This document shows, piece after piece, positions 1 to 64,000 of a stretch of DNA of 64,000 nucleotides. The first letter of the stretch is position 1, and each line of letters begins with the position of its first letter. A model generated the notes under the pieces. It did no database searches. It saw only the letters and a program-made list of their open reading frames with translations, and was not told the DNA's origin. Position numbers and translations under genes: made by a program. This stretch comes from an uncultured Desulfobacteraceae bacterium (lineage in GTDB: Bacteria > Desulfobacterota > Desulfobacteria > Desulfobacterales > UBA11574): contig CAZBOB010000003.1 of the NCBI GenBank assembly GCA_964492995.1, forward strand, positions 7,114 to 71,113, written 5' to 3'.

Positions 1-708
1 AATCTTAAGCTGTTTGAGATCGGCAATGTCTTTTTTAACACAGGCCAAAAAGATAGCCTGCCTGATGAAGTTGAAATGCTGGCAGGCCTCTGGACAGGAA
101 AAAGAGTCGATGCGGTTTGGTTTTCAAAGGAGATCAGTTGTGATTTTTATGATTTAAAAGGCGTTATTGAAGAACTTTTAGGAAAGCTTAGCATCGTTAA
201 CATACACTTTACCCGCATGCCGCCGACATCCTGTTTTTATACAAAACCCGGATTTACGGCCCAGATTATTATTAAAGACGAATCCATAGGACTTGTCGGA
301 GAATTACATCCTAACGTGCTTAGTAATTATGATTTAAAGCAAGCAGCCTTTATTTTTGAATTAAATTTTGATAGACTTATAAATCATATACCGGAAACTA
401 AATCTGTATCGCCAATTCCGAAATTCCCGGCCACGTCAAGGGATATTACTCTAATTGTTAATAAGGATATTGAAGCAAATAATATCCTGCAAAGCGTTAT
501 TGATTTAAATGAAGAGCTGGTGGAAAACTTACACCTGTTTGATGTTTTTGAAGGTGATCCTATTCCTGCAGGGAGAAAAAGCATCTCATTTAGAATAACC
601 TACAGATCTTCCAGTGAAACCTTGGAAGATAACCGGGTAAATAATCTTCATAAAAGCATTTCGGACAGGCTTTTGAAAAAGGTTGATGCAACCCTGCCGA
701 CCGTATAA
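1..708 (+). CDS. pheT: phenylalanine--tRNA ligase beta subunit, C-terminal part (5' end lies outside the window)
   Basis: Frame 1 is open from base 1 to the TAA at 706-708. The translation (NLKLFEIGNVF...FPATSRDITLIV...DVFEGDPIPAGRKSISFRITYRS) matches the ferredoxin-fold anticodon-binding C-terminus typical of PheT. Confidence 0.85.
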   Translation, partial: NLKLFEIGNVFFNTGQKDSLPDEVEMLAGLWTGKRVDAVWFSKEISCDFYDLKGVIEELLGKLSIVNIHFTRMPPTSCFYTKPGFTAQIIIKDESIGLVGELHPNVLSNYDLKQAAFIFELNFDRLINHIPETKSVSPIPKFPATSRDITLIVNKDIEANNILQSVIDLNEELVENLHLFDVFEGDPIPAGRKSISFRITYRSSSETLEDNRVNNLHKSISDRLLKKVDATLPTV

Positions 709-813
709 CCTTTATAACTCGCCAGCTTTTTGAAAATATTACCGATTGTTTGAAATCGACTTGTTTCAAAAGACTAACCTGTTGCTAACCTTTTAAAAGC
801 TATGGGTTAAACA

Positions 814-1161
814 ATGGAAAACCACACTTCTTATCAAAAAGAACTGCCGGACAAGCTTTACTTCAAGGTGGGAGAAGTAAGTGCGATTGTTGGGGTCCCG
901 GCATATGTTTTGAGGTTCTGGGAGGCTGAGTTCAAGAAAATAAATCCCAAACGGTCTGCTTCGGGCCAGAGGTTGTATAGAAAAAGTGACATTGAGCTGA
1001 TTCTAAAGATAAAACATCTTTTGTATGAAAAGAAATTTACAATTCAGGGAGCCAGGCAACATTTAAAAATCAAACCGGATGAAAAAAAGGAAAAATCTTC
1101 AATCATCACACTCGATGAAATTCGCATGGGACTCAAAAGTATACGCGATCTTATAAGCTAA
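814..1161 (+). CDS. MerR family transcriptional regulator
   Basis: 115-aa ORF with an N-terminal MerR-type HTH (YFKVGEVSAIVGVPAYVLRFWEAEF...GQRLYRKSDIELI). Confidence 0.8.
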   Translation: MENHTSYQKELPDKLYFKVGEVSAIVGVPAYVLRFWEAEFKKINPKRSASGQRLYRKSDIELILKIKHLLYEKKFTIQGARQHLKIKPDEKKEKSSIITLDEIRMGLKSIRDLIS

Positions 1162-1302
1162 TCCAAATTCTATCACTCCATTCAAAATTTACCTAAAATT
1201 TTCATTATCTTTTTTTCAAAACAGATGAAGCAGAATTTAGGATTTATTATTGAATTATATTGACAAGGGATTTTTTTTTTAATATCTTACAAATATCCAC
1301 GC

Positions 1303-1377
1303 GCGGGCATAACTCAGTGGTAGAGTACAAGCTTCCCAAGCTTGGAGTCGCGAGTTCAAATCTCGTTGCCCGCTCCA
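1303..1377 (+). tRNA. tRNA-Gly (anticodon CCC), CCA encoded
   Basis: Cloverleaf folded by hand: acceptor GCGGGCA/TGCCCGC, D arm ACTC/GAGT, anticodon stem CAAGC/GCTTG with loop TTCCCAA, T arm GCGAG-TTCAAAT-CTCGT, discriminator T plus CCA. Confidence 0.9.
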
Positions 1378-1530
1378 TTGGATGTTCGCCTTGTTTATTA
1401 TAAAGTTTTTTTTATCTAAGTGTAGATTTTGGCTATGTATGTGTGGTTTGGAGTTAATTTTTTCCTTATGGTTATTTACATGAACAGATAAAGTCTCTCG
1501 ATCCACTAAAAGATCTACCGGTATTAGAAG

Positions 1531-1560
1531 AAACGGGCGAAAGCCCGTTTTTATTTTTTT
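1531..1560 (+). terminator. intrinsic terminator downstream of tRNA-Gly
   Basis: AAACGGGC-GAAA-GCCCGTTT hairpin followed directly by a T-rich run. Confidence 0.6.
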
Positions 1561-1616
1561 ATAGGGGACAATTTGATGAATTCTTAAAACGTCGAATTCA
1601 TCAAATCGATAGACCA

Positions 1617-2150
1617 TTGAAAGGTCAAAGAAAAAAAGCAAATAAAAGACTAAAAAACAGGGTCAAGACCCAGAGACATAACAACCGGTCTTCGGAAAAT
1701 AAGGAAAAAATTGTTGCACAGGCAAGAGATTTAATAGAATCGTTGTGTGAAACCGAGGGGGTGGAGTTGGTCCACCTTGAATATCAACGGGAAGCATGCG
1801 GGAGAATACTCCGCCTTTTTATAGACAGACCCGGGGGAGTTACTCTCGACGACTGTGTGCATATAAGTCGCCAATCGAGCGACCTTTTGGATGTATATCT
1901 TGAAAATACCGGGCCATACAGTCTGGAGGTTTCATCGCCGGGACCGAATCGTCCCTTGGGAAAAAGGCTTGACTTTGATAGATTCAAAGGAAGCCGTGTA
2001 AAAATTAGAACCGCTCAACCTGTTGACGGCCAAAAAAATTTCAAAGGTATCCTTATGGGCATATCTGAAGAGATTGTAAAACTATCGGTCGATGGTAAAA
2101 CAGCAAGTATTCCTTATCAGGAAATTATTATGGCGCGAATTGCTGATTAG
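1617..2150 (+). CDS. rimP: ribosome maturation factor RimP
   Basis: ORF directly upstream of nusA with a RimP-like core (VELVHLEYQREACGRILRLFIDRPGGVTLDDC...LEVSSPG). It has a TTG start, and the Lys/Arg-rich N-terminus suggests the true start may lie further downstream. Confidence 0.8.
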   Translation: MKGQRKKANKRLKNRVKTQRHNNRSSENKEKIVAQARDLIESLCETEGVELVHLEYQREACGRILRLFIDRPGGVTLDDCVHISRQSSDLLDVYLENTGPYSLEVSSPGPNRPLGKRLDFDRFKGSRVKIRTAQPVDGQKNFKGILMGISEEIVKLSVDGKTASIPYQEIIMARIAD

Positions 2151-2229
2151 CCCGAATGTGCACCCTTGGTTGAACAATCAGGGTTTAATTCGGACAACAG
2201 TTGATATTTAGAATAACGGGGAAAGACGT

Positions 2230-3639
2230 ATGTTTATAGCAGATATAAAACGTGTCATTGAACAGGTTAGTCGAGACAAGGGTATTAACCACAAGGTACT
2301 TATCAAAGCACTTGAGGAGGCCCTGGAATCTGCCGCGAGAAAAAAGTTTGGGACCAAGGTAGATATTGAAGTTCAATACAATAAGGCAACCGGGGAAATT
2401 GAAGTATTCCAGTTTAAAGATGTGGCTGAAGAGATTACAGAGCCTGACCTCCAAATAAGCCTTGAAGAAGGGCGCAAGCTGGATTCGGAATGCGAAATCG
2501 GTGACAGCCTCGGCACAAAAATGGATACTTCCACTTTTGGACGTATAGCCGCACAGTCGGCCAAACAGGTCATTATACAGAAAATGAAAGACGCGGAAAG
2601 GGATGCTGTTTATTCGAGTTTTGTTGGTCGAAAAGGTGAAATTATAAACGGAATTGTACAACGTTTTGAACGTAACGACATTATTGTTAATTTAGGGCAG
2701 ACCGAAGGTATACTTCCGACAAGAGAGCAGATTCCTAAGGAATCGTATCGACGGGGTGATCGTATCAGAGCATATATAATGGATGTGCTTCATGAAACTC
2801 GCGGCCCGCAAATTATTCTTTCGAGAACACATCCTAATTTTCTGATCTGTCTTTTCAAAACAGAAGTTCCGGAAATCAGCGAGGGTATCGTAACTATTAT
2901 GGGTGCGGTTCGTGAACCCGGAATCCGTGCAAAGTTTGCAGTGACTTCAAACGATTCTGATATAGACCCGGTTGGCGCCTGTGTCGGAATGAAAGGGAGT
3001 CGTGTACAGAACGTTGTTCAGGAACTGAGAGGTGAAAAAATAGATATTATATCCTGGCATATTGATCCTGCAAAATTTGTATGCAATGCACTTGCACCTG
3101 CCGAAATATCCAGAGTTATTATTGATGAAGAGAATTTTTCAATGGAAGTCATTGTACCTGACGAATTTCTTTCAATAGCCATCGGTAAAAGAGGGCAAAA
3201 TGTTCGTTTGGCCTCAAAACTTACAAAATGGCATCTTGATGTCATCAGTGAAACACGATACAGTAAAGCCATGCAAGATGGCTACAACTCTCTGGTTTCA
3301 TTGCCGGGTGTTGGAATTAGCATGGCGGATGCTTTGTATGAAAGGGGATTTTTTTCTGCTGAGGAACTCAGCAATTCTTCAGTAAAAGATTTGATACAGA
3401 TCAGAGGCATTGCCGAAGAAAAAGCCATGCAACTGATCGAAACTGCAAAAAAATATATGGCAAGCACAGACCCAGTCGACGAACTACCGAATGAAGCTTT
3501 GCCGAATGATGAATTGGATAGCGATGAGAGTTCAGCGGTTTCGGATGTTCAGAAGGTCTTAAAAGAAAATGGTGATAGTGATGAGCATACGTCCGGCCAT
3601 TCTTTATCTGCTGATAATGCTGCAGAAGATAACGGATAA
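2230..3639 (+). CDS. nusA: transcription termination/antitermination factor NusA
   Basis: 469-aa ORF with NusA N-terminal, S1 and two KH regions (GPQIILSRTHP, DPVGACVGMKGSRVQ, IAIGKRGQNVRLA) in the conserved rimP-nusA-infB order. Confidence 0.95.
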   Translation: MFIADIKRVIEQVSRDKGINHKVLIKALEEALESAARKKFGTKVDIEVQYNKATGEIEVFQFKDVAEEITEPDLQISLEEGRKLDSECEIGDSLGTKMDTSTFGRIAAQSAKQVIIQKMKDAERDAVYSSFVGRKGEIINGIVQRFERNDIIVNLGQTEGILPTREQIPKESYRRGDRIRAYIMDVLHETRGPQIILSRTHPNFLICLFKTEVPEISEGIVTIMGAVREPGIRAKFAVTSNDSDIDPVGACVGMKGSRVQNVVQELRGEKIDIISWHIDPAKFVCNALAPAEISRVIIDEENFSMEVIVPDEFLSIAIGKRGQNVRLASKLTKWHLDVISETRYSKAMQDGYNSLVSLPGVGISMADALYERGFFSAEELSNSSVKDLIQIRGIAEEKAMQLIETAKKYMASTDPVDELPNEALPNDELDSDESSAVSDVQKVLKENGDSDEHTSGHSLSADNAAEDNG

Positions 3640-3740
3640 CCAAATATTTCGGCCGGGTTGGTTTTTTAAATCGGCCAAATTAAAAATCTGAGAATAAGCA
3701 TAAACAAAAGTTCGGTAATAACCGAATTCAAGGGGGATGG

Positions 3741-6431
3741 ATGGCAAAGATCAGAATATATGAACTTGCCAGAGATCTTAACGTAACAAATAAGACACTG
3801 CTTGAAAAGATACGGAATATGGATATTGATGTAAAAAGCCATATGAGTTCTCTGGATGATGAAGCTGTGACTAGGATAAAAATGAATTTACTTGGCTCAC
3901 CCGAAAAAGAGGTTGAGGAAACGCGCATAAAACCGTCAATTATCCGAAGACGGAAAAAACGTGTTCCGCAAATGCCTGTTCAGACAGAGACGGCTATTGA
4001 ACCGAAACCGCATCCCGAAAAGATAGAAGTTGCTGATCAACCGTCCGAAAAAGACCTTAAAGAAAAAGAAATCCCCCCGGAAAAAGAACCGGAAGAGCCT
4101 CTCAAGAAAGATGTTCCTGAACGTGTTGCCAAAGGAAAAAAGGCTGTAAAGAAAGACGCTCCAAGAAGGGAAGACGCACCTGATGGAGTTGTTGCCCAAC
4201 CCATTGTTTCGAAAGAGGAACATAAAGTCAAGAAATCGGTTGCTTTAAAGAAATTAAAAAAGAAAAAAGACGCCAAAAAGCTTAAAAAAGATGTTCCGGC
4301 AAAGATTATAAAACTGCCCGTAACCCCCGTTCCTGAAAAAAAAGCGCCCGAGATCGAAAAAGACCGGGTTCATATACCCAAAACAAAAGTTGAAAAAATA
4401 CCCACGCCGAAAAAAGAGGTGCCTGAAAGCATAACACTCCTGAAAGAGGCGCTTGTAAAAGACAAAAAGAAAAAGAAGAAATGGACAAAAAAGCTCGACG
4501 AAGCTGCAAGTGATAGAAAGTTTTTCAAAAAGAAAATATCCTTCCGGAAAAAAGAGGTGGTTGAAGGGGCCGATCTTTATATAAAGGGAGATCGAATTCG
4601 TAAGGGTCGCAAGGTTGCAAAGGCTAAAATCACGCTTGTGAAACAAAAGCCTTTGATAACTACTCCTAAAGCCATTAAACGTAGAATAAAAATTGATGAG
4701 GCCATTGCCCTGTCTGATCTGGCAAAACGAATGGGGATCAAAGCCGGTGAAATGATCAAAAAGCTGATGGCTTTAGGTGTTATGGCAACGGTTAACCAGG
4801 CCATAGACTTTGATACCGCCGTTCTTGTGGCCGCAGAATTCGATTACGAACTGGAAAAAGCCTCTTTTGAGGAAGAAACCGTTTTAAAGATAGAAAAGGA
4901 TGATCCGGATAAGCTCATCGCAAGGCCGCCGGTGGTAACTATTATGGGACATGTGGATCATGGGAAGACATCTCTTCTTGATGTGATAAGAAAAACCAAA
5001 GTTACGGAAAATGAAGCCGGGGGAATCACCCAACATATCGGCGCCTATAATGTATCCACAGATAAAGGCCAGATCGTATTTCTGGATACGCCGGGCCATG
5101 AGGCGTTCACTGAAATGCGTGCCCGAGGCGCCAAGGTTACGGACTTGGTAATTCTGGTTGTTGCTGCTGATGATGGTGTCATGCCGCAGACCATTGAGGC
5201 GATAAACCACTCCAAAGCCGCAAAAGTTCCGATCATCGTAGCAATTAATAAAATAGACAAAGAAAATGCTGATCCTGAACGTGTTCAGCGTGAACTTGCA
5301 GATACAGGTCTTGTACCTGAGGATTGGGGCGGAGATACCATCTTCGTCCAGGTTTCTGCAAAGGAGAAGCAGGGAATTGATGATATGCTTGAAATGGTTC
5401 TCCTTCAGGCAGAAATATTGGAGCTTAAAGCAAATCCGGATAGGCTTGCCATGGGTTACGTGGTTGAAGCAAAGCTTGATTCAGGCAGAGGCCCTGTTGC
5501 CACGGTTTTGGTTAAGCAGGGAACTCTGGCGATTCATGATCCGGTGGTTTGCGGCATACACTATGGCAAAATACGCGCCTTGCTGAACGACAGGGGAATG
5601 CATGTAACGTCCGCCGGGCCTTCGATGCCGGTTGAAATAATCGGGCTTTCAGGTGTTCCTAATGCCGGAGATGAATTGCTTGCGCTGGCAGACGAAAAGA
5701 ATGCCAAGCAGGTCAGTGCGCATCGAATACAGAAACAACGGTCTAAAGAACTGGCAAAAACCAGCAGATTAAGTCTTGAAAAACTTTATGAGCAGATACA
5801 GACAAACAAGATTAAGGATCTAAACCTCATAATAAAAACCGATGTACATGGTTCTATCGAAGCCCTTGAAGAGGCTTTGATAAAACTTTCCAACGAGGAA
5901 GTCAGAATTAACGTGGTCCATTCAGCTACCGGCACATTGACCGAATCGGATATTTCCCTGTCCACCGTTTCTGATGCCATAATTATAGGGTTTAACGTTC
6001 GTCCCACTTCTAAAATTCAAGCGCTTGCTTATGAAGAAAACGTGGACATACGTTTTTATAATGTCATTTATGATGTTATAAAAGACATCAAGGATGCCAT
6101 ACTCGGTATGATGTCGTCTACTTTTGAAGAACGGATTCTGGGCAAAGCCGAAGTCCGCGAAGTGTTCCACGTTCCAAAAGTTGGGGCTATCGCAGGTTGC
6201 TATGTTACCGAGGGGAAAATAGAGCGGGGGCAGCTTGTACGCGTACTCAGGGATTGGATTGTATGTCATGAGGGTAAAATTTCTTCCCTCCGGCATTTCA
6301 AAGACGATATCAAAGAAGCTCAGAGCGGTTATGAATGCGGGATCGGTATTCAAAAATATAATGACATCAAGGTGGGTGATATCATAGAATGTTACTACCT
6401 TGAGGAGATCAAACCTGAACTTAAAGAGTAG
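3741..6431 (+). CDS. infB: translation initiation factor IF-2
   Basis: 896-aa ORF with a Lys/Glu/Pro-rich N-terminal region followed by a GTPase domain ([25 protein letters not shown]). Confidence 0.97.
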
Positions 6432-6561
6432 ATGTATACTTGGCACGGGTATTAATTGAGCTTATATTAATCGGGGAGTTGGGGTGTTGGAGTGTTGTAG
6501 TAATGGAGTAATGGAAAAAACCCAAACTCCGGATATGTGAAATTCCTTTTTTGCTTAAATC

Positions 6562-6894
6562 TTGTATGTTCAAAATATGACCGTGCCAAGCATAAGTGAG
6601 AGTGACATGGTTGTGGGTTTAGGGACTATCACATTCAGGCTGCATGATTGCCGTTCTTTAAAAGGCAAAAGGAAAATTGTAAAATCGATCATTAGCCGGC
6701 TGCGCAACAATTTTAATGTTTCGGTTGCAGAGGTCGGATCAAATGACATCTATCAAAAGGCAGTGATAGGGTTTTCCCTGGTTGGCAACAATCGAAAGGT
6801 GATAAACTCTAAGATAGACAAGATTTTTAATCTGGCAGAGGAGTTGAATCTGGCCGAGATCATCGACAGTGAAATGGAGATCATCAATTTATGA
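6562..6894 (+). CDS. DUF503 (YlxP-like) protein
   Basis: Small ORF between infB and rbfA. The core MVVGLGTITFRLHDCRSLKGKRKIV is typical of DUF503. The likely real start is the ATG at 6607, giving 95 aa. Confidence 0.7.
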   Translation: MYVQNMTVPSISESDMVVGLGTITFRLHDCRSLKGKRKIVKSIISRLRNNFNVSVAEVGSNDIYQKAVIGFSLVGNNRKVINSKIDKIFNLAEELNLAEIIDSEMEIINL

Positions 6895-7268
6895 AACCAT
6901 TTGCACGATCTGACAGAGTCAGTGGCCAGATACAAAAAGTATTGTCGGAAATATTGCTGAAAAAAGTAAAAGATCCTCGTCTTGAAAATGCTAGCATTAC
7001 AGATGTAAAAATGTCTCGAGATTTAAGAATTGCACGGATATACTTCGTTGCATCCGGTAACAAAAAAAGCATGGAAGAGGCGGCAGAAGGATTTAAAAGT
7101 GCTTTGGGGTATGTAAAACGTACACTTGCTCGCCAGTTGGGTTTGCGTTATATGCCGGATCTCAAATTTTTTTATGATGAATCTTTTGACTACGGATCAC
7201 AAATAGATAAAGTTTTGAAGGCTGTAAAAGCGGATAATGGACCAAATAATACGTTATTTGAAAAATAG
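6891..7268 (+). CDS. rbfA: ribosome-binding factor A
   Basis: 125-aa ORF (RVSGQIQKVLSEILLKKVKDPRL...ITDVKMSRDLRIARIYF) whose start overlaps the DUF503 stop (ATGA). Confidence 0.9.
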   Translation: MKPFARSDRVSGQIQKVLSEILLKKVKDPRLENASITDVKMSRDLRIARIYFVASGNKKSMEEAAEGFKSALGYVKRTLARQLGLRYMPDLKFFYDESFDYGSQIDKVLKAVKADNGPNNTLFEK

Positions 7269-8208
7269 CGACCACATTTTAGTTGCTTCCCACACGAACC
7301 CGGACGGCGATGCAATCGGCTCTTTGATCGCCATGGGACTTTGTTTTGATGCATTGAATAAAAAAACAACGCTATACAATGAAAGTCCCATTCCTGCTGT
7401 GTACCGTTTTCTCCCTGCTGCAAATCGTGTTGTGAGGAATATAAAAAACAAAAATTACGATCTTGCCGTTATTCTTGATTGCGGAGATTTACAACGAATC
7501 GGGAAGGCTGTTTCAACGGTTAGACAGATTCCGATCATTGTCAACATCGATCATCATGTTACCAATAACCGTTTTGGTCATATTCAACTCATAGATACTT
7601 CAGCATGTGCCACCGCTGAAATCATATACCGTCTGATAAAACAAATGGATATTCCCTTTGACAAAGCCATTGCTACGTCAATATACACGGGAATCTTTAC
7701 CGATACCGGTTCATTTCGCTTTTCAAATACAAACAGGGCTGCTTTTTCAATCTGTCAAGAAATGGTAGGATTGGGCGTCGATCCTTATAATATTGCTCAA
7801 CATATATATGGAGGAACATATTCTCTGGGCCGCATAAAGCTTCTTAATCTTGCCCTTGACTCTATTAAGATCTCAAATAACGGCAAACTATCAATTATGA
7901 CACTGAGTCAAGATATGTTTGATGAAACACATACCCAGGCGGAAGATGTAGACGGTTTGATCAATTACGCAAAACGTATTGAGGATGTCAAAGTTGCGGC
8001 ACTGATACAGGAAAACCGGAACGGCAAAGAAAATCCAAAAAATTTTAAGAAGTTTCATGTCAGTCTCCGTTCCGATGGAACGGTTGACGTGGCTTCAATT
8101 GCAGCTTCGTTTGGCGGAGGCGGCCATTTTATTGCCGCCGGATTCAGTATTGAAACCACGCTTTCTGATATAACATCACAAATGTTAAAGCTGGCTGAAA
8201 AAATATGA
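7237..8208 (+). CDS. DHH/DHHA1 phosphoesterase (NrnA-like oligoribonuclease/pAp phosphatase)
   Basis: Carries the motifs HTNPDGDAIGS, DCGD, NIDHH and a C-terminal GGGGH. Confidence 0.8.
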   Translation: MDQIIRYLKNSDHILVASHTNPDGDAIGSLIAMGLCFDALNKKTTLYNESPIPAVYRFLPAANRVVRNIKNKNYDLAVILDCGDLQRIGKAVSTVRQIPIIVNIDHHVTNNRFGHIQLIDTSACATAEIIYRLIKQMDIPFDKAIATSIYTGIFTDTGSFRFSNTNRAAFSICQEMVGLGVDPYNIAQHIYGGTYSLGRIKLLNLALDSIKISNNGKLSIMTLSQDMFDETHTQAEDVDGLINYAKRIEDVKVAALIQENRNGKENPKNFKKFHVSLRSDGTVDVASIAASFGGGGHFIAAGFSIETTLSDITSQMLKLAEKI

Positions 8209-8210
8209 CT

Positions 8211-8285
8211 GAACTTAGGGGCTTCGCCCTGCCTGCCATTGCAAGCTCGCCCGCCAGCTGAGCAAGGCGAAGCGGCCTGATGGCA
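8211..8285 (-). repeat. ~75-nt GC-rich intergenic repeat, inverted copy of 56110-56183
   Basis: The reverse complement aligns almost base for base with 56110-56183 (core GGCTGGCGGGCGAGCTTGCAATGGCAGGCGGGGCGAAGCCCCTAAGTTC). Confidence 0.85.
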
Positions 8286-8350
8286 TAAACAGGTTGCCAT
8301 TAATAAATTTTTAACTTCAAGAGATTGTAGGATTTTCGAGATGTTAACTT

Positions 8351-9262
8351 ATGCAGCCTGAATTAAACGGGATTTTGCTTGTTGATAAACCCGCAAGTAT
8401 AACCTCAGCCAAGGTAGTTTCCCGTATAAAGAAAATATTTGGAGCAAGAAAAGTCGGGCACACCGGTACACTTGATCCTTTTGCAACGGGTATCCTGGTA
8501 TGCTGTATTAATCGTGGGACAAAGCTTGCCAGGTTTTTCCTGCACGGTAACAAAAAATATGAAGCTGTTCTTTACCTGGGTATTGAAACAGACACGCAGG
8601 ATTCAACCGGAATTGTTACATCCACACGTGATAACGTATTATTTTCTGAAATAAAAATACGGTCTGTATTAAACCAGTTTAAGGGAACGATTGAACAAAT
8701 CCCGCCGGTTTATTCAGCACTGAAATCTAAGGGAACCCCCCTTTACAAGCTGGCGCGAAGGGGCAATCCGGTTCAGAAACCGGCAAGGCGCATCACTATT
8801 TTTAACATTGAAATACTTAGAATCAATCTGCCGTTGATACATTTTAGTGTATCCTGCTCAGCAGGTACATATATCCGAACACTCTGTGCAGATATAGGAA
8901 AATTTCTCGGATGTGGTGGCCACCTTAAAGAATTAAGGCGGATCCAAAGCGGCGGGTTCTCAATTACCGAGGCTCTGAAATTATCAGAGATAGAAAATTT
9001 TGCTTTATCCGGGAAAATATCCGATCGGATAATAAGCATGTCAAACGCCTTGCAGGATATGCCCGAACATATTGCTGATAAAGCTTTGGCAAAAAAAATA
9101 ATGCATGGCAATATCATAACAAAAAAGGATTTAAGGCCGATACATACAGAGACATCAGAAGGCTTTATCAAAATCGTTGATACGAATAACAATCTTATTG
9201 CCGTATTAAAGGATACAAAAAAGAGGAACAGGCTGAGTTATTGTTGTGTATTCAACAATTAA
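8351..9262 (+). CDS. truB: tRNA pseudouridine(55) synthase
   Basis: 303-aa ORF with GILLVDKP and KVGHTGTLDPFATGIL motifs, in the conserved position after rbfA. Confidence 0.93.
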   Translation: MQPELNGILLVDKPASITSAKVVSRIKKIFGARKVGHTGTLDPFATGILVCCINRGTKLARFFLHGNKKYEAVLYLGIETDTQDSTGIVTSTRDNVLFSEIKIRSVLNQFKGTIEQIPPVYSALKSKGTPLYKLARRGNPVQKPARRITIFNIEILRINLPLIHFSVSCSAGTYIRTLCADIGKFLGCGGHLKELRRIQSGGFSITEALKLSEIENFALSGKISDRIISMSNALQDMPEHIADKALAKKIMHGNIITKKDLRPIHTETSEGFIKIVDTNNNLIAVLKDTKKRNRLSYCCVFNN

Positions 9263-9265
9263 CTG

Positions 9266-9407
9266 GTGTCCATCCAGAAACGGCATCTTTTGGCCCTCGG
9301 CGGCGTTCTCGCTCGTTTTCAATCCTCGAAATAGCGCGCTATGCCTGTGGTTGAAAACTCGCTCGGGCCTTGCCGAAAACCAAAATCTACCATTTCTGGA
9401 TGGACAC
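9266..9407. repeat. 142-bp MITE-like element with 15-bp perfect terminal inverted repeats
   Basis: GTGTCCATCCAGAAA at 9266-9280 pairs with TTTCTGGATGGACAC at 9393-9407. The interior is partly palindromic (TTTTCAA/TTGAAAA). Confidence 0.75.
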
Positions 9408-9497
9408 TAAATAGAATTCCATCAGGTTGTCCTGAATATTTTATGAACAATAAAACACTAACCAGAACAATCCGGCGCGAAGTATTCGTTCAGGATA

Positions 9498-9630
9498 AAA
9501 GTGACTAAAGTGAACTAAAGTTTGAAGTGCCTAAAATTAATGTGTCGCTTTGCTCCATCTATTTATATAAAAATTGGCAGAATTCCACAACTTTAGGCAT
9601 TTTAGATCACTTTAGATCACTTCACACTTT
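9498..9630. repeat. imperfect palindrome built from 10-bp units, upstream of rpsO
   Basis: Left arm is GTGACTAAAG TGAACTAAAG ...GTGCCTAAAA. Right arm is CTTTAGGCAT TTTAGATCAC TTTAGATCAC TTCAC. Confidence 0.7.
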
Positions 9631-9720
9631 TTTGAAGTTATAAAATCTTTTGCCATAAAAAACACAAAATTTACAATTAAGTAATTAATTTATATTTTAA
9701 CAAGAGGAGGCGAAAAAAAA

Positions 9721-9990
9721 TTGGTTTTAACAACAAAAGACAAAAAGGAGCTGATCGAGCGGTTTAAGTTGCACGAAAACGATACCGGTTCTCCGGAAGT
9801 ACAGGTCGGACTTCTGACATACCGCATTTCTTATCTTACAGACCACTTAAAGGTTCATAAAAAAGATCATCATTCCAGAAGGGGGTTGTTAATTTTAGTC
9901 GGCAGACGGCGCAGGCTCTTAAACTACGTAAAAAATAAAGATGTAAAACGATACAGGGCAATCATCGAAACCCTGGGATTGAGAAGATAG
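9721..9990 (+). CDS. rpsO: 30S ribosomal protein S15
   Basis: 89-aa ORF with a TTG start and a GAGGAGG Shine-Dalgarno upstream. Sequence [43 protein letters not shown]. Confidence 0.95.
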
Positions 9991-10077
9991 AGGACAAATT
10001 TTATATGATCTCTTTCCCAGGAGATATAATATAGCCCGAGTTATTACATGCCTGTATTGTTCGTATAAGCAAAAGCC

Positions 10078-10116
10078 AGCCTCATAGAACCGTACCTGCA
10101 TGAGGGCTTAATTTTT
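10078..10116 (+). terminator. rpsO terminator / pnp leader hairpin
   Basis: AGCCTCAT...ATGAGGGCT stem with one bulge, followed by TAATTTTT, located between rpsO and pnp. Confidence 0.5.
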
Positions 10117-10234
10117 AGTCCTGCCATCAGCAATTGAACTTGACCTTTTGCTATTTAATGATCAGCCCAAAAAGAATTATGGAATTTGGCATACAATTAC
10201 AAATTTGAAGCTGCTTTACTTTTAGGAGACAGAT

Positions 10235-12349
10235 ATGGAAACTTTACTCAAAACTGAAATCGGTGGAAAAACACTGAGTATCGAAACCGGCAAAATCGCC
10301 AAACAGGCATCCGGTTCGGTTGTGGTTCAATATGGAGACACCATTGTACTTGTTGCAGTGGTATCTTCTCAAGAAGAACGCACCATAGATTTTTTGCCGC
10401 TTACCGTTGAATATCAGGAAAAGGGGTATGCGGCGGGCCGAATACCCGGGAATTATTTCAGGCGCGAAATCGGCAGGCCCAGCGAAAAGGAAACCCTGAC
10501 CGCCCGCCTTATAGACCGTCCCATCAGGCCGCTTTTTCCCAAAGAATACCGATGTGAAACTCAAGTTATTGCAACCGTACTCTCCATGGACCAGGAAAAT
10601 GATCCTGACATTCTGGCAATGATAGGGGCATCTGCTGCTCTTGAAATATCAGACATTCCATTTGCGGGGCCGATTGCATGTGTACGTGTCGGCCGGATAG
10701 ACGGTCAATTAAAAATCAATCCTACTGTAGACGAATACGAAAATTTGGACATCAACATCATTGTTGCCGGTTCAAAAACTGGTGTTGTAATGGTAGAAGG
10801 CGGTGGCAATATTGTTAGTGAATCTGATATGCTTGAAGCAATTTTTTTCGGCCATAAAGCCATGCAACCGCTTTTGGATATGCAAGTGAAACTCAAGGAA
10901 GTCAACGGAGTGCCGAAACGGCCCTTTATACCGCCCGAGATGGATAATGAGCTGGTCCGAAAAGTTGAACCCCAGGCATCCCCGAGGATATACGAAGCCC
11001 TCATGATACCTGAAAAAATTAAACGAAGCGCTGCACTCAGGGCAATAAAATCAGATATTATTGAACAACTCGGGGAAGATTATGTGGATCGCAGAGGCGA
11101 AGTAAACACTATATTAAATGACATACTCAAAAAAATCAGCAGGGATGTTGTTCTTAAAGAGAGGCGTCGGATTGATAAAAGAAAATTTGATGAAGTAAGG
11201 CCGATTGCATGTGAGGTCGGCATATTGCCCAGACCCCACGGCAGTGCTCTTTTTACACGTGGAGAAACCCAGGTGATATGTGTGCTGACCCTTGGGTCGG
11301 GTCGGGATGAGCAGCGTGTGGAGACGCTACTCGGTGAAGAACAGAGGCCCTTTATGCTCCATTACAATTTTCCACCGTATTCGGTAGGAGAAGTCAGACG
11401 CATCGGTGGACCGAGCCGCAGAGATATCGGTCACGGAGGGCTGTCCACCAGATCCCTAGAAAAAACCCTGCCGGATAAGGAAGAATTTGACTATACCATC
11501 CGCCTTGTTTCAGAGGTCTTAGAGTCGAACGGATCTTCATCTATGGGGACCGTATGTTCGGGTACCCTGGCGCTAATGGACGGTGGCGTTCCAATCAAAG
11601 CTCCGGTTTCCGGTATTGCCATGGGGCTTGTAAAGGAAGGAGATGATGTGGTTATCCTGTCGGATATTCTTGGGGATGAAGACCATACCGGTGATATGGA
11701 TTTTAAGGTTGCCGGCACAAAAGACGGCATAACCGCCCTCCAGATGGATATAAAAATTCATGAACTTTCCAAGGATATTATGGGAAAAGCCCTTGAACAG
11801 GCACGCGCGGGTCGGCTTCATATCCTTGACAGGATGTTAGAAGCTCTTAAGGAACCTCGTGACCAAATTTCTCCCTATGCACCGATAATAATTACGCTCA
11901 ATATTAATCCTGACAAGATCCGTGAAGTCATCGGTCCCGGAGGGAAAATCATCAGAGCAATTCAAACTGAAACCGATACTAAACTTGAGATAGATGATCA
12001 GGGCGTGGTCAAAATTGCCGCTTTTTCCCAGGAAGAAGCGGACGCCGCCGTAAAGATGATCCAAGAAATTGTAGTGGAACCCGAAGTGGGAGAAATTTAT
12101 GAGGGGACGGTTGTAAAAATCATGGATTTTGGTGCTTTTGTCCAGTTAATGCCCGGAACAGACGGTCTTGTTCACATCTCACAACTTGCCAATCGCCGGG
12201 TAAACAAAGTCTCTGATATTGTAAAGGAAGGAGATCGTATCAAAGTCAAAGTTCTTGAAATCAACAGAGACGGAAAAATCCGTCTGAGCCACAAAGCTAC
12301 TCTGGAAGAAGAAAAATATGCCGGGAAAAATGGAGCACCCCGTAAATAA
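10235..12349 (+). CDS. pnp: polyribonucleotide nucleotidyltransferase (PNPase)
   Basis: 704-aa ORF with two RNase PH-like halves, a KH region and a C-terminal S1 region ([28 protein letters not shown]). Confidence 0.97.
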
Positions 12350-13595
12350 AACCACCCTCAAAAACGGCATCAGGATTGTCAGTAAAAAAATGCCCCATAT
12401 TCATTCTGTATCAATGGGGGTATGGGTAAATGTCGGCGCACGGGATGAATCGTCATCCGAAAGCGGCCTTTCCCATTTTATTGAACATATGATTTTTAAG
12501 GGCACGGAAAAACGGACCGCTTTTCAGATTGCCAAGGAATTTGATTCCATCGGAGGCCAGACAAACGCTTTTACAAGTGCTGAAAATACGTGTTACCATG
12601 CAAAGGTCTTGGACACCCATCTGGAAACCATGGTCGACATTCTTTCTGATATATTTTTAAACTCCGTGTTTGATGAAAAAGAGGTTGAAAATGAACGGGC
12701 GGTTATTTTTCAGGAAATCGGCATGGTGGAAGACAGTCCGGATGAATACATTCATGTGCTTTCGGGAAGAAATTTCTGGGGGGATAATTCTCTGGGACGA
12801 TCAGTTCTCGGCACTCGTGAAAACGTTGCAGGTTTTAATTCCCATACCATTAAAAGGTTTTTTCACAAGTTATATCAACCCGAGCGTATTGTCATTTCGG
12901 CTGCAGGCAACTTGGAGCACAACCGTCTGGTCGATCTTATCGGGCCGGTCTTTGAATTTATTCGCCCGGGCAACAGCTTCCCCGAGCGTATTACCCCCCA
13001 AGGCCGCTGCAGGGTTAACCTGCATCAGAGAAACTTGGAACAGGTTCATATCTGTCTGGGGACAAAAAGCGTTTCAATAACCGACCCGCGACGGTATGCG
13101 TATTCCCTGATGAACACTATCTTCGGCGGGAACATGAGTTCAAGGCTGTTTCAGGAAATACGCGAAAAAAGAGGCCTGGCTTACTCTGTTTATTCCTTTA
13201 TCTCATCTTATGTGGACACCGGGATATTTGGGGCCTATGCAGGCGTCAATCCTAAAAACGTCCGCAAATCAACCAAACTGATTCTGAAAGAGATTTCCAG
13301 ACTTAAACAAACGCGAGTTGATCCAAACGAACTGCATGATGCCAAGGAACACACAAAGGGGAGTCTCATGCTTGCATCAGAAAGCAACAACAACCAGATG
13401 GTACGGCTGGCACAGAACGAAACTCATTTTGGACGTTATATTCCTTTGGAAGAGATTGCAAATAATATCGAATCGGTTACCCAAGACGACATCCTTCATC
13501 TGGCTGAAAGCCTTTTTCAAAAAAGACGGTTTGCACTGACCCTATTAGGACCGGTTACCCATAAGGATGATTTTAACGATATTTTAACCTTCTGA
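12318..13595 (+). CDS. M16 family (pitrilysin-like) zinc peptidase
   Basis: Inverted zinc motif [10 protein letters not shown] near the N-terminus. It overlaps the pnp 3' end. An alternative start is the ATG at 12330. Confidence 0.85.
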
Positions 13596-13598
13596 TTT

Positions 13599-14057
13599 AT
13601 GAATATTTCTCCCTCCATCAAAGTTCATTGTTTAAGACCGGAATCGGACTCAGATATACCCCTGCCTCGCTACATGACACCCAATGCCGCCGGTATGGAC
13701 ATATGTGCGGCCATAGAAACAGATATTGTACTGGAAAAAGGTGCTGTTGCTTTGATACCCACCGGTTTTGCAGTTGCTATCCCCACAGGATTTGAAATCC
13801 AGATTCGTCCAAGGAGCGGATTGGCTGTAAATCACGGTATTGGGATTATTAATTCCCCGGGCACCATTGATGCCGATTATCGCGGAGAAGTAAAGATTGC
13901 GGTAATAAACCATGGAGAAAAGAATTATACATTTCATCGTGGCGACAGGATTGCCCAGATGGTCGTTAAAAAGGTTTATCAGGCCAAGTTAAAGGTTGTG
14001 GAACAACTCGATGAAACCGATCGCAATAGTGGCGGATTCGGGCATACAGGGCGTTAA
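13599..14057 (+). CDS. dut: dUTP diphosphatase
   Basis: 152-aa ORF with [22 protein letters not shown] and a C-terminal GGFGHTG. Confidence 0.93.
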
Positions 14058-14058
14058 G

Positions 14059-14877
14059 ATGAAAAAATCTTGGTTTTCAGAGCAGTTGCAAGCTGGACTC
14101 GATTATAACCTCGAAATATGCATATTGGCAAGCGGAAGCAGGGGGAATGCCGTTTATGTTTCCGGCGGTTCCACCTCAATCCTTATCGATGCCGGCCTTT
14201 CAGGAATCGAGATTGAACGCCGCCTTAACTCAAAAGGGCTTCATCCTGAAGATCTTGACGCCATCCTTGTATCCCATGAGCATGCCGACCATATCCAGGG
14301 GGTGGGTGTTCTTTCTCGCCGTTTTAACCTGCCGGTTTTTATTAGTTCTAAAACAGAAAAAGCCGCCGTTTCACAGCTTGGAAATGTCCGGGTGATCAAG
14401 AACTTTGAATGCGGCTCACCCTTTATGATAAATGATCTTTCCATACATCCTTTTTCCATATCCCATGATGCAGAGGATCCGTCCGGCTTTACCGTAAATC
14501 AGAACGGAACAAAAATCGGGATTGCAACAGATCTCGGCATTGCAACATCCATGGTTAAAGAGCATCTTAAAGGGTGTTCTTTGTTGATTCTGGAAGCCAA
14601 TCATGATGAGGACATGCTTATAAACGGCCCATATCCATGGCCCATAAAACAACGCATCAAGAGTAGAACCGGGCATCTGTCCAACGAGGCATCGAAAAAC
14701 CTTTTGAAAGAAGTGCAACATGACCGATTAAAATATGTAATTCTGGCTCACCTCAGCGAAACAAACAATACTCCTCAAAAAGCCCTAAGTGAAGTCGGCC
14801 GGGCAATAACCCATTGCAATGCACAACTTGATGTTGCAACTCAGGATGAATGCGGGGCGCTGCTACGTCTTAAATAG
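14059..14877 (+). CDS. MBL-fold metallo-hydrolase
   Basis: HEHADHIQG motif. The start was chosen at ATG 14059, immediately after the dut stop. The longer ORF from 13996 overlaps dut. Confidence 0.8.
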   Translation: MKKSWFSEQLQAGLDYNLEICILASGSRGNAVYVSGGSTSILIDAGLSGIEIERRLNSKGLHPEDLDAILVSHEHADHIQGVGVLSRRFNLPVFISSKTEKAAVSQLGNVRVIKNFECGSPFMINDLSIHPFSISHDAEDPSGFTVNQNGTKIGIATDLGIATSMVKEHLKGCSLLILEANHDEDMLINGPYPWPIKQRIKSRTGHLSNEASKNLLKEVQHDRLKYVILAHLSETNNTPQKALSEVGRAITHCNAQLDVATQDECGALLRLK

Positions 14878-14927
14878 TTTGGCACTATCCCGGTACCATC
14901 TCACGGATTAATTTTTAGGGTTCCAAG

Positions 14928-15530
14928 TCATTGAAGCTTTTTTTTAAGATTTTCGAGAATATTTTTATAAGACCTGATCTGTCTTAAATAGCGTTTGCCT
15001 TGCCTGCTATTCTTGTTGACTGTTAACAATCTCTTCTTCAGGGATTCAATTCGTTTTTCATAATTTCTTATTCGATGGGATAGTTGTCTTTCACGAATTC
15101 TTTCTCGGCCTGGTATTCTTGACCTTTTTAACTTTTTAAATACGAAAACTTCTGAAACAATAGCTCGATTCTTTCTTGAACCAGAATAGATTATTGCATA
15201 ATTCATACCCTTTAAAAGCCTTGACAATGTTTCTTTAAGAGAAAGACCAGATATTCTAACTGTTATTTGTTTTTTTAAAGAATTTGGGAATCTAACATAA
15301 ATACCTGTTTTATCCGCGACTTTTAAAAGCACATTTTTTAGATCAGCATCTTGTGCCGATATGGTTAGTAAATTATTTTTATAATCTATGCGAAGTTTTA
15401 GATTAGAACTCTGTGCATATATTAATGAGTTTACAGATGTGAAATAGATCAAAAAGATGAAAAGTTGTAGAAACTTGTATTTATTTGTACCTAATTTCAT
15501 TAGTGAATTTAATAAAAGGTTAAAAATCAT
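14928..15530 (-). CDS. secreted hypothetical protein with an STN-like domain and a basic coiled-coil tail
   Basis: Very AT-rich ORF with a hydrophobic N-terminus. The segment LTISAQDADLKNVLLKVADKTGIYV...ISGLSLKETLSRLLKGMNY resembles a secretin/TonB short N-terminal domain. Confidence 0.45.
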   Translation of the reverse strand: MIFNLLLNSLMKLGTNKYKFLQLFIFLIYFTSVNSLIYAQSSNLKLRIDYKNNLLTISAQDADLKNVLLKVADKTGIYVRFPNSLKKQITVRISGLSLKETLSRLLKGMNYAIIYSGSRKNRAIVSEVFVFKKLKRSRIPGRERIRERQLSHRIRNYEKRIESLKKRLLTVNKNSRQGKRYLRQIRSYKNILENLKKKLQ

Positions 15531-15715
15531 GAGATGTAACCGTCAATCAACGCTTTCTGATTGATTGAGTAAAGCTTGATCGCCGCATTTCGCGAGAGTA
15601 GGTAATTTATAAATCCGAATGTTTTTTATACCAAACGGCCATTTATTGAACATCGAGCTAAAAGTGGCAATGATGGGGTGGAGGCAATAATCAGTTATCC
15701 TGATCGAGATATTTT

Positions 15716-16144
15716 TTATACAATTTCAACAAGTTCGATATCAAAGGTTAAAGCTTGTCCAGCAAGTGGAGGGTTAGCGTCTATAGTGACCTGTTCTTGG
15801 CATATATCTGTTACTGTAGCTTGGACCGGATTACCTCTCTTTGAGCTGACTCGTATTTGAGTTCCAACAGTAAGGTCAATATTGTCCGGGATTGTGCTAC
15901 GAGGAATCTGCCAGATAAGCTCAGGATGTTTTTCTCCAAATGCTTGGTTAGACTCCAATCGGACTGTCTTTTTTTCACCAGCCGCCATACCGAGAGTAAT
16001 TTGCTGTAAGGCGGAAATGCGAATGCCCTCGCCAATTGTTAATTCCATCGGCACCTCCCCTTCAGTTGTTGCGAACTCGGTTCCGTCATCCAGCCTACCG
16101 GTTATGTGCACCTTTACTGTGTCTCCCTCTCGTGCCTTTCTCAT
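15716..16144 (-). CDS. FKBP-type peptidyl-prolyl isomerase (SlyD-like)
   Basis: Sequence GDTVKVHITGRLDDGTEFATT...DANPPLAGQALTFDIELVEI. It is a paralog of 43103-43534. The start was taken at the internal Met (MRKAREGD). Confidence 0.85.
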   Translation of the reverse strand: MRKAREGDTVKVHITGRLDDGTEFATTEGEVPMELTIGEGIRISALQQITLGMAAGEKKTVRLESNQAFGEKHPELIWQIPRSTIPDNIDLTVGTQIRVSSKRGNPVQATVTDICQEQVTIDANPPLAGQALTFDIELVEIV

Positions 16145-16592
16145 ATGGACTCCTTTAACAATTTTTTTATGGGGAGGCATATCCATCTCAGAAAAAACTC
16201 GTTTTTCTTTTTTAATACATTCTAATATAGATACATAGATCGTAAGTTGATTGTAAATAAGTAAAATTATGTATTTTAAGATCGATGATTTTGTATTTCG
16301 TGGGTCAACTTTGCTGCAGCCGCAAGTCCTAAAGTGTAAGGCTGTGGTATTCTACCGGGAATGCTTAACATATTCTCTGATTGGATTAGACGCCGGACAT
16401 TCGTTCATATTCGATTATAATTGCAGTTCTTGTTCCCTCATGCTATTCAACGAATGATATCATTTGAAAATTCCTTAAAAATTATAGCGGTTATATGATG
16501 AAATCAAATATACCCATAGGAGTATGAACCTGTATATTTCACCAAGGTATATGGGATTTCGGCTATAGTCTTTAGCATATGATCTTTCTCAG

Positions 16593-17852
16593 GTGGAGGA
16601 TTTGATGATGGCCAGAAAGCCAACCTATGAAGAATTAGAGAAAAAAGTCAAAAAATTAAAGAAAAGGGATGTAACCTATAATCAAGCGAAGCAAAGTGTA
16701 AAAAAATCCTTGGGGAAACAAGACGGGCTGAGTAAGGATAATTCTGAACCGGAAATGGCTGTTGAGGTGATCGAGCAAGACGATGTTAAGAAAAAAGCGG
16801 TTGAACAAGTATTGATAGCGGAACATATTTTCAGAAAAGCAATTGAGGATTCTATACCAGCGGGTATTGCCGGAATTGATTTGGAAGGTAACCAAATTTA
16901 TGTCAACCAGGCATTCTGTAATATGGTCGGTTGGAGTGAAGCGGAATTGTTAAAATCAAAATATCCATTCGCTTACTGGCCACAAGGAGTCATCGATTCG
17001 TTTAAAGATGATTTCCATCTGGTTATGAGCGGCAATGTACCATTGGAAGGTATCGAATTGCCATTTCGACAAAAAAACGGCAAACAATTCTGGGGTCTGG
17101 TCAACAGTTCAGACTTGCATGACAGCGACGGCAAAATCATTGGGCAGTTGATCTCGGTTGCTGATATCAGCATACAAAAACGAGTGGAGAATGCCATGCG
17201 CGATTTGTCCTCAAGGCTTGTTGATGCCCAGGAATCCGAACGGAAACTTGTATCTCAGGAACTGCATGACAGCATTGGCGGAAAACTGACGGCGATTAAA
17301 TACAGCCTTGAAAAAATGATATCCGAAATTGACCAAAGGTCGAGCGCTATGGGTCATCCTTTGGACGATTTACTTTCTATCGTTTACGACACGATAGAGG
17401 AAACGCAGCGAATTTACCGAAATTTACACCCTTCGATTTTAGATGATTTAGGACTTAAGGCTGCTATATGGAGTTTGTGTCGCGAATTTAAGGAAATTTA
17501 TTCGTGGATCGATATTGAAAGCCATGTTAGAATCCAAGAGGATCAGGTTCAGGATTCCTTAAAAATTTTAGTCTACCGGATATTGCAGGAAGCCATGAAT
17601 AATGTAGCCAAGCACAGCCATGCGGATAAAGTAAACATATCTTTAAAACAAATTGATCAGCTAATAGAGCTGATTGTTGAAGATAATGGCGTGGGATTTA
17701 ATCTAAACGAAATTCAGGAAAAAGAAAGTTATGAGCGGAATTTTGGCCTCGATAACATTAAAGAGCGCACAGAATTGTTTGGCGGGACCTTAACGATTAT
17801 ATCCGCCCCCGAAAAAGGGACCGTTATACGGGCATTGTGGAAACTTGAATAA
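16593..17852 (+). CDS. PAS-domain sensor histidine kinase (HisKA_3 / NarL-type)
   Basis: PAS-like region, then ESERKLVSQELHDSIGGKLTAIK (HisKA_3) and HATPase motifs (NNVAKHS, EDNGVGF, GGTL). Confidence 0.85.
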   Translation: MEDLMMARKPTYEELEKKVKKLKKRDVTYNQAKQSVKKSLGKQDGLSKDNSEPEMAVEVIEQDDVKKKAVEQVLIAEHIFRKAIEDSIPAGIAGIDLEGNQIYVNQAFCNMVGWSEAELLKSKYPFAYWPQGVIDSFKDDFHLVMSGNVPLEGIELPFRQKNGKQFWGLVNSSDLHDSDGKIIGQLISVADISIQKRVENAMRDLSSRLVDAQESERKLVSQELHDSIGGKLTAIKYSLEKMISEIDQRSSAMGHPLDDLLSIVYDTIEETQRIYRNLHPSILDDLGLKAAIWSLCREFKEIYSWIDIESHVRIQEDQVQDSLKILVYRILQEAMNNVAKHSHADKVNISLKQIDQLIELIVEDNGVGFNLNEIQEKESYERNFGLDNIKERTELFGGTLTIISAPEKGTVIRALWKLE

Positions 17853-17860
17853 AGTTTGAA

Positions 17861-18517
17861 CTATTTGGTAACGAGTCCTTTTTCGACGGAATAAGCCGCT
17901 AGTGCCGCTGCACTGTGCAAATTTAATTTATTCATAATGTTCGAACGGTGTTTGTCCACCGTTTTAGGGCTGATACAGAGGATATCACCAATTTCAACAC
18001 TTGAATGAGCTTCGCCCACCAGTTTCAACACCTCTTTTTCACGTTGTGTCAAGGTTTCCCAGGACGTCTTTTTCTTTATTTTTTTTCGACCTTCAAGATA
18101 TCCCTCCAAAACTTTACTGGAAATGGATGGGCTAATGTAACTTTTTCCGGAATAAATACTTTTAATTGCAGATAAAAGTTCGACGTGTGAATCCTTTTTT
18201 AAACAATATCCATCTACACCGGATTTAAATGCTTCCAGGATGTATTCTTCGGAACTGTGAAATGTCAATGCCAAGATTTTTGTTTTTGGATACTTATTTT
18301 TTATATCCTTGAGAGCGGATAGTCCGCTCATTTTCGGCATAGCAAGATCCAGCAAAACCAGATCGGGTTTGTGTTTTTCAACACATCGAATCGCCTCGAT
18401 TCCATCTCCAGCCTCAGCAACTACCTCTAAATTTTTCTCAGAATCAAGAAGAGACCGAAGCCCTTGGCGAACCAGAGTTTGGTCTTCAACAACAATAATT
18501 TTTTTAACATTTACCAT
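17861..18517 (-). CDS. LuxR/NarL family response regulator
   Basis: Receiver domain (IIVVEDQ...DLVLLDLAMP) plus a LuxR HTH (LTQREKEVLKLVGEAHSSVEIGDILCISPKTVDKHRSNIM). The start was taken at the internal Met (MVNVKK). Confidence 0.88.
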   Translation of the reverse strand: MVNVKKIIVVEDQTLVRQGLRSLLDSEKNLEVVAEAGDGIEAIRCVEKHKPDLVLLDLAMPKMSGLSALKDIKNKYPKTKILALTFHSSEEYILEAFKSGVDGYCLKKDSHVELLSAIKSIYSGKSYISPSISSKVLEGYLEGRKKIKKKTSWETLTQREKEVLKLVGEAHSSVEIGDILCISPKTVDKHRSNIMNKLNLHSAAALAAYSVEKGLVTK

Positions 18518-18766
18518 AGTGCTATTATTGGCCTTGAGATTTTGTGCCCCCTTTGCTTTAAGGGCAATCATCCATCTTACAAATTTTAGATAATCTGCAG
18601 TTAAATTGTAAAAAATAATCAAAAGTGTGAACTGAAATACATAATTTTCCCCATACACGATAAAAGTTAATTGAGTTAAGGTGGATTAAAAAAACAATGT
18701 CAAAAAAATAATTTTAGCTTACCATCCACACTACTTCTAATATAAGTGGTACCTATCGGGAACACC

Positions 18767-19144
18767 ATGTTCAAAATATTGATTGTCGAGAATGATATCA
18801 AATTGCGCCAGAAAATAAAAGCGATTTTAGAATTAAAATTTCCTTTTGTGACAGTCACGGAAGCATCCAGCGCAGAGGAGACGTTAAAACAAATCAAGCA
18901 ACACCAACCCGAATTTATCCTTATGGATATTCGCCTGGAAAAGCAAAACGGCTTGGAGCTGGTCAAAAAAATAAAATATGGATGCCCAAATTCTGTCATT
19001 ACAATTAACAGCAATTGCGACTCTCCGGAATATCGGTCTGAAGCAGCGCAAATTGGTGCAAATTATTTTCTCTCCAAAACAACAAACACTATTCAAGACT
19101 TGTTTGAACTAGTGAAGTTGGTTCATTCCGGGGGAGCCTTGTAA
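18767..19144 (+). CDS. single-domain response regulator (receiver only)
   Basis: Sequence MFKILIVENDIKLRQ...PEFILMDIRLEKQNGLELV with no output domain. Confidence 0.8.
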   Translation: MFKILIVENDIKLRQKIKAILELKFPFVTVTEASSAEETLKQIKQHQPEFILMDIRLEKQNGLELVKKIKYGCPNSVITINSNCDSPEYRSEAAQIGANYFLSKTTNTIQDLFELVKLVHSGGAL

Positions 19145-19208
19145 ATTTAAATCAAATTCATCAAGCTGTCTTTGGGCTAAGCAGTTTTGCTATTAAGGAG
19201 GACACGTT

Positions 19209-19574
19209 ATGAATCAAAAGGTCAAAATTACCTCTAAGGCAAATAAAAAAGATACTCGTGCCCTAAAATCAAAACAATTTGATATTGTCGAAATTGACGT
19301 AAATGATCTTCCGTATGTATATCAATTTAAAATATGGCAGACGAACTCAAAATCAATGTTTATACTGGTAAAGGAACCTTCAAAGATATTAAACAGCTTA
19401 AAAAAGGACGACATTACTAATATGAAATACTACAGCTCTATTTCATCAGAATCAGCCATGTTGGATACAAAAATCGAATATATCACCAAAGATGAACATG
19501 GCCGGTTTAAAGGTCACTATTTGGTAGGATTAAAAATATTGAAAAACCATAGAAATATAAAGGTAATACCCTAG
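19209..19574 (+). CDS. hypothetical protein
   Basis: 121-aa ORF with a GGAGG Shine-Dalgarno upstream. I recognise no motif. It is absent from the second copy of the downstream cassette. Confidence 0.4.
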   Translation: MNQKVKITSKANKKDTRALKSKQFDIVEIDVNDLPYVYQFKIWQTNSKSMFILVKEPSKILNSLKKDDITNMKYYSSISSESAMLDTKIEYITKDEHGRFKGHYLVGLKILKNHRNIKVIP

Positions 19575-19577
19575 GAT

Positions 19578-19862
19578 ATGACCGACGCCAGCACCTGTTA
19601 TTTCATCAAGGCCACCGGCGGGCCCATGGGTGACTGCGGTCCTACCGGACGTAAAATTATCGTTGATACTTATGGCGGTCATGGAAGCCACGGTGGCGGG
19701 TGCTTTTCCGGTAAAGATCCGTCCAAGTTTAACCGCAGCGGCATATACATGGCCCGGCACATTGCCAAAAACATCGTTGCCGCCAGCCTTGCCAAAAAAT
19801 GTGAAATCCAGATCGCCTACTCCATCGGTGTAGCAGAACCTGTCTTTGTAATGTTGTATCTA
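19578..19862 (+). pseudogene. S-adenosylmethionine synthase fragment (internal C-terminal-domain piece), in frame with the next gene
   Basis: [37 protein letters not shown]...[14 protein letters not shown] aligns with residues of the intact MetK at 32647-33816. It lacks both the N-terminal two thirds and the last ~55 residues. Confidence 0.75.
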
Positions 19863-20708
19863 ATGTATCGCTGTGTAAACGAAATTATTGGCTATAAACT
19901 GGCGGTAAAAGACGGTGAAATCGGCAAATGTGCTGACTTTCTTTTTGAAGACCGGCCCTGGATTATTCGATATGTGGTGGGCGAAACCGACGGATTTCTT
20001 AACCGACAGAAGGTGCTTATCCCCTTGGTTGAATTGGAAAAACCGAATGGTTCGACTCAGCTCTTTCATATTAATCTAACCAAACAGCAAATTGAGGAAA
20101 GCCCGCCGCTTAGTGAAGACGAACCGGTTTCACGGCAATATGAAAGAATTTCTTATCTGTATTTTGGATGGCCTGCCTATTGGGCGGGAGACGAGTTGGA
20201 AAATACCGCTTCGATGCCTTCCGGGGTATTCCGAAAGCCGGAAAATGCTCAAGATCGTTTTGACAAAAAAAGCTCTCTACGTTCCGTAAAAGAGATAACA
20301 GGATATCATGTTAATGCCACTGACGGGAAAGCCTGCAGGGTAAATGATTTTGTTGTTGACGATAACATCTGGACAATCCGCTATCTGGTGGTTGACATGG
20401 AAAACCATGTGAAAGACAAAAAGGTGCTGTTGGCGCCGGATCGGGTTAAAACTTTGGATTGGCTAAATAAAATTGTAAATGTAGATTTGAGTGCCGATTG
20501 CGTTAAAAACTGCCCCGAATTCAATCCGGTGGACCCTTTCGGCCCTGATCTCGATTCGATGACATCCTGTTCTAATTGGACCAAGGAATACATCGAAAAC
20601 ATAGAAAGGGAGAATCTTCTGTTAAAACTGAGCATTAAAAAATATAAAAAACAACTCGAATATTACAAAGTTAAAATTAATAATATGATTAACAATTCAA
20701 AAAATTAG
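19863..20708 (+). CDS. PRC-barrel domain protein with C-terminal coiled coil (cassette copy 1)
   Basis: It has two segments of the type IIGYKL..KDGEIGK..DFLFED..W.IRYVV and ITGYHV.ATDGKA..V.DFVVDD.IW.IRYLVV. It is colinear with 38243-39085. Confidence 0.7.
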
Positions 20709-20887
20709 CATCACTTATAGAAAGGACAACACGTGACCTGGATGTATGCTCACGATATGGAGATGAAAAGTTTTCCGTTATATATATATATCGATTCCGA
20801 GTAAATTATTATTATAAACACAAAAACTATAACACAATGATTTTTAACAGATAAATATGAACAATCGGTTTATAAGGGGGAAAGATA

Positions 20888-21427
20888 ATGAGCAAAATAG
20901 AATGTGCAAGATGTGATCAAGAAGTTGAAGAATCTAAAACTGAAATCATAGAATATGTCACCTACTGTGTAAATTGTGCCAAGCAGTTAAGACAGGAGGA
21001 AAAAGAAAAAAAACAAAAAGCAAAACAAGAAGAACATAATAAAATAAGAGAAAGGGAATATATTGAAAAAGAAATTAAAGCTATTACTAAAAAAGATACT
21101 AAGCATATCCTTGTAACCACCACAAATAATATCGAAGTTAAGAGAATCGGTGAATATATTAATGTCATATCCGTTCAGGAATACAAATATAATCCGTATA
21201 TTGCCGAAGAAGATGGTCGAGATGAGAAAACAGTCGCTGAAAAAGACAATAGGGAATGTATGGAAAAAGCGCTCTTTAAAATAAAAAAACAAGCATATTT
21301 ATTAGGAGCTGATGCTGTGATCGGTATAAGAATATACAGCAATTTCGATTATGATACCAAGGGAGGGAAGATATTTGCCATAATGACAAAAATAAATATA
21401 TCTGGAACAGCTGTCAGATTGATTTAA
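20888..21427 (+). CDS. zinc-ribbon / YbjQ (UPF0145, DUF74)-like protein (cassette copy 1)
   Basis: N-terminal CARCDQ...YCVNC, a Lys/Glu linker, then a YbjQ-like core (ILVTTT...KRIGEYI..., LLGADAVIGIRI..., SGTAVRL). It is a paralog of 39197-39739. Confidence 0.7.
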   Translation: MSKIECARCDQEVEESKTEIIEYVTYCVNCAKQLRQEEKEKKQKAKQEEHNKIREREYIEKEIKAITKKDTKHILVTTTNNIEVKRIGEYINVISVQEYKYNPYIAEEDGRDEKTVAEKDNRECMEKALFKIKKQAYLLGADAVIGIRIYSNFDYDTKGGKIFAIMTKINISGTAVRLI

Positions 21428-21467
21428 TAAAGTTCGAGTAAATAAGGTTGACAAGGATGTTGATAAA

Positions 21468-21677
21468 ATGTGTAGTGAATTTAAAATGTTAAAACTTAAA
21501 ATGCTGACAATGTTTTATAATAAATTAGAAGCAATAGCCTCAGCAAACAACAAGACGGTTAATGATATGGCTCTGGAAATGATACATGAAAAAATAAAAA
21601 GAACCGAAACTGAGCAGAAAAAAGAAATAGTTACTGATATGTTGAAAGACTCGGGTGGGAAAATAATCAAGTCTTAA
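21468..21677 (+). CDS. small ribbon-helix-helix-like protein (cassette copy 1)
   Basis: 69-aa ORF. LKMLTMFYNKLEAIASANNKTVNDMALEMIHEKI fits a strand-helix-helix pattern. It is a positional homolog of 39765-39989. Confidence 0.45.
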   Translation: MCSEFKMLKLKMLTMFYNKLEAIASANNKTVNDMALEMIHEKIKRTETEQKKEIVTDMLKDSGGKIIKS

Positions 21678-21857
21678 GACAAAAATATAAAACATAAATC
21701 AACATTTTTAATATTTCAATGCGATTCCGGATTTTATGACTCCAATTTTCTACCAACGCACAAAAAGAATGAGCCTTTAAAATAAAACACTTATTAGATA
21801 TTACAGATCTTATTTTATTTTTTTGAAGTTCTTTTTCCAACCTATATTTTTCCGTTT

Positions 21858-23450
21858 TTAAAGAATTCCCTTTGCTTTTAAAAATTCTTCTACCACCTCA
21901 GCTGTTCTTCTTTTTTTCCCATCCACCTCAACGTTCAAACGTTGCATCGTAGCATTGTCAATGAGTCCTCCGGAAAGTGATAGAACATCACCAAGTTTCG
22001 GATGGGTTTTCAGGATTTCTTCTCTGATGACAGGGGCAGCATGGTATGGAGGGAAAAATTTCCGGTCGTCTTTGAGCGGTTTTAAGTTATATGCTGCAAT
22101 ACGACCGTCAGTGGCAAAGGCGCATATCACATCCACTTCCTCTTTGGCCACGGCTTCGTACATGAGTGCAGGATCAAAATCCCGGACCTCACCAAATCGT
22201 AAACCATAGATCTGGCGGAGTCCCGGATAACCATCCGGCCTCTCCGCAAATTCTGCCGTGAAGCCCGCCCGTAGCTCTATAGCAGTATTTCCAAGATCAG
22301 AGATCCGGTTCCATTCGTTCTTCTTTGCATCTGCTTCACGGACCGTAATTGCGTATGTATTGTTAAATCCGAAAGGTTTCAGCCACTGTAGACCAAAGCG
22401 CTCATGGTAAGCTTTGGTGACGTGGCGCAGCGCTTCCTCGGGATCGGAAATCACCGGATGTTTTAGAATCACAGTCAATCCGGTCCCTGTGTACTCGGCA
22501 TAAAGGTCGATCTCTCCATTGACAAGGGCGCCATGACAGATCATTGTACCGCCAAGATTAAAACGACGTTCCACAATTAAATCGGTCTTTGTCTCAATCA
22601 GCTGAGCCATCATCTCCCCGAGGATGAGCTGTTCGGTAAAGTTTTTGGTTGCAATCCTGATAATTCTGTTACCTGTTTTCAATTGTGTTGCTGATTTGGA
22701 AATCCATCCGGGTTTTGTGAAGTAGGTAATGATACTGATCAGAACTAAAGCAACGGGTAACATAAAGGCCAGCCGTCGCATCAACGACTGAACCGATCCT
22801 TTTTTATCCCTTTTTCTTTCCGGTCGAAGCCCCCACTCAAAAGCCCCGATGGAAAAGTCTACAAACAAGGCGAGCAATGCCGCAGGTACGGCACCAAGAA
22901 GAATGAGCTTTGTATTGGCCAACGCCAGACCCCGATTAATGAACTGGCCCAGTCCGCCGGCTCCGATGAACGCCGAAAGGGTGGCGATGCCCACCCCCAC
23001 CACTGCCGCGGTTCGGATGCCGGCCACAATCACCGGCGCGGCCAAAGGTATTCTCACCATCATGAGTTGCTGGTATTCTTGCATACCGATTCCTTTGGCA
23101 GCTTCCATTACCTCAGCGGAGACTTCCTCTAGTCCTGTAAGGGTGTTTCTGGCAATCGGCAGCAACGCATAGAGGGTAAGGGCAATGAGGGCGGGTAGTA
23201 CACCGATTTTTTTGAGCAGTGCCAGCAAAAAGACCAGCATGGCCAGGCTTGGTATGGTCTGAAGGATACCAATGACACCCATCAGTAGCCCTCGCAGATA
23301 GGTGGCTCGAAAAAGTAGAATACCAACAGGGATCCCGATGAACATGGCTCCCAGAGTAGAACATCCTGTCAGCATGAGGTGTTCCCCGGTTCGAAGCCAG
23401 AGTTCCGGCAATCGTTCGACGACATACGCAACCATAGCATCTAAGCTCAT
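21858..23450 (-). CDS. osmoprotectant (glycine betaine/choline type) ABC transporter, permease fused to substrate-binding domain
   Basis: 530-aa ORF. The N-terminal half has the ABC permease EAA-type region (EAAKGIGMQEYQQLMMVRIPLAAPVI). The C-terminal half is OpuC/OpuB-type binding-protein-like (IRIATKNFTEQLILGEMM...DLYAEYTGTG). Confidence 0.85.
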   Translation of the reverse strand: MSLDAMVAYVVERLPELWLRTGEHLMLTGCSTLGAMFIGIPVGILLFRATYLRGLLMGVIGILQTIPSLAMLVFLLALLKKIGVLPALIALTLYALLPIARNTLTGLEEVSAEVMEAAKGIGMQEYQQLMMVRIPLAAPVIVAGIRTAAVVGVGIATLSAFIGAGGLGQFINRGLALANTKLILLGAVPAALLALFVDFSIGAFEWGLRPERKRDKKGSVQSLMRRLAFMLPVALVLISIITYFTKPGWISKSATQLKTGNRIIRIATKNFTEQLILGEMMAQLIETKTDLIVERRFNLGGTMICHGALVNGEIDLYAEYTGTGLTVILKHPVISDPEEALRHVTKAYHERFGLQWLKPFGFNNTYAITVREADAKKNEWNRISDLGNTAIELRAGFTAEFAERPDGYPGLRQIYGLRFGEVRDFDPALMYEAVAKEEVDVICAFATDGRIAAYNLKPLKDDRKFFPPYHAAPVIREEILKTHPKLGDVLSLSGGLIDNATMQRLNVEVDGKKRRTAEVVEEFLKAKGIL

Positions 23451-23533
23451 ATGAAGTGCCCCATTATGTCAAGGTGCCCGGCCGTTTTATCCAGGGCAAA
23501 CGCATTTGAATGCCAATAGATGGAGAACGCTCC

Positions 23534-23734
23534 GCGACGGCGTATATCTCTTTCTAACCGACTGAAACTTGTGCTTAAGCACCCGTAAGCCCTCGCCGCG
23601 CCGGAGTTATTAAGAACCATTCGTTGCTAAATGATCTCATTGATTTTTTGATTCATTACTTCATTCGGCTCGGGCTAACGCGTGCTAAAGCCCTTCAAAC
23701 AGTCAGTCGGTTTCCAAGAGAAACACGCCGTCGC
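23534..23734. repeat. ~200-bp imperfect palindrome between the ABC ATPase and permease genes
   Basis: GCGACGGCGT...AACCGACTGA...GCTTAAGCAC on the left pairs with GTGCTAAAGC...TCAGTCGGTT...ACGCCGTCGC on the right. Confidence 0.8.
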
Positions 23735-23749
23735 TACGCCGCACCGAAA

Positions 23750-24493
23750 TTAAATGTGTTTACCCTGCCGTTTTATGGTAAATAAATCTTGTACGAATTG
23801 GGTTGCCGGCATGTCCAATATATCCTTTTTCGTTCCGATCTGTTCCAGATGGCCCTCATGCAGAATTGCAATGCGGTCACCAATGAGGAGCGCTTCATGA
23901 AGGTCATGGGTTACAAAGACGATCGTCTTTTTAAGCTGATTTTTCAAGGTTAATAATTGTTGCTGGAGTGCTTCACGGGTGAGGGCATCAAGAGCACCGA
24001 ACGGCTCATCCATGAGTAAATAAGTAGGGTTTGCTGCAAGAGCGCGGGCAACGCCAACCCTTTGCTGCTGACCACCGGAGAGTTCATCGGGAAATCTTTG
24101 AGCAAAACTCTCGGCCGGGAGTCCGACAAGGTCTAATAGTTCCTGCATGCGCTCTCGCCTGGAAGGGATTGACCATCCCAGGAGCCGCGGAACAATTTCA
24201 ACATTCTGTTCAATGGTCATATGGGGGAACAGACCGATTCCCTGAAAAACATAACCTATTTGACGACGCAAATCTACGGGGTTGTGATCCATGATATCCT
24301 TCCCACCGACTTCAATGATTCCTTTGGTAGGTTCGATCAGGCGATTGATCATTTTAAGGGTAGTGGTTTTACCGCATCCTGATGAGCCCAAAAGGACCAG
24401 AGTTTCACCCATGCCCACGCTTAAAGAAAGATCTTTGACCGCATAGGAACGGCCGGCGTCAAATGTTTTAAAAACACGCGTTAGTTTGATCAT
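23750..24493 (-). CDS. osmoprotectant ABC transporter ATP-binding protein
   Basis: Walker A GSSGCGKTT, signature LSGGQQQRV and Walker B LLMDEPF. The start was taken at the internal Met (MIKLTRVFK). Confidence 0.9.
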   Translation of the reverse strand: MIKLTRVFKTFDAGRSYAVKDLSLSVGMGETLVLLGSSGCGKTTTLKMINRLIEPTKGIIEVGGKDIMDHNPVDLRRQIGYVFQGIGLFPHMTIEQNVEIVPRLLGWSIPSRRERMQELLDLVGLPAESFAQRFPDELSGGQQQRVGVARALAANPTYLLMDEPFGALDALTREALQQQLLTLKNQLKKTIVFVTHDLHEALLIGDRIAILHEGHLEQIGTKKDILDMPATQFVQDLFTIKRQGKHI

Positions 24494-24637
24494 GGTTTCT
24501 TTGATGGTTTGATAGAAAGGCCGTCTGGGTATAAATATTAGAAAAAAGTCTTGAGAACATAATTTATATTGATTTATTGATTTGTCTGAAGTAATAAATT
24601 GTTGGAAGTAAAAAGTTTTTAACAGGAACAAAATAAC

Positions 24638-25129
24638 ATGTCAACTGACAGCAGCGGCAATCTAAATACTATAAACAAAATATTTCCGCCTGACCAGACC
24701 AAGCAGATCATCTTTTCGATCCGCAGGCTCATTCAGGCGAGCGAGCTCTATACCAAAGAATTAAACAAAAAATATCAGGTAAGCGCGGCACAGCTCAACT
24801 GCATTTTAACACTTTATGAGTATGGCCCTTTACCGCCATCCAAAATCGCCAATCATATGATGGTTAAGTCCAGCACAGTCACTGGAGTTGTCGACCGCTT
24901 GGAAAAGAAAGGTCTTGCGGAGCGGATGCGAAACTCTCCGGATCGCCGCGTGATTACCATCCAACTCACCGAAGCCGGAAAGAAGTTGGCCCAAAATGCC
25001 CCGCCTCCCATCCAGCAAAAGATCATTGATGGTTTGAAACAAACTGAAAACGCCAAAAAAGAACAGATTGTGCGTTCCCTAAACATGCTGACCGACATGC
25101 TTGACATCCAGGATCTGGAGGTCAAGTAG
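24638..25129 (+). CDS. MarR family transcriptional regulator
   Basis: Winged-helix region LTLYEYGPLPPSKIANHMMVKSSTVTGVVDRLEKKGLAERMRNSPDRRV. It is divergent from the ABC transporter genes. Confidence 0.85.
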   Translation: MSTDSSGNLNTINKIFPPDQTKQIIFSIRRLIQASELYTKELNKKYQVSAAQLNCILTLYEYGPLPPSKIANHMMVKSSTVTGVVDRLEKKGLAERMRNSPDRRVITIQLTEAGKKLAQNAPPPIQQKIIDGLKQTENAKKEQIVRSLNMLTDMLDIQDLEVK

Positions 25130-25282
25130 CACTACGGATTTTATCTTTTTCTCGATCGCTGAGAACCTCAGCAAACAGCCCCCGTCTGGATGTTTTCAAA
25201 AAAAGCCTTTACAAAAGATTTTTATTGCTGTAATAGTTTTTATTAAAATGATTTAAACTAAAATTTTTCTGTGTGAGATATT

Positions 25283-25449
25283 GAGACCTTTAAAAAATGT
25301 TCGAATTTGTTCAAATTCAAGTCGAAGATCCCTGACTTTGAGTGGGGGACACCGAAGATTTTAACCGCTGGAATACATTAAGTATTTCAAGGATTACAAT
25401 CTGAGTCTGACTGAAAAATTGAGCAAAAGGGGATGTTTTTCAACGGTCT
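25283..25449 (+). repeat. nested-hairpin repeat, copy A (degenerate)
   Basis: GAGACCTTTAAAAAATG...GATGTTTTTCAACGGTCT aligns along its whole length with copies B and C. Confidence 0.8.
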
Positions 25450-25494
25450 TATTTCTTTGCAGAAATAACTTTGCTGATACGAGGCGACTTTAAG

Positions 25495-26187
25495 ATGGAA
25501 ATCATACCGATCATAGAAAAAGATGAGTTGGCCAGGCTCTTGGGGGGCGACGAATTCGGCAACATTTCCCGTTCGACCCGCTTAAAAATAGAAAAACTGG
25601 AAACAATATTTGAAAAACTTGTCGAACCTTCTTTGTATCACCAGAACACGGGGATCGATTCAGTGGAAAAGGGGACCGTTCATCTTGAAGAAGGACCGGA
25701 ATTCAAAAGTCCGAAACTTTCAAAAGTGTTAAAAGACTGTGACGATATTATATGTTATATCGCAACGTTAGGTGATGGTGTCGACGGCGAAATCAATCGG
25801 CTCATGGACAAAAAGCACATGGCAGAAGCGTACATCCTGGACGCCATGGCATCTGTGGCTGCCGATAATATGGTGGCAACGTTTCATCGGCGTATGAAGG
25901 ATGAATATAAAAACCAGGGCAAACAGGTGACCCTATGTTTCAGTCCGGGGTATTGTGACTGGGCTATTACTGAACAGAAAAAACTTTTTAAATTATTAGA
26001 CTCACAGGATGTTGATGTTCAACTGAACGATTCATGCCTTATGACTCCCCTCAAGTCTATTTCGGGTGTATTTGGAATACAGTCTGATTATGAAAACGGT
26101 AAGACGCCTTACGATCCTTGCTGGGACTGCAACAAGACGGATTGTCCGGCAAGAAGGGCTCCCAAGAGAGAAAGGAAAAAAACATGA
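25495..26187 (+). CDS. stand-alone protein resembling the MetH (B12-dependent methionine synthase) activation domain
   Basis: TLCFSPGYCDWAITEQKKLFKLLD...LNDSCLMTPLKSISGVFG matches the PGY...Q..LF.LL...M.P..SVSG pattern of the SAM-binding reactivation domain. Its stop overlaps the next start (ATGA). Confidence 0.65.
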   Translation: MEIIPIIEKDELARLLGGDEFGNISRSTRLKIEKLETIFEKLVEPSLYHQNTGIDSVEKGTVHLEEGPEFKSPKLSKVLKDCDDIICYIATLGDGVDGEINRLMDKKHMAEAYILDAMASVAADNMVATFHRRMKDEYKNQGKQVTLCFSPGYCDWAITEQKKLFKLLDSQDVDVQLNDSCLMTPLKSISGVFGIQSDYENGKTPYDPCWDCNKTDCPARRAPKRERKKT

Positions 26188-27644
26188 AGATCCGAAGGGG
26201 ACTCAACGGAGGCCATTATAAGCCGTTAAGCGACAAGGATGTCGAAAAAATACATCAAACAAGCCTTAAGATCTTTTCAGAAGTAGGCGTACAGGTGAAT
26301 TTCCCGGAGGCGCTGGAGCTTTTTAAAAAAGCAGGAGCCAGCATCAATGATTCAACCAAAATAGCCAAATTCAACCCAAGGCTGGTTATGGAACTGATCA
26401 AACCGGCCCCTTCTGTTGTTCATCTTTGTGGCAGAGAAGACAGCGGCGAACTGGACTGCGAAATCGGCGGTAACAAGGTTTATATGGGAACAGGAGGTAC
26501 CGCCCTTAATGTTCAAGATCCCGGGGAAAGAACCGCACGACGGTCCAAATTAGAAGACATCAAGAACATGGCACGGCTGGTGGATGCTCTGGACAATGTA
26601 CATTTTTATATGCTCAATGTGTATCCCAATGATCTGCCGGTTGAAAGGGTGGATGTGAACCGGTTCGGTGCTGCCCTTAACAATACCCGCAAGCATGTAA
26701 TGGGCGGGGTTTATACCCTGGAAGGGGTTAGAAATGTGATTAAGATGGCGGAACTTATCGCAGGTTCTCCGGAAAAACTCAGAAAGCGCCCGTTTATCTC
26801 CATGGTAACCTGTAATATCAGCCCGTTTATGCTTGATGAAAGCTATGGTCAGTTAGCCATAGAGGTTGCAAGGCAAGGTATACCCGTGGTTGTACCGGTA
26901 GAGCCCCTTTGCGGTGCGACTGCGCCTATTACACTGGCCGGCAATCTGGTCGTGCAAAACGTGGACACCCTTATCGGGGTTATGCTCACCCAATTGGTCA
27001 ATCCGGGCACTCCGGTGTTATACGGATGCATATCTTCGATTACTGATCTTCGCGATATGAAATACCTGTCCGGCGCCATTGAAATGGGTCTGATGAATGC
27101 GGCTTCGGCTCAGATGGCAAATTTCTATAACCTCCCCTTATATTCCACCGCCGGCATGTCTGATGCCAAAATCAACGATTCACAGTCCGGTTATGAATCG
27201 GCATTGACCGGTTTGATGGTGGCTCTGGCCGGCGGTAACTTTATTCATGATGCCGCCGGGTTCCTGGAATTTTGTATGACGGCTTCATATGATAAGCTTG
27301 TAATAGATAACGAAATTATCGGTATGGTAATGCGTGCTGTCGAAGGAATCACGGTTGATGAAGAATCCCTGGCATTCGAAGTTTTAAAAAAAGCCGGGCC
27401 GGGGGGTCATTTTGTTTCAAACCGGCACACTCGAAAATTCATGCGCACCGAGCAGTACCAGCCCCAACTCAGCGACAGGAATAACAGGGAAATTTGGGAG
27501 ACAAAAGGAGCAAAATCCCTCCGGGTTCGTGCTTCAGAGAAAGCAAGGGAAATTTTAGAACGACCTGAAACTCCGGTGCTTTCATCTGATATGCGCGATA
27601 TCATCCGAAAAGAAATTCCCGGGCTGAAAGCCGGTATCATGTAA
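26184..27644 (+). CDS. MttB-superfamily (trimethylamine methyltransferase family) protein, non-pyrrolysine, paralog 1
   Basis: 486-aa uninterrupted ORF, colinear with the three other paralogs (shared blocks such as TRKHVMGG, GIPV, TAPITLAG, DNEIIGM, GPGGHF). Confidence 0.85.
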   Translation: MKIRRGLNGGHYKPLSDKDVEKIHQTSLKIFSEVGVQVNFPEALELFKKAGASINDSTKIAKFNPRLVMELIKPAPSVVHLCGREDSGELDCEIGGNKVYMGTGGTALNVQDPGERTARRSKLEDIKNMARLVDALDNVHFYMLNVYPNDLPVERVDVNRFGAALNNTRKHVMGGVYTLEGVRNVIKMAELIAGSPEKLRKRPFISMVTCNISPFMLDESYGQLAIEVARQGIPVVVPVEPLCGATAPITLAGNLVVQNVDTLIGVMLTQLVNPGTPVLYGCISSITDLRDMKYLSGAIEMGLMNAASAQMANFYNLPLYSTAGMSDAKINDSQSGYESALTGLMVALAGGNFIHDAAGFLEFCMTASYDKLVIDNEIIGMVMRAVEGITVDEESLAFEVLKKAGPGGHFVSNRHTRKFMRTEQYQPQLSDRNNREIWETKGAKSLRVRASEKAREILERPETPVLSSDMRDIIRKEIPGLKAGIM

Positions 27645-27972
27645 TTAAACGCCTTCGGGAATTCAATAACTTATTCCAACTTAAGGTAACTTCTCAATAA
27701 GTTCTGGTGTTTAAATAGTGATATTGAGCCGCCAACTAATAATAAAATGTAAAATGTCTGGAACTCGAATATAAGTGATCCTAAAGAAAAAACAGATGCC
27801 AATTATTTAATATCAAGTGCTTAAACACAACATCATTTATATAAAAGATGAATGATCTTAACCGCTGTTTTTTCTTAAGGCTCACTAACATTCTCAAACA
27901 GCCAGACCTTTTACATTTTATCACCAGTTGGCCCCATAATTTATTGAGATATTACAACTTAAGTTTCCAATG

Positions 27973-28201
27973 CAGAAATGAGCAATTTTTTGCAAGGTCA
28001 AGGACAATTCTGCAGGATAGCGGAATTGGACGGCTGAATAGCCGCCCGTAAGGGCGAGGGGCATGGACGCCCCGAGTCAAATCAAGGAATTACGCGTCCC
28101 GCCCCGAGGCGGGAACAAGTAATTCCGCAGATTGACCCCAGAGAAATAGGCTCCGCATTTCACGGGGCAGGCGCAGAGATTGCGGAAAAGGGCCATTTCT
28201 G
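27973..28201 (+). repeat. nested-hairpin repeat, copy D (expanded by GC-rich hairpin insertions)
   Basis: Outer arms are CAGAAATG/CATTTCTG and inner arms are GCAAT/ATTGC. The 5' part (AATGAGCAATTTTTTGCAAGGTCAAGGA) and 3' part (ATTGCGGAAAAGGGCCATTTCT) align with copies B and C. Confidence 0.65.
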
Positions 28202-28224
28202 GACGGAAACGGAGGTATTCATAT

Positions 28225-29019
28225 ATGATCATCATCGGGGAAAAAATTAACGCAACCCTTTCTCCTGTAAAATCCATAATGTTGAATCGAGAGAAAGAAA
28301 ACCTTATCGAGCTGGCAAAAAAACAGGCGGAATCCGGCGCAAACTTTATTGATGTAAATGTGGGTACCGGTGTGGGATCTCTTGAAGATGAAATTGAATC
28401 TATCCAATGGGCGGTTGAAAGTATTCAAGAACAAATCAAAACACCCCTTTGCATTGACAGTGCAGATCCAAAGGTGATGGAAACCGGGCTTAAAATTCTG
28501 AATAACAAACCTGCCATGATCAATTCTGCCAAAGCTGAGAAGTCTAACCTGGAAGCGGTAGTGCCCCTTGCCGCCGAACATGATTCTTTTCTAATTGCAC
28601 TGGCAATGGATGAAAGCGGTATTCCAAAAACGGTGGAAGGAAGGCTCCGGTGTTGCGATACAATCCTCGGCGCCTGTGAAAAATATGGGGTTTCTATTCA
28701 AAATCTTTATATTGATCCTTTGGTCATGCCGATCAGTACGGATATAAATTCGGGAATGGTGACGCTAAAAACGTTAACCGCCATTAAAGAAAAATTTCCC
28801 GGTGCCAGAACCGTGACAGGACTTTCAAACGTATCCTACGGCTTACCCGAACGGGGCAGACTTAATGTTGCCTACCTGCACATGTGTATATCTGCGGGGC
28901 TCGATGCCGCCATTATCGATCCCCTGGATCAAACGCTGATGGCATCGGTAAAAACAGGAGAAGTATTGGCCGGGAAAGATCGACATTGCCGCCGGTACAT
29001 GCGTGCTTTCCGAAAGTAA
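28225..29019 (+). CDS. methyltetrahydrofolate:corrinoid methyltransferase-like protein (MeTr/MtgA/MtrH family), copy 1
   Basis: MIIIGEKINA... start with a GGAGG Shine-Dalgarno. It has pterin-binding barrel blocks (FIDVNVG, LCIDS, MINS, YIDPLV, GLSNVSYGLP). It is a paralog of 56275-57075. Confidence 0.82.
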   Translation: MIIIGEKINATLSPVKSIMLNREKENLIELAKKQAESGANFIDVNVGTGVGSLEDEIESIQWAVESIQEQIKTPLCIDSADPKVMETGLKILNNKPAMINSAKAEKSNLEAVVPLAAEHDSFLIALAMDESGIPKTVEGRLRCCDTILGACEKYGVSIQNLYIDPLVMPISTDINSGMVTLKTLTAIKEKFPGARTVTGLSNVSYGLPERGRLNVAYLHMCISAGLDAAIIDPLDQTLMASVKTGEVLAGKDRHCRRYMRAFRK

Positions 29020-29039
29020 AGAATCTATAGGAGGATATA

Positions 29040-30575
29040 GTGATTGAATCATACAGACAAGGTGTATTGGTCAAACCTTATGAACGGTTGAATCGGGATC
29101 AGGTAAAATGGCTTGATCAAGCGTCATTAAACATGCTGTCCAACCCGGGTATCTGGTGTTATAACGAGCGGGCGGCCAAGCTTTTCAAAGACCATGGCGC
29201 CCAAGTCCGGGAAGAAAGCGATTCGAACGCGAAATGGTGGCGGGTAAGTTTTCCGGGCGGACTCATCAAAGAAGCCGTTGCAAAGGCACCTTCCCGGCTT
29301 GTTTTAGGCGCAAGAAAACCGGAAAATCGCCTGTTTATCGATGCTGAAATTCCAAGGGCTTATTTTGGATCAGGATCTGAAGCAAATATCTGGCTCGATG
29401 CGGAAATGGAGGTTTTTGTCAGTGAAAAAAACAACTCTGTCAAAGTAAAAGTGCCCCGATACACAGAGCGTCGTGGCAGCACTGCCTTGTTAAGTCGTGC
29501 TGCAAAGCTCTGCGAAAGATTGGAGCATCTCGATTTTTTCATCCGGCCATTAAACATACAGGATCCCGAGATCACATCAGATAACCATGATGTGAACAAA
29601 TTTTTTGCCAGCCTCAATAACATCACCAAACATGTCCAGGCCGGTTTGACCAGCCTGGCGCGTTTCGAAGATGTTGTAACCATGGCCGAGATTATTGCAG
29701 GAGGTAAAAAGGCCTTAAGAGACAATCCGATTATTTCCTTTATTGCATGCGTATTTAAAAGTCCGCTTCAAATCGTGGATGACACGGCAGAAAAGGTATT
29801 TGCTATTGTTGAAGCAGGGCTTCCGTTGGTTATTTCTTCTTCACCTCAGGGAGGATCATCGGCTCCTATCCAGGAAGCAGGCATGGTTGCACAGATTAAT
29901 GCCGAAATTCTGGCCGGCATTACGCTGACGCAACTGATCAAAGAAGGGGCGCCGGTCCTATATGGCAGCGTTCCGGTCAGAGCACGTCTGGATGATCTTC
30001 ATGACCTTTACGGCTGCCCGGAATTCAATCAGTATAATATCGACTGCGTTCAATTAGCCCGCTACTATAAGATACCGTGCTATTCAACCGCCGGTGTGGG
30101 CGATGCCCATGTGCCGGGAATGCAGGCCATGTTTGAGAAACTGTTTACCCATCTTTATATGGCAATGAGCGGAGCACACTATATCCATTACGCGTTCGGG
30201 CTTTTGGATCGGACCAATTGTTTTTGCCCGCTTCAGGCTGTTCTCGACAATGAACAGATTGGAAAAATCAAGCATTGTCTTAGAGAGCCCAAGATCAGTC
30301 CAACAGAGATTGATGACACGCTCAATATGGTAAAAAAAGTCATGGCCTCAAGCCATCGACTTTTTGCCCGTCATGCTCGCAAGGCCATGCACAGCGGGGA
30401 TGTCTCCAATCCATATCAGTTTGAAACCAAGGACATGGAAGACAAAGTCATCGAAAATGCGCTCGAGTACATGGCTCGACTGGAAAGCGAACCGGCGCCT
30501 CACCTGGACTCAGATGTGGTGGAACACATATATGATAAGGTTCCGGGCCTTCTGCCGGGCTTAAAATCAAATTAA
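29040..30575 (+). CDS. MttB-superfamily protein, non-pyrrolysine, paralog 2
   Basis: 511-aa ORF with a GTG start behind AGGAGG. It has no internal stop and carries MttB family blocks (ITKHVQAG, SAPIQEAG, DNEQIG). Confidence 0.82.
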   Translation: MIESYRQGVLVKPYERLNRDQVKWLDQASLNMLSNPGIWCYNERAAKLFKDHGAQVREESDSNAKWWRVSFPGGLIKEAVAKAPSRLVLGARKPENRLFIDAEIPRAYFGSGSEANIWLDAEMEVFVSEKNNSVKVKVPRYTERRGSTALLSRAAKLCERLEHLDFFIRPLNIQDPEITSDNHDVNKFFASLNNITKHVQAGLTSLARFEDVVTMAEIIAGGKKALRDNPIISFIACVFKSPLQIVDDTAEKVFAIVEAGLPLVISSSPQGGSSAPIQEAGMVAQINAEILAGITLTQLIKEGAPVLYGSVPVRARLDDLHDLYGCPEFNQYNIDCVQLARYYKIPCYSTAGVGDAHVPGMQAMFEKLFTHLYMAMSGAHYIHYAFGLLDRTNCFCPLQAVLDNEQIGKIKHCLREPKISPTEIDDTLNMVKKVMASSHRLFARHARKAMHSGDVSNPYQFETKDMEDKVIENALEYMARLESEPAPHLDSDVVEHIYDKVPGLLPGLKSN

Positions 30576-30618
30576 TACCAATTTGCAATAACAACAACCA
30601 AGAGTGGAGGAGTGGGTG

Positions 30619-31299
30619 ATGAATCCAAGTGAACTTATAGAGAAAATCGCATTTAATGTCATTCAGGGAAGAGTGGAAGCTGAAGACGAAGGCTTTGATC
30701 CGGGACTGGAAGGTCAGCCGGGAGTCACTGAGCTGGTGAATGAGGCATTGAATCAACATATAGATCCAAAGAAGATATTGATAGAATCATTAACGGAATC
30801 CATGGAAATAGTGGGGGAAAAATTTGAGCAAAATGAGTATCTGATCCCGGACATGCTGGCTTCTGCCGAATGTGTGGGTGTGGCCACGGATTTGCTGGCG
30901 CCTTATCTTATTAAAGCGGGTGTGGAGAGCAAGGGCAAATTTGTAATTGCCACGGTGAAGGGCGACCTTCACGACATCGGGAAAAACATTGTTGCCATTA
31001 TGTTAAAAGGCGCAGGCTACGAAATCATCGATCTAAAATCTGATGTGAGTACGGATCGCATCGTGGATGCGGTTAAAGAGAGTGAGGCTCCGTTTTTAGG
31101 GCTTTCGGCGCTTTTAACCACAACCATGCGCAATATGGAAGATGTGATCCGGGAACTGGAAAAACAAGGACTTCGAAATAAGGTTAAGGTTCTTATTGGC
31201 GGCGCCCCGACCTCCAAGGAATTTGCGGCACAAATCGGGGCGGATGCTTATTGCAAAGATGCGTTTCAGGCCCTTGAGGTCGTTAAAAGTTTTGAATAG
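30619..31299 (+). CDS. corrinoid (B12-binding) protein, copy 1
   Basis: Carries B12-binding signatures GDLHDIGKNIV (DxHxxG), SALLTTTM and GGAP. Confidence 0.88.
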   Translation: MNPSELIEKIAFNVIQGRVEAEDEGFDPGLEGQPGVTELVNEALNQHIDPKKILIESLTESMEIVGEKFEQNEYLIPDMLASAECVGVATDLLAPYLIKAGVESKGKFVIATVKGDLHDIGKNIVAIMLKGAGYEIIDLKSDVSTDRIVDAVKESEAPFLGLSALLTTTMRNMEDVIRELEKQGLRNKVKVLIGGAPTSKEFAAQIGADAYCKDAFQALEVVKSFE

Positions 31300-31307
31300 G
31301 AGTAATT

Positions 31308-32576
31308 ATGAAACAAAAGGGAGAAAAAAAGGCGTATACACAGGCACACAGCACGGGAAAATATGAAAAAGCAAGCGGACTGACCGGAAAATATGACAAT
31401 GTTCGAAGGTTTTGGGAAGATCAGAACACCGCTATTTTTCTGCGCCCTGCACTGAACAATTTGGTGGAACGGAAAAAAAGAAACCTCGAAAGAATACGTA
31501 TTCTTGACCTGGGTTGCGGCAGCGCCGACGGATACGACCTGTTAATGAATGTAACAACCAAAGATCCCGGTCTTTTCGAATTCATTACCGCTGCCATTAC
31601 ACAGGACATGCTTCAAGAATATGCGGGTGTCGATATTAACCCCGATCTTCTTCAACAGGCCGAAGAATATATCGGCCAGCTTCCCAAAACACGGTTTATT
31701 CAAGCGGACCTTTCAAACGGCCTGACGCCTGAGATAACCGAAAGTCCTCCTTTTGATGTATATTTTACCTCCTACGGTACCTTCTCACACTTTTATGATC
31801 ATCAGTCTGTGAAAATTATCGCCGATATTTGCAGGCATGCACCGGAGCGGGCGATTTTTATGGGAGACTGGCTGGGTCGTTATACCTGTGAATGGCAGGA
31901 TCTGTGGCATCATCCCGCTGACGAAGAATATTTCATGGATTATCGAATTTCCTATATTTATCCTGAAGAAGAACGGGATCAAATGGAGATTTCATCCTTT
32001 CCGTTACGTCTGATAACAAAAGATGAAATTATGAAAATTATTAACCAGGCGTCACAGGAATCAGGGATTGCGATTGAGCCGATCAAATTTTTTGATCGTT
32101 CCATATACATCGGTCGCCACATGGATACCAGGGACTACAACGCTAATTGCCCAAAGTTGCGGTTTCCGGTGAATTCACTCTTTGAGGGATATGTTCGTAC
32201 AGATCTTGAAAGCCTTTTGGTCGACTATGTGCCCCGGCCGGGGTTTGATCATCTGAACAATTTTTTTGAAATGTTTTTCATGTGCTGCAACACCTTGGTA
32301 AACCATACGATTTCACTGCTCAGCAATTATGATACAGAAGATGAAAAACTAAATGATGTTCCGAAAATTATGCCCTATTATCCGGACTCTCTTAAAGAAG
32401 CCATGGAAGCCATGCGCAGAGTCATTGAAGGGGTTGGATGGGTGCCCTGGGGCGATGTTCGGGCCAATGTCATAGAGCCTCACCTGGGCTTCTCTCTTCG
32501 CAAGCTCGAAACGGATCTTCAGCCCGGCACAGGATTTGGACACGGAATAGTGGGAATCTTCGAAATACGCAAATAA
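31308..32576 (+). CDS. class I SAM-dependent methyltransferase, 422 aa, with a large uncharacterised C-terminal part
   Basis: Motif I ILDLGCGSADGYDL plus downstream Rossmann-fold blocks (GVDINPD, FDVYFTSYGTFSH). It begins 9 nt after the corrinoid protein gene. Confidence 0.65.
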   Translation: MKQKGEKKAYTQAHSTGKYEKASGLTGKYDNVRRFWEDQNTAIFLRPALNNLVERKKRNLERIRILDLGCGSADGYDLLMNVTTKDPGLFEFITAAITQDMLQEYAGVDINPDLLQQAEEYIGQLPKTRFIQADLSNGLTPEITESPPFDVYFTSYGTFSHFYDHQSVKIIADICRHAPERAIFMGDWLGRYTCEWQDLWHHPADEEYFMDYRISYIYPEEERDQMEISSFPLRLITKDEIMKIINQASQESGIAIEPIKFFDRSIYIGRHMDTRDYNANCPKLRFPVNSLFEGYVRTDLESLLVDYVPRPGFDHLNNFFEMFFMCCNTLVNHTISLLSNYDTEDEKLNDVPKIMPYYPDSLKEAMEAMRRVIEGVGWVPWGDVRANVIEPHLGFSLRKLETDLQPGTGFGHGIVGIFEIRK

Positions 32577-32646
32577 TGCAAAAGGAAGGCTAAACTCATA
32601 TACGCCTTTGTCGTCGCTATTAAAAATATAACCTTTGGAGAATACT

Positions 32647-33816
32647 ATGAGCAAAGAGCAGTTCTTTTTTACATCCGAATCCGTGACAGAAGGGCATCCC
32701 GATAAAGTCGCCGATGCCATATCGGATTCAATTTTAGATGCAATGATTGCAGAGGATAAAAACAGCAGGGTTGCCTGTGAGACCCTGGTAACAACCGGTT
32801 TGGTCTTGGTCGCCGGTGAAATCACAACCGACTGTTATGTCGATATTCCTGAACTGGTTCGAGAAACCATACGAGATATCGGTTACCATTCATCTCAAAT
32901 GGGATTTGACTGGCAAACCTGCTCGGTTATTACAAGTATTGACCAACAATCAGCAGATATCGCTCAGGGAGTCAATGTTGACGAGGGACTTTTCAAGGAG
33001 CAGGGGGCGGGTGATCAAGGTTTGATGTTTGGCTATGCCTGTGATGAAACCCCGGAACTCATGCCAATGTCTATTATATTTGCCCACAAATTAACCCGCC
33101 GTCTGGCAACGGTTCGAAAGAACGGTGCTCTGGATTTCCTGAGACCTGATGGTAAATCCCAGGTAACCATCGAATACGAGAACGGAACTCCGAAACGGAT
33201 TGATACGATAATCGTCTCTGCCCAGCACAAACCGGAAGTTTCGTATGAGGACCTAAAAGAAGCGGTGATTGAGGAAGTGGTCAAAAAAATTATCCCACAG
33301 GATATGGTGGATGGAGATACCAGATATTTAATTAATCCAACCGGTCGGTTTGTGATCGGCGGCCCCATGGGAGATTGTGGTCTTACCGGACGGAAAATTA
33401 TTGTCGACACCTATGGTGGTCAGGGCCGTCACGGTGGGGGGTGCTTTTCCGGAAAGGATCCTTCAAAGGTAGATCGCAGCGCTTCGTATATGGCGAGACA
33501 TGTAGCCAAAAATATCGTGTCTGCCGGTCTTGCTAAAAAATGCGAAGTACAAATCGCCTATGCCATTGGTGTTGCAGAACCTGTATCTGTGATGGTCAAC
33601 CTTATAGGAACCGGCGTGGTTCCTGAGCATAAAGTGAGAAAAAGCATCTTGGAAACCTTCGATTTACGGCCCGCCGCCATCATTAAATATCTTGATCTGC
33701 TACGGCCAATATATCGCAAAACTTCGGTCTACGGGCACTTCGGCCGCAGTGAACCCGAATTCACCTGGGAAAAAACCTATATGGCGGAAACGCTAAGAGA
33801 GAAGACGAGGTTGTAA
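32647..33816 (+). CDS. metK: S-adenosylmethionine synthase
   Basis: Full-length ORF with [46 protein letters not shown] and [16 protein letters not shown]. The start was taken at ATG 32647. Confidence 0.96.
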
Positions 33817-33865
33817 TTCTATTAGTGCTTAATCCATCTATTTTATTAAGGAGATTGGGTTTAAA

Positions 33866-35389
33866 ATGAGTGGTTTTGCTGTCGTTTACGATCAACCAAA
33901 TACTCTGGTTCTGGAAGAAATGTTTAAAAGGATTGGTCATCGAGGTCCATATTTGTCAGGGAAATTTGAGGGCCAACGGATCTTAATGGCCCAGAACTAT
34001 CTGAGAGCCGACTGTCCTGAGGCGCATCCGGAAAACGATCCATTGCCTGTCACCAATCCAGGGGGTAAAAACAGTTCCATCTGTTACGACGGCCAAATGG
34101 GCAACTCCAAAGATCTATGCAATACTCATGGGATCCCGAACGGTGCTTTCAAAGAAGAGCGGCTGATTCTACACCTATTCAAAAAGTATGATCATAAGAT
34201 GTTCCAGCATTTGGATGATGCTATCTTTGCATTCGTGATTTCCGATGGAGAATACCTATTTGCAGCCAGAGATCTTTTAGGCATCAAAACCCTTTTTTAT
34301 GGAAGAAAGAATGGGGCGCTTTATCTGTCTTCCGAACTTAAAAGTCTGATAGGAATCACCGACGATGTATATGAATTTCCGCCGGGACATTACATGGACA
34401 GCACGGGCACGCTATTCCGGTTTGCCGAACTTCCGAAAAGTCAGCCTGAAATCTTACATAGCGATCCCAACGAGATGGCGGAAACCATCAGAGACATTAT
34501 CCGGCGCAGTTTCCAAAACCGTGTGAACTTTGAAGCGCCCACAGGAAGCCTTCTCAGTGGCGGAATAGACAGCAGTGTTATTGCCTGGCTGGCCGGTAAT
34601 GCCTACAGGGAAAAATTTGGAAAGGATGAGCGCTTGAAGACATTTGCCCTGGGTGTAGGAGAAAGCGAAGACATTACATGCGCCCGTTTAATGGCCGACT
34701 ATATCCGCTCCAACCACCATGAATTGATTGTAAACCTTGATCAAATTCTGGCGGTACTGCCCCAAGTAATTTGGAGCCTGGAATCCTTTGATCCTTCTTT
34801 GGTGAGAAGCTCTGTGTCGAATTATCTCATCTCTAAATATGCAAGAGAACAAGGAATAGAGGTCCTGCTTTCCGGAGAAGGCGGTGATGAAGTCTTTTGC
34901 GGGTATTTATATCTTAAAGACTTTCCAGCTGAAGAATTATTCGCACAACAAATGAAATGTATCGGCTTTTTACATAATAATGCGTCATTACGCCTTGACC
35001 GAATGAATCTATGCAATTCCGTCCGGGTTGTTACCCCCTTGATATCCGGAGAACTGCTCAAATATGCCATGGGCATTCCTGCTGAATATAAGCAAAGACC
35101 GGAAGGAAATCAAAAAATCGAAAAATGGATTTTCAGAAAGGCTTATGAAAACGTACTGCCCAAAGAGATTGTATGGCGGCTCAAACAGGAATTTTCTCAA
35201 GGATCCGGGTCTGCTGATGTGCTTCCCAAATATTTTGATGAGACGGTTAAAGATGAAGAGTTAAAAGAAGCTCAGGGCAGTTATCCGATGGTCCGGAGCA
35301 AAGAGGAGCTGTATTATTTTAAAATCTTCATAGAACATTTTGGCAGAGGACGAGCAGTAGAAACGGTTGGCCAGTGGATTCGATTATAA
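33866..35389 (+). CDS. asparagine synthetase B-like ATP-dependent amidoligase lacking the N-terminal Cys nucleophile
   Basis: 507-aa ORF with the PP-loop SGGIDSS and AsnB-type blocks (LLSGEGGDE, LRLDRMN). The N-terminus reads MSGF instead of MCG. Confidence 0.8.
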   Translation: MSGFAVVYDQPNTLVLEEMFKRIGHRGPYLSGKFEGQRILMAQNYLRADCPEAHPENDPLPVTNPGGKNSSICYDGQMGNSKDLCNTHGIPNGAFKEERLILHLFKKYDHKMFQHLDDAIFAFVISDGEYLFAARDLLGIKTLFYGRKNGALYLSSELKSLIGITDDVYEFPPGHYMDSTGTLFRFAELPKSQPEILHSDPNEMAETIRDIIRRSFQNRVNFEAPTGSLLSGGIDSSVIAWLAGNAYREKFGKDERLKTFALGVGESEDITCARLMADYIRSNHHELIVNLDQILAVLPQVIWSLESFDPSLVRSSVSNYLISKYAREQGIEVLLSGEGGDEVFCGYLYLKDFPAEELFAQQMKCIGFLHNNASLRLDRMNLCNSVRVVTPLISGELLKYAMGIPAEYKQRPEGNQKIEKWIFRKAYENVLPKEIVWRLKQEFSQGSGSADVLPKYFDETVKDEELKEAQGSYPMVRSKEELYYFKIFIEHFGRGRAVETVGQWIRL

Positions 35390-35557
35390 AATCTGCTGCT
35401 CAGAAAACCTTTATTCTATCGATTTTCGATACTCCATTACTCAGCGCACAATCAACTATACATTTTTTCCTTACGGCTATTTCAGCCGCTTTACTGAGGC
35501 AGGTATTTTTTTGTATTCTTTTACGTCCAACAAAAGTTGATAAACAAATGAAAGATT

Positions 35558-36079
35558 ATGAACCTGTTTGATTTAGCAATCATAGCGATTTTATGCTTTT
35601 GTCTGATAAGAGGTGTTTTCATAGGAATCATCAGGGGATTGTTTTCAATCACAGGGGTATTGGTCGGCTTCTTTGGAGCTTCAGCATTTTACATGGAAGT
35701 TTCAAAATCCTTATTATATTGGATGCCGGATGCTTCGCATGTCAATCTATTGAGTTTTCTCAGTATTTTTTTTGGATTCTTTTTTACGATCAGTATACTG
35801 GGAATGATTGTCAATGGCTTACTTAAAATCGATTTTTTGAGTTGGGTAAAACGCACGTTAGGTGCTGTCATCGGCATCATCAAAGGGGTATTGTTTGTTT
35901 CTGTTTTGTTGCTCACTTTCACCGCGTTTCTCCCTAAGGGCACACCTATTATTAAAAACTCCCTATTTTCTTCCTATTTTACCTTGGTGTCCGAGAAGAT
36001 GGCCAGGATTGTTTCCAAAGATATGAGACATAAGTATGTAGCAAAAATAGGAGAGTATAAAAAATCCTGGAAAAATTAA
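35558..36079 (+). CDS. CvpA family membrane protein
   Basis: Starts MNLFDLAIIAILCFCLIRGVFIGIIRG and has four hydrophobic segments. Confidence 0.7.
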   Translation: MNLFDLAIIAILCFCLIRGVFIGIIRGLFSITGVLVGFFGASAFYMEVSKSLLYWMPDASHVNLLSFLSIFFGFFFTISILGMIVNGLLKIDFLSWVKRTLGAVIGIIKGVLFVSVLLLTFTAFLPKGTPIIKNSLFSSYFTLVSEKMARIVSKDMRHKYVAKIGEYKKSWKN

Positions 36080-36105
36080 AAATAAAGCCCCATCCTTTTG
36101 GGTGT

Positions 36106-36456
36106 ATGAAAGAGGACAAAATGAAATTGGGAAGTGAATACAGACTGCGTACAATTAGTCAAAATACAACACTTAATGTTGGCGAATTGATCGACGACTG
36201 CCTGAATTTTTTACACACATTAGTACTTGGCCAAGATGCCGCAAAAAAGTTAGCAAAAACGGAACATAAATTGCGTGAAATTGAAAAGATAAAAGACAAC
36301 GATAAGATATATAAGTGCCAAAAAGAGATACTTTTCCAGGATATTTTCGATATTCTGGAAGATATTGCACCGGAGGGATGTTATTTTGGCACCCATCCTG
36401 GAGATTTCGGGCTCATCGGTTTTTGGGACAAAGACTTATTTTCTGTTACACACTAA
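36106..36456 (+). CDS. hypothetical protein
   Basis: 116-aa ORF with no recognisable motif. Confidence 0.35.
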   Translation: MKEDKMKLGSEYRLRTISQNTTLNVGELIDDCLNFLHTLVLGQDAAKKLAKTEHKLREIEKIKDNDKIYKCQKEILFQDIFDILEDIAPEGCYFGTHPGDFGLIGFWDKDLFSVTH

Positions 36457-36506
36457 AAAATTCAAATCAGCTTGGCAGATAAAAAGGAAATAGTAAGGAA
36501 TGTTAA

Positions 36507-36731
36507 ATGTTAAATAATCCTGACGCACCCAAAAATCTTGAGGAAGCCTTTAAAAGATTAATGGATTTAATTCCGGTTCCTTATCGGCACGAAAAAAATA
36601 TTCAAAAAACTATATTGACATATCTGAAAGCTGAAGGCGAAGAGTTTGTACGCAATGGTATAGAACGTACGCGGAAACTTTTTACAGAAAAATATCAAAA
36701 GAAGTTTCCTAAAAATCGAGATAAAAGCTAA
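36507..36731 (+). CDS. hypothetical protein
   Basis: 74-aa ORF with no recognisable motif. Confidence 0.3.
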   Translation: MLNNPDAPKNLEEAFKRLMDLIPVPYRHEKNIQKTILTYLKAEGEEFVRNGIERTRKLFTEKYQKKFPKNRDKS

Positions 36732-36768
36732 ATGCCTCAAGATGGTAAAAATCAAGTGAGGAGGCACT

Positions 36769-37176
36769 GTGATTTTTGGCGAGTTGTTGGTTGCTTTAAC
36801 CGTTACGGTTCTTTTAAGTGCATTGCTTATGTCTACATTTTTAAAAGGTGAGCAGCGAACCCGTTTGATATGGATTTTCTTAATTATTTTTCTGACGACG
36901 TGGGCCGGTGGTATTTGGGTAAGGCCTTTTGGACCGTCTTTTCGAGGAATTTATTGGCTGCCGTTTCTTTGGATTGGAATAATTATCGTGCTCATACTTG
37001 CTGTATCTTATCCAAGGCGTATCCCAAAGAGCAGGTGGGAGACTTTAGAAATGCTGCAACGGATTGAAAAGCAAAAAAAACTGAATCAACTGACTTATAT
37101 CACCTTAACGCTTTTGTTTTGGCTGCTTTTGTTCTTACTCTCATTAGCGATTATTGTCCGCTATTTCAAAATGTAA
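36769..37176 (+). CDS. small integral membrane protein (paralog of 43593-44012)
   Basis: Shared blocks are TWAGGIWVRPFGP versus TWAGGIWIQPSG and LTYITLTLLFW...IIVRYF versus LTYTVLKLIFW...ILFRYA. Confidence 0.55.
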   Translation: MIFGELLVALTVTVLLSALLMSTFLKGEQRTRLIWIFLIIFLTTWAGGIWVRPFGPSFRGIYWLPFLWIGIIIVLILAVSYPRRIPKSRWETLEMLQRIEKQKKLNQLTYITLTLLFWLLLFLLSLAIIVRYFKM

Positions 37177-37383
37177 GACAGATCTGTTCAATTCTGGATT
37201 CGCATAGCCCGGCTTATGGAACGCCGAATCATAAAAAGTGATCTTCGACTCCGCATTGAACACTTGTTTAAAGAAGCGGGTATTGTTATTGCGTTTCCTC
37301 AGCGTGACGTCCATCTGGATAGCCAAAAGCCGATTGAAGTTCGTATGCTGAATTCGAAAAATGATGGAGGAATATATGACTAA
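37177..37383 (+). pseudogene. C-terminal remnant of an MscS-family mechanosensitive channel gene
   Basis: Translation in the same frame, just after the preceding stop, gives VQFWIRIARLMERRIIKSDLRLRIEHLFKEAGIVIAFPQRDVHLDSQ. This is the typical MscS C-terminal end. No N-terminal part is present. Confidence 0.6.
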
Positions 37384-37837
37384 AAATAGATATGTTTTCA
37401 TGATAACTAAAAATGCATTCATCATAACGATACTTTTTATCAGTTGTGCAAATCTTGCCTGTGCCGGTGAACGCCTCACCGTTACAGTCCCCAAGGCAAA
37501 TATCCGTTCAGGACCTGGAACTCACTATGATATCATTTGGCAGGTATACAAATATTATCCGATTAGGGTTATTAAAAAGACAGGATCATGGTATCGGTTT
37601 GTTGATTTTGAGGGGGATAAAGGGTGGATATATAGATCTCTTGTTCGTAAAATCTCATCGGTTATTACGACTAAAGAAAAATGCAATATTCGTTCGGGCC
37701 CCGGCACCAAATATAGAGTCGTATTTACGACTGAAAAAGGCGTCGCGTTTAAAGTTATAAATCGAAAAGGTGGCTGGATACATGTCCGCCATTCGGATGG
37801 AGATAAAGGATGGATATATAAATCTTTGGTCTGGTAA
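37361..37837 (+). CDS. secreted protein with two bacterial SH3 domains
   Basis: Signal-like N-terminus, then two repeats of the form NIRSGPGT.Y...............W..V....GDKGWIY.SLV. Confidence 0.75.
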   Translation: MMEEYMTKNRYVFMITKNAFIITILFISCANLACAGERLTVTVPKANIRSGPGTHYDIIWQVYKYYPIRVIKKTGSWYRFVDFEGDKGWIYRSLVRKISSVITTKEKCNIRSGPGTKYRVVFTTEKGVAFKVINRKGGWIHVRHSDGDKGWIYKSLVW

Positions 37838-37952
37838 CTTAGGCCAATCATGCAGTATCCAAATATCCTTTTCCAAAGGAAGCCAATGCCATAAGAGGTC
37901 GGGGTTTTTTCGATCCAGTGTTTTTATAAAAAAAACTCGACTACTGATCTTA

Positions 37953-38006
37953 ATCGCCTACTCCATCGGTGTAATAGAACCTGTCTCTGTAATGTTGTAT
38001 CTAATG
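37953..38006 (+). pseudogene. short metK remnant plus junction (cassette copy 2)
   Basis: ATCGCCTACTCCATCGGTGTAATAGAACCTGTCTCTGTAATGTTGTATCTAATG is nearly identical to 19812-19865, including the non-metK junction codons LYLM. Confidence 0.7.
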
Positions 38007-38242
38007 AGAACAAAAATAATCTCCAAGGATCGAATTACCGAATACATTCATCATACCAACAAAATGTTTATTACATAATTGACCACCTAAAATTACTTAC
38101 CGAAAATAATATATATACAAAATTTAGATTATATATTTTTTTGAAAGAGTTTTTAAAATAGACTATTAACAACATAACAATTATCTTACTGCCGTTGACC
38201 GTATTCCCCCGGATATTGATAAGGCAGAAAGGAAACTAAGAA

Positions 38243-39085
38243 ATGTATCATTGTATCAACGAAATTATAGGCTATAAACTGATGGCAAAGAATGGAGAAT
38301 TAGGTAATTGTGACGACTTTCTTTTTAAGGATCGTCCCTGGATTATTCGATACATGGTGGCCGACACCGGCGGCTTTTTAAACCGGCACAAGGTTCTCAT
38401 ACCTTTGGTCGAATTCGAAAAACCGGACCGGCCGACCCAGCTTTTTCATGTTGATTTAACCAAAGAGCAAATCGAAGAAAGCCCGCCGCTCAGTGAAGAC
38501 GAACCGGTCTCACGTCAGTATGAAAGAATTTCTTGTCTATACTTTGGATGGCCGGCTCATTGGGCGGGAGACGATCTGGAAAATACCATTTCAACGCCTT
38601 CAGGGGTGTTTCGAAAACCGGAACATGTTCAAAATAATGGTGAAAAGCAAAGTTCGCTCCGTTCAGTAAAGGAAGTAACAGGGTATCACGTTGAGGCCAC
38701 AAGGGGAAAGGCAGGCAAAGTTGTTGATTTTATTGTTGATGATGACATCTGGGCCATCCGTTACCTAGTGGTTGACATCCAAAACGGTGTAAAAGAAAAA
38801 AAGGTGCTTTTGGCACCGGATTGGGTTAACACGGTAGACTGGTTGAATCGTGTCGTCAATGTAGATCTGAATGTTGATGGTATTGAAAACTGTCCCGAAT
38901 TTAACCCCGAGGAACCTTTTGGTGCGGATCTCCACTCCATGCCATCTTGGTCTGATTGGACCAAGGAATACATTCGTAATATAGAAAGGGAGAATCTACT
39001 GCTGAAGCTGTGTGTTAAGAAATATAAAAAACAACTCGAATATTACAAACTAAAAATAACTACGATGAATGACTCCAAAAAATAG
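38243..39085 (+). CDS. PRC-barrel domain protein with C-terminal coiled coil (cassette copy 2)
   Basis: Colinear with 19863-20708. By eye, roughly three quarters of residues are identical. Confidence 0.7.
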   Translation: MYHCINEIIGYKLMAKNGELGNCDDFLFKDRPWIIRYMVADTGGFLNRHKVLIPLVEFEKPDRPTQLFHVDLTKEQIEESPPLSEDEPVSRQYERISCLYFGWPAHWAGDDLENTISTPSGVFRKPEHVQNNGEKQSSLRSVKEVTGYHVEATRGKAGKVVDFIVDDDIWAIRYLVVDIQNGVKEKKVLLAPDWVNTVDWLNRVVNVDLNVDGIENCPEFNPEEPFGADLHSMPSWSDWTKEYIRNIERENLLLKLCVKKYKKQLEYYKLKITTMNDSKK

Positions 39086-39196
39086 TATCGATATCATCTA
39101 AAAATTGGCGATAAAAAACATGTTGCTTCAAGTTTAGATGTGGATTCCAGGTGAATCATTATTTTAAGCTGATAAATCTTTAGAGGGAGAAAGAAG

Positions 39197-39739
39197 ATGG
39201 CCAATATAAAATGCGCAAGATGTGATCAAAAAGTTGAAAAAATAAAAAGCGAAACCATAGAGCTTGTCACTTACTGTGAGAGTTGCGCCAAACAGGTGAA
39301 GCAAAAGAAAAAAGAAAAAAAACATAAAGCAAAACTAGAGGAACACAGAAAAATAAAGCAAAGAGAATATATTGAAAAAGAATTGGAAGTGATTACCGAA
39401 GATGATACCAGACACATTATCGTAACGACAACCGACACTGTCGAAGTAAAAAGGATCGGTGAGTATATCGGCGTCATCTCCGCCCAGGAATATAAATATA
39501 ACACAGACATTCCCGAAGACGACCGTGCAGGTGAAAAAGAAATCGCCGAAAAAGACAACAGGGGGTGTGTGGAACGGGCACTTTTTAAGCTAAAAAAACA
39601 AGCGTATTTATTAGGGGCGGACGCCATAATAGGCACGCGATTGTATAGCAATTTCGACTACGATACCGAAGGCGGTCAGGTTGTTGCTATTATGACTAAA
39701 ATCAATTTAACCGGAACAGCCGTCAGGCTGTTCCAATGA
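39197..39739 (+). CDS. zinc-ribbon / YbjQ-like protein (cassette copy 2)
   Basis: CARCDQ...YCESC followed by a YbjQ-like core. It is colinear with 20888-21427. Confidence 0.7.
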   Translation: MANIKCARCDQKVEKIKSETIELVTYCESCAKQVKQKKKEKKHKAKLEEHRKIKQREYIEKELEVITEDDTRHIIVTTTDTVEVKRIGEYIGVISAQEYKYNTDIPEDDRAGEKEIAEKDNRGCVERALFKLKKQAYLLGADAIIGTRLYSNFDYDTEGGQVVAIMTKINLTGTAVRLFQ

Positions 39740-39764
39740 TATTTGATTAAATACAGGACTAAAG

Positions 39765-39989
39765 GTGCTGAAAAAAATGCCTGATAAATTTAAAAAATTA
39801 ACTCTAAAAGTACCTATAAAAGATTACCAAAAATTGAAATTGATAGCTGGAACAAATAACAGGACGGTCGCCGACACCGCATTGGAAATGATTTGCAAAA
39901 ATATCAACAAAGCTGAGGTAAATCAGAGAAAAAATGTGGTTTCAGATATGTTAGAGAACCTTGGTGGAGAGCTGATTAAGGCTAAATGA
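39765..39989 (+). CDS. small ribbon-helix-helix-like protein (cassette copy 2)
   Basis: KLTLKVPIKDYQKLKLIAGTNNRTVADTALEMI fits an RHH pattern. An alternative start is the ATG at 39777. Confidence 0.45.
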   Translation: MLKKMPDKFKKLTLKVPIKDYQKLKLIAGTNNRTVADTALEMICKNINKAEVNQRKNVVSDMLENLGGELIKAK

Positions 39990-40326
39990 CAAATATATAG
40001 AACAAGTTAATTACTGAATCTTACCTGAAAATTAATGAGAATTTTCAAGTTACTTAAAACTATTTTTGGAATGTGACTTCTATTGATTCTGCAGTAGAAC
40101 TTAGTATTTTTCAATGCAAAAATGCCCCCCAATACTTCGACAATCAAATCAAAATTCTCTATACCTACTATAATATACCATGTTCTTGAGATAATCAAGA
40201 TGCCTTATTCTTACATATAGAGCACTTAAGACATACAGGTTTGTCAATCTTAAACTACATAATTCCGTGTATTTATAATTTCTTACAATTGGTTACACTA
40301 TACAACAAACGATCCATTAGAAAGGA

Positions 40327-40530
40327 GTGTCATTCGGAATGCAGAAAGAACGCAAGCATGAAATGGGGCCGGGAGGATTCTGTATATGTACCAAATGCGG
40401 AGAGGGGACAATGCACCAGAAGGGTATTCCTTGTATTGAGGCAAGATGTCCGAAATGTGGTGCAAAAATGGTCAGAGAGGGTTCCGAACATCACCGGCTT
40501 ATACAAGAAAAGAAAAATTCTGTCTTATAA
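40327..40530 (+). CDS. small double CxxC zinc-ribbon protein
   Basis: GPGGFCICTKCGEGTMHQKGIPCIEARCPKCGAKMVRE contains two CxxC pairs plus extra Cys residues. The likely start is ATG 40339. Confidence 0.5.
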   Translation: MSFGMQKERKHEMGPGGFCICTKCGEGTMHQKGIPCIEARCPKCGAKMVREGSEHHRLIQEKKNSVL

Positions 40531-40580
40531 TAAAACGGAGCCATACTCTAATTCTAACTGTGAGCAAAACCACAGAAAAT

Positions 40581-41420
40581 ATGAAATACGACTACAATCA
40601 CAAAATAAAGGATGTTGTGCTTGTTACGGATGACAAAGAACGAATTAAATCAAAAATGACGAGTTTTATTCTTAAGTTATTGCGCACCAATGGACTCAAT
40701 CCCATTGCAACCAAACATTTTGATGGTGACCAAGTACGAGAAAACAAGGAGTTCTATTTCCATAGAGACAGAGAAATCTTTAAGAAAAGTTTCGAATACT
40801 TAACCGAACCTGTCTCTATTAAAACCCTTCTAAACTTCAGCAGGCAAAATCCTGAACTCCAAGAAGCTTTAAAACAAGACCCATTATCCCTTATGGAAAT
40901 ACTATGGCAAGAGTATCAAAAAAGATTTCATCAACCGGACCGCTTGCATGAAATCGTGGAGCACTATGAAGTTGGTCAAAAATTTGCCGCAAAATTTCCT
41001 GATGCACATGTTTTAACTGTTTTGTTTTTTCACAAGGTAATTTCTCCCAAATTGCAAAGCAATGGAATATTAAATTACCATTCTGTTGGAAGGGGGTTCT
41101 ATGGATATGGCTCATGCAAGCCGATTGAACCGGAAATCGGGTCCCCCGGAAGGGCAAAGATCTTGATATCTGCCAACGCAGTATCGAATTGAGCTTTCGA
41201 AAAGAAAAAAGCATTTGCCCGGCGGGTATTCTTTCATGAATATTGGGGTCATGCCATCAATGGACTTGACGACCATTTTAATATACCGATGAACTGGTGT
41301 GTAATGTCGGTTCCGCCATCTCTGAATGCCTTTGTTAAAAAAGCGCAGAATGATAGGAAACCGGTTTTTTGTAAAAAATGTTTAGAAAAAATGGACTATT
41401 TACCGGAAATTTCCACATAA
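40581..41420 (+). pseudogene. HExxH-motif protein gene interrupted by an in-frame TGA at 41190-41192
   Basis: The ORF 40581-41192 continues in the same frame after the TGA for 76 more codons, including FFHEYWGHAINGL (HExxH) and a CKKC pair. Confidence 0.4.
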
Positions 41421-41428
41421 ATGATAAT

Positions 41429-42565
41429 ATGCACATGATGGATAAGGGATTTAATAATCATAAAACGATTACACCGAAAAAGGGCCGGATATTTATGCTC
41501 GTTTTTCTGTCCACACTTGTTTTTTTAATATGTTCGGCACGTTCCAAAGAAATTAAGGATAATAACATAGATTTAGCTATTCATACTCAGCTAAGAAACG
41601 ATAAAATTGTACCCGTAGATATGATTGATGTGATAACCGAAGAAGGTATTGTTACAATGACAGGAACGGTCAACAATTTATTGTCCCGTCAACATGCGGC
41701 CAAGATTGCTCGAACCGTTAGAGGTGTAAGGTCTGTAATTAATAGAATTAAAGTGCGATCCTTTGAGCGCACAGACGAACAAATTCGTTTGGATGTTGAA
41801 AAGGCCTTGAAGGACGATCCTGTTGCGGACATATATAATCTATCCGTAACTGTTCAAAATGGGGTTGTAAAGTTAAACGGCCGCTTAGACTCGTGGATTG
41901 AAGAAGAGTTGTGTCTGCAGATCGCCAAAGGAGTGAAAGGGGTCAGAAAAGCCATTCCAAATTTTAAGGTGCTCATGAAGGCCCGGCGATCAGACAGGGA
42001 AATTGTGTCTGAAATTAAGCGCAGGCTGGCATGGGATGTGTGGGTTGATGAAGACATGATCAGTGTGAAGGTAAGGAAAGGCGATGTTTTTTTGAGCGGA
42101 ATGATAGGTAGTTTAGATGAGAAAATAAAGGCTTATCGAGATGCTTGGATTGCGGGTGTTCAATCCGTCACGGACGATGACTTATTCGTGGATGGGTCAA
42201 AACATAATAATATGCGCCGCCGGATAGCATATACCCTAATATCGGATGAAAAAATAAGAAATGCGATAAAAGATGCTTTTTCCTACGACCCCAGAGTTTC
42301 ACCGTTTAATTTGAATGTTTCTGTAAACATCGGTTCGGTTACGCTTACAGGCTATGTGCAAAACTTGAAAGCCAAGCGTGCCGCTGAGCAGGATGCAAAA
42401 AACACCGTCGGCGTTTGGCACGTCAAAAATCACTTAAAAGTGAGACCAGACATTAGACCAAATAAAAATCCTATGTCCTCTGTTGATACTAAAACCCTAA
42501 AACTTTCCGCCCTTTATAAGCAGGGAATGAGCAATGAAAATTCAACATTTAGAAAGTATTTTTGA
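41429..42565 (+). CDS. secreted protein with multiple BON domains (OsmY-like)
   Basis: Signal-like segment IFMLVFLSTLVFLICSA, then four repeats of the BON pattern (e.g. VTMTGTVNNLLSRQHAAKIARTVRGVRSVINRIKV). The longest ORF starts at 41378. Confidence 0.75.
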   Translation: MHMMDKGFNNHKTITPKKGRIFMLVFLSTLVFLICSARSKEIKDNNIDLAIHTQLRNDKIVPVDMIDVITEEGIVTMTGTVNNLLSRQHAAKIARTVRGVRSVINRIKVRSFERTDEQIRLDVEKALKDDPVADIYNLSVTVQNGVVKLNGRLDSWIEEELCLQIAKGVKGVRKAIPNFKVLMKARRSDREIVSEIKRRLAWDVWVDEDMISVKVRKGDVFLSGMIGSLDEKIKAYRDAWIAGVQSVTDDDLFVDGSKHNNMRRRIAYTLISDEKIRNAIKDAFSYDPRVSPFNLNVSVNIGSVTLTGYVQNLKAKRAAEQDAKNTVGVWHVKNHLKVRPDIRPNKNPMSSVDTKTLKLSALYKQGMSNENSTFRKYF

Positions 42566-42577
42566 AAGAGATAAACC

Positions 42578-43018
42578 ATGCTTTGCACAGAGAAAGAAGT
42601 CAAAATAGTTATTGTAAATTTTATATCTAATAATCCAGGTATTGAAGGTTCCAAGATTTATGTCAGCTTCGATACCGGCACTGTTACACTTAAAGGTTTT
42701 GTTAGAAAATACCGGCAGCGAAATAAAATCGAGAATTTGGTCTTAGAACTTCCAGAGGTGCTGGACGTCAAAAATGAATTGATCGTCATTCCCAGTGAAA
42801 AGATTGACGACGAAATCATTGCCCAGAAAATCATTGACGAACTCAGAGAGCATTATCATCTCGAAATCAGCAACTTTCTGATTGAGGTTTCTAACGGAGT
42901 GATAACGCTTGCCGGCACGGCCCCTGATTTAGCTTCAAAAGTTTATGTTTACGTTGCTGCGGCTCAGGCTTCCGGTGTGCTGAACGTCGTTAATAACATT
43001 AATGTCAGTTCGAGGTAG
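42578..43018 (+). CDS. BON domain protein
   Basis: Two BON-like repeats (VTLKGFVRKYRQRNKIENLV..., ITLAGTAPDLASKVYVYVAAAQASGVLNVVNNINV). Confidence 0.65.
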   Translation: MLCTEKEVKIVIVNFISNNPGIEGSKIYVSFDTGTVTLKGFVRKYRQRNKIENLVLELPEVLDVKNELIVIPSEKIDDEIIAQKIIDELREHYHLEISNFLIEVSNGVITLAGTAPDLASKVYVYVAAAQASGVLNVVNNINVSSR

Positions 43019-43102
43019 ACGTAAATAGAAAAATCAAAAAACGGAAAATTTTCAGGCTTTTTTAAAAATGTTGATGCATTGTTAATTCATAAGGGGGTAC
43101 CA

Positions 43103-43534
43103 ATGAGTGAAGCTAAAGAAGGTGAAAAGGTAAAAATACATTTTACGGGAAGGCGAGAAGACGGGACCGTATTCAGCACTTCAAAAGAAGATGAGCCGGT
43201 TGAATTTGTCATTGGAGAAGGCAGTATTATTCCAGGAGTAGAAAAAGGTGTCATTGGAATGGGAGTGAGGGATAAAAAAACAATTACCGTACAACCCAAA
43301 GAGGGTTTCGGGCTGGTAAAAAAAGAACTGATCAAGATTGTAGAGAAGAGCGAATTTCCCGAAGACCTTAGACCCAAAATTGGATTACAGGTTCAACTGA
43401 GGAACCCGGATGGTGATACCATCAATGCGAATGTTGTTGACTTAAAAGGGGATACCGTTTTTTTGGATGCCAACCATCCGCTGGCCGGGCAGACGTTAAA
43501 ACTGGATATAGAACTGATCGAAATTCTAAAATAA
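43103..43534 (+). CDS. FKBP-type peptidyl-prolyl isomerase (SlyD-like), second copy
   Basis: Sequence GEKVKIHFTGRREDGTVFSTS...DANHPLAGQTLKLDIELIEI. It is a paralog of 15716-16144. Confidence 0.85.
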   Translation: MSEAKEGEKVKIHFTGRREDGTVFSTSKEDEPVEFVIGEGSIIPGVEKGVIGMGVRDKKTITVQPKEGFGLVKKELIKIVEKSEFPEDLRPKIGLQVQLRNPDGDTINANVVDLKGDTVFLDANHPLAGQTLKLDIELIEILK

Positions 43535-43592
43535 AAAAATCATGCTATGGTTTCGTATGGTTATCTGAACCGATTTTAATCTTTTTGAATAA

Positions 43593-44012
43593 ATGGGCTG
43601 GGTAATTTTAAAAGAATTTATTGTCGCGTTTTTGATTGCGGCGGTTTTGAGTATCGTCTATGCATGGGTCACCAAAAGCAAAAGAAGACGGACCGGTTTC
43701 TTTGGGTTTTTTCTCATAGTTCTTATGGCTACGTGGGCCGGCGGCATCTGGATTCAACCTTCAGGCACGGCAACAGGGCAAATCAATTGGTGGCCCTTTA
43801 TCATTGTCGGGATAACATTTGCGCTTTTGATTGCAGTTTTCGGACCCCGGAAACCCCCTGAAGGACGTCACGAAACCCTGGAAAAACTCGATGAGATGGC
43901 CCGCGGAAAAGCGCTGGAAGAACTTACCTATACAGTCCTAAAATTAATCTTCTGGTTTGTCTTCGCTATTATGGCTTTCGCCATTCTTTTCCGTTATGCA
44001 ACACGTATTTAA
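43593..44012 (+). CDS. small integral membrane protein (paralog of 36769-37176)
   Basis: See 36769-37176. It has the same architecture and conserved blocks. Confidence 0.55.
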   Translation: MGWVILKEFIVAFLIAAVLSIVYAWVTKSKRRRTGFFGFFLIVLMATWAGGIWIQPSGTATGQINWWPFIIVGITFALLIAVFGPRKPPEGRHETLEKLDEMARGKALEELTYTVLKLIFWFVFAIMAFAILFRYATRI

Positions 44013-44130
44013 GGAGTCGGTAATAAATATATGGTGCTCAAGTGGATAGCTTGGAAATATTATTTGTGGAATAACAATACAACCCCAATAGCCCGAAGAC
44101 CTCCATCCGCATACTGGGGGCGGCTACATG

Positions 44131-44423
44131 TGAGACAGCCAGCAAGGATGGACAGCCACCGAATGGGTAATGATGATTCGCAATCTTTTTGTACGTGAAG
44201 AAGGACGTGGATTGATTTTATGCTCTGGCATTCTACCCGAGTGGCTGCAAACAGAATCGCCTATTCGTTTCGGTCCTACTCTGACAATTTTTGGAAAATC
44301 AGTATAAAAATCGTTCAAATCGACCATAAGCTAGCCGTTTCTATTAATGCAGAGCATAAGCACATTCCAGCTCAAGTCGAAATTAACCTTCCGGGATATC
44401 AAAGTCTGCCGGTTAAAAATTAG
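44131..44423 (+). pseudogene. frameshifted C-terminal remnant, possibly of a glycoside-hydrolase-like gene
   Basis: Frame 1 gives ...TEWVMMIRNLFVREEGRGLILCSGILPEWLQTESPIRFGPTLTIFGK. A +2 shift then continues ISIKIVQIDHKLAVSINA...PVKN. No N-terminal part exists, and the family assignment is a guess. Confidence 0.3.
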
Positions 44424-44600
44424 AGAGGGGTCTATCACCTGAATACGATAAAAGACCTCACGATCACGAGATGACCGGTCTGTCCCCACCGAGAAACATC
44501 GTCAGGAAATTTAACCAGTATGGTTTTTACGTGTAAATCTGGCGCTAAATCTTGAACCTCATGTGGTAGGCGAAATTCTTTCGCAGATAACCTGTTTTAA

Positions 44601-45695
44601 CTAACGGCATGGAAGGGACAGCTTCACCCGAGTACCCTTGCCGATTTCAGAAGAGATCTCAAATTTTCCATTACAAACTATAGCACGATCGTTCATCCCT
44701 CTTAAACCGAATCCACCGAATGAATCCGGATTAGACGGGATATCCTCCGGATCAAATCCGCAGCCGTTATCCGTCACGCATAGTTCTATACAATCGTCGG
44801 TTTCAATCAGATTCAGGTTTATCTTATCGGCCCCACCGTGCTTGAAGGCATTGGTCATCCCTTCTTGTATGACGCGAAAAATCGCAATCTTAATTAGATC
44901 GGATATACTGTCCTCCTCGATCTCAAGTCGGGTAATGATCCGCGCGTTTTGATGATATTTACCCTGCTCCCGACAATACCAGCGAATAGTTCCTGATAAT
45001 CCCAGGTCTTCCAGCACGGAGGGCATCAGATGATTAGAGATTCTACGAACTTCTATGATGGTATCCTTAATATTGGCGAGAATCTTTTCCAGCGAACAAA
45101 TGCTATCCCGGAGACCGCTGTCCATAGACATCAGTTTCTGTTCAAGAGCTAATTTAATGGCCGCCAGATTACCGCCCACACTATCGTGAAGCTCTTTGGC
45201 CACCAATTTGCGCTCGTTTTCCCGAGACTCAATTATTTTGTGTGAAAGCAATCGCAGCTTATCCTCGGATTCGCGTAGCTTTTTTTCCGTCTTCTTGCGA
45301 TTGCTGATATCGATAAAGGAAGCCATTTTACCGAGGATACGGCCCTGTTTATCCCTTGCCTCCGACAAGGAGACTTCCACCGGAAAAACCGAGCCGTCTT
45401 TATACTCAACTATGGCTTCCCCGGTTAGGCCGCCGCCAACCTCGACGATACACCTTACATCGTCGAACTGCTTAACTCTGTCTGAAACAAAAAGACCAGA
45501 CGCATCTTTACCGAGGATTTCCTTTATTTCACCATATCCAAATATTCTCAAAAAAGCAGGATTTGCATAGGAAACGGTTCCCTTATTGTCGGTAATAATA
45601 ATACCGCTTGCAGCCGAATCCAGGACATCTTTAAAAAAATTGACCGCAAGTTCTTGCTCAACGTTTTTGATTTCCGGTATATTGATGAAAGTCAT
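44601..45695 (-). CDS. PAS-domain sensor histidine kinase (HisKA_3 type), second copy
   Basis: PAS region, then ENERKLVAKELHDSVGGNLAAIK and HATPase blocks (TNAFKHG, TDNGCGF, GFGLRG). Confidence 0.85.
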   Translation of the reverse strand: MTFINIPEIKNVEQELAVNFFKDVLDSAASGIIITDNKGTVSYANPAFLRIFGYGEIKEILGKDASGLFVSDRVKQFDDVRCIVEVGGGLTGEAIVEYKDGSVFPVEVSLSEARDKQGRILGKMASFIDISNRKKTEKKLRESEDKLRLLSHKIIESRENERKLVAKELHDSVGGNLAAIKLALEQKLMSMDSGLRDSICSLEKILANIKDTIIEVRRISNHLMPSVLEDLGLSGTIRWYCREQGKYHQNARIITRLEIEEDSISDLIKIAIFRVIQEGMTNAFKHGGADKINLNLIETDDCIELCVTDNGCGFDPEDIPSNPDSFGGFGLRGMNDRAIVCNGKFEISSEIGKGTRVKLSLPCR

Positions 45696-45807
45696 GGCAT
45701 TCTTTCAGATATTCCAAATTAGTCTGATGTACATGCTTATAATTTCGAAAAGTGGCCGGAATTGGATTCATTAATCTGTTAAAAGGCATTCGAATGAAAC
45801 CCCGGAC

Positions 45808-46305
45808 CTATACTTTGTATTTACCAAAATCTTCGGGTTTTAGGTTACTTAGATATTCTGCACGCTTTTTTCCTTCCTCGCTGGTATCGAATATTTTAGT
45901 ATCACCATTCATTTGTTTGAATTTTTCAAAAACTCTATCATCCACATATATCAGAGCATCAGATCGAAGTGCGATGGCAATTGCATCGCTGGGGCGGGCA
46001 TCTAAACTGAAACTACTCTCTTCGGATAAAAAGTTTATTTTGGCATAATAAATATTTTCTTTTAAATCATATATCTCAATATTCGAAACAGTTATTTTCA
46101 GACTTTCGATGAAATTTTTAAAAAGGTCGTGAGTCATTGGACGGTCGAATGTAAGTTTTTGTAAAGCATTAGCAATTGAGGCGGCTTCGAGAATTCCTAT
46201 CCATATTAAGATTCCTTTATCATCGTCAATCGACTTTAAAAGAATTATAGGGCTATTAGATTTTTTATCCATTATCATACCAGCTATGTTTACTCTGCAA
46301 AGCAT
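45808..46305 (-). CDS. bifunctional nuclease family protein (DUF151)
   Basis: Contains PIILLKS...IWIGILEAASIA...RPMTHDL...DARPSDAIAIALR. The start is uncertain; the longest ORF runs to 46344. Confidence 0.75.
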   Translation of the reverse strand: MLCRVNIAGMIMDKKSNSPIILLKSIDDDKGILIWIGILEAASIANALQKLTFDRPMTHDLFKNFIESLKITVSNIEIYDLKENIYYAKINFLSEESSFSLDARPSDAIAIALRSDALIYVDDRVFEKFKQMNGDTKIFDTSEEGKKRAEYLSNLKPEDFGKYKV

Positions 46306-46381
46306 AACTTTATTCCCTCTTAAAAAAAATGCTTTTGGCCTCATTTAAAAAGATAAACTTCGATAGAAGATTTCAGCTATG

Positions 46382-46774
46382 TTAAATAATTTTTAAATCC
46401 TCCAAACGTTCCTGAGCAGCTTTTCGACACTCTGGGTTCGAATCTTCTAAAGCTATTTTTGATAGCATAGCAGGGTCCTTTATCTTTCCGATGGCTTCTT
46501 TGCGTACTTCGGCAATAAATTTTCCTGTCCTTTTAAGCTTACCCTTATTTAATAAGTAAATATAGCAACTTCCTACAACGATAAATATTAAAGAAACAAT
46601 TGATAAAATATAACTTCCAGGAGGTTCGGCATTAAGAAATGGTGTATCAATCAATGATGAAATAAGAAAAAATAAACCGACAACAACTGAATAACCTGTC
46701 ACCAGATATGGAAAGGCCTTTTGTATGTTCATTACATTCTCCCCCTTACGATAGAACCATTCTTGAAAAAGCAT
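46382..46774 (-). CDS. membrane hypothetical protein
   Basis: Two hydrophobic segments followed by a short helical tail (ALEDSNPECRKAAQERL). The start is uncertain. Confidence 0.4.
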   Translation of the reverse strand: MLFQEWFYRKGENVMNIQKAFPYLVTGYSVVVGLFFLISSLIDTPFLNAEPPGSYILSIVSLIFIVVGSCYIYLLNKGKLKRTGKFIAEVRKEAIGKIKDPAMLSKIALEDSNPECRKAAQERLEDLKII

Positions 46775-47144
46775 AATTTAATCTGAATATTTATTAATTC
46801 TAACTTTATAGTTTTTAAATAAGGGGAATTATGTATTTTGTATAAAAATTAGGGTAGGTAAGATGTTTTAATTTTTGGTTCGTGAAAATTTATATTGAAG
46901 TATGGTATGAGTGAACAGAACTTCTTATTTCAAGATGAAACTCCCCGCACCAAGCTGCGGAGAATTAAGGCGAAGGCGAAAAAATTCTATCTATAGAAAT
47001 TTTATGTGTGAAAAGTTTTCGTTTTAAAGCTTTATACCCATTCTGTATCCAAACTCTTTTATTTACCGTGATTATTCTATTATCAAAGGATTGCTGTTAA
47101 ATGTACTCACCATTTATGATCACAAAGTTGATTCTTTTTCAGAC

Positions 47145-47182
47145 ATATCTTTGGAACTAAGAGATATCTTTGGAACTAAGAG
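47145..47182. repeat. perfect tandem duplication, 2 x 19 bp
   Basis: ATATCTTTGGAACTAAGAG is repeated head to tail in the AT-rich region upstream of the MscS gene. Confidence 0.9.
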
Positions 47183-47443
47183 TAAAGAAAAAAATTCATT
47201 GTTAACATAAAGGGTTAGGTTTTTTCGTCGATTGATATACGTAAAATAATAAAGAAAAAAATTCGAAAGAATACATAATTACCCTTATATACATTTTCAG
47301 CGAGCATTTTTATAAAAAGCCCGAAAAAGTTGGTTGGTATTTATCATGTTATCAAACACAACTTTAAATATTACTTTATTCCGCTCTTTAAAAAAGAATG
47401 CTTGTCATCTCAATTGCTTTCAGAAGGTTAAAAGGAGATATTT

Positions 47444-48502
47444 ATGGACCTGCTTAAACAGATTGTCCTCGGCAATTCCCTTGAAAAGTGGCTGCTTGCC
47501 GCGGGCATCGCCGTCGTCGGAACCGTTATTTTAAACATTTTTACAAAAATTCTGGCACGTGGTTTTAATTCCTTGAACAAAAAAGTGCCGAGTGATTTCC
47601 CCCAGTTCCTTGCTGAAATGTTTCGCCGAACGAAAAAAACAATCTTGTTCTTAATAATACTCTATGTGGCGAGTACAGTATTGCAGTTACCGGCCACGTT
47701 GGCTAAGTTTTTACGGTATATCGCCGTGATTTTGGTTGGTATTCAGGTCGGTATTTGGTCCAGTTTTTTCGTCGTCAAACTCGTATCCGAATATGTGATT
47801 CAAAAGACCGACAAAGATGAAGTGCCATCAGGCATCGCAGTAGCCACGCTAATTGCCAGAGTTACCGTCTGGGCATTTGTTATTTTGCTCGTCCTCGACA
47901 ATCTGGGCTTCAATATTACGACACTTATCGCCGGGCTCGGTGTTGGGGGTATTGCTGTTGCCATGGCATCTCAAAGTATCCTTGCGGATCTGTTTGCCTC
48001 GCTTTCAATTCTTTTGGATAAGCCCTTTAAGGTCGGCGATTTCATCATTGTAGGGGATCTGCTCGGATCGGTTGAAAATATCGGTTTAAAGACCACGCGA
48101 TTGCGAAGTCTAAGCGGTGAGCAGCTCGTTTTTTCAAATGCTGATTTGCTGTCCAGCCGAATTCGGAATTATAAACGCATGCAAGAACGTCGTGTGGTGT
48201 TTACTGTTGGCGTTGAGTATAGCACTGCCTCTGACAAACTCAAACGTATCCCCCAGATGATCAAAGACATCGTACAATCGATTCAATCCACACGCTTTGA
48301 CCGTTCTCATTTTATGAGTTACGGTGATTTTTCACTAAATTTCGAGACAGTCTATTATGTCCTTTCCTCTGATTACAACACCTATGCTGATATACAACAG
48401 GAAATTAATATCAAATTATTCGAAAAATTTGAAGATAAGCAGATCGTTTTTGCCTTCCCGAGCCGCACTATTTATTTCGCTGATGAGCAAAAAACCAGTT
48501 AA
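47444..48502 (+). CDS. MscS-family mechanosensitive ion channel
   Basis: N-terminal TM helices, then the MscS core PFKVGDFIIVGDLLGSVENIGLKTTRLRSLSGEQLVFSNADL. Confidence 0.88.
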   Translation: MDLLKQIVLGNSLEKWLLAAGIAVVGTVILNIFTKILARGFNSLNKKVPSDFPQFLAEMFRRTKKTILFLIILYVASTVLQLPATLAKFLRYIAVILVGIQVGIWSSFFVVKLVSEYVIQKTDKDEVPSGIAVATLIARVTVWAFVILLVLDNLGFNITTLIAGLGVGGIAVAMASQSILADLFASLSILLDKPFKVGDFIIVGDLLGSVENIGLKTTRLRSLSGEQLVFSNADLLSSRIRNYKRMQERRVVFTVGVEYSTASDKLKRIPQMIKDIVQSIQSTRFDRSHFMSYGDFSLNFETVYYVLSSDYNTYADIQQEINIKLFEKFEDKQIVFAFPSRTIYFADEQKTS

Positions 48503-49285
48503 GAAGTCAGCTTATTGTTTCATAAGATTTTGAAGTTGTTAGCAAATTTTGAAGCGGTTGATAAATATTTTGGCAGCTCAGCCACCAATAATCAGAAAAG
48601 CAACGTAATGCCATAATTATTAATCCAGCATTTGATAATGACAGTAATACTGGCGAGATATTTCTTGGTCCATTTTGGTTATACATTTTTAATTTTTGGC
48701 AATTAAAAATGGAGTACATAAAAAAGACTTTTACTTTTTAGTAAAACAGCTTTTTACCCTGTGTTTATAAGAAGAATTGACGAATCCAATCTCTTTACCG
48801 ATTTTAGGAAGGATAAGAATTTAAAAAGCCCACCGAAAAATACTTATCCAGTTTCCTTGGAATACGTAATTTACCCCATATAAATCGGTCACAATATTCA
48901 TTAACTTATTGTTTATAAATATGAAACAGATAGGAGAGATAAAATAAATTTGGTCGAAAAATTGGAAATTGAAAACAAGGACTTGCTGAAACCTCAAGAT
49001 GATAGATAAAAATCAGAAGATAACACGGGCTACCATACCATCCCGCTTTCGATTGATGGCGGTTGGAGCCATTTCCCAGGAGGAACTGAAAAATATCAAT
49101 ACACATCAGCTTAAGATATTCTTAACAGAATTAGACCCGAAAAATTGGCCACCGGAAATCTATCACCTCAAAAAGTATGTTCGTGAAAAACAGGATGCTT
49201 AGGCCGTGAAAGAGAATTGTTTGGAACCGTTTTTAGTTCTATTCATCATTATAAGAAATGGGGAGTTCCAAGCGAAAGCGAACAA

Positions 49286-49384
49286 ATGGGCACGGTTGTT
49301 AAGAAAAGAAGAAAGAAAATAAGAAAACATAAACATAGGAAGAAGTTGAAAAGGACTCGCCATAAGCGGAGGAAAAAGAAATAG
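49286..49384 (+). CDS. 32-aa highly basic peptide (AURKAIP1/COX24-like, bS22-like small protein)
   Basis: The hand translation MGTVVKKRRKKIRKHKHRKKLKRTRHKRRKKK resembles the widespread MGSVIKKRRKRM..KKKHRK family. It is too short for the supplied ORF track. Confidence 0.55.
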   Translation: MGTVVKKRRKKIRKHKHRKKLKRTRHKRRKKK

Positions 49385-49551
49385 TGCATCTGGTTTTCAA
49401 TCATGACTATGACAGGGACATGTGTATAACCTTATTTACCTCACAAATCTATGATGCAAACTTGCATTTGTTTTTATTAGGCATATTTTTTATGTTGATT
49501 TTAATGTTTTCTACTGATTAGAATTAATAAAACAACCATTAATAGAAAAAA

Positions 49552-50382
49552 ATGTCTTCCGCAATATGTCTGTTTAGCGATTTAGATCGCACTATTTTAC
49601 CCAATGGATCTCAGGAAGAATCGCCTCGGGTAAGGTCTGTGCTGTGGCGACTCGCAGAACGTCCGGAAATGACGCTGGTTTACGTTACTGGACGGAATAA
49701 AATACTCATCATGGATGCCATTAAAGAGTTTGCCATACCCGTGCCGGATTTTGCCATCGGAGATGTGGGAACTACGCTCTATCGGGTTACGAATGGCAAG
49801 TGGGAAATGACGGCAAGCTGGTCTCGGCATATCGGAAAAGATTGGAAAGGTCTGGTGGGGCATGACCTAACCGGACTGCTGGATGATTTTGATGAGATAC
49901 GATTGCAGGAACCTGAAAAACAAAACCAATATAAATTGAGCTATTATGCTGATCGAACGGTTAATCACTACCGCCTGGTTGATAAAATTCGCCGCCGTCT
50001 CCAGGCCAAAGGTATCAATGCCGGTATAATTTGGAGCGTTGATGAACCCAACGAACTGGGGTTAATCGATATTCTTCCTGAGCATGCGACCAAATTGCAT
50101 GCCATAAAATTTCTTTTACAGACCCAAGGAATTCATAAACAGCGTGCCGTTTTTGCCGGCGACAGCGGCAATGATCTGGATGCACTGACAAGCAATTTGC
50201 AGGCCATTTTGGTCAAAAATGCATCCAAAAATGTACGGAAAGAAGCTATGAAAATACTGTCACACAAGCAGATGACGGACCGTCTGTATCTGGCCCGGGG
50301 CGATTTTTTCGGAATGAACGGCAATTATACCTCCGGCGTGCTCGAAGGTTTGGTCCGTTTTTTCCCTGAAACCGAGCAGTGA
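49552..50382 (+). CDS. HAD-IIB hydrolase, sucrose-phosphate phosphatase-like
   Basis: HAD motif I DLDRT and motif IV GDSGND. It sits within the sucrose gene cluster. Confidence 0.7.
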   Translation: MSSAICLFSDLDRTILPNGSQEESPRVRSVLWRLAERPEMTLVYVTGRNKILIMDAIKEFAIPVPDFAIGDVGTTLYRVTNGKWEMTASWSRHIGKDWKGLVGHDLTGLLDDFDEIRLQEPEKQNQYKLSYYADRTVNHYRLVDKIRRRLQAKGINAGIIWSVDEPNELGLIDILPEHATKLHAIKFLLQTQGIHKQRAVFAGDSGNDLDALTSNLQAILVKNASKNVRKEAMKILSHKQMTDRLYLARGDFFGMNGNYTSGVLEGLVRFFPETEQ

Positions 50383-50398
50383 ATAAGAGAGGCGATAT

Positions 50399-51304
50399 AT
50401 GATTCTGGTTGTCGGTGAAATTTTGTTCGATGTGTTTCCGGATTACAAGCGCCTGGGGGGTGCCCCCTTTAATTTTGCCTTTCATTTGAGGAATCTCGGG
50501 ATGCCCACTCGCTTTATAACCCGAATCGGTAATGATGCTGATGGAAAAGAAATTCTACAACAATTAAAACAGTACGGATTTATTACTGATGATATTCAGG
50601 TTGATGACAAGCACAGTACCGGCAAAGTCATGGTGAAACTTGACACCAAAGGAGTGCCGGAATTTAACATCCTGCCCGGTGTAGCCTATGACCATATCGT
50701 ATTTAATCCATCAATTACATCATTGCTTAATGAAAACACCAAGCTTATCTATTTCGGCTCTCTTATTCAAAGAAGCAAATGTGGTTTTAAAACTCTGCAG
50801 AAAATTCTTTCCCAAAGGAACCAAAATACCAAGTGCCTTTATGATATCAATTTAAGACCGCGATGCTTTACCAAAGCGATAATTATAGAATCGTTCAAAC
50901 AAACCCATGTGCTTAAATTAAATGATGAAGAACTTGAAATTATAAAACAGATGTTCGATCCTGAAAAGAAATCCAGAGCATTTATCGAGTTTCTCATGAT
51001 AAAATTCGACATTGAAATGATATCACTAACAAAAGGCGAAAATGGAAGTTGTCTGTATATAAAAGATAAAGAATATTGCATAGAGCCGAACAGAACCCGG
51101 AAGATCGTTGATACCGTGGGAGCTGGAGATGCTTATGCGGCAATTCTCGCGATAGGTTATCTTAATAAGTGGCACCCCGAACGAATTCTTATGGTTGCGA
51201 CAGATTTTGCATCAATCATCTGTGAAAATGAAGGCGCTGTTCCTTCATCGAAAAGATTCTATGAGAAAAATATAACGCTGACCAAGGAAATTATCAATGA
51301 ATAA
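50399..51304 (+). CDS. PfkB-family sugar kinase (fructokinase-like)
   Basis: Contains VVGEILFDVFPDYKRLGGAPFNFA and DTVGAGDAY motifs. Confidence 0.8.
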   Translation: MILVVGEILFDVFPDYKRLGGAPFNFAFHLRNLGMPTRFITRIGNDADGKEILQQLKQYGFITDDIQVDDKHSTGKVMVKLDTKGVPEFNILPGVAYDHIVFNPSITSLLNENTKLIYFGSLIQRSKCGFKTLQKILSQRNQNTKCLYDINLRPRCFTKAIIIESFKQTHVLKLNDEELEIIKQMFDPEKKSRAFIEFLMIKFDIEMISLTKGENGSCLYIKDKEYCIEPNRTRKIVDTVGAGDAYAAILAIGYLNKWHPERILMVATDFASIICENEGAVPSSKRFYEKNITLTKEIINE

Positions 51305-53498
51305 AAACAAATTATATATTCAGATGTTTAGTATTCATGGCTTGCTGAGAGCCGAAAGTATGGAACTGGGCCGCGATGCGGACACCGGAGGACAGATCAA
51401 CTATGTTATGGAGTTGGGTCGGCATTTAAGCCAGGTAGAAGACATCGGAAAAGTCGATCTTTTCACCCGACTGATTGTAGACAGAGCTGTTTCCGAAGAT
51501 TATGGGAAGCCTATTGAGGAAGTAAATGATAAATTTCGTATTATTAGAATTCAATGTGGGGGCCGCAAGTATTTTCGCAAGGAATTGTTATGGCCGCATT
51601 TAGATGAATACATTGATAAAACCATCAAATTCATCAAACCTCAGGAGGCAATTCCTGACATCGTACATGGTCACTATGCCGATGCCGGGTATGTGGCCAT
51701 GCAACTTGCCCGTATTTTCGGAATACCCTTTATATTTACAGGTCATTCTTTAGGCAGGGCCAAAAAGCAAAAGCTCATAAACGAAGGCATGAAGGAAACA
51801 GAAATTGTCAAAAAGTACAAAATCGACCACCGTATTTCTGTTGAAGAAGAGGTCATGAATTATGCGGATCTGATCATCGCAAGCACCACTCAGGAAGTTA
51901 ATAAACAGTATGGCGTGTACCAACGCAAGAAATTGTCGGATTTTAGAGTCATTCCCCCAGGAATTGATATTGAAAAATTTTATCCTTATTATCACGACAT
52001 TCTGCCGGAAAGCGAAAAATCCGAAACCGAGATGTATGCCCAGGCATCTATTTTACAGGAGTTGAACCGTTTTTTCATTCATCCTGAAAAACCTCTGATT
52101 TTAGCACTCTGCCGACCGGACAAACGAAAAAATATTTCAGGACTCGTCAAGGCTTATGGCGAGGACCAGGAACTCCAAGCAATGGCCAATCTGGCTATTT
52201 TTGCAGGAATCCGAAAAGACATCGAAGCAATGGAAGAAAATGAAAGAGATGTGCTTACTAACATGTTGCTGCTCATGGACAAATATGATTTATATGGTAA
52301 AATGGCCATTCCCAAAAAGCATGACTTCGAATATGAGGTTCCTGAGCTGTACCGTGTGGCCGCGAATAAAAAAGGCGTATTTGTCAACCCTGCATTGACC
52401 GAACCTTTTGGTCTAACCCTGTTAGAAGCTTCTGCCACGGGGCTTCCTGTCGTTTCAACGAATGACGGCGGGCCGGAAGATATTATCACCAATTGTAGAA
52501 ACGGTATTTTGATCGATCCGACAAAGGCACAGGAAATAGCTGGCGGTATTAAGAAAATTTTATCAGATAATGACAGCTGGAATCAATTTTCAAAAAACGG
52601 GATAATGAAAGTTCGAGAACACTACACATGGAAAAGTCATGCCTTAAAGTACGCCGAAGAAATAAAACGACTCGTTGCAGCGGAAGAAGCTCCGGACATG
52701 CAAACCGCTATACCCTCGGATTCGATTGGAAGGCGATTGTTAAGTCTTAACTATTTTTTGATGACTGATATCGATGACACGCTGATCGGCATGAAAAACG
52801 ATCATCTCAAAGACTTACTAAATCTGCTAAAAGAAAATTACAAGTATATTGGCTTTGGTGTTGCCACCGGACGCAACGTTGAATCTGCCGTTGAATTTCT
52901 GAAACTCCATGGTGTGCATCATCCGGATGTGATCATTTCATCTGTAGGAACAGAAATTTACTACAGTAAGTTCTTGCATTATGGTAAAGGCTGGGAGAGC
53001 CACATTTCGAGCCAATGGGACAGAAAGAAGATCGTCACGCTTCTCAAGGATTTCGATTTTTTGGAATATCAGGAAGATTCAAACCAGACATCATTTAAAA
53101 TAAGCTATAACATGCCCCCTGCCAAAGATCGATTGGCCAGGATCCACGACTTATTGTTAAAAAACAGGTGTCGTTATAATATGATTTACTCACAACAAAA
53201 GTATTTGGATATCCTGCCATACCGCTCTTCCAAGGGTAAAGCCATAAGATATCTGAGTTACAAGTGGGATATTCCATTGAGAAAATTTCTGGTTTGCGGT
53301 GATTCCGGAAATGATGAAGAGATGCTACGAGGTGAACCCCTTGCCGTTGTTGTGGGTAACCACAGTAAGGAGCTTGAAAAGCTTAAAGGAGGGAAAAATA
53401 TATATTTTGCAAAACAAACGTGCGCGGGCGGTATTATAGAGGCAATAGAACGTTATAAATTGATCCGGAAAGCAAGAGGTTATAACGAGCAGTTATGA
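51297..53498 (+). CDS. sucrose-phosphate synthase (GT4) with a C-terminal SPP-like HAD domain
   Basis: SIHGLLRAESMELGRDADTGGQINYVMEL is typical of SPS. GT-B blocks are present (EPFGLTLLEA). The C-terminal domain carries DIDDT and GDSGND. Confidence 0.85.
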   Translation: MNKNKLYIQMFSIHGLLRAESMELGRDADTGGQINYVMELGRHLSQVEDIGKVDLFTRLIVDRAVSEDYGKPIEEVNDKFRIIRIQCGGRKYFRKELLWPHLDEYIDKTIKFIKPQEAIPDIVHGHYADAGYVAMQLARIFGIPFIFTGHSLGRAKKQKLINEGMKETEIVKKYKIDHRISVEEEVMNYADLIIASTTQEVNKQYGVYQRKKLSDFRVIPPGIDIEKFYPYYHDILPESEKSETEMYAQASILQELNRFFIHPEKPLILALCRPDKRKNISGLVKAYGEDQELQAMANLAIFAGIRKDIEAMEENERDVLTNMLLLMDKYDLYGKMAIPKKHDFEYEVPELYRVAANKKGVFVNPALTEPFGLTLLEASATGLPVVSTNDGGPEDIITNCRNGILIDPTKAQEIAGGIKKILSDNDSWNQFSKNGIMKVREHYTWKSHALKYAEEIKRLVAAEEAPDMQTAIPSDSIGRRLLSLNYFLMTDIDDTLIGMKNDHLKDLLNLLKENYKYIGFGVATGRNVESAVEFLKLHGVHHPDVIISSVGTEIYYSKFLHYGKGWESHISSQWDRKKIVTLLKDFDFLEYQEDSNQTSFKISYNMPPAKDRLARIHDLLLKNRCRYNMIYSQQKYLDILPYRSSKGKAIRYLSYKWDIPLRKFLVCGDSGNDEEMLRGEPLAVVVGNHSKELEKLKGGKNIYFAKQTCAGGIIEAIERYKLIRKARGYNEQL

Positions 53499-55951
53499 GA
53501 AATCAACTAACATCCATTATTACTAAAAATGACAGAAAAAGTTTTAGAGAATATATTACATTCCTTACAAACCAGGAAAAGAAATTCTTCCCGAGAAATG
53601 ACGTCATTCAAATCTTTCGACAATACTGTGATGTCACTAAGAAGACCAAAAGATTCCGCGAAAAATCATCCATTTTTAATTTTATAAAGAAAATTCAAGA
53701 ATCTTTTATTATACATGAACATATCGCGGTCATGCATCGGTATGCTGTTGCAAAATACCGGTTCTTTCTCATCCGTAACGATGGAGAATATATAGAAGAG
53801 ATCGATAGTTCCATACACCTGGACCTGAAAGATCAGCATGGATTGATAGAACAGAAAAATGTGACCCACCCCCATATAGATTTCATGCCGTTTTACGATT
53901 ACTCACCTTCAATAAAAGACAGCCGGTCAATCGGTAACGGAATACGATTTCTTAACCGTTATTTATGCAGCAATATATTCAACAACCCGAACGAGTGGAA
54001 CGAAAAGCTATTTGAGTTCATAAAATTGCACAAATTTAAAGAACAGCAATTATTGGTAAACGGCGACTTGATAAATAATTTTAAAACTTTTTTTGGCAAA
54101 ATTGAAAAAATAAAAGAATGGCTTGAAACCAGAAAACCTGAAACCCCGTATTCGGCTGTAATGACCAAGATGAAAAAAACAGGATTCGAAGCCGGCTGGG
54201 GAAACACGGTGGGCAGAATCATCGAGACCATACAGTTTCTGATCGATCTTGTAAATGAACCCACGGATTATTTATTGGAAAAGTTCATATCGTGCGTTCC
54301 CATGCCCCTTATATCAAAGGTCGCGATTATATCTCCTCACGGATGGTTCGGCCAAACCGATGTTCTCGGAAAGCCGGATACCGGCGGGCAGGTGATCTAT
54401 ATTCTTGATCAGGTCCGTGCCCTTGAAAAATATTTAAAAAAAACCATTCAATTAACCGGTCTTGATGTTGAACCAAAGATAATTGTTGTAACAAGGCTTA
54501 TACCTCAGGCAGAGAACACAACCTGTAATCAGAAAAAGGAAAAAATATTTCAGACCCATAACGGGTTTATTCTTCGAATACCTTTCAGAGACAATGATTA
54601 CAACATCGTAAAACATTGGATCTCACGTTTTAAAATCTGGCCCTACCTCGACGCTTTTGCCGATGATGCTTCGACCGAACTTGTCAGTGAGTTTTCAGGA
54701 CATCCTGATCTTATCATTGGGAATTATTCGGACGGAAACCTTGTGGCTTCATTACTTTCAGATAAATTTGACGTGATTCAATGTACCATTGCTCATGCAC
54801 TTGAAAAGAACAAATATCCTTTTTCTGATCTGTATTGGCAAAAAAAGGAAAATGACTACCACTTCTCGCTTCAATTTATCGCAGACATTCTTTCGATGAA
54901 CAAATCGGATTTTATTATTACAAGCACCCATCAGGAAATCACCGGAACGGAAGATACCATGGGTCAATATGAATCCTACCAATTCTTTACCTTGCCCGGT
55001 CTCTATCAGGTTGTAAGCGGTATTAACCTTTTTTCTCCCAAATTTAACGTAATTCCACCGGGTGTAGATGAAAATCTTTATTTTCCCTACTACATCAAGG
55101 AAAAACGGATAAAGAGTAAAACCATGCAATGGGAAAAACGGCTTTTCCATGAAAAGTCGGAAGACATCTATGGACAACTGGACAGACCGGAAAAACTGCC
55201 GATTTTTACAATGGCCCGATTTGATAAAGTAAAGAACATCACAGGCCTTATCCAGGCATTCGGTATTAGCAAAGCACTGCAGCAAAACTGTAATCTTATT
55301 TTTGCGGCAGGAACAATTCATATTGAAGAATCCAAAGATCTTGAAGAAAGGGAAGAAATCCATAAAGCTTACGATCTAATTGAACGCTACAATCTCCATG
55401 GCAAATTTCGTTGGTTACCCAGCATCAATAAACTTGATACGGGTGAAGTTTATCGAATCATCGCAGATCATGGCGGTATGTTTGTACAACCCGCCCTTTT
55501 TGAAGCTTTTGGCCTCACTATCATTGAAGCAATGGCCTCGGGGCTGCCAACATTCGGGCCAAAATTTGGTGGACCGCTCGAGATTATTGAATATGGTGTC
55601 AATGGACTTCTACTGAATACGAGTAAACCTGAGCTTATCGCCAAAAGCCTCGAAAGCTTTATTGAAACGTGCAATACGGATAAAAGTTACTGGTCGATGA
55701 TCTCTGAAAACGGTATCCAAAGAGTCGAAGAACATTTTAACTGGAAATCATACAGTGAGCGTTTGATAAATCTCACAAAACTTTATGGGTTCTGGCGATA
55801 TTCAGTATCAGGTAAGGGAAGAATTAAGTTAGACAGGTATTGTGACTTTATATATCATTTTCTCTTTAAAGAGCGAGCAAAAAATCTTGAAAAATCTATT
55901 ACCCAAAAGCAACACTTCAATACACCTGGCAAACTTTTCAAGAGGCGTTAA
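53495..55951 (+). CDS. sucrose synthase
   Basis: 818-aa ORF with GKPDTGGQVIYILDQVRALE and EAFGLTIIEAMASGLP. Its start overlaps the SPS stop. Confidence 0.88.
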   Translation: MRNQLTSIITKNDRKSFREYITFLTNQEKKFFPRNDVIQIFRQYCDVTKKTKRFREKSSIFNFIKKIQESFIIHEHIAVMHRYAVAKYRFFLIRNDGEYIEEIDSSIHLDLKDQHGLIEQKNVTHPHIDFMPFYDYSPSIKDSRSIGNGIRFLNRYLCSNIFNNPNEWNEKLFEFIKLHKFKEQQLLVNGDLINNFKTFFGKIEKIKEWLETRKPETPYSAVMTKMKKTGFEAGWGNTVGRIIETIQFLIDLVNEPTDYLLEKFISCVPMPLISKVAIISPHGWFGQTDVLGKPDTGGQVIYILDQVRALEKYLKKTIQLTGLDVEPKIIVVTRLIPQAENTTCNQKKEKIFQTHNGFILRIPFRDNDYNIVKHWISRFKIWPYLDAFADDASTELVSEFSGHPDLIIGNYSDGNLVASLLSDKFDVIQCTIAHALEKNKYPFSDLYWQKKENDYHFSLQFIADILSMNKSDFIITSTHQEITGTEDTMGQYESYQFFTLPGLYQVVSGINLFSPKFNVIPPGVDENLYFPYYIKEKRIKSKTMQWEKRLFHEKSEDIYGQLDRPEKLPIFTMARFDKVKNITGLIQAFGISKALQQNCNLIFAAGTIHIEESKDLEEREEIHKAYDLIERYNLHGKFRWLPSINKLDTGEVYRIIADHGGMFVQPALFEAFGLTIIEAMASGLPTFGPKFGGPLEIIEYGVNGLLLNTSKPELIAKSLESFIETCNTDKSYWSMISENGIQRVEEHFNWKSYSERLINLTKLYGFWRYSVSGKGRIKLDRYCDFIYHFLFKERAKNLEKSITQKQHFNTPGKLFKRR

Positions 55952-56109
55952 TGAACTCTGGCACCCATCATTTTTACCCAGCCTGCCCCGTAAGTCCCCG
56001 TGAAAGTACCGGGACAGGCCGGCAGATCTTACCGGGGTGAAACTTTTTTTCTATTTTACCGGGGCCATTACTCCATTATTCCATTATTCCAATTGGGCCT
56101 GCCCGCTCG

Positions 56110-56183
56110 TGCCTCAGGCCGCCTTGCCTTACTCGGCTGGCGGGCGAGCTTGCAATGGCAGGCGGGGCGAAGCCCCTAAGTTC
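56110..56183 (+). repeat. ~75-nt GC-rich intergenic repeat (partner of 8211-8285)
   Basis: Near-identical to the reverse complement of 8211-8285. Confidence 0.85.
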
Positions 56184-56274
56184 AATTTCGGGATTCAAGA
56201 AGGCTTGAACTATTTCTTTTTATTGACATTAAACAATTCGGATTGTATTTGAAATGTGAAAGAAAGGAGAACCT

Positions 56275-57075
56275 ATGCTCATTGTGGGAGAAAAAATCAA
56301 CACGAGCCGGAAGCGTATTGCTGAAGCGGTCGAAAAACGAGATGCTTCATTCATCGGCAAGGTTGCCCAAAGCCAGGCACAAGCAGGCGCCCATTATATT
56401 GACGTAAATGCCGGAACTTTTTTGGAAAAAGAAGCCGATTGCCTGTGCTGGCTGGTAGAAGCCGTCCAATCTGCTGTAGACCTGCCGCTCTGTCTGGACA
56501 GCCCGAATCCGGATGCCCTAACCGAGGCCATAAAACATCACAACGGCGAGCCGATGATCAATTCTATTTCCTTAGAGAAAGATCGTTTTTCTTCTCTTCT
56601 TCCTGTGGTCGCCAGTCACCCCTGCTGTGTCGTTGCGCTATGTATGGCTGAAACGTCAATGCCCGCTACCGTGGAAGAAAGAGTGCAAGTCGGATCAGAG
56701 CTTATACAAAAACTTACCGGCCAAGGAATTCCCGTGGAAAAGATCTACGTGGACCCACTGGTGCAGCCTGTTTCGGTTGACACCCGTATGGGCAATGCCA
56801 TATTAGAAGCCATCCGTAACATCATGAACGATTTTCCGGGGGTGAACACCATCTGTGGTCTTTCCAATGTTTCCTTCGGCCTTCCGTCTCGTCGTCTCAT
56901 CAATCGAAACTTTTTGGCTCTCTGTATGGCTTACGGCCTGTCTGCCGCCATTTTAGACCCCTGCGACACGGAACTGATGTCAACACTACTTGCCATTGAG
57001 ATGCTTCTCGGTCGCGATGAATATTGCGAAAACTTTATAGACGCGTATCAAAACGGCCGATTAACCATGGGATGA
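56275..57075 (+). CDS. methyltetrahydrofolate:corrinoid methyltransferase-like protein (MeTr/MtgA/MtrH family), copy 2
   Basis: Starts MLIVGEKINT and carries YIDVNAG, LCLDS, MINS, YVDPLV and GLSNVSFGLP. Confidence 0.85.
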   Translation: MLIVGEKINTSRKRIAEAVEKRDASFIGKVAQSQAQAGAHYIDVNAGTFLEKEADCLCWLVEAVQSAVDLPLCLDSPNPDALTEAIKHHNGEPMINSISLEKDRFSSLLPVVASHPCCVVALCMAETSMPATVEERVQVGSELIQKLTGQGIPVEKIYVDPLVQPVSVDTRMGNAILEAIRNIMNDFPGVNTICGLSNVSFGLPSRRLINRNFLALCMAYGLSAAILDPCDTELMSTLLAIEMLLGRDEYCENFIDAYQNGRLTMG

Positions 57076-57168
57076 GACTTTGAGTAATTTTTTAATACGT
57101 TTTGAGAAATTAAAAATAACAAACTTGCCCACTAACAATAAAATGCAACATGCTATCAAAAGGGGGAG

Positions 57169-57813
57169 ATGACTATGAGTGACATTAAGGCATTAAATGA
57201 AGCAGTAATCAAGGGGGACATTCAGACAGCTGTATCGCTGACCCAGAACGCAGTGGATGCGGGCACAAAGGCTCAAGAAGTTCTTGATCAAGGCCTCATT
57301 GCTGCAATGGATCAGGTTGGCGACAAATTTGCAAAAGGAGAGATGTTTGTTCCGCAAATGTTACGTTCTGCCAAAGCCATGCAAGAGTGTCTGAAGCTGA
57401 TCAAACCACAGTTTCAGGAGGGAGATCTCACGTCCAAAGGGAAAGTGGTCATCGGTACCGTAAAGGGAGATTTGCACGATATCGGGAAGAACCTGGTTGC
57501 CATGATGATGGAGGGCGCAGGATTTACCATCACCGATCTAGGGGTTGATATTTCGGCGGATACGTTTGTACAAAAAGTGCAGGAGGTTGAACCCGATATC
57601 CTGGCCATGTCGGCGTTACTGTCCACAACCATGCCGGGTATGCGAGAAACCATAGAGACACTCCAGAAAGCCGGGATCAAGGACAAAGTGATGGTGATGA
57701 TTGGCGGGGCACCGGTTACGGCCAATTTTGCCAGTGAAATCAAGGCGGATGCTTATGCACCCGATGCGGGATCTGCCGTGATTGAAGCTAAAAAGGTACT
57801 CGGCATTTCCTGA
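57169..57813 (+). CDS. corrinoid (B12-binding) protein, copy 2
   Basis: Carries GDLHDIGKNLV, SALLSTTM and GGAP. The second ATG at 57175 has the better Shine-Dalgarno spacing. Confidence 0.88.
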   Translation: MTMSDIKALNEAVIKGDIQTAVSLTQNAVDAGTKAQEVLDQGLIAAMDQVGDKFAKGEMFVPQMLRSAKAMQECLKLIKPQFQEGDLTSKGKVVIGTVKGDLHDIGKNLVAMMMEGAGFTITDLGVDISADTFVQKVQEVEPDILAMSALLSTTMPGMRETIETLQKAGIKDKVMVMIGGAPVTANFASEIKADAYAPDAGSAVIEAKKVLGIS

Positions 57814-57843
57814 ACCCCAAACCATTCAAACAAGGAGTAACGC

Positions 57844-59292
57844 ATGAAACCTATGGAGATTCCCACATTTCAACCTCGGCTTAAGGTCTTAAACCGTGAT
57901 CAAACCCTGGCAATACATGCTGCGGCCCTGGAGATTCTCGATAAAACGGGCTTTAAGATGGAACACCCCGACGCCAGGGAAATACTTGTGGATGCCGGAT
58001 GCCGGATTTTAAACAACGATTGGTTACGGATGCCGTCTTACCTTGTCGAAGAGGCTCTGAGATCCGCCCCGACACAAATAACGCTTTATGACCAGAAGGG
58101 GAACAAAACAATGCCTCTTGCCAATGGCAACTTTTTTTATGGAACCGGTTCAGATGCCACGTTTACCTTGGATCTGGAAACCGGTGACCGCCGGCGTGCG
58201 GTCAAAAAAGATGTCGGAAACTTTGCCAGGTTGGTGGACGGGCTTGAGAACATCGCTTTTGCCATGTCGATGGGTAACCCCGAGGATGTGCCCATCGAAT
58301 ATATTTATGTGTATGTTTTTGCCGAAATGGTTAAAAACACCAACAAACCGATTGTATTCATCGCGGACAGTGGTAAAGACATCGCCAAAATATATGATAT
58401 TGCATGTCAAGTGGCCGGAAGCGAAGATGCCCTTCAAAGAAAGCCTTTCATACTAAATTATTCGGAGGCCATCAGTCCCCTGCGTTTTCCTGAAAACGTC
58501 ATGGAACGGCTTATGTTCTGCGCCGAAAAAAAGATTCCCGTCTGCTTTCCGTCCGGTTCAAACGCAGGCGGCGGGGCACCGGTCACCCTTGCCGGGGCCA
58601 TGGCGCTGGGAATCGCTGAGAATTTGGTGGGGCTCGTCGTTCACCAGTTGGTCGGTAAAGGATCGCCGTTTCTCTTCGGTCCCAACGTCAGCACCCTGGA
58701 TATGAAGTCCAGCGTAGTTTCGTATGGTTGCCCGGAGTGGAGTCTCACTCAGGCCGCACTTGCGGATATGCGTGACGAGATATACGGCCTGCCCATATGG
58801 GCATTTGCCGGTGCTTCGGATGCAAAGGTCATGGATGCCCAGGCAGGGGCGGAAGCCATGTTTTCCATCATTACCGCCCTGCTGTCTCGTTCAAACCTGA
58901 TCCACGATGTGGGTTTTCTGGAATACGGAAGTACATCTTGTCTTGAGATGGTCACCATGGCCAACGAACTTATCTCCATGAGCAGGTTTTTTGCTGATGG
59001 GATACCGGTTACTGACCAAACCCTGGCTATCGATGCCATAGAAAGGGTTGCCAGGGGCGAACCGGGTTCCATATTTCTCACGGATGATCACACCTTTGAG
59101 AATTTCATGCAATCTTTGTTTCTTCCCCAACTTCTGGATCGTTCTCGCTATGATTCCTGGAAAAGTGCTGGGGCTATGGATTTTTATAACCGCTGTAATT
59201 TGGAGGCAAAACGAATCCTGTCCGAACATCAGGTGGTTCCAAAACCGGATGAAGTGCTCAAGAGAATTAATGAGATTCTTCAAAATCTCTGA
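57844..59292 (+). CDS. MttB-superfamily protein, non-pyrrolysine, paralog 3
   Basis: 482-aa uninterrupted ORF with an AAGGAG Shine-Dalgarno and MttB family blocks. Confidence 0.85.
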   Translation: MKPMEIPTFQPRLKVLNRDQTLAIHAAALEILDKTGFKMEHPDAREILVDAGCRILNNDWLRMPSYLVEEALRSAPTQITLYDQKGNKTMPLANGNFFYGTGSDATFTLDLETGDRRRAVKKDVGNFARLVDGLENIAFAMSMGNPEDVPIEYIYVYVFAEMVKNTNKPIVFIADSGKDIAKIYDIACQVAGSEDALQRKPFILNYSEAISPLRFPENVMERLMFCAEKKIPVCFPSGSNAGGGAPVTLAGAMALGIAENLVGLVVHQLVGKGSPFLFGPNVSTLDMKSSVVSYGCPEWSLTQAALADMRDEIYGLPIWAFAGASDAKVMDAQAGAEAMFSIITALLSRSNLIHDVGFLEYGSTSCLEMVTMANELISMSRFFADGIPVTDQTLAIDAIERVARGEPGSIFLTDDHTFENFMQSLFLPQLLDRSRYDSWKSAGAMDFYNRCNLEAKRILSEHQVVPKPDEVLKRINEILQNL

Positions 59293-59347
59293 CTTCAATG
59301 TATGGTATTTCTTTGTAAATCAGCAGCATCGGAGAGTTGAATTCATC

Positions 59348-60784
59348 ATGGAAAAGAAATTTCCCTTCAGCAGTCTGTTTAGACCGGAAGATATCAAACA
59401 GATAGACCATGCGGGACGACGGATTTTGGAACGTGTCGGGATTAAAATCCATTGCCGATTTTGTCTAGACATGTTGGAAAAAGCGGGCGTTCAGATTGAT
59501 AATAATGCTCAAATAGCTCGCTTTGAAACTGCCTGGCTGAATGAAATATTGGCACAGGCCCCCTCCGGCTCTGTTCTCTATTCCCGCGACGGTCTCAACG
59601 ATGTTCATATGGGAGCAGGCCAGGTCAATTTTTCTAACGGCGGCAGGGTGTTTCGAATCCTTGATATGGGGACGGGAGGCTACCGGCTCACCATGCTCAG
59701 AGATGTGGCCAACACCGCTGCCCTGGTGAACCAGCTCGATAATATTCGCTTATATATCATATCCTGCCAGGCCCATGACATAGAACAGCAATACTATCAT
59801 TTGAATGATTTCTATTATGCCCTGAACCACACCACCAAACATGTAATGGGCGGCTGTGATAATCTGGAAGGCGTAAAGCAGATGTGGGAACTCGCCGGTT
59901 TTGTAGCGGGAGGAAAAGAAAAGCTCAGACAGAAGCCCTTTGTTTCCGTGATAACCAATCCCATAAGCCCCCTTACCTTTGGGTATGACACCTTAGATAT
60001 TCTCAAGTTTTGCTGCCAAAACGGCATCCCTGTCACCTGCGCACCGGCGCCCATTTCCGGCACCACTGCCCCGGCTACCCTGGCCGGCACCCTTTCCCAA
60101 ATGCATGCCGAAGCTTTGGCCGGCGTTGCCATCGCTCAGGTGTGCGCCCCGGGCGCCAGGGTGCTTTATGGTGCGGTACCCTCAACAATGGATTTGCGGA
60201 ACATGGAATACACCATGGGTTCATTGGAAATGGCATTGATGAACGCTGCCGCGGTTCAACTGGCAAAGCTTTATAATTTGCCCATTTACGCCTCGGCAGG
60301 AGTTACCGAGGCCAAGAGGCCCGATATTCAGGCGGGCTGTGAAAAGAGTTTTTCCAATTTAATGGTAGCCATGAGCGGAGCGGATCTCATTCATCTGGCG
60401 GCAGGCATGCTCGATTCGGGCAATTCTATTTCTTACGAACAGTATGTTATTGATAATGAAATTATCGGTATGATTTACAAAATTCTATCCGGTATCCGGG
60501 TGAGCAGGGAGACGCTCGGTTCCGGCGTAATTGAAGAGGTTGGCCCTGGGGGGAATTATGTCATGGCAGACCACACCGTCAAACATATGATGGAAGAATT
60601 CTTCTATCCCGATCTTGCCGTGCGCTGCAATTTCGATATCTGGGAACAAAGGGGTCGGCCCAACATGTTGAGCCAAGCAAAAAAACGGGTTGAAAAAATT
60701 TTAAAAGAAAATATGGATGGGCTCTTAGACCCTGAGCTTATTTCTGAGATAAAAGTTCGTTTTCCGGGAATACAAAATATTTAA
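59348..60784 (+). CDS. MttB-superfamily protein, non-pyrrolysine, paralog 4
   Basis: 478 aa from ATG 59348. By eye it is closest to paralog 1 (TKHVMGG, GIPVT, TAPATLAG, DNEIIGM, GPGGNY). Confidence 0.85.
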   Translation: MEKKFPFSSLFRPEDIKQIDHAGRRILERVGIKIHCRFCLDMLEKAGVQIDNNAQIARFETAWLNEILAQAPSGSVLYSRDGLNDVHMGAGQVNFSNGGRVFRILDMGTGGYRLTMLRDVANTAALVNQLDNIRLYIISCQAHDIEQQYYHLNDFYYALNHTTKHVMGGCDNLEGVKQMWELAGFVAGGKEKLRQKPFVSVITNPISPLTFGYDTLDILKFCCQNGIPVTCAPAPISGTTAPATLAGTLSQMHAEALAGVAIAQVCAPGARVLYGAVPSTMDLRNMEYTMGSLEMALMNAAAVQLAKLYNLPIYASAGVTEAKRPDIQAGCEKSFSNLMVAMSGADLIHLAAGMLDSGNSISYEQYVIDNEIIGMIYKILSGIRVSRETLGSGVIEEVGPGGNYVMADHTVKHMMEEFFYPDLAVRCNFDIWEQRGRPNMLSQAKKRVEKILKENMDGLLDPELISEIKVRFPGIQNI

Positions 60785-60862
60785 AACTTAAAGCTCTCGT
60801 GAAAAAGCCATTTTTTTGACTTTTTAGGAGACTATCAAAACATGATGGTTTCGTAAAAACAT

Positions 60863-61040
60863 GAGACCTTTGAAAAATGTCCAATTTTGTTCAAGGCCAA
60901 GAAAGGCGAAAATTTTAACCACCCCGGAGAAATAGGCTTCGCATTTCACGGGGCAGGCACGAATACATTGGGTATTTTGAGGATTAAAATTTGAGCCTGA
61001 CGCAGGAATTGGGCAAAAGGGGGCGTTTTGCAGAGGTCTC
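60863..61040 (+). repeat. nested-hairpin repeat, copy B (carries a ~40-nt hairpin insert)
   Basis: GAGACCTTTGAAAAATG...GCGTTTTGCAGAGGTCTC. Relative to copy C it has an insert at 60922-60960. Confidence 0.85.
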
Positions 61041-61154
61041 ACATGGATCACAGGGTAAAAGGAGGCAAAAATTTGCTCAATAATACGCCTTATCGCTTGT
61101 GGAGTTTTCAGACCTGCCCTTAAGTTACTTCGGCTGGAAGAAAAATATCCGCAA

Positions 61155-61664
61155 TTGCGTGTAACTTTTTTGCCGTCTAATCTGCACCTGTATCCACATA
61201 CGTTAAAAAAAAACCTGATCGGAGAAATTGTCTCCGCCCGGAAACGAAATGAACGGCCTTTATTGTTATATGGATACTGTGTGCCAGGTATTGAAGAGAT
61301 CTGTACCCAAAATTGCGCGCATAAGGTTTCCGGACTTCATTGTTATGAAATGCTTCTCGGGAGCGATAGATATGACCAGATCATGGCAAAAACAGCCGGC
61401 ACCTATTTTTTGGAAAAAGAGCTTATTGTTAACTTCAGGGAATACTGTCTCGAACCTCTGGAACTTTACGACAGTGAAATTCGAAAGTCTTTTTTCAAGC
61501 ACTATAAAAAACTGATGTATGTGAGACAACCCTCTGATCCGGATTTAGAGGCCGCAGCCAATGAACTGGCCGGATTTTTAAACCTGTCTTTAGAAATAAT
61601 AGACGCAGATTATTCGCATTTGAACAAAAGACTCATTCATTTGATACACACGGGTATTGCCTGA
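61155..61664 (+). CDS. DUF1638 domain protein (start probably upstream, near 61071)
   Basis: The frame stays open back to 61059 and encodes ...IRLIACGVFRPALKLLRLEEKYPQLRVTFLPSNLH, typical of a DUF1638 N-terminus. That stretch contains no ATG, GTG or TTG. Confidence 0.7.
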   Translation: MRVTFLPSNLHLYPHTLKKNLIGEIVSARKRNERPLLLYGYCVPGIEEICTQNCAHKVSGLHCYEMLLGSDRYDQIMAKTAGTYFLEKELIVNFREYCLEPLELYDSEIRKSFFKHYKKLMYVRQPSDPDLEAAANELAGFLNLSLEIIDADYSHLNKRLIHLIHTGIA

Positions 61665-61804
61665 GATCAGTCAGATTTCCCCCGACCGGGTTCCGGGTAG
61701 GATCAGAACACATGAAAAAGCCGAAAAAAAAGAAAAAAACTTCAAAAAAAAGACGCAGCGCTACCGGATTTTTGCCACTCAAAAAGCAAAAAAGTAAATA
61801 TGTC

Positions 61805-63646
61805 ATGTTAAATGTGCTTCCCGATGACCTGTGGTTGAAACTGCGTAAAGGAACAACCATATGGGAGGCCCTGCAAAAGACCGACGTGGCGCTGGAAAGT
61901 GATTGCGGGGGGCTGGGCAAATGCGGGAAATGTAAAATACGAGTCATTTCTTCGGTAAGACCTCCTGTCGCAGAAGAGAAAGAGCTTCTCGACCCGGAGG
62001 AGCTGAGAAATGGTGTTCGTCTTGCCTGTCGTGTCAAAATCAGAAAGGACCTTATCATCCATACCGGAGAATCGGATGATGAGCCGATCCTCCACCAGAT
62101 ACTTAAAACCGGCCACAGACCCACGGTTGATATCGATCCCCTTATAAACAAACGACCGGTTGACCTGCCGCCTGAATCCGGCCGTGACGGATTGTCCGAT
62201 CTGGACCGCGTCAAAGCCGCTATGGGTTCGGAATATAGCGACCTGAAAGCATCCCTTCACTGTCTCCGTTTTCTGACCGAAACGATGAAAAAAACGGAAA
62301 ACCATGGAACGGCCGTACTTCACGAAAACTATTTGATGGCATGGCAAAATCGGGAACAAGCAAGGCGGGTTTTCGGACTTGTTTTTGATCTGGGAACCAG
62401 CACGTTGGTCGGCAAACTCGTAAATCTGCTGAACGGAAGTGAGGTGGCAGCAATCTCCAGGCTCAATAGCCAAAGCAAATACGGATCAAACGTAATTAGT
62501 CGTCTGCAGTACATCAAGGAAAATCAAAACGGCCTTTTCACGCTTACCGACCTTCTCGTTAAGGATTTGAACTCGATTACCCAACGCCTTTTAGAAGTGG
62601 AAGGGCTTTCCCCTGAGGATATCTTTATTGCCGTTGCTGCCGGAAACACTACCATGCAGCACATTTTTCTGAGTTTGAACCCCCTGGGAATCGCGGGTGC
62701 GCCTTTTTCTCCTGTTTTAACCGATGGATTGATTCTCAGGGCAAAAGATGCCGGCCTAAGACTGCATCCGGAAGCCAGGTTGTATGTAATGCCGACCAAA
62801 TCCGGCTATATCGGCGGCGACATGATCAGCACCATCCTCGCATCCTCTGCCGCAGAACAGGATGATAAAATTATTCTCGGTCTTGACCTTGGCACCAATG
62901 GAGAAATTTTCTTGGGTAACCGGCAAAAGCTGTTGACCTGCTCTGCAGCGGCCGGCCCGGCCTTGGAAGGTGCGCAAATTTCCCAGGGAATGATCGCCAG
63001 CAGCGGTGCTATTGAAGGCGTCAATTTTCATGAAGATAGGCTTCGTTATCAGGTTATCGGTAACATTTTACCAAAAGGGATTTGCGGAAGCGGACTGGTA
63101 GACCTGGTGGCCGTGCTTCTGCATTGCGGCATTATCGATTCCCAAGGATTGATTTTGCCGCCACGGGAAAATGCTGATGATTATCTGAGTTCGAGGATTG
63201 TTAAAAATTCAGGGGTGCAAGACTTTCTTGTGGCTTCCAAAGAAGAAAGCTCCGGCAACAGGCCGATATATCTCACCCAGAAAGACGTACGCGAACTTCA
63301 GCTTGCAAAGGGCGCTGTGGCAGCCGGTATCCAGACGCTTATGGATAAAATGGGTATCGGGATTCAGGATCTTGACCAGATTTATCTGGCTGGTGCGCTG
63401 GGTAATTTCGTTAACCCATACAGTGCCATGCGAATCGGCCTGCTTCCCACGGTTGATCCGGACAAAATCAAGTCCCTTGGCAACGCTGCCAGCAAGGGCG
63501 CCGTGATGGTCCTTTTATCCAGGCCTCACTGGCAAAAGGCCAACGACCTTGCCAAATCCATAGAACATGTTGAGCTGTCCACCCATCTTGACTTCAACCG
63601 GTATTTTGTCGATAATCTGAATTTCCCTGATACAAATCTATGGTAG
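61805..63646 (+). CDS. RamA-like reductive activator of corrinoid proteins (2Fe-2S ferredoxin domain plus ASKHA/DUF4445 ATPase)
   Basis: N-terminal CGGLGKCGKCKIRV...LACRV, then FDLGTSTLVGKL and LDLGTNGEI phosphate-binding loops. The longest ORF starts at 61712 with a poly-Lys extension. Confidence 0.82.
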   Translation: MLNVLPDDLWLKLRKGTTIWEALQKTDVALESDCGGLGKCGKCKIRVISSVRPPVAEEKELLDPEELRNGVRLACRVKIRKDLIIHTGESDDEPILHQILKTGHRPTVDIDPLINKRPVDLPPESGRDGLSDLDRVKAAMGSEYSDLKASLHCLRFLTETMKKTENHGTAVLHENYLMAWQNREQARRVFGLVFDLGTSTLVGKLVNLLNGSEVAAISRLNSQSKYGSNVISRLQYIKENQNGLFTLTDLLVKDLNSITQRLLEVEGLSPEDIFIAVAAGNTTMQHIFLSLNPLGIAGAPFSPVLTDGLILRAKDAGLRLHPEARLYVMPTKSGYIGGDMISTILASSAAEQDDKIILGLDLGTNGEIFLGNRQKLLTCSAAAGPALEGAQISQGMIASSGAIEGVNFHEDRLRYQVIGNILPKGICGSGLVDLVAVLLHCGIIDSQGLILPPRENADDYLSSRIVKNSGVQDFLVASKEESSGNRPIYLTQKDVRELQLAKGAVAAGIQTLMDKMGIGIQDLDQIYLAGALGNFVNPYSAMRIGLLPTVDPDKIKSLGNAASKGAVMVLLSRPHWQKANDLAKSIEHVELSTHLDFNRYFVDNLNFPDTNLW

Positions 63647-63786
63647 ACCGGCTGATACTCCTAACACCCAGATTGGAGACAAACCGTTCTCCCTCCTTTT
63701 CGAATATCTCTGACCTTTATACCATGGGCAAGCTTTTTAGGATCTCAAATTCGATCTTATTACAGGCTACGAAACTTTTATAAATA

Positions 63787-63928
63787 GAGACCTTTGAAAA
63801 ATGCTCAATTTTGTTCAAGACCAAGGAAGGCGAAAATTTTAACCACAGGAATACATTGAGTATTTTGAGGATTAAAATTTGAGCCTGACGCCAGAATTGG
63901 GCAAAAGGGGGCGTTTTTCAAAGGTCTC
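63787..63928 (+). repeat. nested-hairpin repeat, copy C (cleanest copy)
   Basis: 15-bp perfect outer arms GAGACCTTTGAAAAA / TTTTTCAAAGGTCTC, with three further internal helices. Confidence 0.88.
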
Positions 63929-63937
63929 GAATAGGAA

Positions 63938-64000
63938 TTAGAGCTTAAGCAGTCTTGCAGCATTTCGGCCGCAAATCGAGTCGATCTCATCTTGTGGTAG
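63938..64000 (-). CDS. 3' end of a minus-strand gene (amidohydrolase-like C-terminus; the rest lies outside the window)
   Basis: The reverse-strand translation LPQDEIDSICGRNAARLLKL-stop resembles the common amidohydrolase-fold C-terminal ending. Confidence 0.35.
   Translation of the reverse strand, partial: LPQDEIDSICGRNAARLLKL

Follow-up and report, generated by a model that had tools for sequence, protein, structure and literature searches.

A corrinoid methyltransferase operon of Desulfobacterota that includes a SAM methyltransferase of a new family and a cysteine-less asparagine synthetase homologue

Several described systems resemble the locus reported here. The MtgB/MtgC/MtgA system of Desulfitobacterium hafniense (MtgB structures 2qne/9yce) combines an MttB methyltransferase with a DxHxxG corrinoid protein and a pterin-binding methylcorrinoid:tetrahydrofolate (THF) methyltransferase, and it has a RACo/RamA-type activator; our locus has the same parts, the activator being encoded in the window but outside the operon. 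In the MthK/MthB/MthC/MthA choline pathway of Eubacterium limosum, as here, an ATP-using substrate-modifying enzyme is encoded with the MttB system, and the authors describe MthK/MthB as the first case of such an enzyme enabling an MttB member (PMC12155760). The split methionine synthase/MtgBCD system of Ruegeria pomeroyi and Phaeobacter inhibens (PMC12478193) likewise consists of free-standing cobalamin-binding, pterin-binding and MttB-type modules around a common corrinoid protein, with possibly bidirectional methyl flow; its corrinoid is reactivated by RamA and DUF1638, and DUF1638 and RACo are encoded in a second cluster of our window. Here we describe a gene cluster in which a B12-dependent methyl-transfer system is accompanied by a methyltransferase of a new family and by a defective relative of asparagine synthetase. 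This cluster of hundreds of sulfate-reducing bacteria appears to be undescribed: the original prediction had said so of the arrangement, and our full-text literature searches found no description of the gene cluster.

The window, i.e. the whole stretch of DNA that was analysed, comprises 64,000 nt of contig CAZBOB010000003.1 from an uncultured Desulfobacteraceae bacterium. Pfam and NCBIfam profile searches upheld the originally predicted gene coordinates and families for 25495-35389, except that profile and ORF checks count eight same-strand genes there, not nine. All lie on the plus strand. A stand-alone MetH-activation-like protein (MetHact, 25495..26187) matches Pfam PF02965 Met_synt_B12 with 32.5 bits (cut-off 25), over profile positions 121-246 of 273 only, and its ORF overlaps by ATGA that of MttB1 (26184..27644; MTTB E-value 2.5e-109), a non-pyrrolysine methyltransferase of the MttB superfamily. 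There follow an MtgA-like methyl-THF:corrinoid methyltransferase (MeTr, 28225..29019; Pterin_bind E-value 1.2e-26, NF005719 291.6 bits, above the cut-off of 259), a divergent non-pyrrolysine paralogue, MttB2 (29040..30575; MTTB E-value 5.8e-58), and an MtgC/MttC-like corrinoid protein (30604..31299; B12-binding and B12-binding_2, TIGR02370 180.5 bits), whose translation shows the motif DLHDIG (DxHxxG). The last three genes encode a 422-aa class I SAM-dependent methyltransferase (MT, 31308..32576), the SAM synthetase MetK (32647..33816; TIGR01034 603 bits, cut-off 309) and an AsnB-like adenylating amide synthetase, here termed S-type (33866..35389; Asn_synthase E-value 1.5e-58, plus GATase_7). 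From 28225 onward the genes are separated by about 8-70 nt, as had been noted; promoter and terminator scans of the region scored no better than on shuffled sequence.

The 580-nt gap between MttB1 and MeTr (27645..28224, no strand assigned) is indeed filled with repeats: nested inverted repeats span 27686-27955, and a GC-rich segment at about 27990-28224 folds strongly (fold z = -5.5). Its content is a lineage-specific insertion. The corresponding gap measures 10-60 nt in most relatives, alignment reveals only its two ends in common, and the segment was absent from all loci retrieved; its plus strand holds no ORF of 80 aa or more.

The MT family is present in 319 species-level genomes, nearly all of them Desulfobacterota, and gene neighbourhoods were counted in its 80 best loci from species-level genomes (MT identity 63-96%). 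The corrinoid protein gene lies directly upstream of MT in 74 of 75 relatives. The five genes upstream of MT are complete in 44/48 relatives and AsnB follows downstream in 57/63, which makes MT and AsnB a real, conserved extension of the MttB/corrinoid protein/MeTr module, as originally proposed. The order MetHact / MttB1 / MeTr / MttB2 / corrinoid protein / 422-aa MT / AsnB-like is kept, with spacers of 10-60 nt in most relatives, and the genes flanking the block vary from locus to locus. A second layout (type II) reads MarR-B1-B2-MT-ABC-permease/SBP-AsnB-AsnB and has no MetHact gene.

By this comparison metK falls outside the conserved block. An MT-metK-asnB triad had been postulated, but metK occurs within 5 kb in just four of the 63 relatives, so that the triad does not survive the refutation test proposed along with it. 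Two contigs 94-95% identical to the window (L163, L121) have a 22-nt gap between MT and AsnB and no metK, and L018 retains a metK relic; in the window the gene is a recent lineage-specific insertion into the 22-nt spacer. Near the MT/AsnB pair metK is found in the window, L018 (the relic), L047, L077 and D. suflitae (L034), where ahcY is also present. Its repeated, independent placement, together with ahcY, suggests a stoichiometric need for SAM.

The 422-aa MT matched no model in an NCBIfam search and gave only weak Methyltransf_25 matches in Pfam. The family is very small (324 representatives among 1.84 billion). A Foldseek search with the AF2 model (pLDDT 95) recovered only the generic methyltransferase core (TMq <=0.37) and no solved homologue, and gave no assignment as N-, O-, S- or C-methyltransferase. 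Some proteins fuse the MT domain with AsnB, others with Usp or a B12-binding domain. The AsnB-MT fusions P0156 (934 aa) and P0160 (901 aa), whose MT domains are mutually just 47% identical, are adjoined by importer ATPase and permease/OpuAC genes; at L088 and L095 the AsnB-MT pair is adjacent in reversed gene order, and MT/AsnB loci lacking any MttB gene adjoin the same OpuB/C-type permease-binding-protein importer. Because the two are fused in other lineages and linked to this importer even without MttB, we conclude that MT and AsnB function together and act in connection with a compound of the quaternary-amine type.

The AsnB-like protein begins with MSGF and its ORF has no earlier in-frame start, hence no Cys2, which bears out its description as a Cys-less AsnB homologue. 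Across 54 orthologues C1 is replaced by S or A, and R49Y, N74D, E76Q and D98E are invariant; with every glutaminase residue gone, the N-terminal glutaminase domain is predicted to be inactivated, yet it is conserved. The adenylation site is kept (PP-loop, E348, R387, K429, K449), while S-type proteins carry K376C and D384A at positions where the solved E. coli and human enzymes have K/R and D. The S-type protein scores 369 bits on NF006949, below the cut-off of 499. A glutaminase-competent paralogue often co-occurs with it; the C-type paralogue, present in some loci and in the fusions, reaches 574 bits on NCBI's model for asparagine synthase B and so passes its cut-off of 499. One might suppose that the AsnB-like protein and MetK are housekeeping enzymes, for ammonia-dependent asparagine synthesis and SAM synthesis, that MT is unrelated to them, and that inherited synteny alone places all three downstream of a methylamine/quaternary-amine methyltransferase operon. 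MetK does score as a normal MetK and its position is not conserved, the C-type paralogue satisfies the AsnB equivalog model, and E. coli AsnB with Cys1 replaced is reported to keep ammonia-dependent activity. However, the MT-AsnB link outlasts gene-order change, fusion and the loss of all MttB genes, the S-type protein stays below the AsnB cut-off and has both substitutions named above, and the spacers are merely tens of nt. We consider the absence of a common pathway highly improbable; for AsnB and MT the comparative data already largely refute it.

Pyrrolysine (Pyl) is found in neither MttB protein. Judged by its sequence, MttB1 is closest to true trimethylamine (TMA) methyltransferases, with 469 bits on TIGR02369 (cut-off 525). 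It has Met325 (ATG) at the Pyl position and no in-frame UAG; the Rfam PYLIS_3 match begins exactly at this codon, and most of the predicted PYLIS base pairs do not form. At the positions of MtgB Y97/R312/H348/F356, MttB1 has G(T)/Y/D/C and MttB2 has S/Y/Y/T, the latter with Val at the Pyl position, a signature kept in distant lineages. In both architectures MttB1 and MttB2 alike carry Tyr at the position of the carboxylate-binding Arg312, and His348 has given way to Asp or Tyr. The MtgB Arg is reported to be conserved among characterised enzymes for acidic quaternary amines (PMC13080624). Pockets without the carboxylate-binding Arg and His would fit a substrate without a free carboxylate, as an amide synthetase would yield.

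Upstream of the operon, the minus strand encodes an ABC importer permease that continues into a binding domain of the OpuAC type, as one fusion protein (21858..23450; Pfam BPD_transp_1 and OpuAC) and a short-form ATPase of the ProV family (23750..24505; NCBIfam TIGR01186 proV, 310.7 bits); a MarR-family regulator (24638..25129; Pfam MarR E-value 2.3e-17) is encoded on the plus strand. The original prediction had called both MarR and the importer divergent; this holds for the importer genes only, since MarR shares the strand of the operon and is itself divergent from the importer. Among solved structures, the binding domain most resembles choline/acetylcholine binders derived from Thermoanaerobacter OpuBC, as well as OpuCC and OpuBC. 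This OpuB/OpuC-like domain speaks for the betaine-type substrate originally suggested, against which stands the loss of all four glycine-betaine residues of MtgB from both MttB proteins. Where enough upstream flank is available (40 relatives), an Opu component occurs in 20 and MarR in 28. The permease-SBP fusion type adjoins MT/AsnB genes in unrelated loci too, in 10 metagenomic loci an ATPase gene of this type begins <250 nt downstream of MT, and at L134 and L139 an importer gene sits between MT and AsnB. A stress context is indicated by the Usp-MT fusion, by the MscS/BON and TrkAH genes flanking the D. suflitae locus, and by sucrose-synthesis, MscS and BON genes elsewhere in the window; resting on few loci, the osmotic context is anecdotal.

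The original prediction offered two options, the first being SAM-dependent reactivation of the corrinoid. MetHact, MT and MetK would then use SAM to re-methylate the corrinoid protein once its cobalt centre is inactive (cob(II)/cob(I)), much as the activation domain works within MetH, and would replace or supplement RamA/RACo. MetHact ends in a conserved motif, PCxxCxxxxC..RR, and its gene opens the block wherever all five upstream genes are present (44/48 loci). Of 47 orthologues, at least 95% keep its SPGYCDW and Cys motifs; the CxxCxxxxC could hold a metal or Fe-S cluster. The operon itself lacks a RamA gene, in this window it embeds metK, and in the fusion protein P0175 a B12-binding domain runs directly into MT. 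Nevertheless, P0175 comes from a short contig and is truncated, and with the two genes 8 nt apart a lost stop codon would give the same protein. MT also accompanies AsnB and an importer in loci without corrinoid protein, MetHact or MttB, type II operons carry MT without MetHact, metK is missing from 59 of 63 relatives, catalytic amounts of SAM suffice for reactivation, and AsnB is left without a role. Moreover, the second corrinoid methyltransferase cluster (56275..63646, plus strand; MeTr, corrinoid protein, two MttB, DUF1638 and RACo by Pfam) includes a RACo/RamA-type activator at 61712-63646 and is a likely source of ATP-dependent reactivation; such a cluster directly follows AsnB in several relatives (L003/L012, L009, L017, L052, L060, L066, L069). 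These observations weaken the first option, to which we give only a small chance.

The second option, in which a small molecule is both methylated and converted to an amide, agrees best with the data, and proteins that fuse AsnB with MT exist. We propose, with a probability of roughly 0.45, that the operon serves to make or turn over a methylated small molecule of the quaternary-amine type, probably non-acidic (amide-bearing) and most likely used as a stress or osmotic solute. The OpuB/C-type ABC importer would take up the compound or its precursor, possibly under control of the adjacent MarR; MT and the AsnB-type synthetase would act on one molecule, adding a methyl and forming a carboxamide; MttB1 and MttB2 would move N-methyl groups between this molecule and the corrinoid protein's cob(I)amide, and the pterin-binding methyltransferase would connect the resulting methyl-corrinoid to THF and hence to the C1 (Wood-Ljungdahl) pool. 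The Cys-motif protein MetHact and the downstream RACo/DUF1638 pair may maintain the corrinoid in active form, and metK, as a recent lineage-specific recruit, would provide SAM to MT. Net flux could run towards synthesis, demethylation or both. The scheme builds on observed gene content and order, fusions, active-site patterns and importer linkage, from which the nature of the compound, the direction of flux and the roles of MetHact and MarR are inferred. Against this reading, we know of no compatible solute that obviously requires both enzymes, genes for synthesis and demethylation together would be a futile cycle unless separately regulated, an operon-embedded importer is more typical of catabolism, and the C-type AsnB paralogue could just make asparagine.

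In a purely catabolic scheme, AsnB and/or MT would condition the imported compound, turning a carboxylate into a carboxamide or a tertiary amine or thioether into a quaternary amine or sulfonium, whereupon the Pyl-less MttB1/MttB2 would demethylate it and the corrinoid protein and MeTr would pass the methyl to THF for oxidation or assimilation. MthK acting ahead of MthB is a precedent (PMC12155760), an importer and MarR lie in or beside the operon, and the type II layout resembles a catabolic operon. The MttB pockets lack the carboxylate-binding residues, and MttB1 stands near the Pyl-dependent TMA enzymes but with Met at the Pyl position, so that it would need a pre-activated (quaternary) donor. 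Still, judged from pathway costs, spending ATP (AMP-forming) and one SAM for one or two methyls would be poor energetics for a sulfate reducer. MT/AsnB/importer sets occur without MttB or corrinoid genes nearby, which implies that the pair has a purpose of its own, and metK and ahcY have been recruited repeatedly, as one would expect of bulk methylation more than of catabolism. We therefore regard pure catabolism as unlikely, if worth keeping in view.

Compared with MtgB/MtgC/MtgA, the operon has two co-inherited MttB paralogues with none of the four glycine-betaine-binding residues, and adds MetHact, the new-family MT and the Cys-less AsnB homologue. In the choline pathway the accessory enzyme is a kinase, whereas here it is an adenylating amide synthetase with a SAM methyltransferase; the modification would take away an acidic group, not add one, and the accessory pair also occurs without an MttB gene. 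MttB1 is nearly as close to the Pyl-dependent TMA methyltransferase MttB (7xcl; TIGR02369) as to MtgB (270 vs 275 bits), shares its Tyr at the MtgB-R312 position and has a CDS matching the mttB PYLIS model, but differs from it in the Met codon and the sub-threshold score given above. In contrast to the split methionine synthase, our locus encodes no homocysteine-binding module; SAM methyltransferase and AsnB partners are missing from the Ruegeria system, which as described does not include a stand-alone MetHact either. With the glycine/sarcosine (GSMT) and sarcosine/dimethylglycine (SDMT) N-methyltransferase clusters of betaine synthesis the locus would have in common that a small molecule is methylated with SAM under osmotic stress. 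Those clusters often include metK and ahcY for SAM recycling, as do the window (metK) and D. suflitae (both); the 422-aa MT, however, matches no GSMT or SDMT model and shares only a generic Rossmann core with solved structures (5h02, 2o57; TMq 0.32-0.35). Finally, beta-lactam synthetase and the carbapenam synthetase CarA (1jgt, 1q15), the next-best solved relatives of the S-type protein after true AsnB, also have the AsnB fold; they too are devoid of the glutaminase nucleophile, and their adenylation site serves a different amide-forming reaction. The S-type protein is much nearer true AsnB (180 vs 73 and 36 bits), keeps E348, R387 and K449, and is often accompanied by a glutaminase-competent paralogue.

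Our ORF listing and HMM scans identified eight co-directional genes between 25495 and 35389, all on the + strand; the original prediction had spoken of nine, but its own list holds eight and no ninth was found. The first gene (25495–26187) encodes a protein of 230 aa that matches the MetH activation domain PF02965 in part (32.5 bits, cut-off 25), here termed MetHact, and is joined by an ATGA overlap to the gene of MttB1 (26184–27644, PF06253 E-value 2.5e-109). MeTr, a pterin-binding methyl-THF:corrinoid methyltransferase (28225–29019, NF005719 score 291.6 bits, above the cut-off of 259), is followed by MttB2 (29040–30575, PF06253 E-value 5.8e-58), and the ORFs of both MttB homologs are uninterrupted. 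The corrinoid protein (30604–31299) combines PF02310 with PF02607, carries the motif DLHDIG (DxHxxG) in its translation and reaches 180.5 bits on TIGR02370, under the cut-off of 215.3. The remaining genes encode MT, a 422-aa class I SAM methyltransferase that matched no curated family (31308–32576), MetK (32647–33816; TIGR01034 602.9 bits against a cut-off of 309.4, with all three S-AdoMet_synt Pfam domains), and a 507-aa AsnB homolog with the N-terminus MSGF (33866–35389). The family assignments of the operon genes were thus borne out by Pfam and NCBIfam matches, the predicted intergenic gap sizes proved correct, and the earlier observation as a whole was essentially right, with the exception of its MT-metK-asnB triad.

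A MarR gene lies upstream and had been described as divergent; it shares the strand of the operon, and it is the importer genes upstream of the operon, encoding an ATPase of the ProV type and a permease that continues into a binding domain of the OpuAC type, that are divergent from it. This binding domain occupies residues of about 257–530, and its closest solved relatives are choline, carnitine and betaine binders of the OpuBC/OpuCC type. When promoters and terminators were predicted, no terminator was placed between the + strand genes, but sites were no more frequent than in shuffled sequence, so that the prediction does not bear on co-transcription. No SAM or cobalamin riboswitch was detected before metK, in the operon leader or in the MttB1-MeTr gap at the Rfam gathering threshold, nor any riboswitch in 25100–28300 even at E-values up to 1. 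The only Rfam matches in the window are a tRNA gene (RF00005, 68.9 bits, 1303–1374, + strand) and a PYLIS_3 match discussed below. Downstream of the AsnB gene (35558–36456) we noted a membrane protein of the CvpA (colicin V production) family and a 116-aa ORF with no family match; both are kept in close relatives (L003/L004, L014, L047), outside the widely conserved block.

Relatives of MT were found in 319 genomes in a scan of one genome per species, and the protein is 69–93% identical to the 120 best matches of a protein search, those with a named organism all being from Desulfobacterota. Gene order was counted by tblastn of the window proteins against the best 80 of the genomic loci, with loci that possess enough flanking sequence as denominators. 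The corrinoid protein gene lies immediately 5' of MT in 74/75 loci, the five upstream genes are complete and in the same order in 44/48, and an AsnB homolog occurs within 3.6 kb downstream of MT in 57/63, being the Cys-less ortholog in 51. MarR is found upstream in 28 of 40 loci and an importer component in half of them (20/40). Since the neighbors outside the block are entirely different among Desulfoferrobacter suflitae, Desulfobacca and the window's clade, the block travels as a unit. This analysis shows a conserved operon in which the MT/AsnB pair is coupled to a full corrinoid methyl-transfer chain, and it upholds the proposal that MT and AsnB form an extension beside the MttB genes.

The recurrence predicted for the triad did not hold, as metK occurs within 5 kb downstream of MT in only 4/63 loci, and the conserved unit consists of MT and AsnB. 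In two contigs 94–95% identical to the window (L163 and L121) the MT stop codon is separated from the AsnB start by 22 nt, with the same GGAGATT ribosome-binding region, which indicates that the operon spacer has received metK along with 70 nt on its 5' side and 49 nt on its 3' side. Thus, metK is a late addition in the window's lineage. A relic of 24 MetK residues (156–179, 67% identical, E-value 0.001) in the 83-nt MT-AsnB spacer of L018 (7399–7470) shows that the arrangement with metK inside the operon predates this lineage and has since been lost again. In L047, L077, L034 and D. suflitae metK comes after the AsnB gene(s), and in D. suflitae it is followed by ahcY. For metK, the position beside the MT/AsnB pair may be due to chance adjacency.

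The spacer between MttB1 and MeTr, 580 nt in the window (27645–28224), measures only 10–60 nt in most relatives, and merely its two ends align with theirs; a conserved regulatory region is thereby ruled out, and the gap is a lineage-specific insertion. It had been called repeat-filled, and we did find a 270-nt nested inverted repeat of MITE-like character (27686–27955), as well as a GC-rich segment of 235 nt whose predicted fold is far more stable than those of its shuffles (z = -5.5). Neither matched an Rfam family; the inverted-repeat arm 27731–27761 has no second copy within the window, and a search of the fetched loci for 31 nt of the GC-rich segment gave no match.

In the glycine betaine:corrinoid methyltransferase MtgB, Y97 and F356 provide cation-pi contacts while R312 and H348 bind the carboxylate, R312 being conserved in the characterized members, which act on acidic quaternary amines (PMC13080624, 2026). 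According to a MAFFT alignment to the 9yce/2qne MtgB sequence, the residues at positions 97, 312, 348 and 356 are G/T, Y, D and C in MttB1, and S, Y, Y and T in MttB2, and these signatures are the same in orthologs from the type I and type II loci described below. Neither protein can therefore be MtgB, and of the betaine-type substrate originally proposed the importer is in favor, whereas the absence of the glycine-betaine residues from both MttBs is against. There is no in-frame UAG for pyrrolysine (Pyl) either: the aligned codon is ATG in MttB1 (Met325, 27156–27158) and encodes Val in MttB2. On TIGR02369 the two score 469.3 and 251.7 bits, both below the equivalog cut-off of 525, and MttB1 is otherwise close to true TMA methyltransferases. 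Hence the dedicated MttB paralogs of the operon are neither MtgB nor Pyl-MttB. The PYLIS_3 (mttB) match RF02510 in MttB1 (27156–27255, + strand; 54.5 bits, gathering score 38) begins exactly at the Met325 codon, ATG taking the place of the UAG of the model, and most of its base pairs are unformed; together with the uninterrupted ORF this rules out a working pyrrolysine insertion signal, and the match looks like a trace in the coding sequence of descent from a Pyl-type mttB.

MetHact covers only positions 121–246 of the 273 in the PF02965 profile. At least 95% of its 47 orthologs keep the motif SPGYCDW and a C-terminal PCxxCxxxxC..RR; SPGY is invariant, the Arg of the RxxxGY motif of MetH is missing, and two more conserved Cys residues occur in YCDW and SC. 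The Cys motifs suggest a putative metal or Fe-S site, which is not a feature of the MetH activation domain itself. The original prediction had offered SAM-dependent reactivation of the corrinoid as one explanation of the operon; this may still be the job of MetHact, but it leaves MT and AsnB unexplained, and as an account of the locus we consider it highly improbable. A complete RACo, with Fer2, linker, middle and C-terminal domains, is encoded outside the operon (61712–63646) together with DUF1638, and by analogy would be a candidate ATP-dependent reductive activator for the three-component system. It belongs to a second corrinoid cluster (56275–63646, + strand) that also comprises MeTr, a corrinoid protein and two non-Pyl MttB paralogs, again devoid of the MtgB binding residues. 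In several relatives this cluster comes right after AsnB; in the window the two are separated by an insertion of some 20 kb. The intervening DNA contains genes of an osmotic-stress type (41378–55951), among them those of a four-BON-domain protein (41378–42565), an MscS channel (47444–48502), a sucrose-phosphate synthase/phosphatase fusion (51297–53498) and a sucrose synthase (53495–55951), and also a PAS histidine kinase gene on the - strand (44601–45695).

The MT family is tiny: an exhaustive profile search among 1.84 billion cluster representatives recovered 324 at E-values up to 1e-3. With a 66-sequence alignment the AF2 model of MT reaches a pLDDT of 95 and a pTM of 0.93, while 10 close sequences give a pLDDT of 52. 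Foldseek comparison of the model with the PDB revealed nothing beyond the common class I Rossmann methyltransferase core (TMq at most 0.37), about 230 extra residues having no solved counterpart there, and the PDB sequence search with the MT profile returned marginal matches only. Similarity to 5h02 and 2o57 (TMq 0.32–0.35) is equaled by unrelated methyltransferases, and no NCBIfam match supports a glycine, sarcosine or dimethylglycine N-methyltransferase.

In the AsnB-like protein all glutaminase residues are replaced: position 1 has S or A instead of C, and the substitutions R49Y, N74D, E76Q and D98E do not vary among 54 orthologs. Kept are the PP-loop SGGxDS, D279, S346-G-E348, D351, E352, R387, K429 and K449, with the PP-loop, E348, K429 and K449 conserved in 54/54. 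The protein thus differs from glutamine-dependent AsnB in the defining glutaminase residues, while its PP-loop and the synthetase residues E348, K429 and K449 match; it is predicted to be able to adenylate its substrate and unable to hydrolyze glutamine. At the pocket positions 376 and 384, which have a role in aspartate binding, the Cys-less ortholog carries C for K and A for D; the solved E. coli and human enzymes have K/R and D there. It also fails the equivalog models (NF006949 368.8 bits, cut-off 499; TIGR01536 250.1 bits, cut-off 267.1). A Cys-bearing paralog (MCGI, intact glutaminase set, mostly S (8/12) and N at positions 376 and 384) passes the AsnB model with 574 bits and replaces or accompanies the Cys-less protein in 12 genomic loci; it also occurs in fusions.

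Two such AsnB-MT fusions, P0156 (934 aa) and P0160 (901 aa), have MT domains only 47% identical to each other. Both have as neighbors the genes of a short ProV-type ATPase and of a permease/OpuAC fusion, and neither has MttB or corrinoid genes in its vicinity. P0188 (L089, 8001–9794) fuses a universal stress protein domain to MT, P0166 comes immediately after an OpuAC gene, and the truncated product P0175 has a B12-binding domain in frame ahead of MT, which may reflect either a genuine fusion or the loss of the stop codon that separates two neighboring genes. Scanning metagenomes with the fusion-type MT domain as seed revealed three architectures: type I has the gene order of the window; type II reads MarR-B1-B2-MT-ATPase-permease/SBP-AsnB(Cys)-AsnB(Cys-less), where the Cys-less "MAG" paralogs recur next to the Cys-bearing ones; and type III has AsnB and MT, fused or adjacent, along with the importer, and lacks MttB. 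In 10 metagenomic loci the start of the ATPase gene lies less than 250 nt past the MT gene. In two genomic loci (L065 11273–15235 and L084 6793–10744) three genes stand in place of AsnB: one whose product passes the ProA (glutamate-5-semialdehyde dehydrogenase) model, one for a GCS2-type carboxylate-amine ligase, and one for a DUF362/ferredoxin protein that carries two 4Fe-4S motifs. After them comes a symporter of the sodium:solute type or an ABC importer of the Opu type. In L099 a DUF362-like gene was observed ahead of the MT gene. Our analysis thus shows the MT/AsnB pair to be a module that has evolved independently and is tied to an importer of the OpuB/C type, and chance adjacency of MT and AsnB is largely excluded.

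We tentatively favor the reading, with a probability of roughly 0.45, that the operon is a locus for making and turning over a methylated amide-type solute. The type of the importer and the MttB family point to a quaternary-amine-type molecule as the common substrate, and because Tyr/Asp or Tyr/Tyr replace Arg/His and an amide-forming partner is present, it would have no free carboxylate where betaines carry one. The independent recruitment of metK and ahcY suggests that MT uses SAM stoichiometrically. The compound is probably stress-related, given the universal stress protein fusion, the MscS, BON and Trk genes near the D. suflitae locus, and the presence in the window of MscS, BON and sucrose-synthesis genes. 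The main rival, which we consider rather unlikely, is a purely catabolic route with conditioning of the substrate, by analogy with MthK/MthB of the choline pathway (PMC12155760); it would account better for the embedded importer, but worse for the SAM cost and the modules without MttB. Improbable in our estimate is a hybrid pathway by which these Wood-Ljungdahl organisms would make a new betaine of the amide type, with MttB1/MttB2 running in the methylating direction. Here methyl-THF, MeTr and the corrinoid protein would supply MttB1/MttB2, which would put the first N-methyls on an amino-acid amide provided by the AsnB-type enzymes; MT would perform only the thermodynamically demanding quaternization, which would account for the repeated recruitment of metK/ahcY. 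The product, e.g. a betaine amide derived from asparagine or aspartate, would be a compatible solute not known before, which the OpuB/C-type transporter would take back up and which might be demethylated again on osmotic downshift.

The locus would be a second case in which an MttB enzyme is partnered by enzymes that modify its substrate, by a different chemistry. Hundreds of sulfate-reducing species from sediments carry the cluster, as do other lineages; the carriers include partners of alkane- and methane-oxidizing archaea (MAGs labeled Eth-SRB1, Eth-SRB2 and SeepSRB2) and, in culture, Desulfoferrobacter suflitae and Desulfatitalea alkaliphila. A methylated nitrogen compound that has gone unrecognized may therefore circulate widely in anoxic sediments, as osmolyte or C1 source. 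The sequences define two new MttB subfamilies, always paired and with a distinctive non-carboxylate pocket, and set them beside a new SAM methyltransferase family, AsnB paralogs both Cys-less and normal, and an OpuB/C-type importer, a genetic context directly usable for substrate identification; the natural AsnB-MT fusions are convenient for biochemistry. As originally claimed, the arrangement seems not to have been described: no account of the cluster turned up when the literature was searched for the gene combination or for the organisms. By analogy, the methyl-transfer core would function like MtgBCA and MthBCA, and the operon has its modular logic in common with the split MetH/MtgBCD system of Ruegeria (PMC12478193). 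What is known here is thus the corrinoid-dependent methylamine/quaternary-amine system, and what is new are the two MttB subfamilies and the accessory enzyme pair.

What the first reader, a model, noticed from the sequence alone, without database searches (positions are those of the whole stretch)
25495..26187. Stand-alone MetH activation-domain homolog translationally coupled to an MttB paralog, while cluster 2 uses RamA
The 230-aa protein carries the PGY...Q..LF.LL...M.P..S.SG pattern of the MetH reactivation (SAM-binding) module. It has no Hcy, folate or B12 domains. Its stop overlaps the MttB1 start (ATGA at 26184-26187). Cluster 1 has no RamA-like gene. Cluster 2 has one at 61805-63646 but lacks this domain. 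So the two clusters appear to use different strategies to rescue oxidised Co(II) corrinoid: SAM-dependent reductive methylation versus ATP-dependent reduction. That would also rationalise metK sitting in cluster 1.
Basis: inference. Interest (0 to 1): 0.6.

Follow-up and report, generated by a model that had tools for sequence, protein, structure and literature searches.

The report
Cysteine-tailed MetH activation domain in MttB operon
A small stand-alone copy of the B12-repair domain of methionine synthase, carrying an extra four-cysteine metal site, is the conserved first gene of a quaternary-amine methyltransferase operon found in hundreds of anaerobes, which points to an undescribed helper for keeping corrinoid proteins active, used alongside the known ATP-driven activase rather than in its place.

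Summary
Positions 25495-26187 encode a 230-aa stand-alone Met_synt_B12 protein. Its stop overlaps the MttB1 start (ATGA, 26184-26187). Pfam, a PDB profile search (TM0269/1J6R) and an AlphaFold/Foldseek model all give the MetH activation fold.

Three results are new:
- The genome's MetH core has its own tail-less activation paralog, so the window gene is not the MetH partner.
- The window protein belongs to a large family defined by GYCDW plus a C-terminal NPCxxCxxxxCxxRR tail (four invariant Cys). It is the first gene before an MttB1 ortholog in 142 loci from more than ten phyla.
- In relatives, "cluster 1" and "cluster 2" form one 14-gene string, MarR-ActD…DUF1638-RACo.

RACo occurs in 44 of 50 genomes that carry the operon. 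Divergent Cys-tailed paralogs share operons with RACo.

The "SAM instead of ATP" contrast is therefore not supported. ActD is most likely a dedicated corrinoid-protein reactivation accessory that works alongside RamA. SAM use is uncertain for this protein, because the Arg of RxxxGY is Cys and the Glu1101 equivalent is Ala. The metK link is not conserved.

I found no paper describing this family. An earlier scan note recorded the same pairing on other DNA.

The parts
25495..26187 (+). ActD: 230-aa stand-alone MetH-type activation domain (class II SAM-methyltransferase fold) with a Cys-rich tail
   Evidence: AF2 model pLDDT 83; Foldseek best hit 1J6R at E 8e-12, followed by E. coli, T. thermophilus and human MetH activation domains.
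25936..25956 (+). Motif C148-F-S-P-G152-Y153-C154. This is the RxxxGY SAM/cobalamin-face motif with Arg replaced by Cys, followed by the family-invariant Cys154.
   Evidence: Alignments to T. thermophilus and E. coli MetH. In 197 close relatives, position 148 is C in 122, R in 69 and P in 6, while G152, Y153, C154 and D155 are invariant.
26119..26160 (+). C-terminal tail C209-x2-C212-x4-C217-x3-R221-R222: putative metal or [4Fe-4S] site together with Cys154
   Evidence: Invariant in the family. About 126 of 131 representatives with Cys154 have a three-Cys tail, and 15 of 16 with Gly154 have none. The model has low pLDDT here.
26184..27644 (+). MttB1, a non-Pyl MttB-family methyltransferase whose start overlaps the ActD stop
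   Evidence: Pfam MTTB 2.5e-109. Equally similar to MtgB (2QNE) and to M. barkeri MttB.
28180..29019 (+). Pterin-binding (MeTr/MtgA-like) methyl-corrinoid:THF methyltransferase
   Evidence: Pfam Pterin_bind. Conserved at this position in the operon.
29040..30575 (+). MttB2, a second and more divergent MttB-family methyltransferase
   Evidence: Pfam MTTB 5.8e-58.
30604..31299 (+). Corrinoid protein CoP1 (cap plus B12-binding domain; DxHxxG at residue 121), the presumed client of ActD
   Evidence: Pfam B12-binding and B12-binding_2; His-on motif.
31308..32576 (+). 422-aa class I SAM-methyltransferase-like protein, a conserved operon member of unknown role
   Evidence: Pfam Methyltransf_25; conserved synteny.
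32635..33816 (+). metK (SAM synthetase), a lineage-specific insertion and not a conserved operon member
   Evidence: Pfam. Found inside the operon only in the window and in L036.
33866..35389 (+). AsnB-like protein, the conserved last gene of the cluster 1 half
   Evidence: Pfam Asn_synthase; synteny.
24638..25129 (+). MarR-family regulator upstream of ActD
   Evidence: Pfam MarR; conserved position.
21858..24631 (-). OpuA-type glycine-betaine ABC transporter (fused permease/binding protein, and ATPase), divergent from the operon
   Evidence: Pfam OpuAC, BPD_transp_1 and ABC_tran. Often conserved next to the operon.
56275..60784 (+). Cluster 2 methyltransferase genes: pterin MT2, CoP2, MttB3, MttB4
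   Evidence: Pfam. In relatives they lie directly downstream of the AsnB-like gene.
61155..61664 (+). DUF1638 protein, a known companion of RamA-like activases
   Evidence: Pfam PF07796 8.8e-29; Price et al. 2018, PMC5764234. Not related to ActD (hhalign probability 0.2%).
61712..63646 (+). RACo/RamA-type ATP-dependent corrinoid reductive activase (2Fe-2S plus ASKHA domains), the last gene of the ancestral unit
   Evidence: Pfam RACo_C_ter, Raco_middle, RACo_linker and Fer2; L172 and L173.

Best explanation
ActD is a dedicated maintenance or reactivation factor for the corrinoid protein(s) of this MttB methyltransferase system. It derives from the stand-alone (TM0269-type) MetH activation domain.

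Proposed mechanism:
1. When CoP1 falls to inactive Co(II), ActD docks on its cap/B12 domain in the way the activation domain does in MetH.
2. The invariant Gly152-Tyr153 loop covers the upper face of the corrin.
3. An electron enters through a metal centre formed by Cys154 and the tail Cys209, Cys212 and Cys217. This is most likely a [4Fe-4S] cluster.
4. In the family at large, SAM held by the RxxxGY/Glu site methylates Co(I) to give methyl-Co(III), which re-enters the cycle through the pterin methyltransferase.

ActD works in the same system as the ATP-dependent RACo/RamA and DUF1638 proteins, not as a substitute for them.

Shown here: homology, predicted fold, operon membership, separation from the MetH paralog, the Cys signature, and co-occurrence with RACo. 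Inferred: docking, the identity of the metal, SAM use, and how the work is divided with RACo.
For: Homology and fold:
- PF02965 above the gathering cut-off.
- Family profile against 1J6R 6.3e-21 and against T. thermophilus MetH 5e-4.
- All 18 Foldseek hits listed at E<=1e-3 (19 counted) are MetH activation domains; TM-score 0.71/0.82 to 1J6R.

Not the MetH partner:
- MetH (811 aa, no activation domain) on contig C52 is preceded by an overlapping 220-aa paralog that is 33% identical to ActD (E 6e-25).
- The genome holds only these two family members.

Operon membership:
- ActD-MttB1-pterinMT-MttB2-CoP is conserved in about 70 of 80 Desulfobacterota loci and about 68 of 72 loci from other phyla.
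- The ActD-to-MttB1 gap is 60 nt or less in 113 of 142 loci.
- At least 595 species genomes carry the [YF]SPGYCDW signature.

Residues:
- G152, Y153, C154, D155, C209, C212, C217 and R221 are invariant or nearly so.
- The tyrosine equals Tyr1139/Tyr1132, which covers the cobalamin in MetH (PMC10567725).
- About 89% of the 50%-identity representatives keep Arg148, mostly with Asp or Glu at 128.

Metal site:
- Cys154 and the tail occur together or not at all.
- CX2CX4C spacing ligates [4Fe-4S] in CoFeSP AcsC/CdhE (PMC4023990). The same motif is reported for ThiC in papers found, whose text I did not open.

Client: CoP1 has the MetH-like DxHxxG motif.

Partnership with RACo.
Against: - There is no biochemical evidence for any member of this family.
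- In this protein and its clade (122 sequences) Arg148 is Cys. The Glu1101 equivalent is Ala, Thr, Gly or Ser in most of them, so canonical SAM contacts for the ribose and the carboxypropyl group are missing.
- Asp946, Tyr1189 and Tyr1190 could not be mapped.
- The tail is modelled with low confidence and no coordinates were available, so the proximity of Cys154 to the tail is inferred only from co-occurrence. A structural Zn site is equally compatible.
- Divergent Cys-tailed paralogs next to RACo lack both Arg and Tyr of RxxxGY. This shows the scaffold can work without the MetH chemistry.
- RACo is present in most genomes that carry the operon and could by itself suffice for reduction.
Confidence: 0.5

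Rival explanations
1. ActD alone rescues cluster 1's corrinoid protein by SAM-dependent reductive methylation, as a RamA-independent alternative to the ATP-dependent route used by cluster 2.
For: Cluster 1 has ActD and no RACo, and cluster 2 has RACo and no ActD. Six of 50 genomes that carry the operon gave no RACo match. Most of the family keeps RxxxGY and an acidic residue at 128. TM0269 is reported to be required for reactivation of T. maritima MetH (title of Huang et al. 2007, as cited in PMC10293825).
Against: In L172 and L173 the two clusters are one co-directional string that ends in DUF1638-RACo. They are also adjacent in about a dozen other loci. RACo is present in 44 of 50 genomes, and the six without it are MAGs of unknown completeness. 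The own genome has two further orphan RACo genes. Arg148 and Glu128 are replaced in the window protein. metK linkage is not conserved.
Confidence: 0.15
2. ActD is a SAM-independent chaperone or electron adaptor. It holds the corrinoid protein in the open, His-off 'activation' conformation, for cobamide loading or for reduction by RACo, and may relay electrons through its Cys4 centre without any methyl transfer.
For: Arg148 and Glu128 are lost in the window's clade while Cys148 is fixed in 122 of 122 sequences. The third subtype, which lies next to RACo, keeps the Cys tail but lacks both Arg and Tyr. Apo-MetH sits in the activation-domain-on conformation in which cobalamin is loaded (PMC10567725). 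ActD co-occurs with RACo.
Against: The wider subtype that contains the window protein keeps RxxxGY and the acidic residue in most lineages, which argues that SAM binding is under selection. Gln144 at the Tyr1130-equivalent position is fixed exactly where Arg148 is lost, which could be a compensatory ribose contact.
Confidence: 0.25
3. ActD is simply a trans-acting reactivation subunit of the split MetH, and lies next to MttB by chance.
For: MetH in this genome lacks an activation domain. Stand-alone activation proteins that serve MetH are known (TM0269).
Against: MetH has its own overlapping upstream paralog of the tail-less GYGD type. ActD-MttB1 adjacency is conserved in 142 loci across many phyla.
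Confidence: 0.04
4. ActD is a non-canonical [4Fe-4S]/SAM enzyme of the ThiC or B12-radical-SAM kind, doing radical or cluster-assisted chemistry on the corrinoid or on a substrate instead of simple repair.
For: A SAM-binding fold combined with a C-terminal CX2CX4C motif, as reported for ThiC (papers found). The operon holds unexplained SAM-methyltransferase-like and AsnB-like genes.
Against: Four conserved Cys, not three, are available in this subtype, so no open iron site for SAM is expected. There is no similarity to radical SAM folds.
Confidence: 0.05

Closest known systems
TM0269 of Thermotoga maritima (PDB 1J6R), the stand-alone AdoMet-binding activation subunit of a split MetH
   Same: It is stand-alone, about 200-230 aa, with the same fold (Foldseek E 8e-12, TM 0.71/0.82; profile E 6e-21 over nearly the full length). 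It shares the SPGY loop and the PxKS(I/V)(S/T) strand.
   Different: TM0269 and the MetH-linked paralog in this genome have GYGD and end without a Cys tail. ActD has GYCDW plus the NPCx2Cx4Cx2RR tail, has Cys in place of the motif Arg, and is encoded with MttB/corrinoid-protein genes instead of metH.
C-terminal activation domain of E. coli, T. thermophilus and human MetH (Pfam PF02965; class II SAM methyltransferase; 1MSK, 8SSC, 2O2K)
   Same: It has the same core fold. It has the Gly-Tyr that faces cobalamin, and the family consensus keeps RxxxGY and the Glu1101 equivalent.
   Different: ActD is not fused to Hcy, folate or B12 modules. It lacks about 100 N-terminal residues of the long form. 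Asp946, Tyr1189 and Tyr1190 could not be mapped. It has an extra Cys4 site. Its presumed client is a separate corrinoid protein of an MttB system. Kozbial & Mushegian 2005 (PMC1282579) describe this fold class as restricted to methionine synthase.
RamA/RACo/RACE ATP-dependent reductive activases of corrinoid enzymes
   Same: They have the same presumed task, returning Co(II) corrinoid proteins to the cycle. They are encoded in the same gene clusters, and both probably carry an Fe-S centre.
   Different: There is no sequence or fold relationship. ActD has no ASKHA ATPase domain and no 2Fe-2S ferredoxin domain. ActD co-occurs with RACo and does not replace it.
[4Fe-4S] domain of the corrinoid iron-sulfur protein large subunit (AcsC/CdhE), motif CX2CX4CX16CP
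   Same: It has identical CX2CX4C spacing, in a protein whose cluster serves a cobalt corrinoid centre (PMC4023990).
   Different: ActD's fourth Cys would come from the core (Cys154), not from 16 residues downstream. No homology was detected, and the cluster in ActD is only inferred.

Membership tests
Pfam PF02965 Met_synt_B12 / class II SAM-methyltransferase (MetH activation) fold | Sequence match to the family model above the curated cut-off | tested here: met
   32.5 bits against a cut-off of 25, covering residues 83-193.
Pfam PF02965 Met_synt_B12 / class II SAM-methyltransferase (MetH activation) fold | The characteristic fold of the activation domain | tested here: met
   AF2 model with pLDDT 83. 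All 18 Foldseek hits listed at E<=1e-3 (19 counted) are MetH activation domains (1J6R, 8SSE, 1MSK, 6BM5, 2O2K and others).
Pfam PF02965 Met_synt_B12 / class II SAM-methyltransferase (MetH activation) fold | RxxxGY motif: Arg1134 contacts the SAM ribose and Tyr1139 stacks on adenine and covers the cobalamin | tested here: inconclusive
   Gly152 and Tyr153 are present and invariant. Arg is replaced by Cys148 in this protein and its clade (122 of 197). It is Arg in 69 of 197 close relatives and in about 89% of wider representatives.
Pfam PF02965 Met_synt_B12 / class II SAM-methyltransferase (MetH activation) fold | Acidic residue equivalent to Glu1101, which binds the SAM carboxypropyl moiety | tested here: not met
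   By alignment through T. thermophilus and E. coli MetH, the equivalent is Ala128. It is Glu or Asp in 97 of 197 relatives and in every relative that keeps Arg148 apart from two with Asn or Gln. The alignment is at low identity, so the equivalence is provisional.
Pfam PF02965 Met_synt_B12 / class II SAM-methyltransferase (MetH activation) fold | SAM binding and reductive methylation of Co(II)/Co(I) cobalamin | not testable with these tools
   This needs purified protein.
TM0269-type stand-alone MetH reactivation subunit | Encoded next to, and serving, a MetH that lacks the activation domain | tested here: not met
   The gene precedes MttB1. MetH on C52 has its own overlapping paralog. ActD-MttB1 adjacency is seen in 142 loci.
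TM0269-type stand-alone MetH reactivation subunit | Single-domain protein of about 200-230 aa that aligns over its full length | tested here: met
   The profile aligns residues 7-204 to 1J6R residues 22-212.
RamA/RACo reductive activases | ASKHA-type ATPase domain (RACo_C_ter) with RACo middle and linker regions and an N-terminal Fe-S ferredoxin domain | tested here: not met
   ActD has none of these domains. The window's true member is at 61712-63646.
Proposed new subfamily: Cys-tailed ActD of corrinoid methyltransferase operons | GYCDW core motif, C-terminal Cx2Cx4Cx2RR tail, and position as first gene before an MttB1 ortholog | tested here: met
   All three features are present in the window protein and conserved across loci L007-L161.

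The most novel reading that the evidence does not exclude
Cys-tailed ActD proteins are a previously unrecognised, widespread class of iron-sulfur-containing corrinoid-protein reactivases. They would be a self-contained 'MetH activation domain plus electron-entry cluster' that performs SAM-coupled reductive methylation of separate corrinoid proteins in three-component (MttB-type and URO-D-type) methyltransferase systems of anaerobes from more than ten phyla. This would be a third reactivation route, operating together with RamA/RACo, and it would take the class II SAM-methyltransferase fold beyond methionine synthase.
Probability: 0.3. Interest if true: 0.8.

Novelty: new variant of a known kind. 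Interest (0 to 1): 0.64.

Why it matters
Reactivation of oxidised corrinoid proteins limits every cobalamin-dependent methyl-transfer pathway, including betaine, methylamine and methoxy-aromatic catabolism, acetogenesis and methanogenesis. The literature I could search treats it as the job either of RamA/RACo (ATP-driven) or of the activation domain built into MetH (SAM-driven).

Three things would follow from a conserved MetH-type activation protein with its own four-Cys centre, encoded as the first gene of a widespread MttB operon and repeatedly alongside RACo:
- The two chemistries would be combined in one system.
- The class II SAM-methyltransferase fold would have clients other than methionine synthase.
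- In vitro reconstitutions of MttB-family enzymes, which normally borrow Methanosarcina RamA, may lack a native factor.

It also defines a 14-gene unit, with unexplained SAM-methyltransferase-like and Cys-less AsnB-like genes, that is common in sediment anaerobes and worth characterising.

Tried and rejected
- **DUF1638 as a remote homolog of ActD.** hhalign gave probability 0.2%, so this is rejected.
- **metK as a supplier of SAM to ActD.** metK lies inside the operon only in the window and in L036, and on the opposite strand in L131. It is not a conserved link.
- **Literature.** Six full-text searches combined PF02965, Met_synt_B12, TM0269 and the usual names of the domain with MttB, corrinoid or glycine betaine. 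None found a paper linking this domain to MttB or corrinoid-protein systems. PMC10418091 (mlp clusters) is unrelated. Huang et al. 2007 on TM0269 is not held.
- **NCBIfam.** It gave only sub-threshold MetH hits. The ESM Atlas gave only generic names.
- **Tree test.** A treekit test of monophyly of the tail-less forms did not finish. A FastTree on core columns put 12 of 15 GYGD forms in one pure clade, but with support of only 0.14, so I do not rely on it.
- **RNA evidence.** Only Logan contigs of metatranscriptomes were available, mostly 90-95% identical and therefore from relatives. They cover both genes, and one contig (26118-26317) spans the ActD/MttB1 junction. This is compatible with co-transcription but proves nothing, because DNA carry-over is possible and contigs show no ends.
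- **Promoter and terminator scan of 24.5-28.3 kb.** It found no more sites than shuffled sequence.
- **Orphan RACo genes.** Those on C118 and C126 have no methyltransferase neighbours, so their clients cannot be assigned.
- **Model coordinates.** They are not exposed to scripts, so distances between Cys154 and the tail could not be measured.
Full report
**Observation**

The ORF at 25495-26187 (+) is open and encodes 230 aa. The ATG at 25495 matches the N-termini of its homologs (MEIIPI…). Its TGA at 26185-26187 overlaps the ATG at 26184 of a 486-aa MTTB-family protein.

The protein passes Pfam PF02965 (32.5 bits, cut-off 25) and carries no other domain. It matches the stand-alone T. maritima protein TM0269 (PDB 1J6R) at 2.8e-6. 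A profile of 16 family members matches 1J6R at 6.3e-21 over nearly the full length, and T. thermophilus MetH at 5e-4.

An AlphaFold2 model has mean pLDDT 83, with only residues 200-230 of low confidence. In Foldseek it retrieves 1J6R first (E 8e-12, TM 0.71/0.82). Every other hit listed at E<=1e-3 is a MetH activation domain from T. thermophilus, E. coli or human.

**Gene neighbourhood**

Cluster 1 reads as follows:
- a divergent OpuA-type betaine ABC transporter;
- MarR;
- ActD, MttB1, a pterin methyltransferase, MttB2 and a corrinoid protein with a DxHxxG motif;
- a class I SAM-methyltransferase-like protein, metK, and an AsnB-like protein.

Cluster 2 reads: pterin methyltransferase, corrinoid protein, two MttB genes, DUF1638, and RACo/RamA. 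All four MttB genes of the genome lie in this window.

**ActD is not the MetH partner**

The assembly is a salt-marsh MAG of 461 contigs, 97.6% complete. It has one metH, of 811 aa with Hcy, pterin, cap and B12 domains and no activation domain. Directly upstream of it, overlapping its start, is a 220-aa ORF that Pfam scores below threshold (17 bits). That ORF is 33% identical to ActD (E 6e-25).

A family HMM finds only these two genes in the genome. MetH therefore has its own TM0269-like subunit, and ActD is a second, specialised paralog.

**A large, distinct family**

A word-indexed search returned 473 stand-alone relatives. An exhaustive profile search found 8,176 clusters at 50% identity (579 at E<=1e-30). 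Among the best 150 representatives, two forms separate cleanly:
- about 126 of 131 proteins with GYC(D)W also carry a C-terminal three-Cys tail, consensus NPCxxCxxxxCxxRR;
- 15 of 16 proteins with GYG(D) end without a tail. This is the TM0269/MetH-linked type, which includes the paralog on C52.

In 197 closer relatives Gly152, Tyr153, Cys154 and Asp155 are invariant, and Cys209, Cys212, Cys217 and Arg221 are nearly so (195-196 of 197). Four invariant cysteines that appear and disappear together suggest a metal site.

CX2CX4C is the spacing that ligates the [4Fe-4S] cluster of the corrinoid iron-sulfur protein subunits AcsC/CdhE (PMC4023990). The same motif is reported for ThiC (papers found, whose text I did not open). 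Cys154 directly follows Tyr153. That tyrosine is the equivalent of Tyr1139/Tyr1132, which covers the cobalamin in the MetH reactivation state (PMC10567725). A cluster at this position would be well placed to pass an electron to cobalt. This is inference: the tail is poorly modelled and I could not obtain coordinates.

**SAM contacts**

According to Kozbial & Mushegian (PMC1282579), SAM in E. coli MetH is held by these residues:
- Asp946 and Glu1101 (carboxypropyl moiety);
- Arg1134 and Tyr1130 (ribose);
- Tyr1139 and Tyr1189 (stacking on adenine);
- the main chain of Tyr1190.

Alignment through T. thermophilus and E. coli MetH gives these equivalents in ActD:

| E. coli MetH | ActD position | Residue in the window protein |
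|---|---|---|
| Arg1134 | 148 | Cys |
| Gly1138-Tyr1139 | 152-153 | Gly-Tyr |
| Glu1101 | 128 | Ala |
| Tyr1130 | 144 | Gln |

In the window protein and its Desulfobacterales clade (122 of 197 sequences) position 148 is Cys. In this clade position 128 is mostly Ala, Thr, Gly or Ser. All 69 sequences with Arg148 have Glu, Asp, Asn or Gln at 128. About 89% of the wider representatives keep Arg148.

The family as a whole therefore looks SAM-competent, but this protein has lost two canonical contacts. Two observations suggest remodelling and not decay. Cys148 is fixed in the clade, and Gln144 is fixed exactly where Arg148 is lost. SAM binding by this protein remains an open question.

**Operon membership**

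A scan of 185,579 species genomes gave 498 relatives with one pattern set and at least 595 with the other. Of the 80 closest loci, all Desulfobacterota, about 70 show the order MarR | ActD-MttB1-pterinMT-MttB2-CoP-SAM-MT-like-AsnB-like.

The same order appears in about 68 of 72 further loci. These come from Planctomycetota, Acidobacteriota/Aminicenantes, Spirochaetota, Nitrospirota, Dehalococcoidia, Bacteroidota, Fibrobacterota, Myxococcota, Eubacteriales and others. In some of them a third MttB replaces the SAM-MT-like gene.

In 142 loci ActD is followed on the same strand by an MttB1 ortholog. The gap is 60 nt or less in 113 of them, and the ATGA overlap occurs in 15. ActD is thus a fixed component of this methyltransferase system. 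metK is not: it sits inside the operon only here and in L036.

**Relation to RamA**

- In two relatives (L172, L173) a single co-directional 14-gene string runs MarR-ActD-MttB1-pterinMT1-MttB2-CoP1-SAM-MT-AsnB-pterinMT2-CoP2-MttB3-MttB4-DUF1638-RACo.
- Cluster 2 genes also directly adjoin cluster 1 in about a dozen other loci.
- The window's two "clusters" are therefore halves of one unit, separated here by about 21 kb (35.4-56.3 kb).
- RACo is detectable in 44 of 50 genomes that carry the operon. The six without it are MAGs of unknown completeness.
- The own genome has two more orphan RACo genes.

More divergent Cys-tailed paralogs also sit inside other corrinoid methyltransferase operons together with RACo:
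- RACo followed by an overlapping ActD-like gene (L162);
- CoP-ActD-RACo-URO-D-URO-D-pterinMT (L165);
- RACo-regulator-CoP-URO-D-CobW-ActD (L166).

These paralogs keep the Cys tail but have SPGS in place of RxxxGY. They are a third subtype that cannot use the MetH Tyr/Arg chemistry.

Price et al. showed that a RamA-like protein plus DUF1638 reactivates a split MetH that lacks PF02965 (PMC5764234). MtgBCD systems are likewise linked to RamA and DUF1638 (PMC12478193). ActD is not related to DUF1638. The evidence therefore points to ActD and RACo being used together, not as alternatives.

**Best explanation and rivals**

The best-supported reading (about 0.5) is that ActD is a dedicated reactivation accessory for the operon's corrinoid protein. 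It would dock as the activation domain does in MetH. It would use a Cys4 centre, probably [4Fe-4S], for electron entry. In most lineages it would use SAM to trap Co(I) as methyl-Co(III). It would act in concert with RACo/DUF1638.

The rivals are:
- a SAM-independent cap, loading or electron-adaptor role (0.25), favoured by the lost SAM contacts and by the third subtype;
- a radical-SAM-like role (0.05);
- a MetH partner (0.04).

**Novelty**

Stand-alone activation domains are known (TM0269). What appears to be new is the Cys-tailed form, its fixed place in MttB and URO-D corrinoid methyltransferase operons across many phyla, and its pairing with RACo. I found no paper on it in the library searched. 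A classic survey states that this SAM-binding fold is restricted to methionine synthase (PMC1282579). Databases name these proteins only generically.

An earlier first-stage note of this scan (e1-3557204) recorded the same ActD-first, RACo-last arrangement on another genome. I confirmed that arrangement independently in L172 and L173.

I rate this a new variant of a known kind. It is of clear interest to corrinoid enzymology, but it rests entirely on sequence, predicted structure and gene context.

Noticed in passing
window 25495-35389 and 56275-63646; L172:653-19489; L173:1854-18518: Clusters 1 and 2 of the window are one contiguous, co-directional 14-gene unit in relatives, running from MarR-ActD to DUF1638-RACo. 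In the window and its closest relative (G044) it is split by tens of kb that include a sucrose synthase gene (53495-55951). The SAM-methyltransferase-like and AsnB-like genes are conserved members with no obvious role in a demethylation pathway.
   Followed up: partly
own genome contig C52:471-3540 (L006:1-3016, minus strand): An 811-aa MetH without an activation domain is preceded by an overlapping 220-aa stand-alone activation protein of the GYGD, tail-less type. Pfam scores it below its cut-off (17.1 bits against 25), so annotation pipelines would probably miss it.
   Followed up: yes
L162:791-3108; L165:3120-9948; L166:6431-13570; L164, L168-L171: A third subtype of the fold keeps the Cx2Cx4C tail but has SPGS..W in place of RxxxGY. 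It lies in URO-D-type and MttB-type corrinoid methyltransferase operons, often in the same operon as RACo, and once with a CobW-family GTPase.
   Followed up: partly
window 27645-28179: A gap of about 535 bp separates MttB1 from the pterin methyltransferase. Close relatives have almost no gap (for example L008, 3 nt). Metatranscriptome contigs show many variant joints at 27.9-28.2 kb, consistent with an inserted repeat element that is also abundant elsewhere.
   Followed up: no
own genome contigs C118:4583-6562 and C126:3880-5964: Two further full-length RACo/RamA paralogs have no methyltransferase or corrinoid-protein neighbours. Their neighbours are Usp, radical SAM, flavodoxin-like and cytochrome c genes. 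Their clients are unknown.
   Followed up: partly
window 32635-33816: A complete metK is inserted between the SAM-methyltransferase-like and AsnB-like genes. Among about 150 related loci this occurs only here and in L036. A metK C-terminal fragment also lies at 19578-19862.
   Followed up: partly
window 25936-25938 and 25924-25926 (residues Cys148 and Gln144): Within the Desulfobacterales clade, the loss of the motif Arg (Arg148 to Cys, 122 of 122 sequences) coincides with fixation of Gln at 144 (the Tyr1130 equivalent) and of Tyr at 88. This may be a compensatory rebuilding of the ribose-binding site.
   Followed up: no
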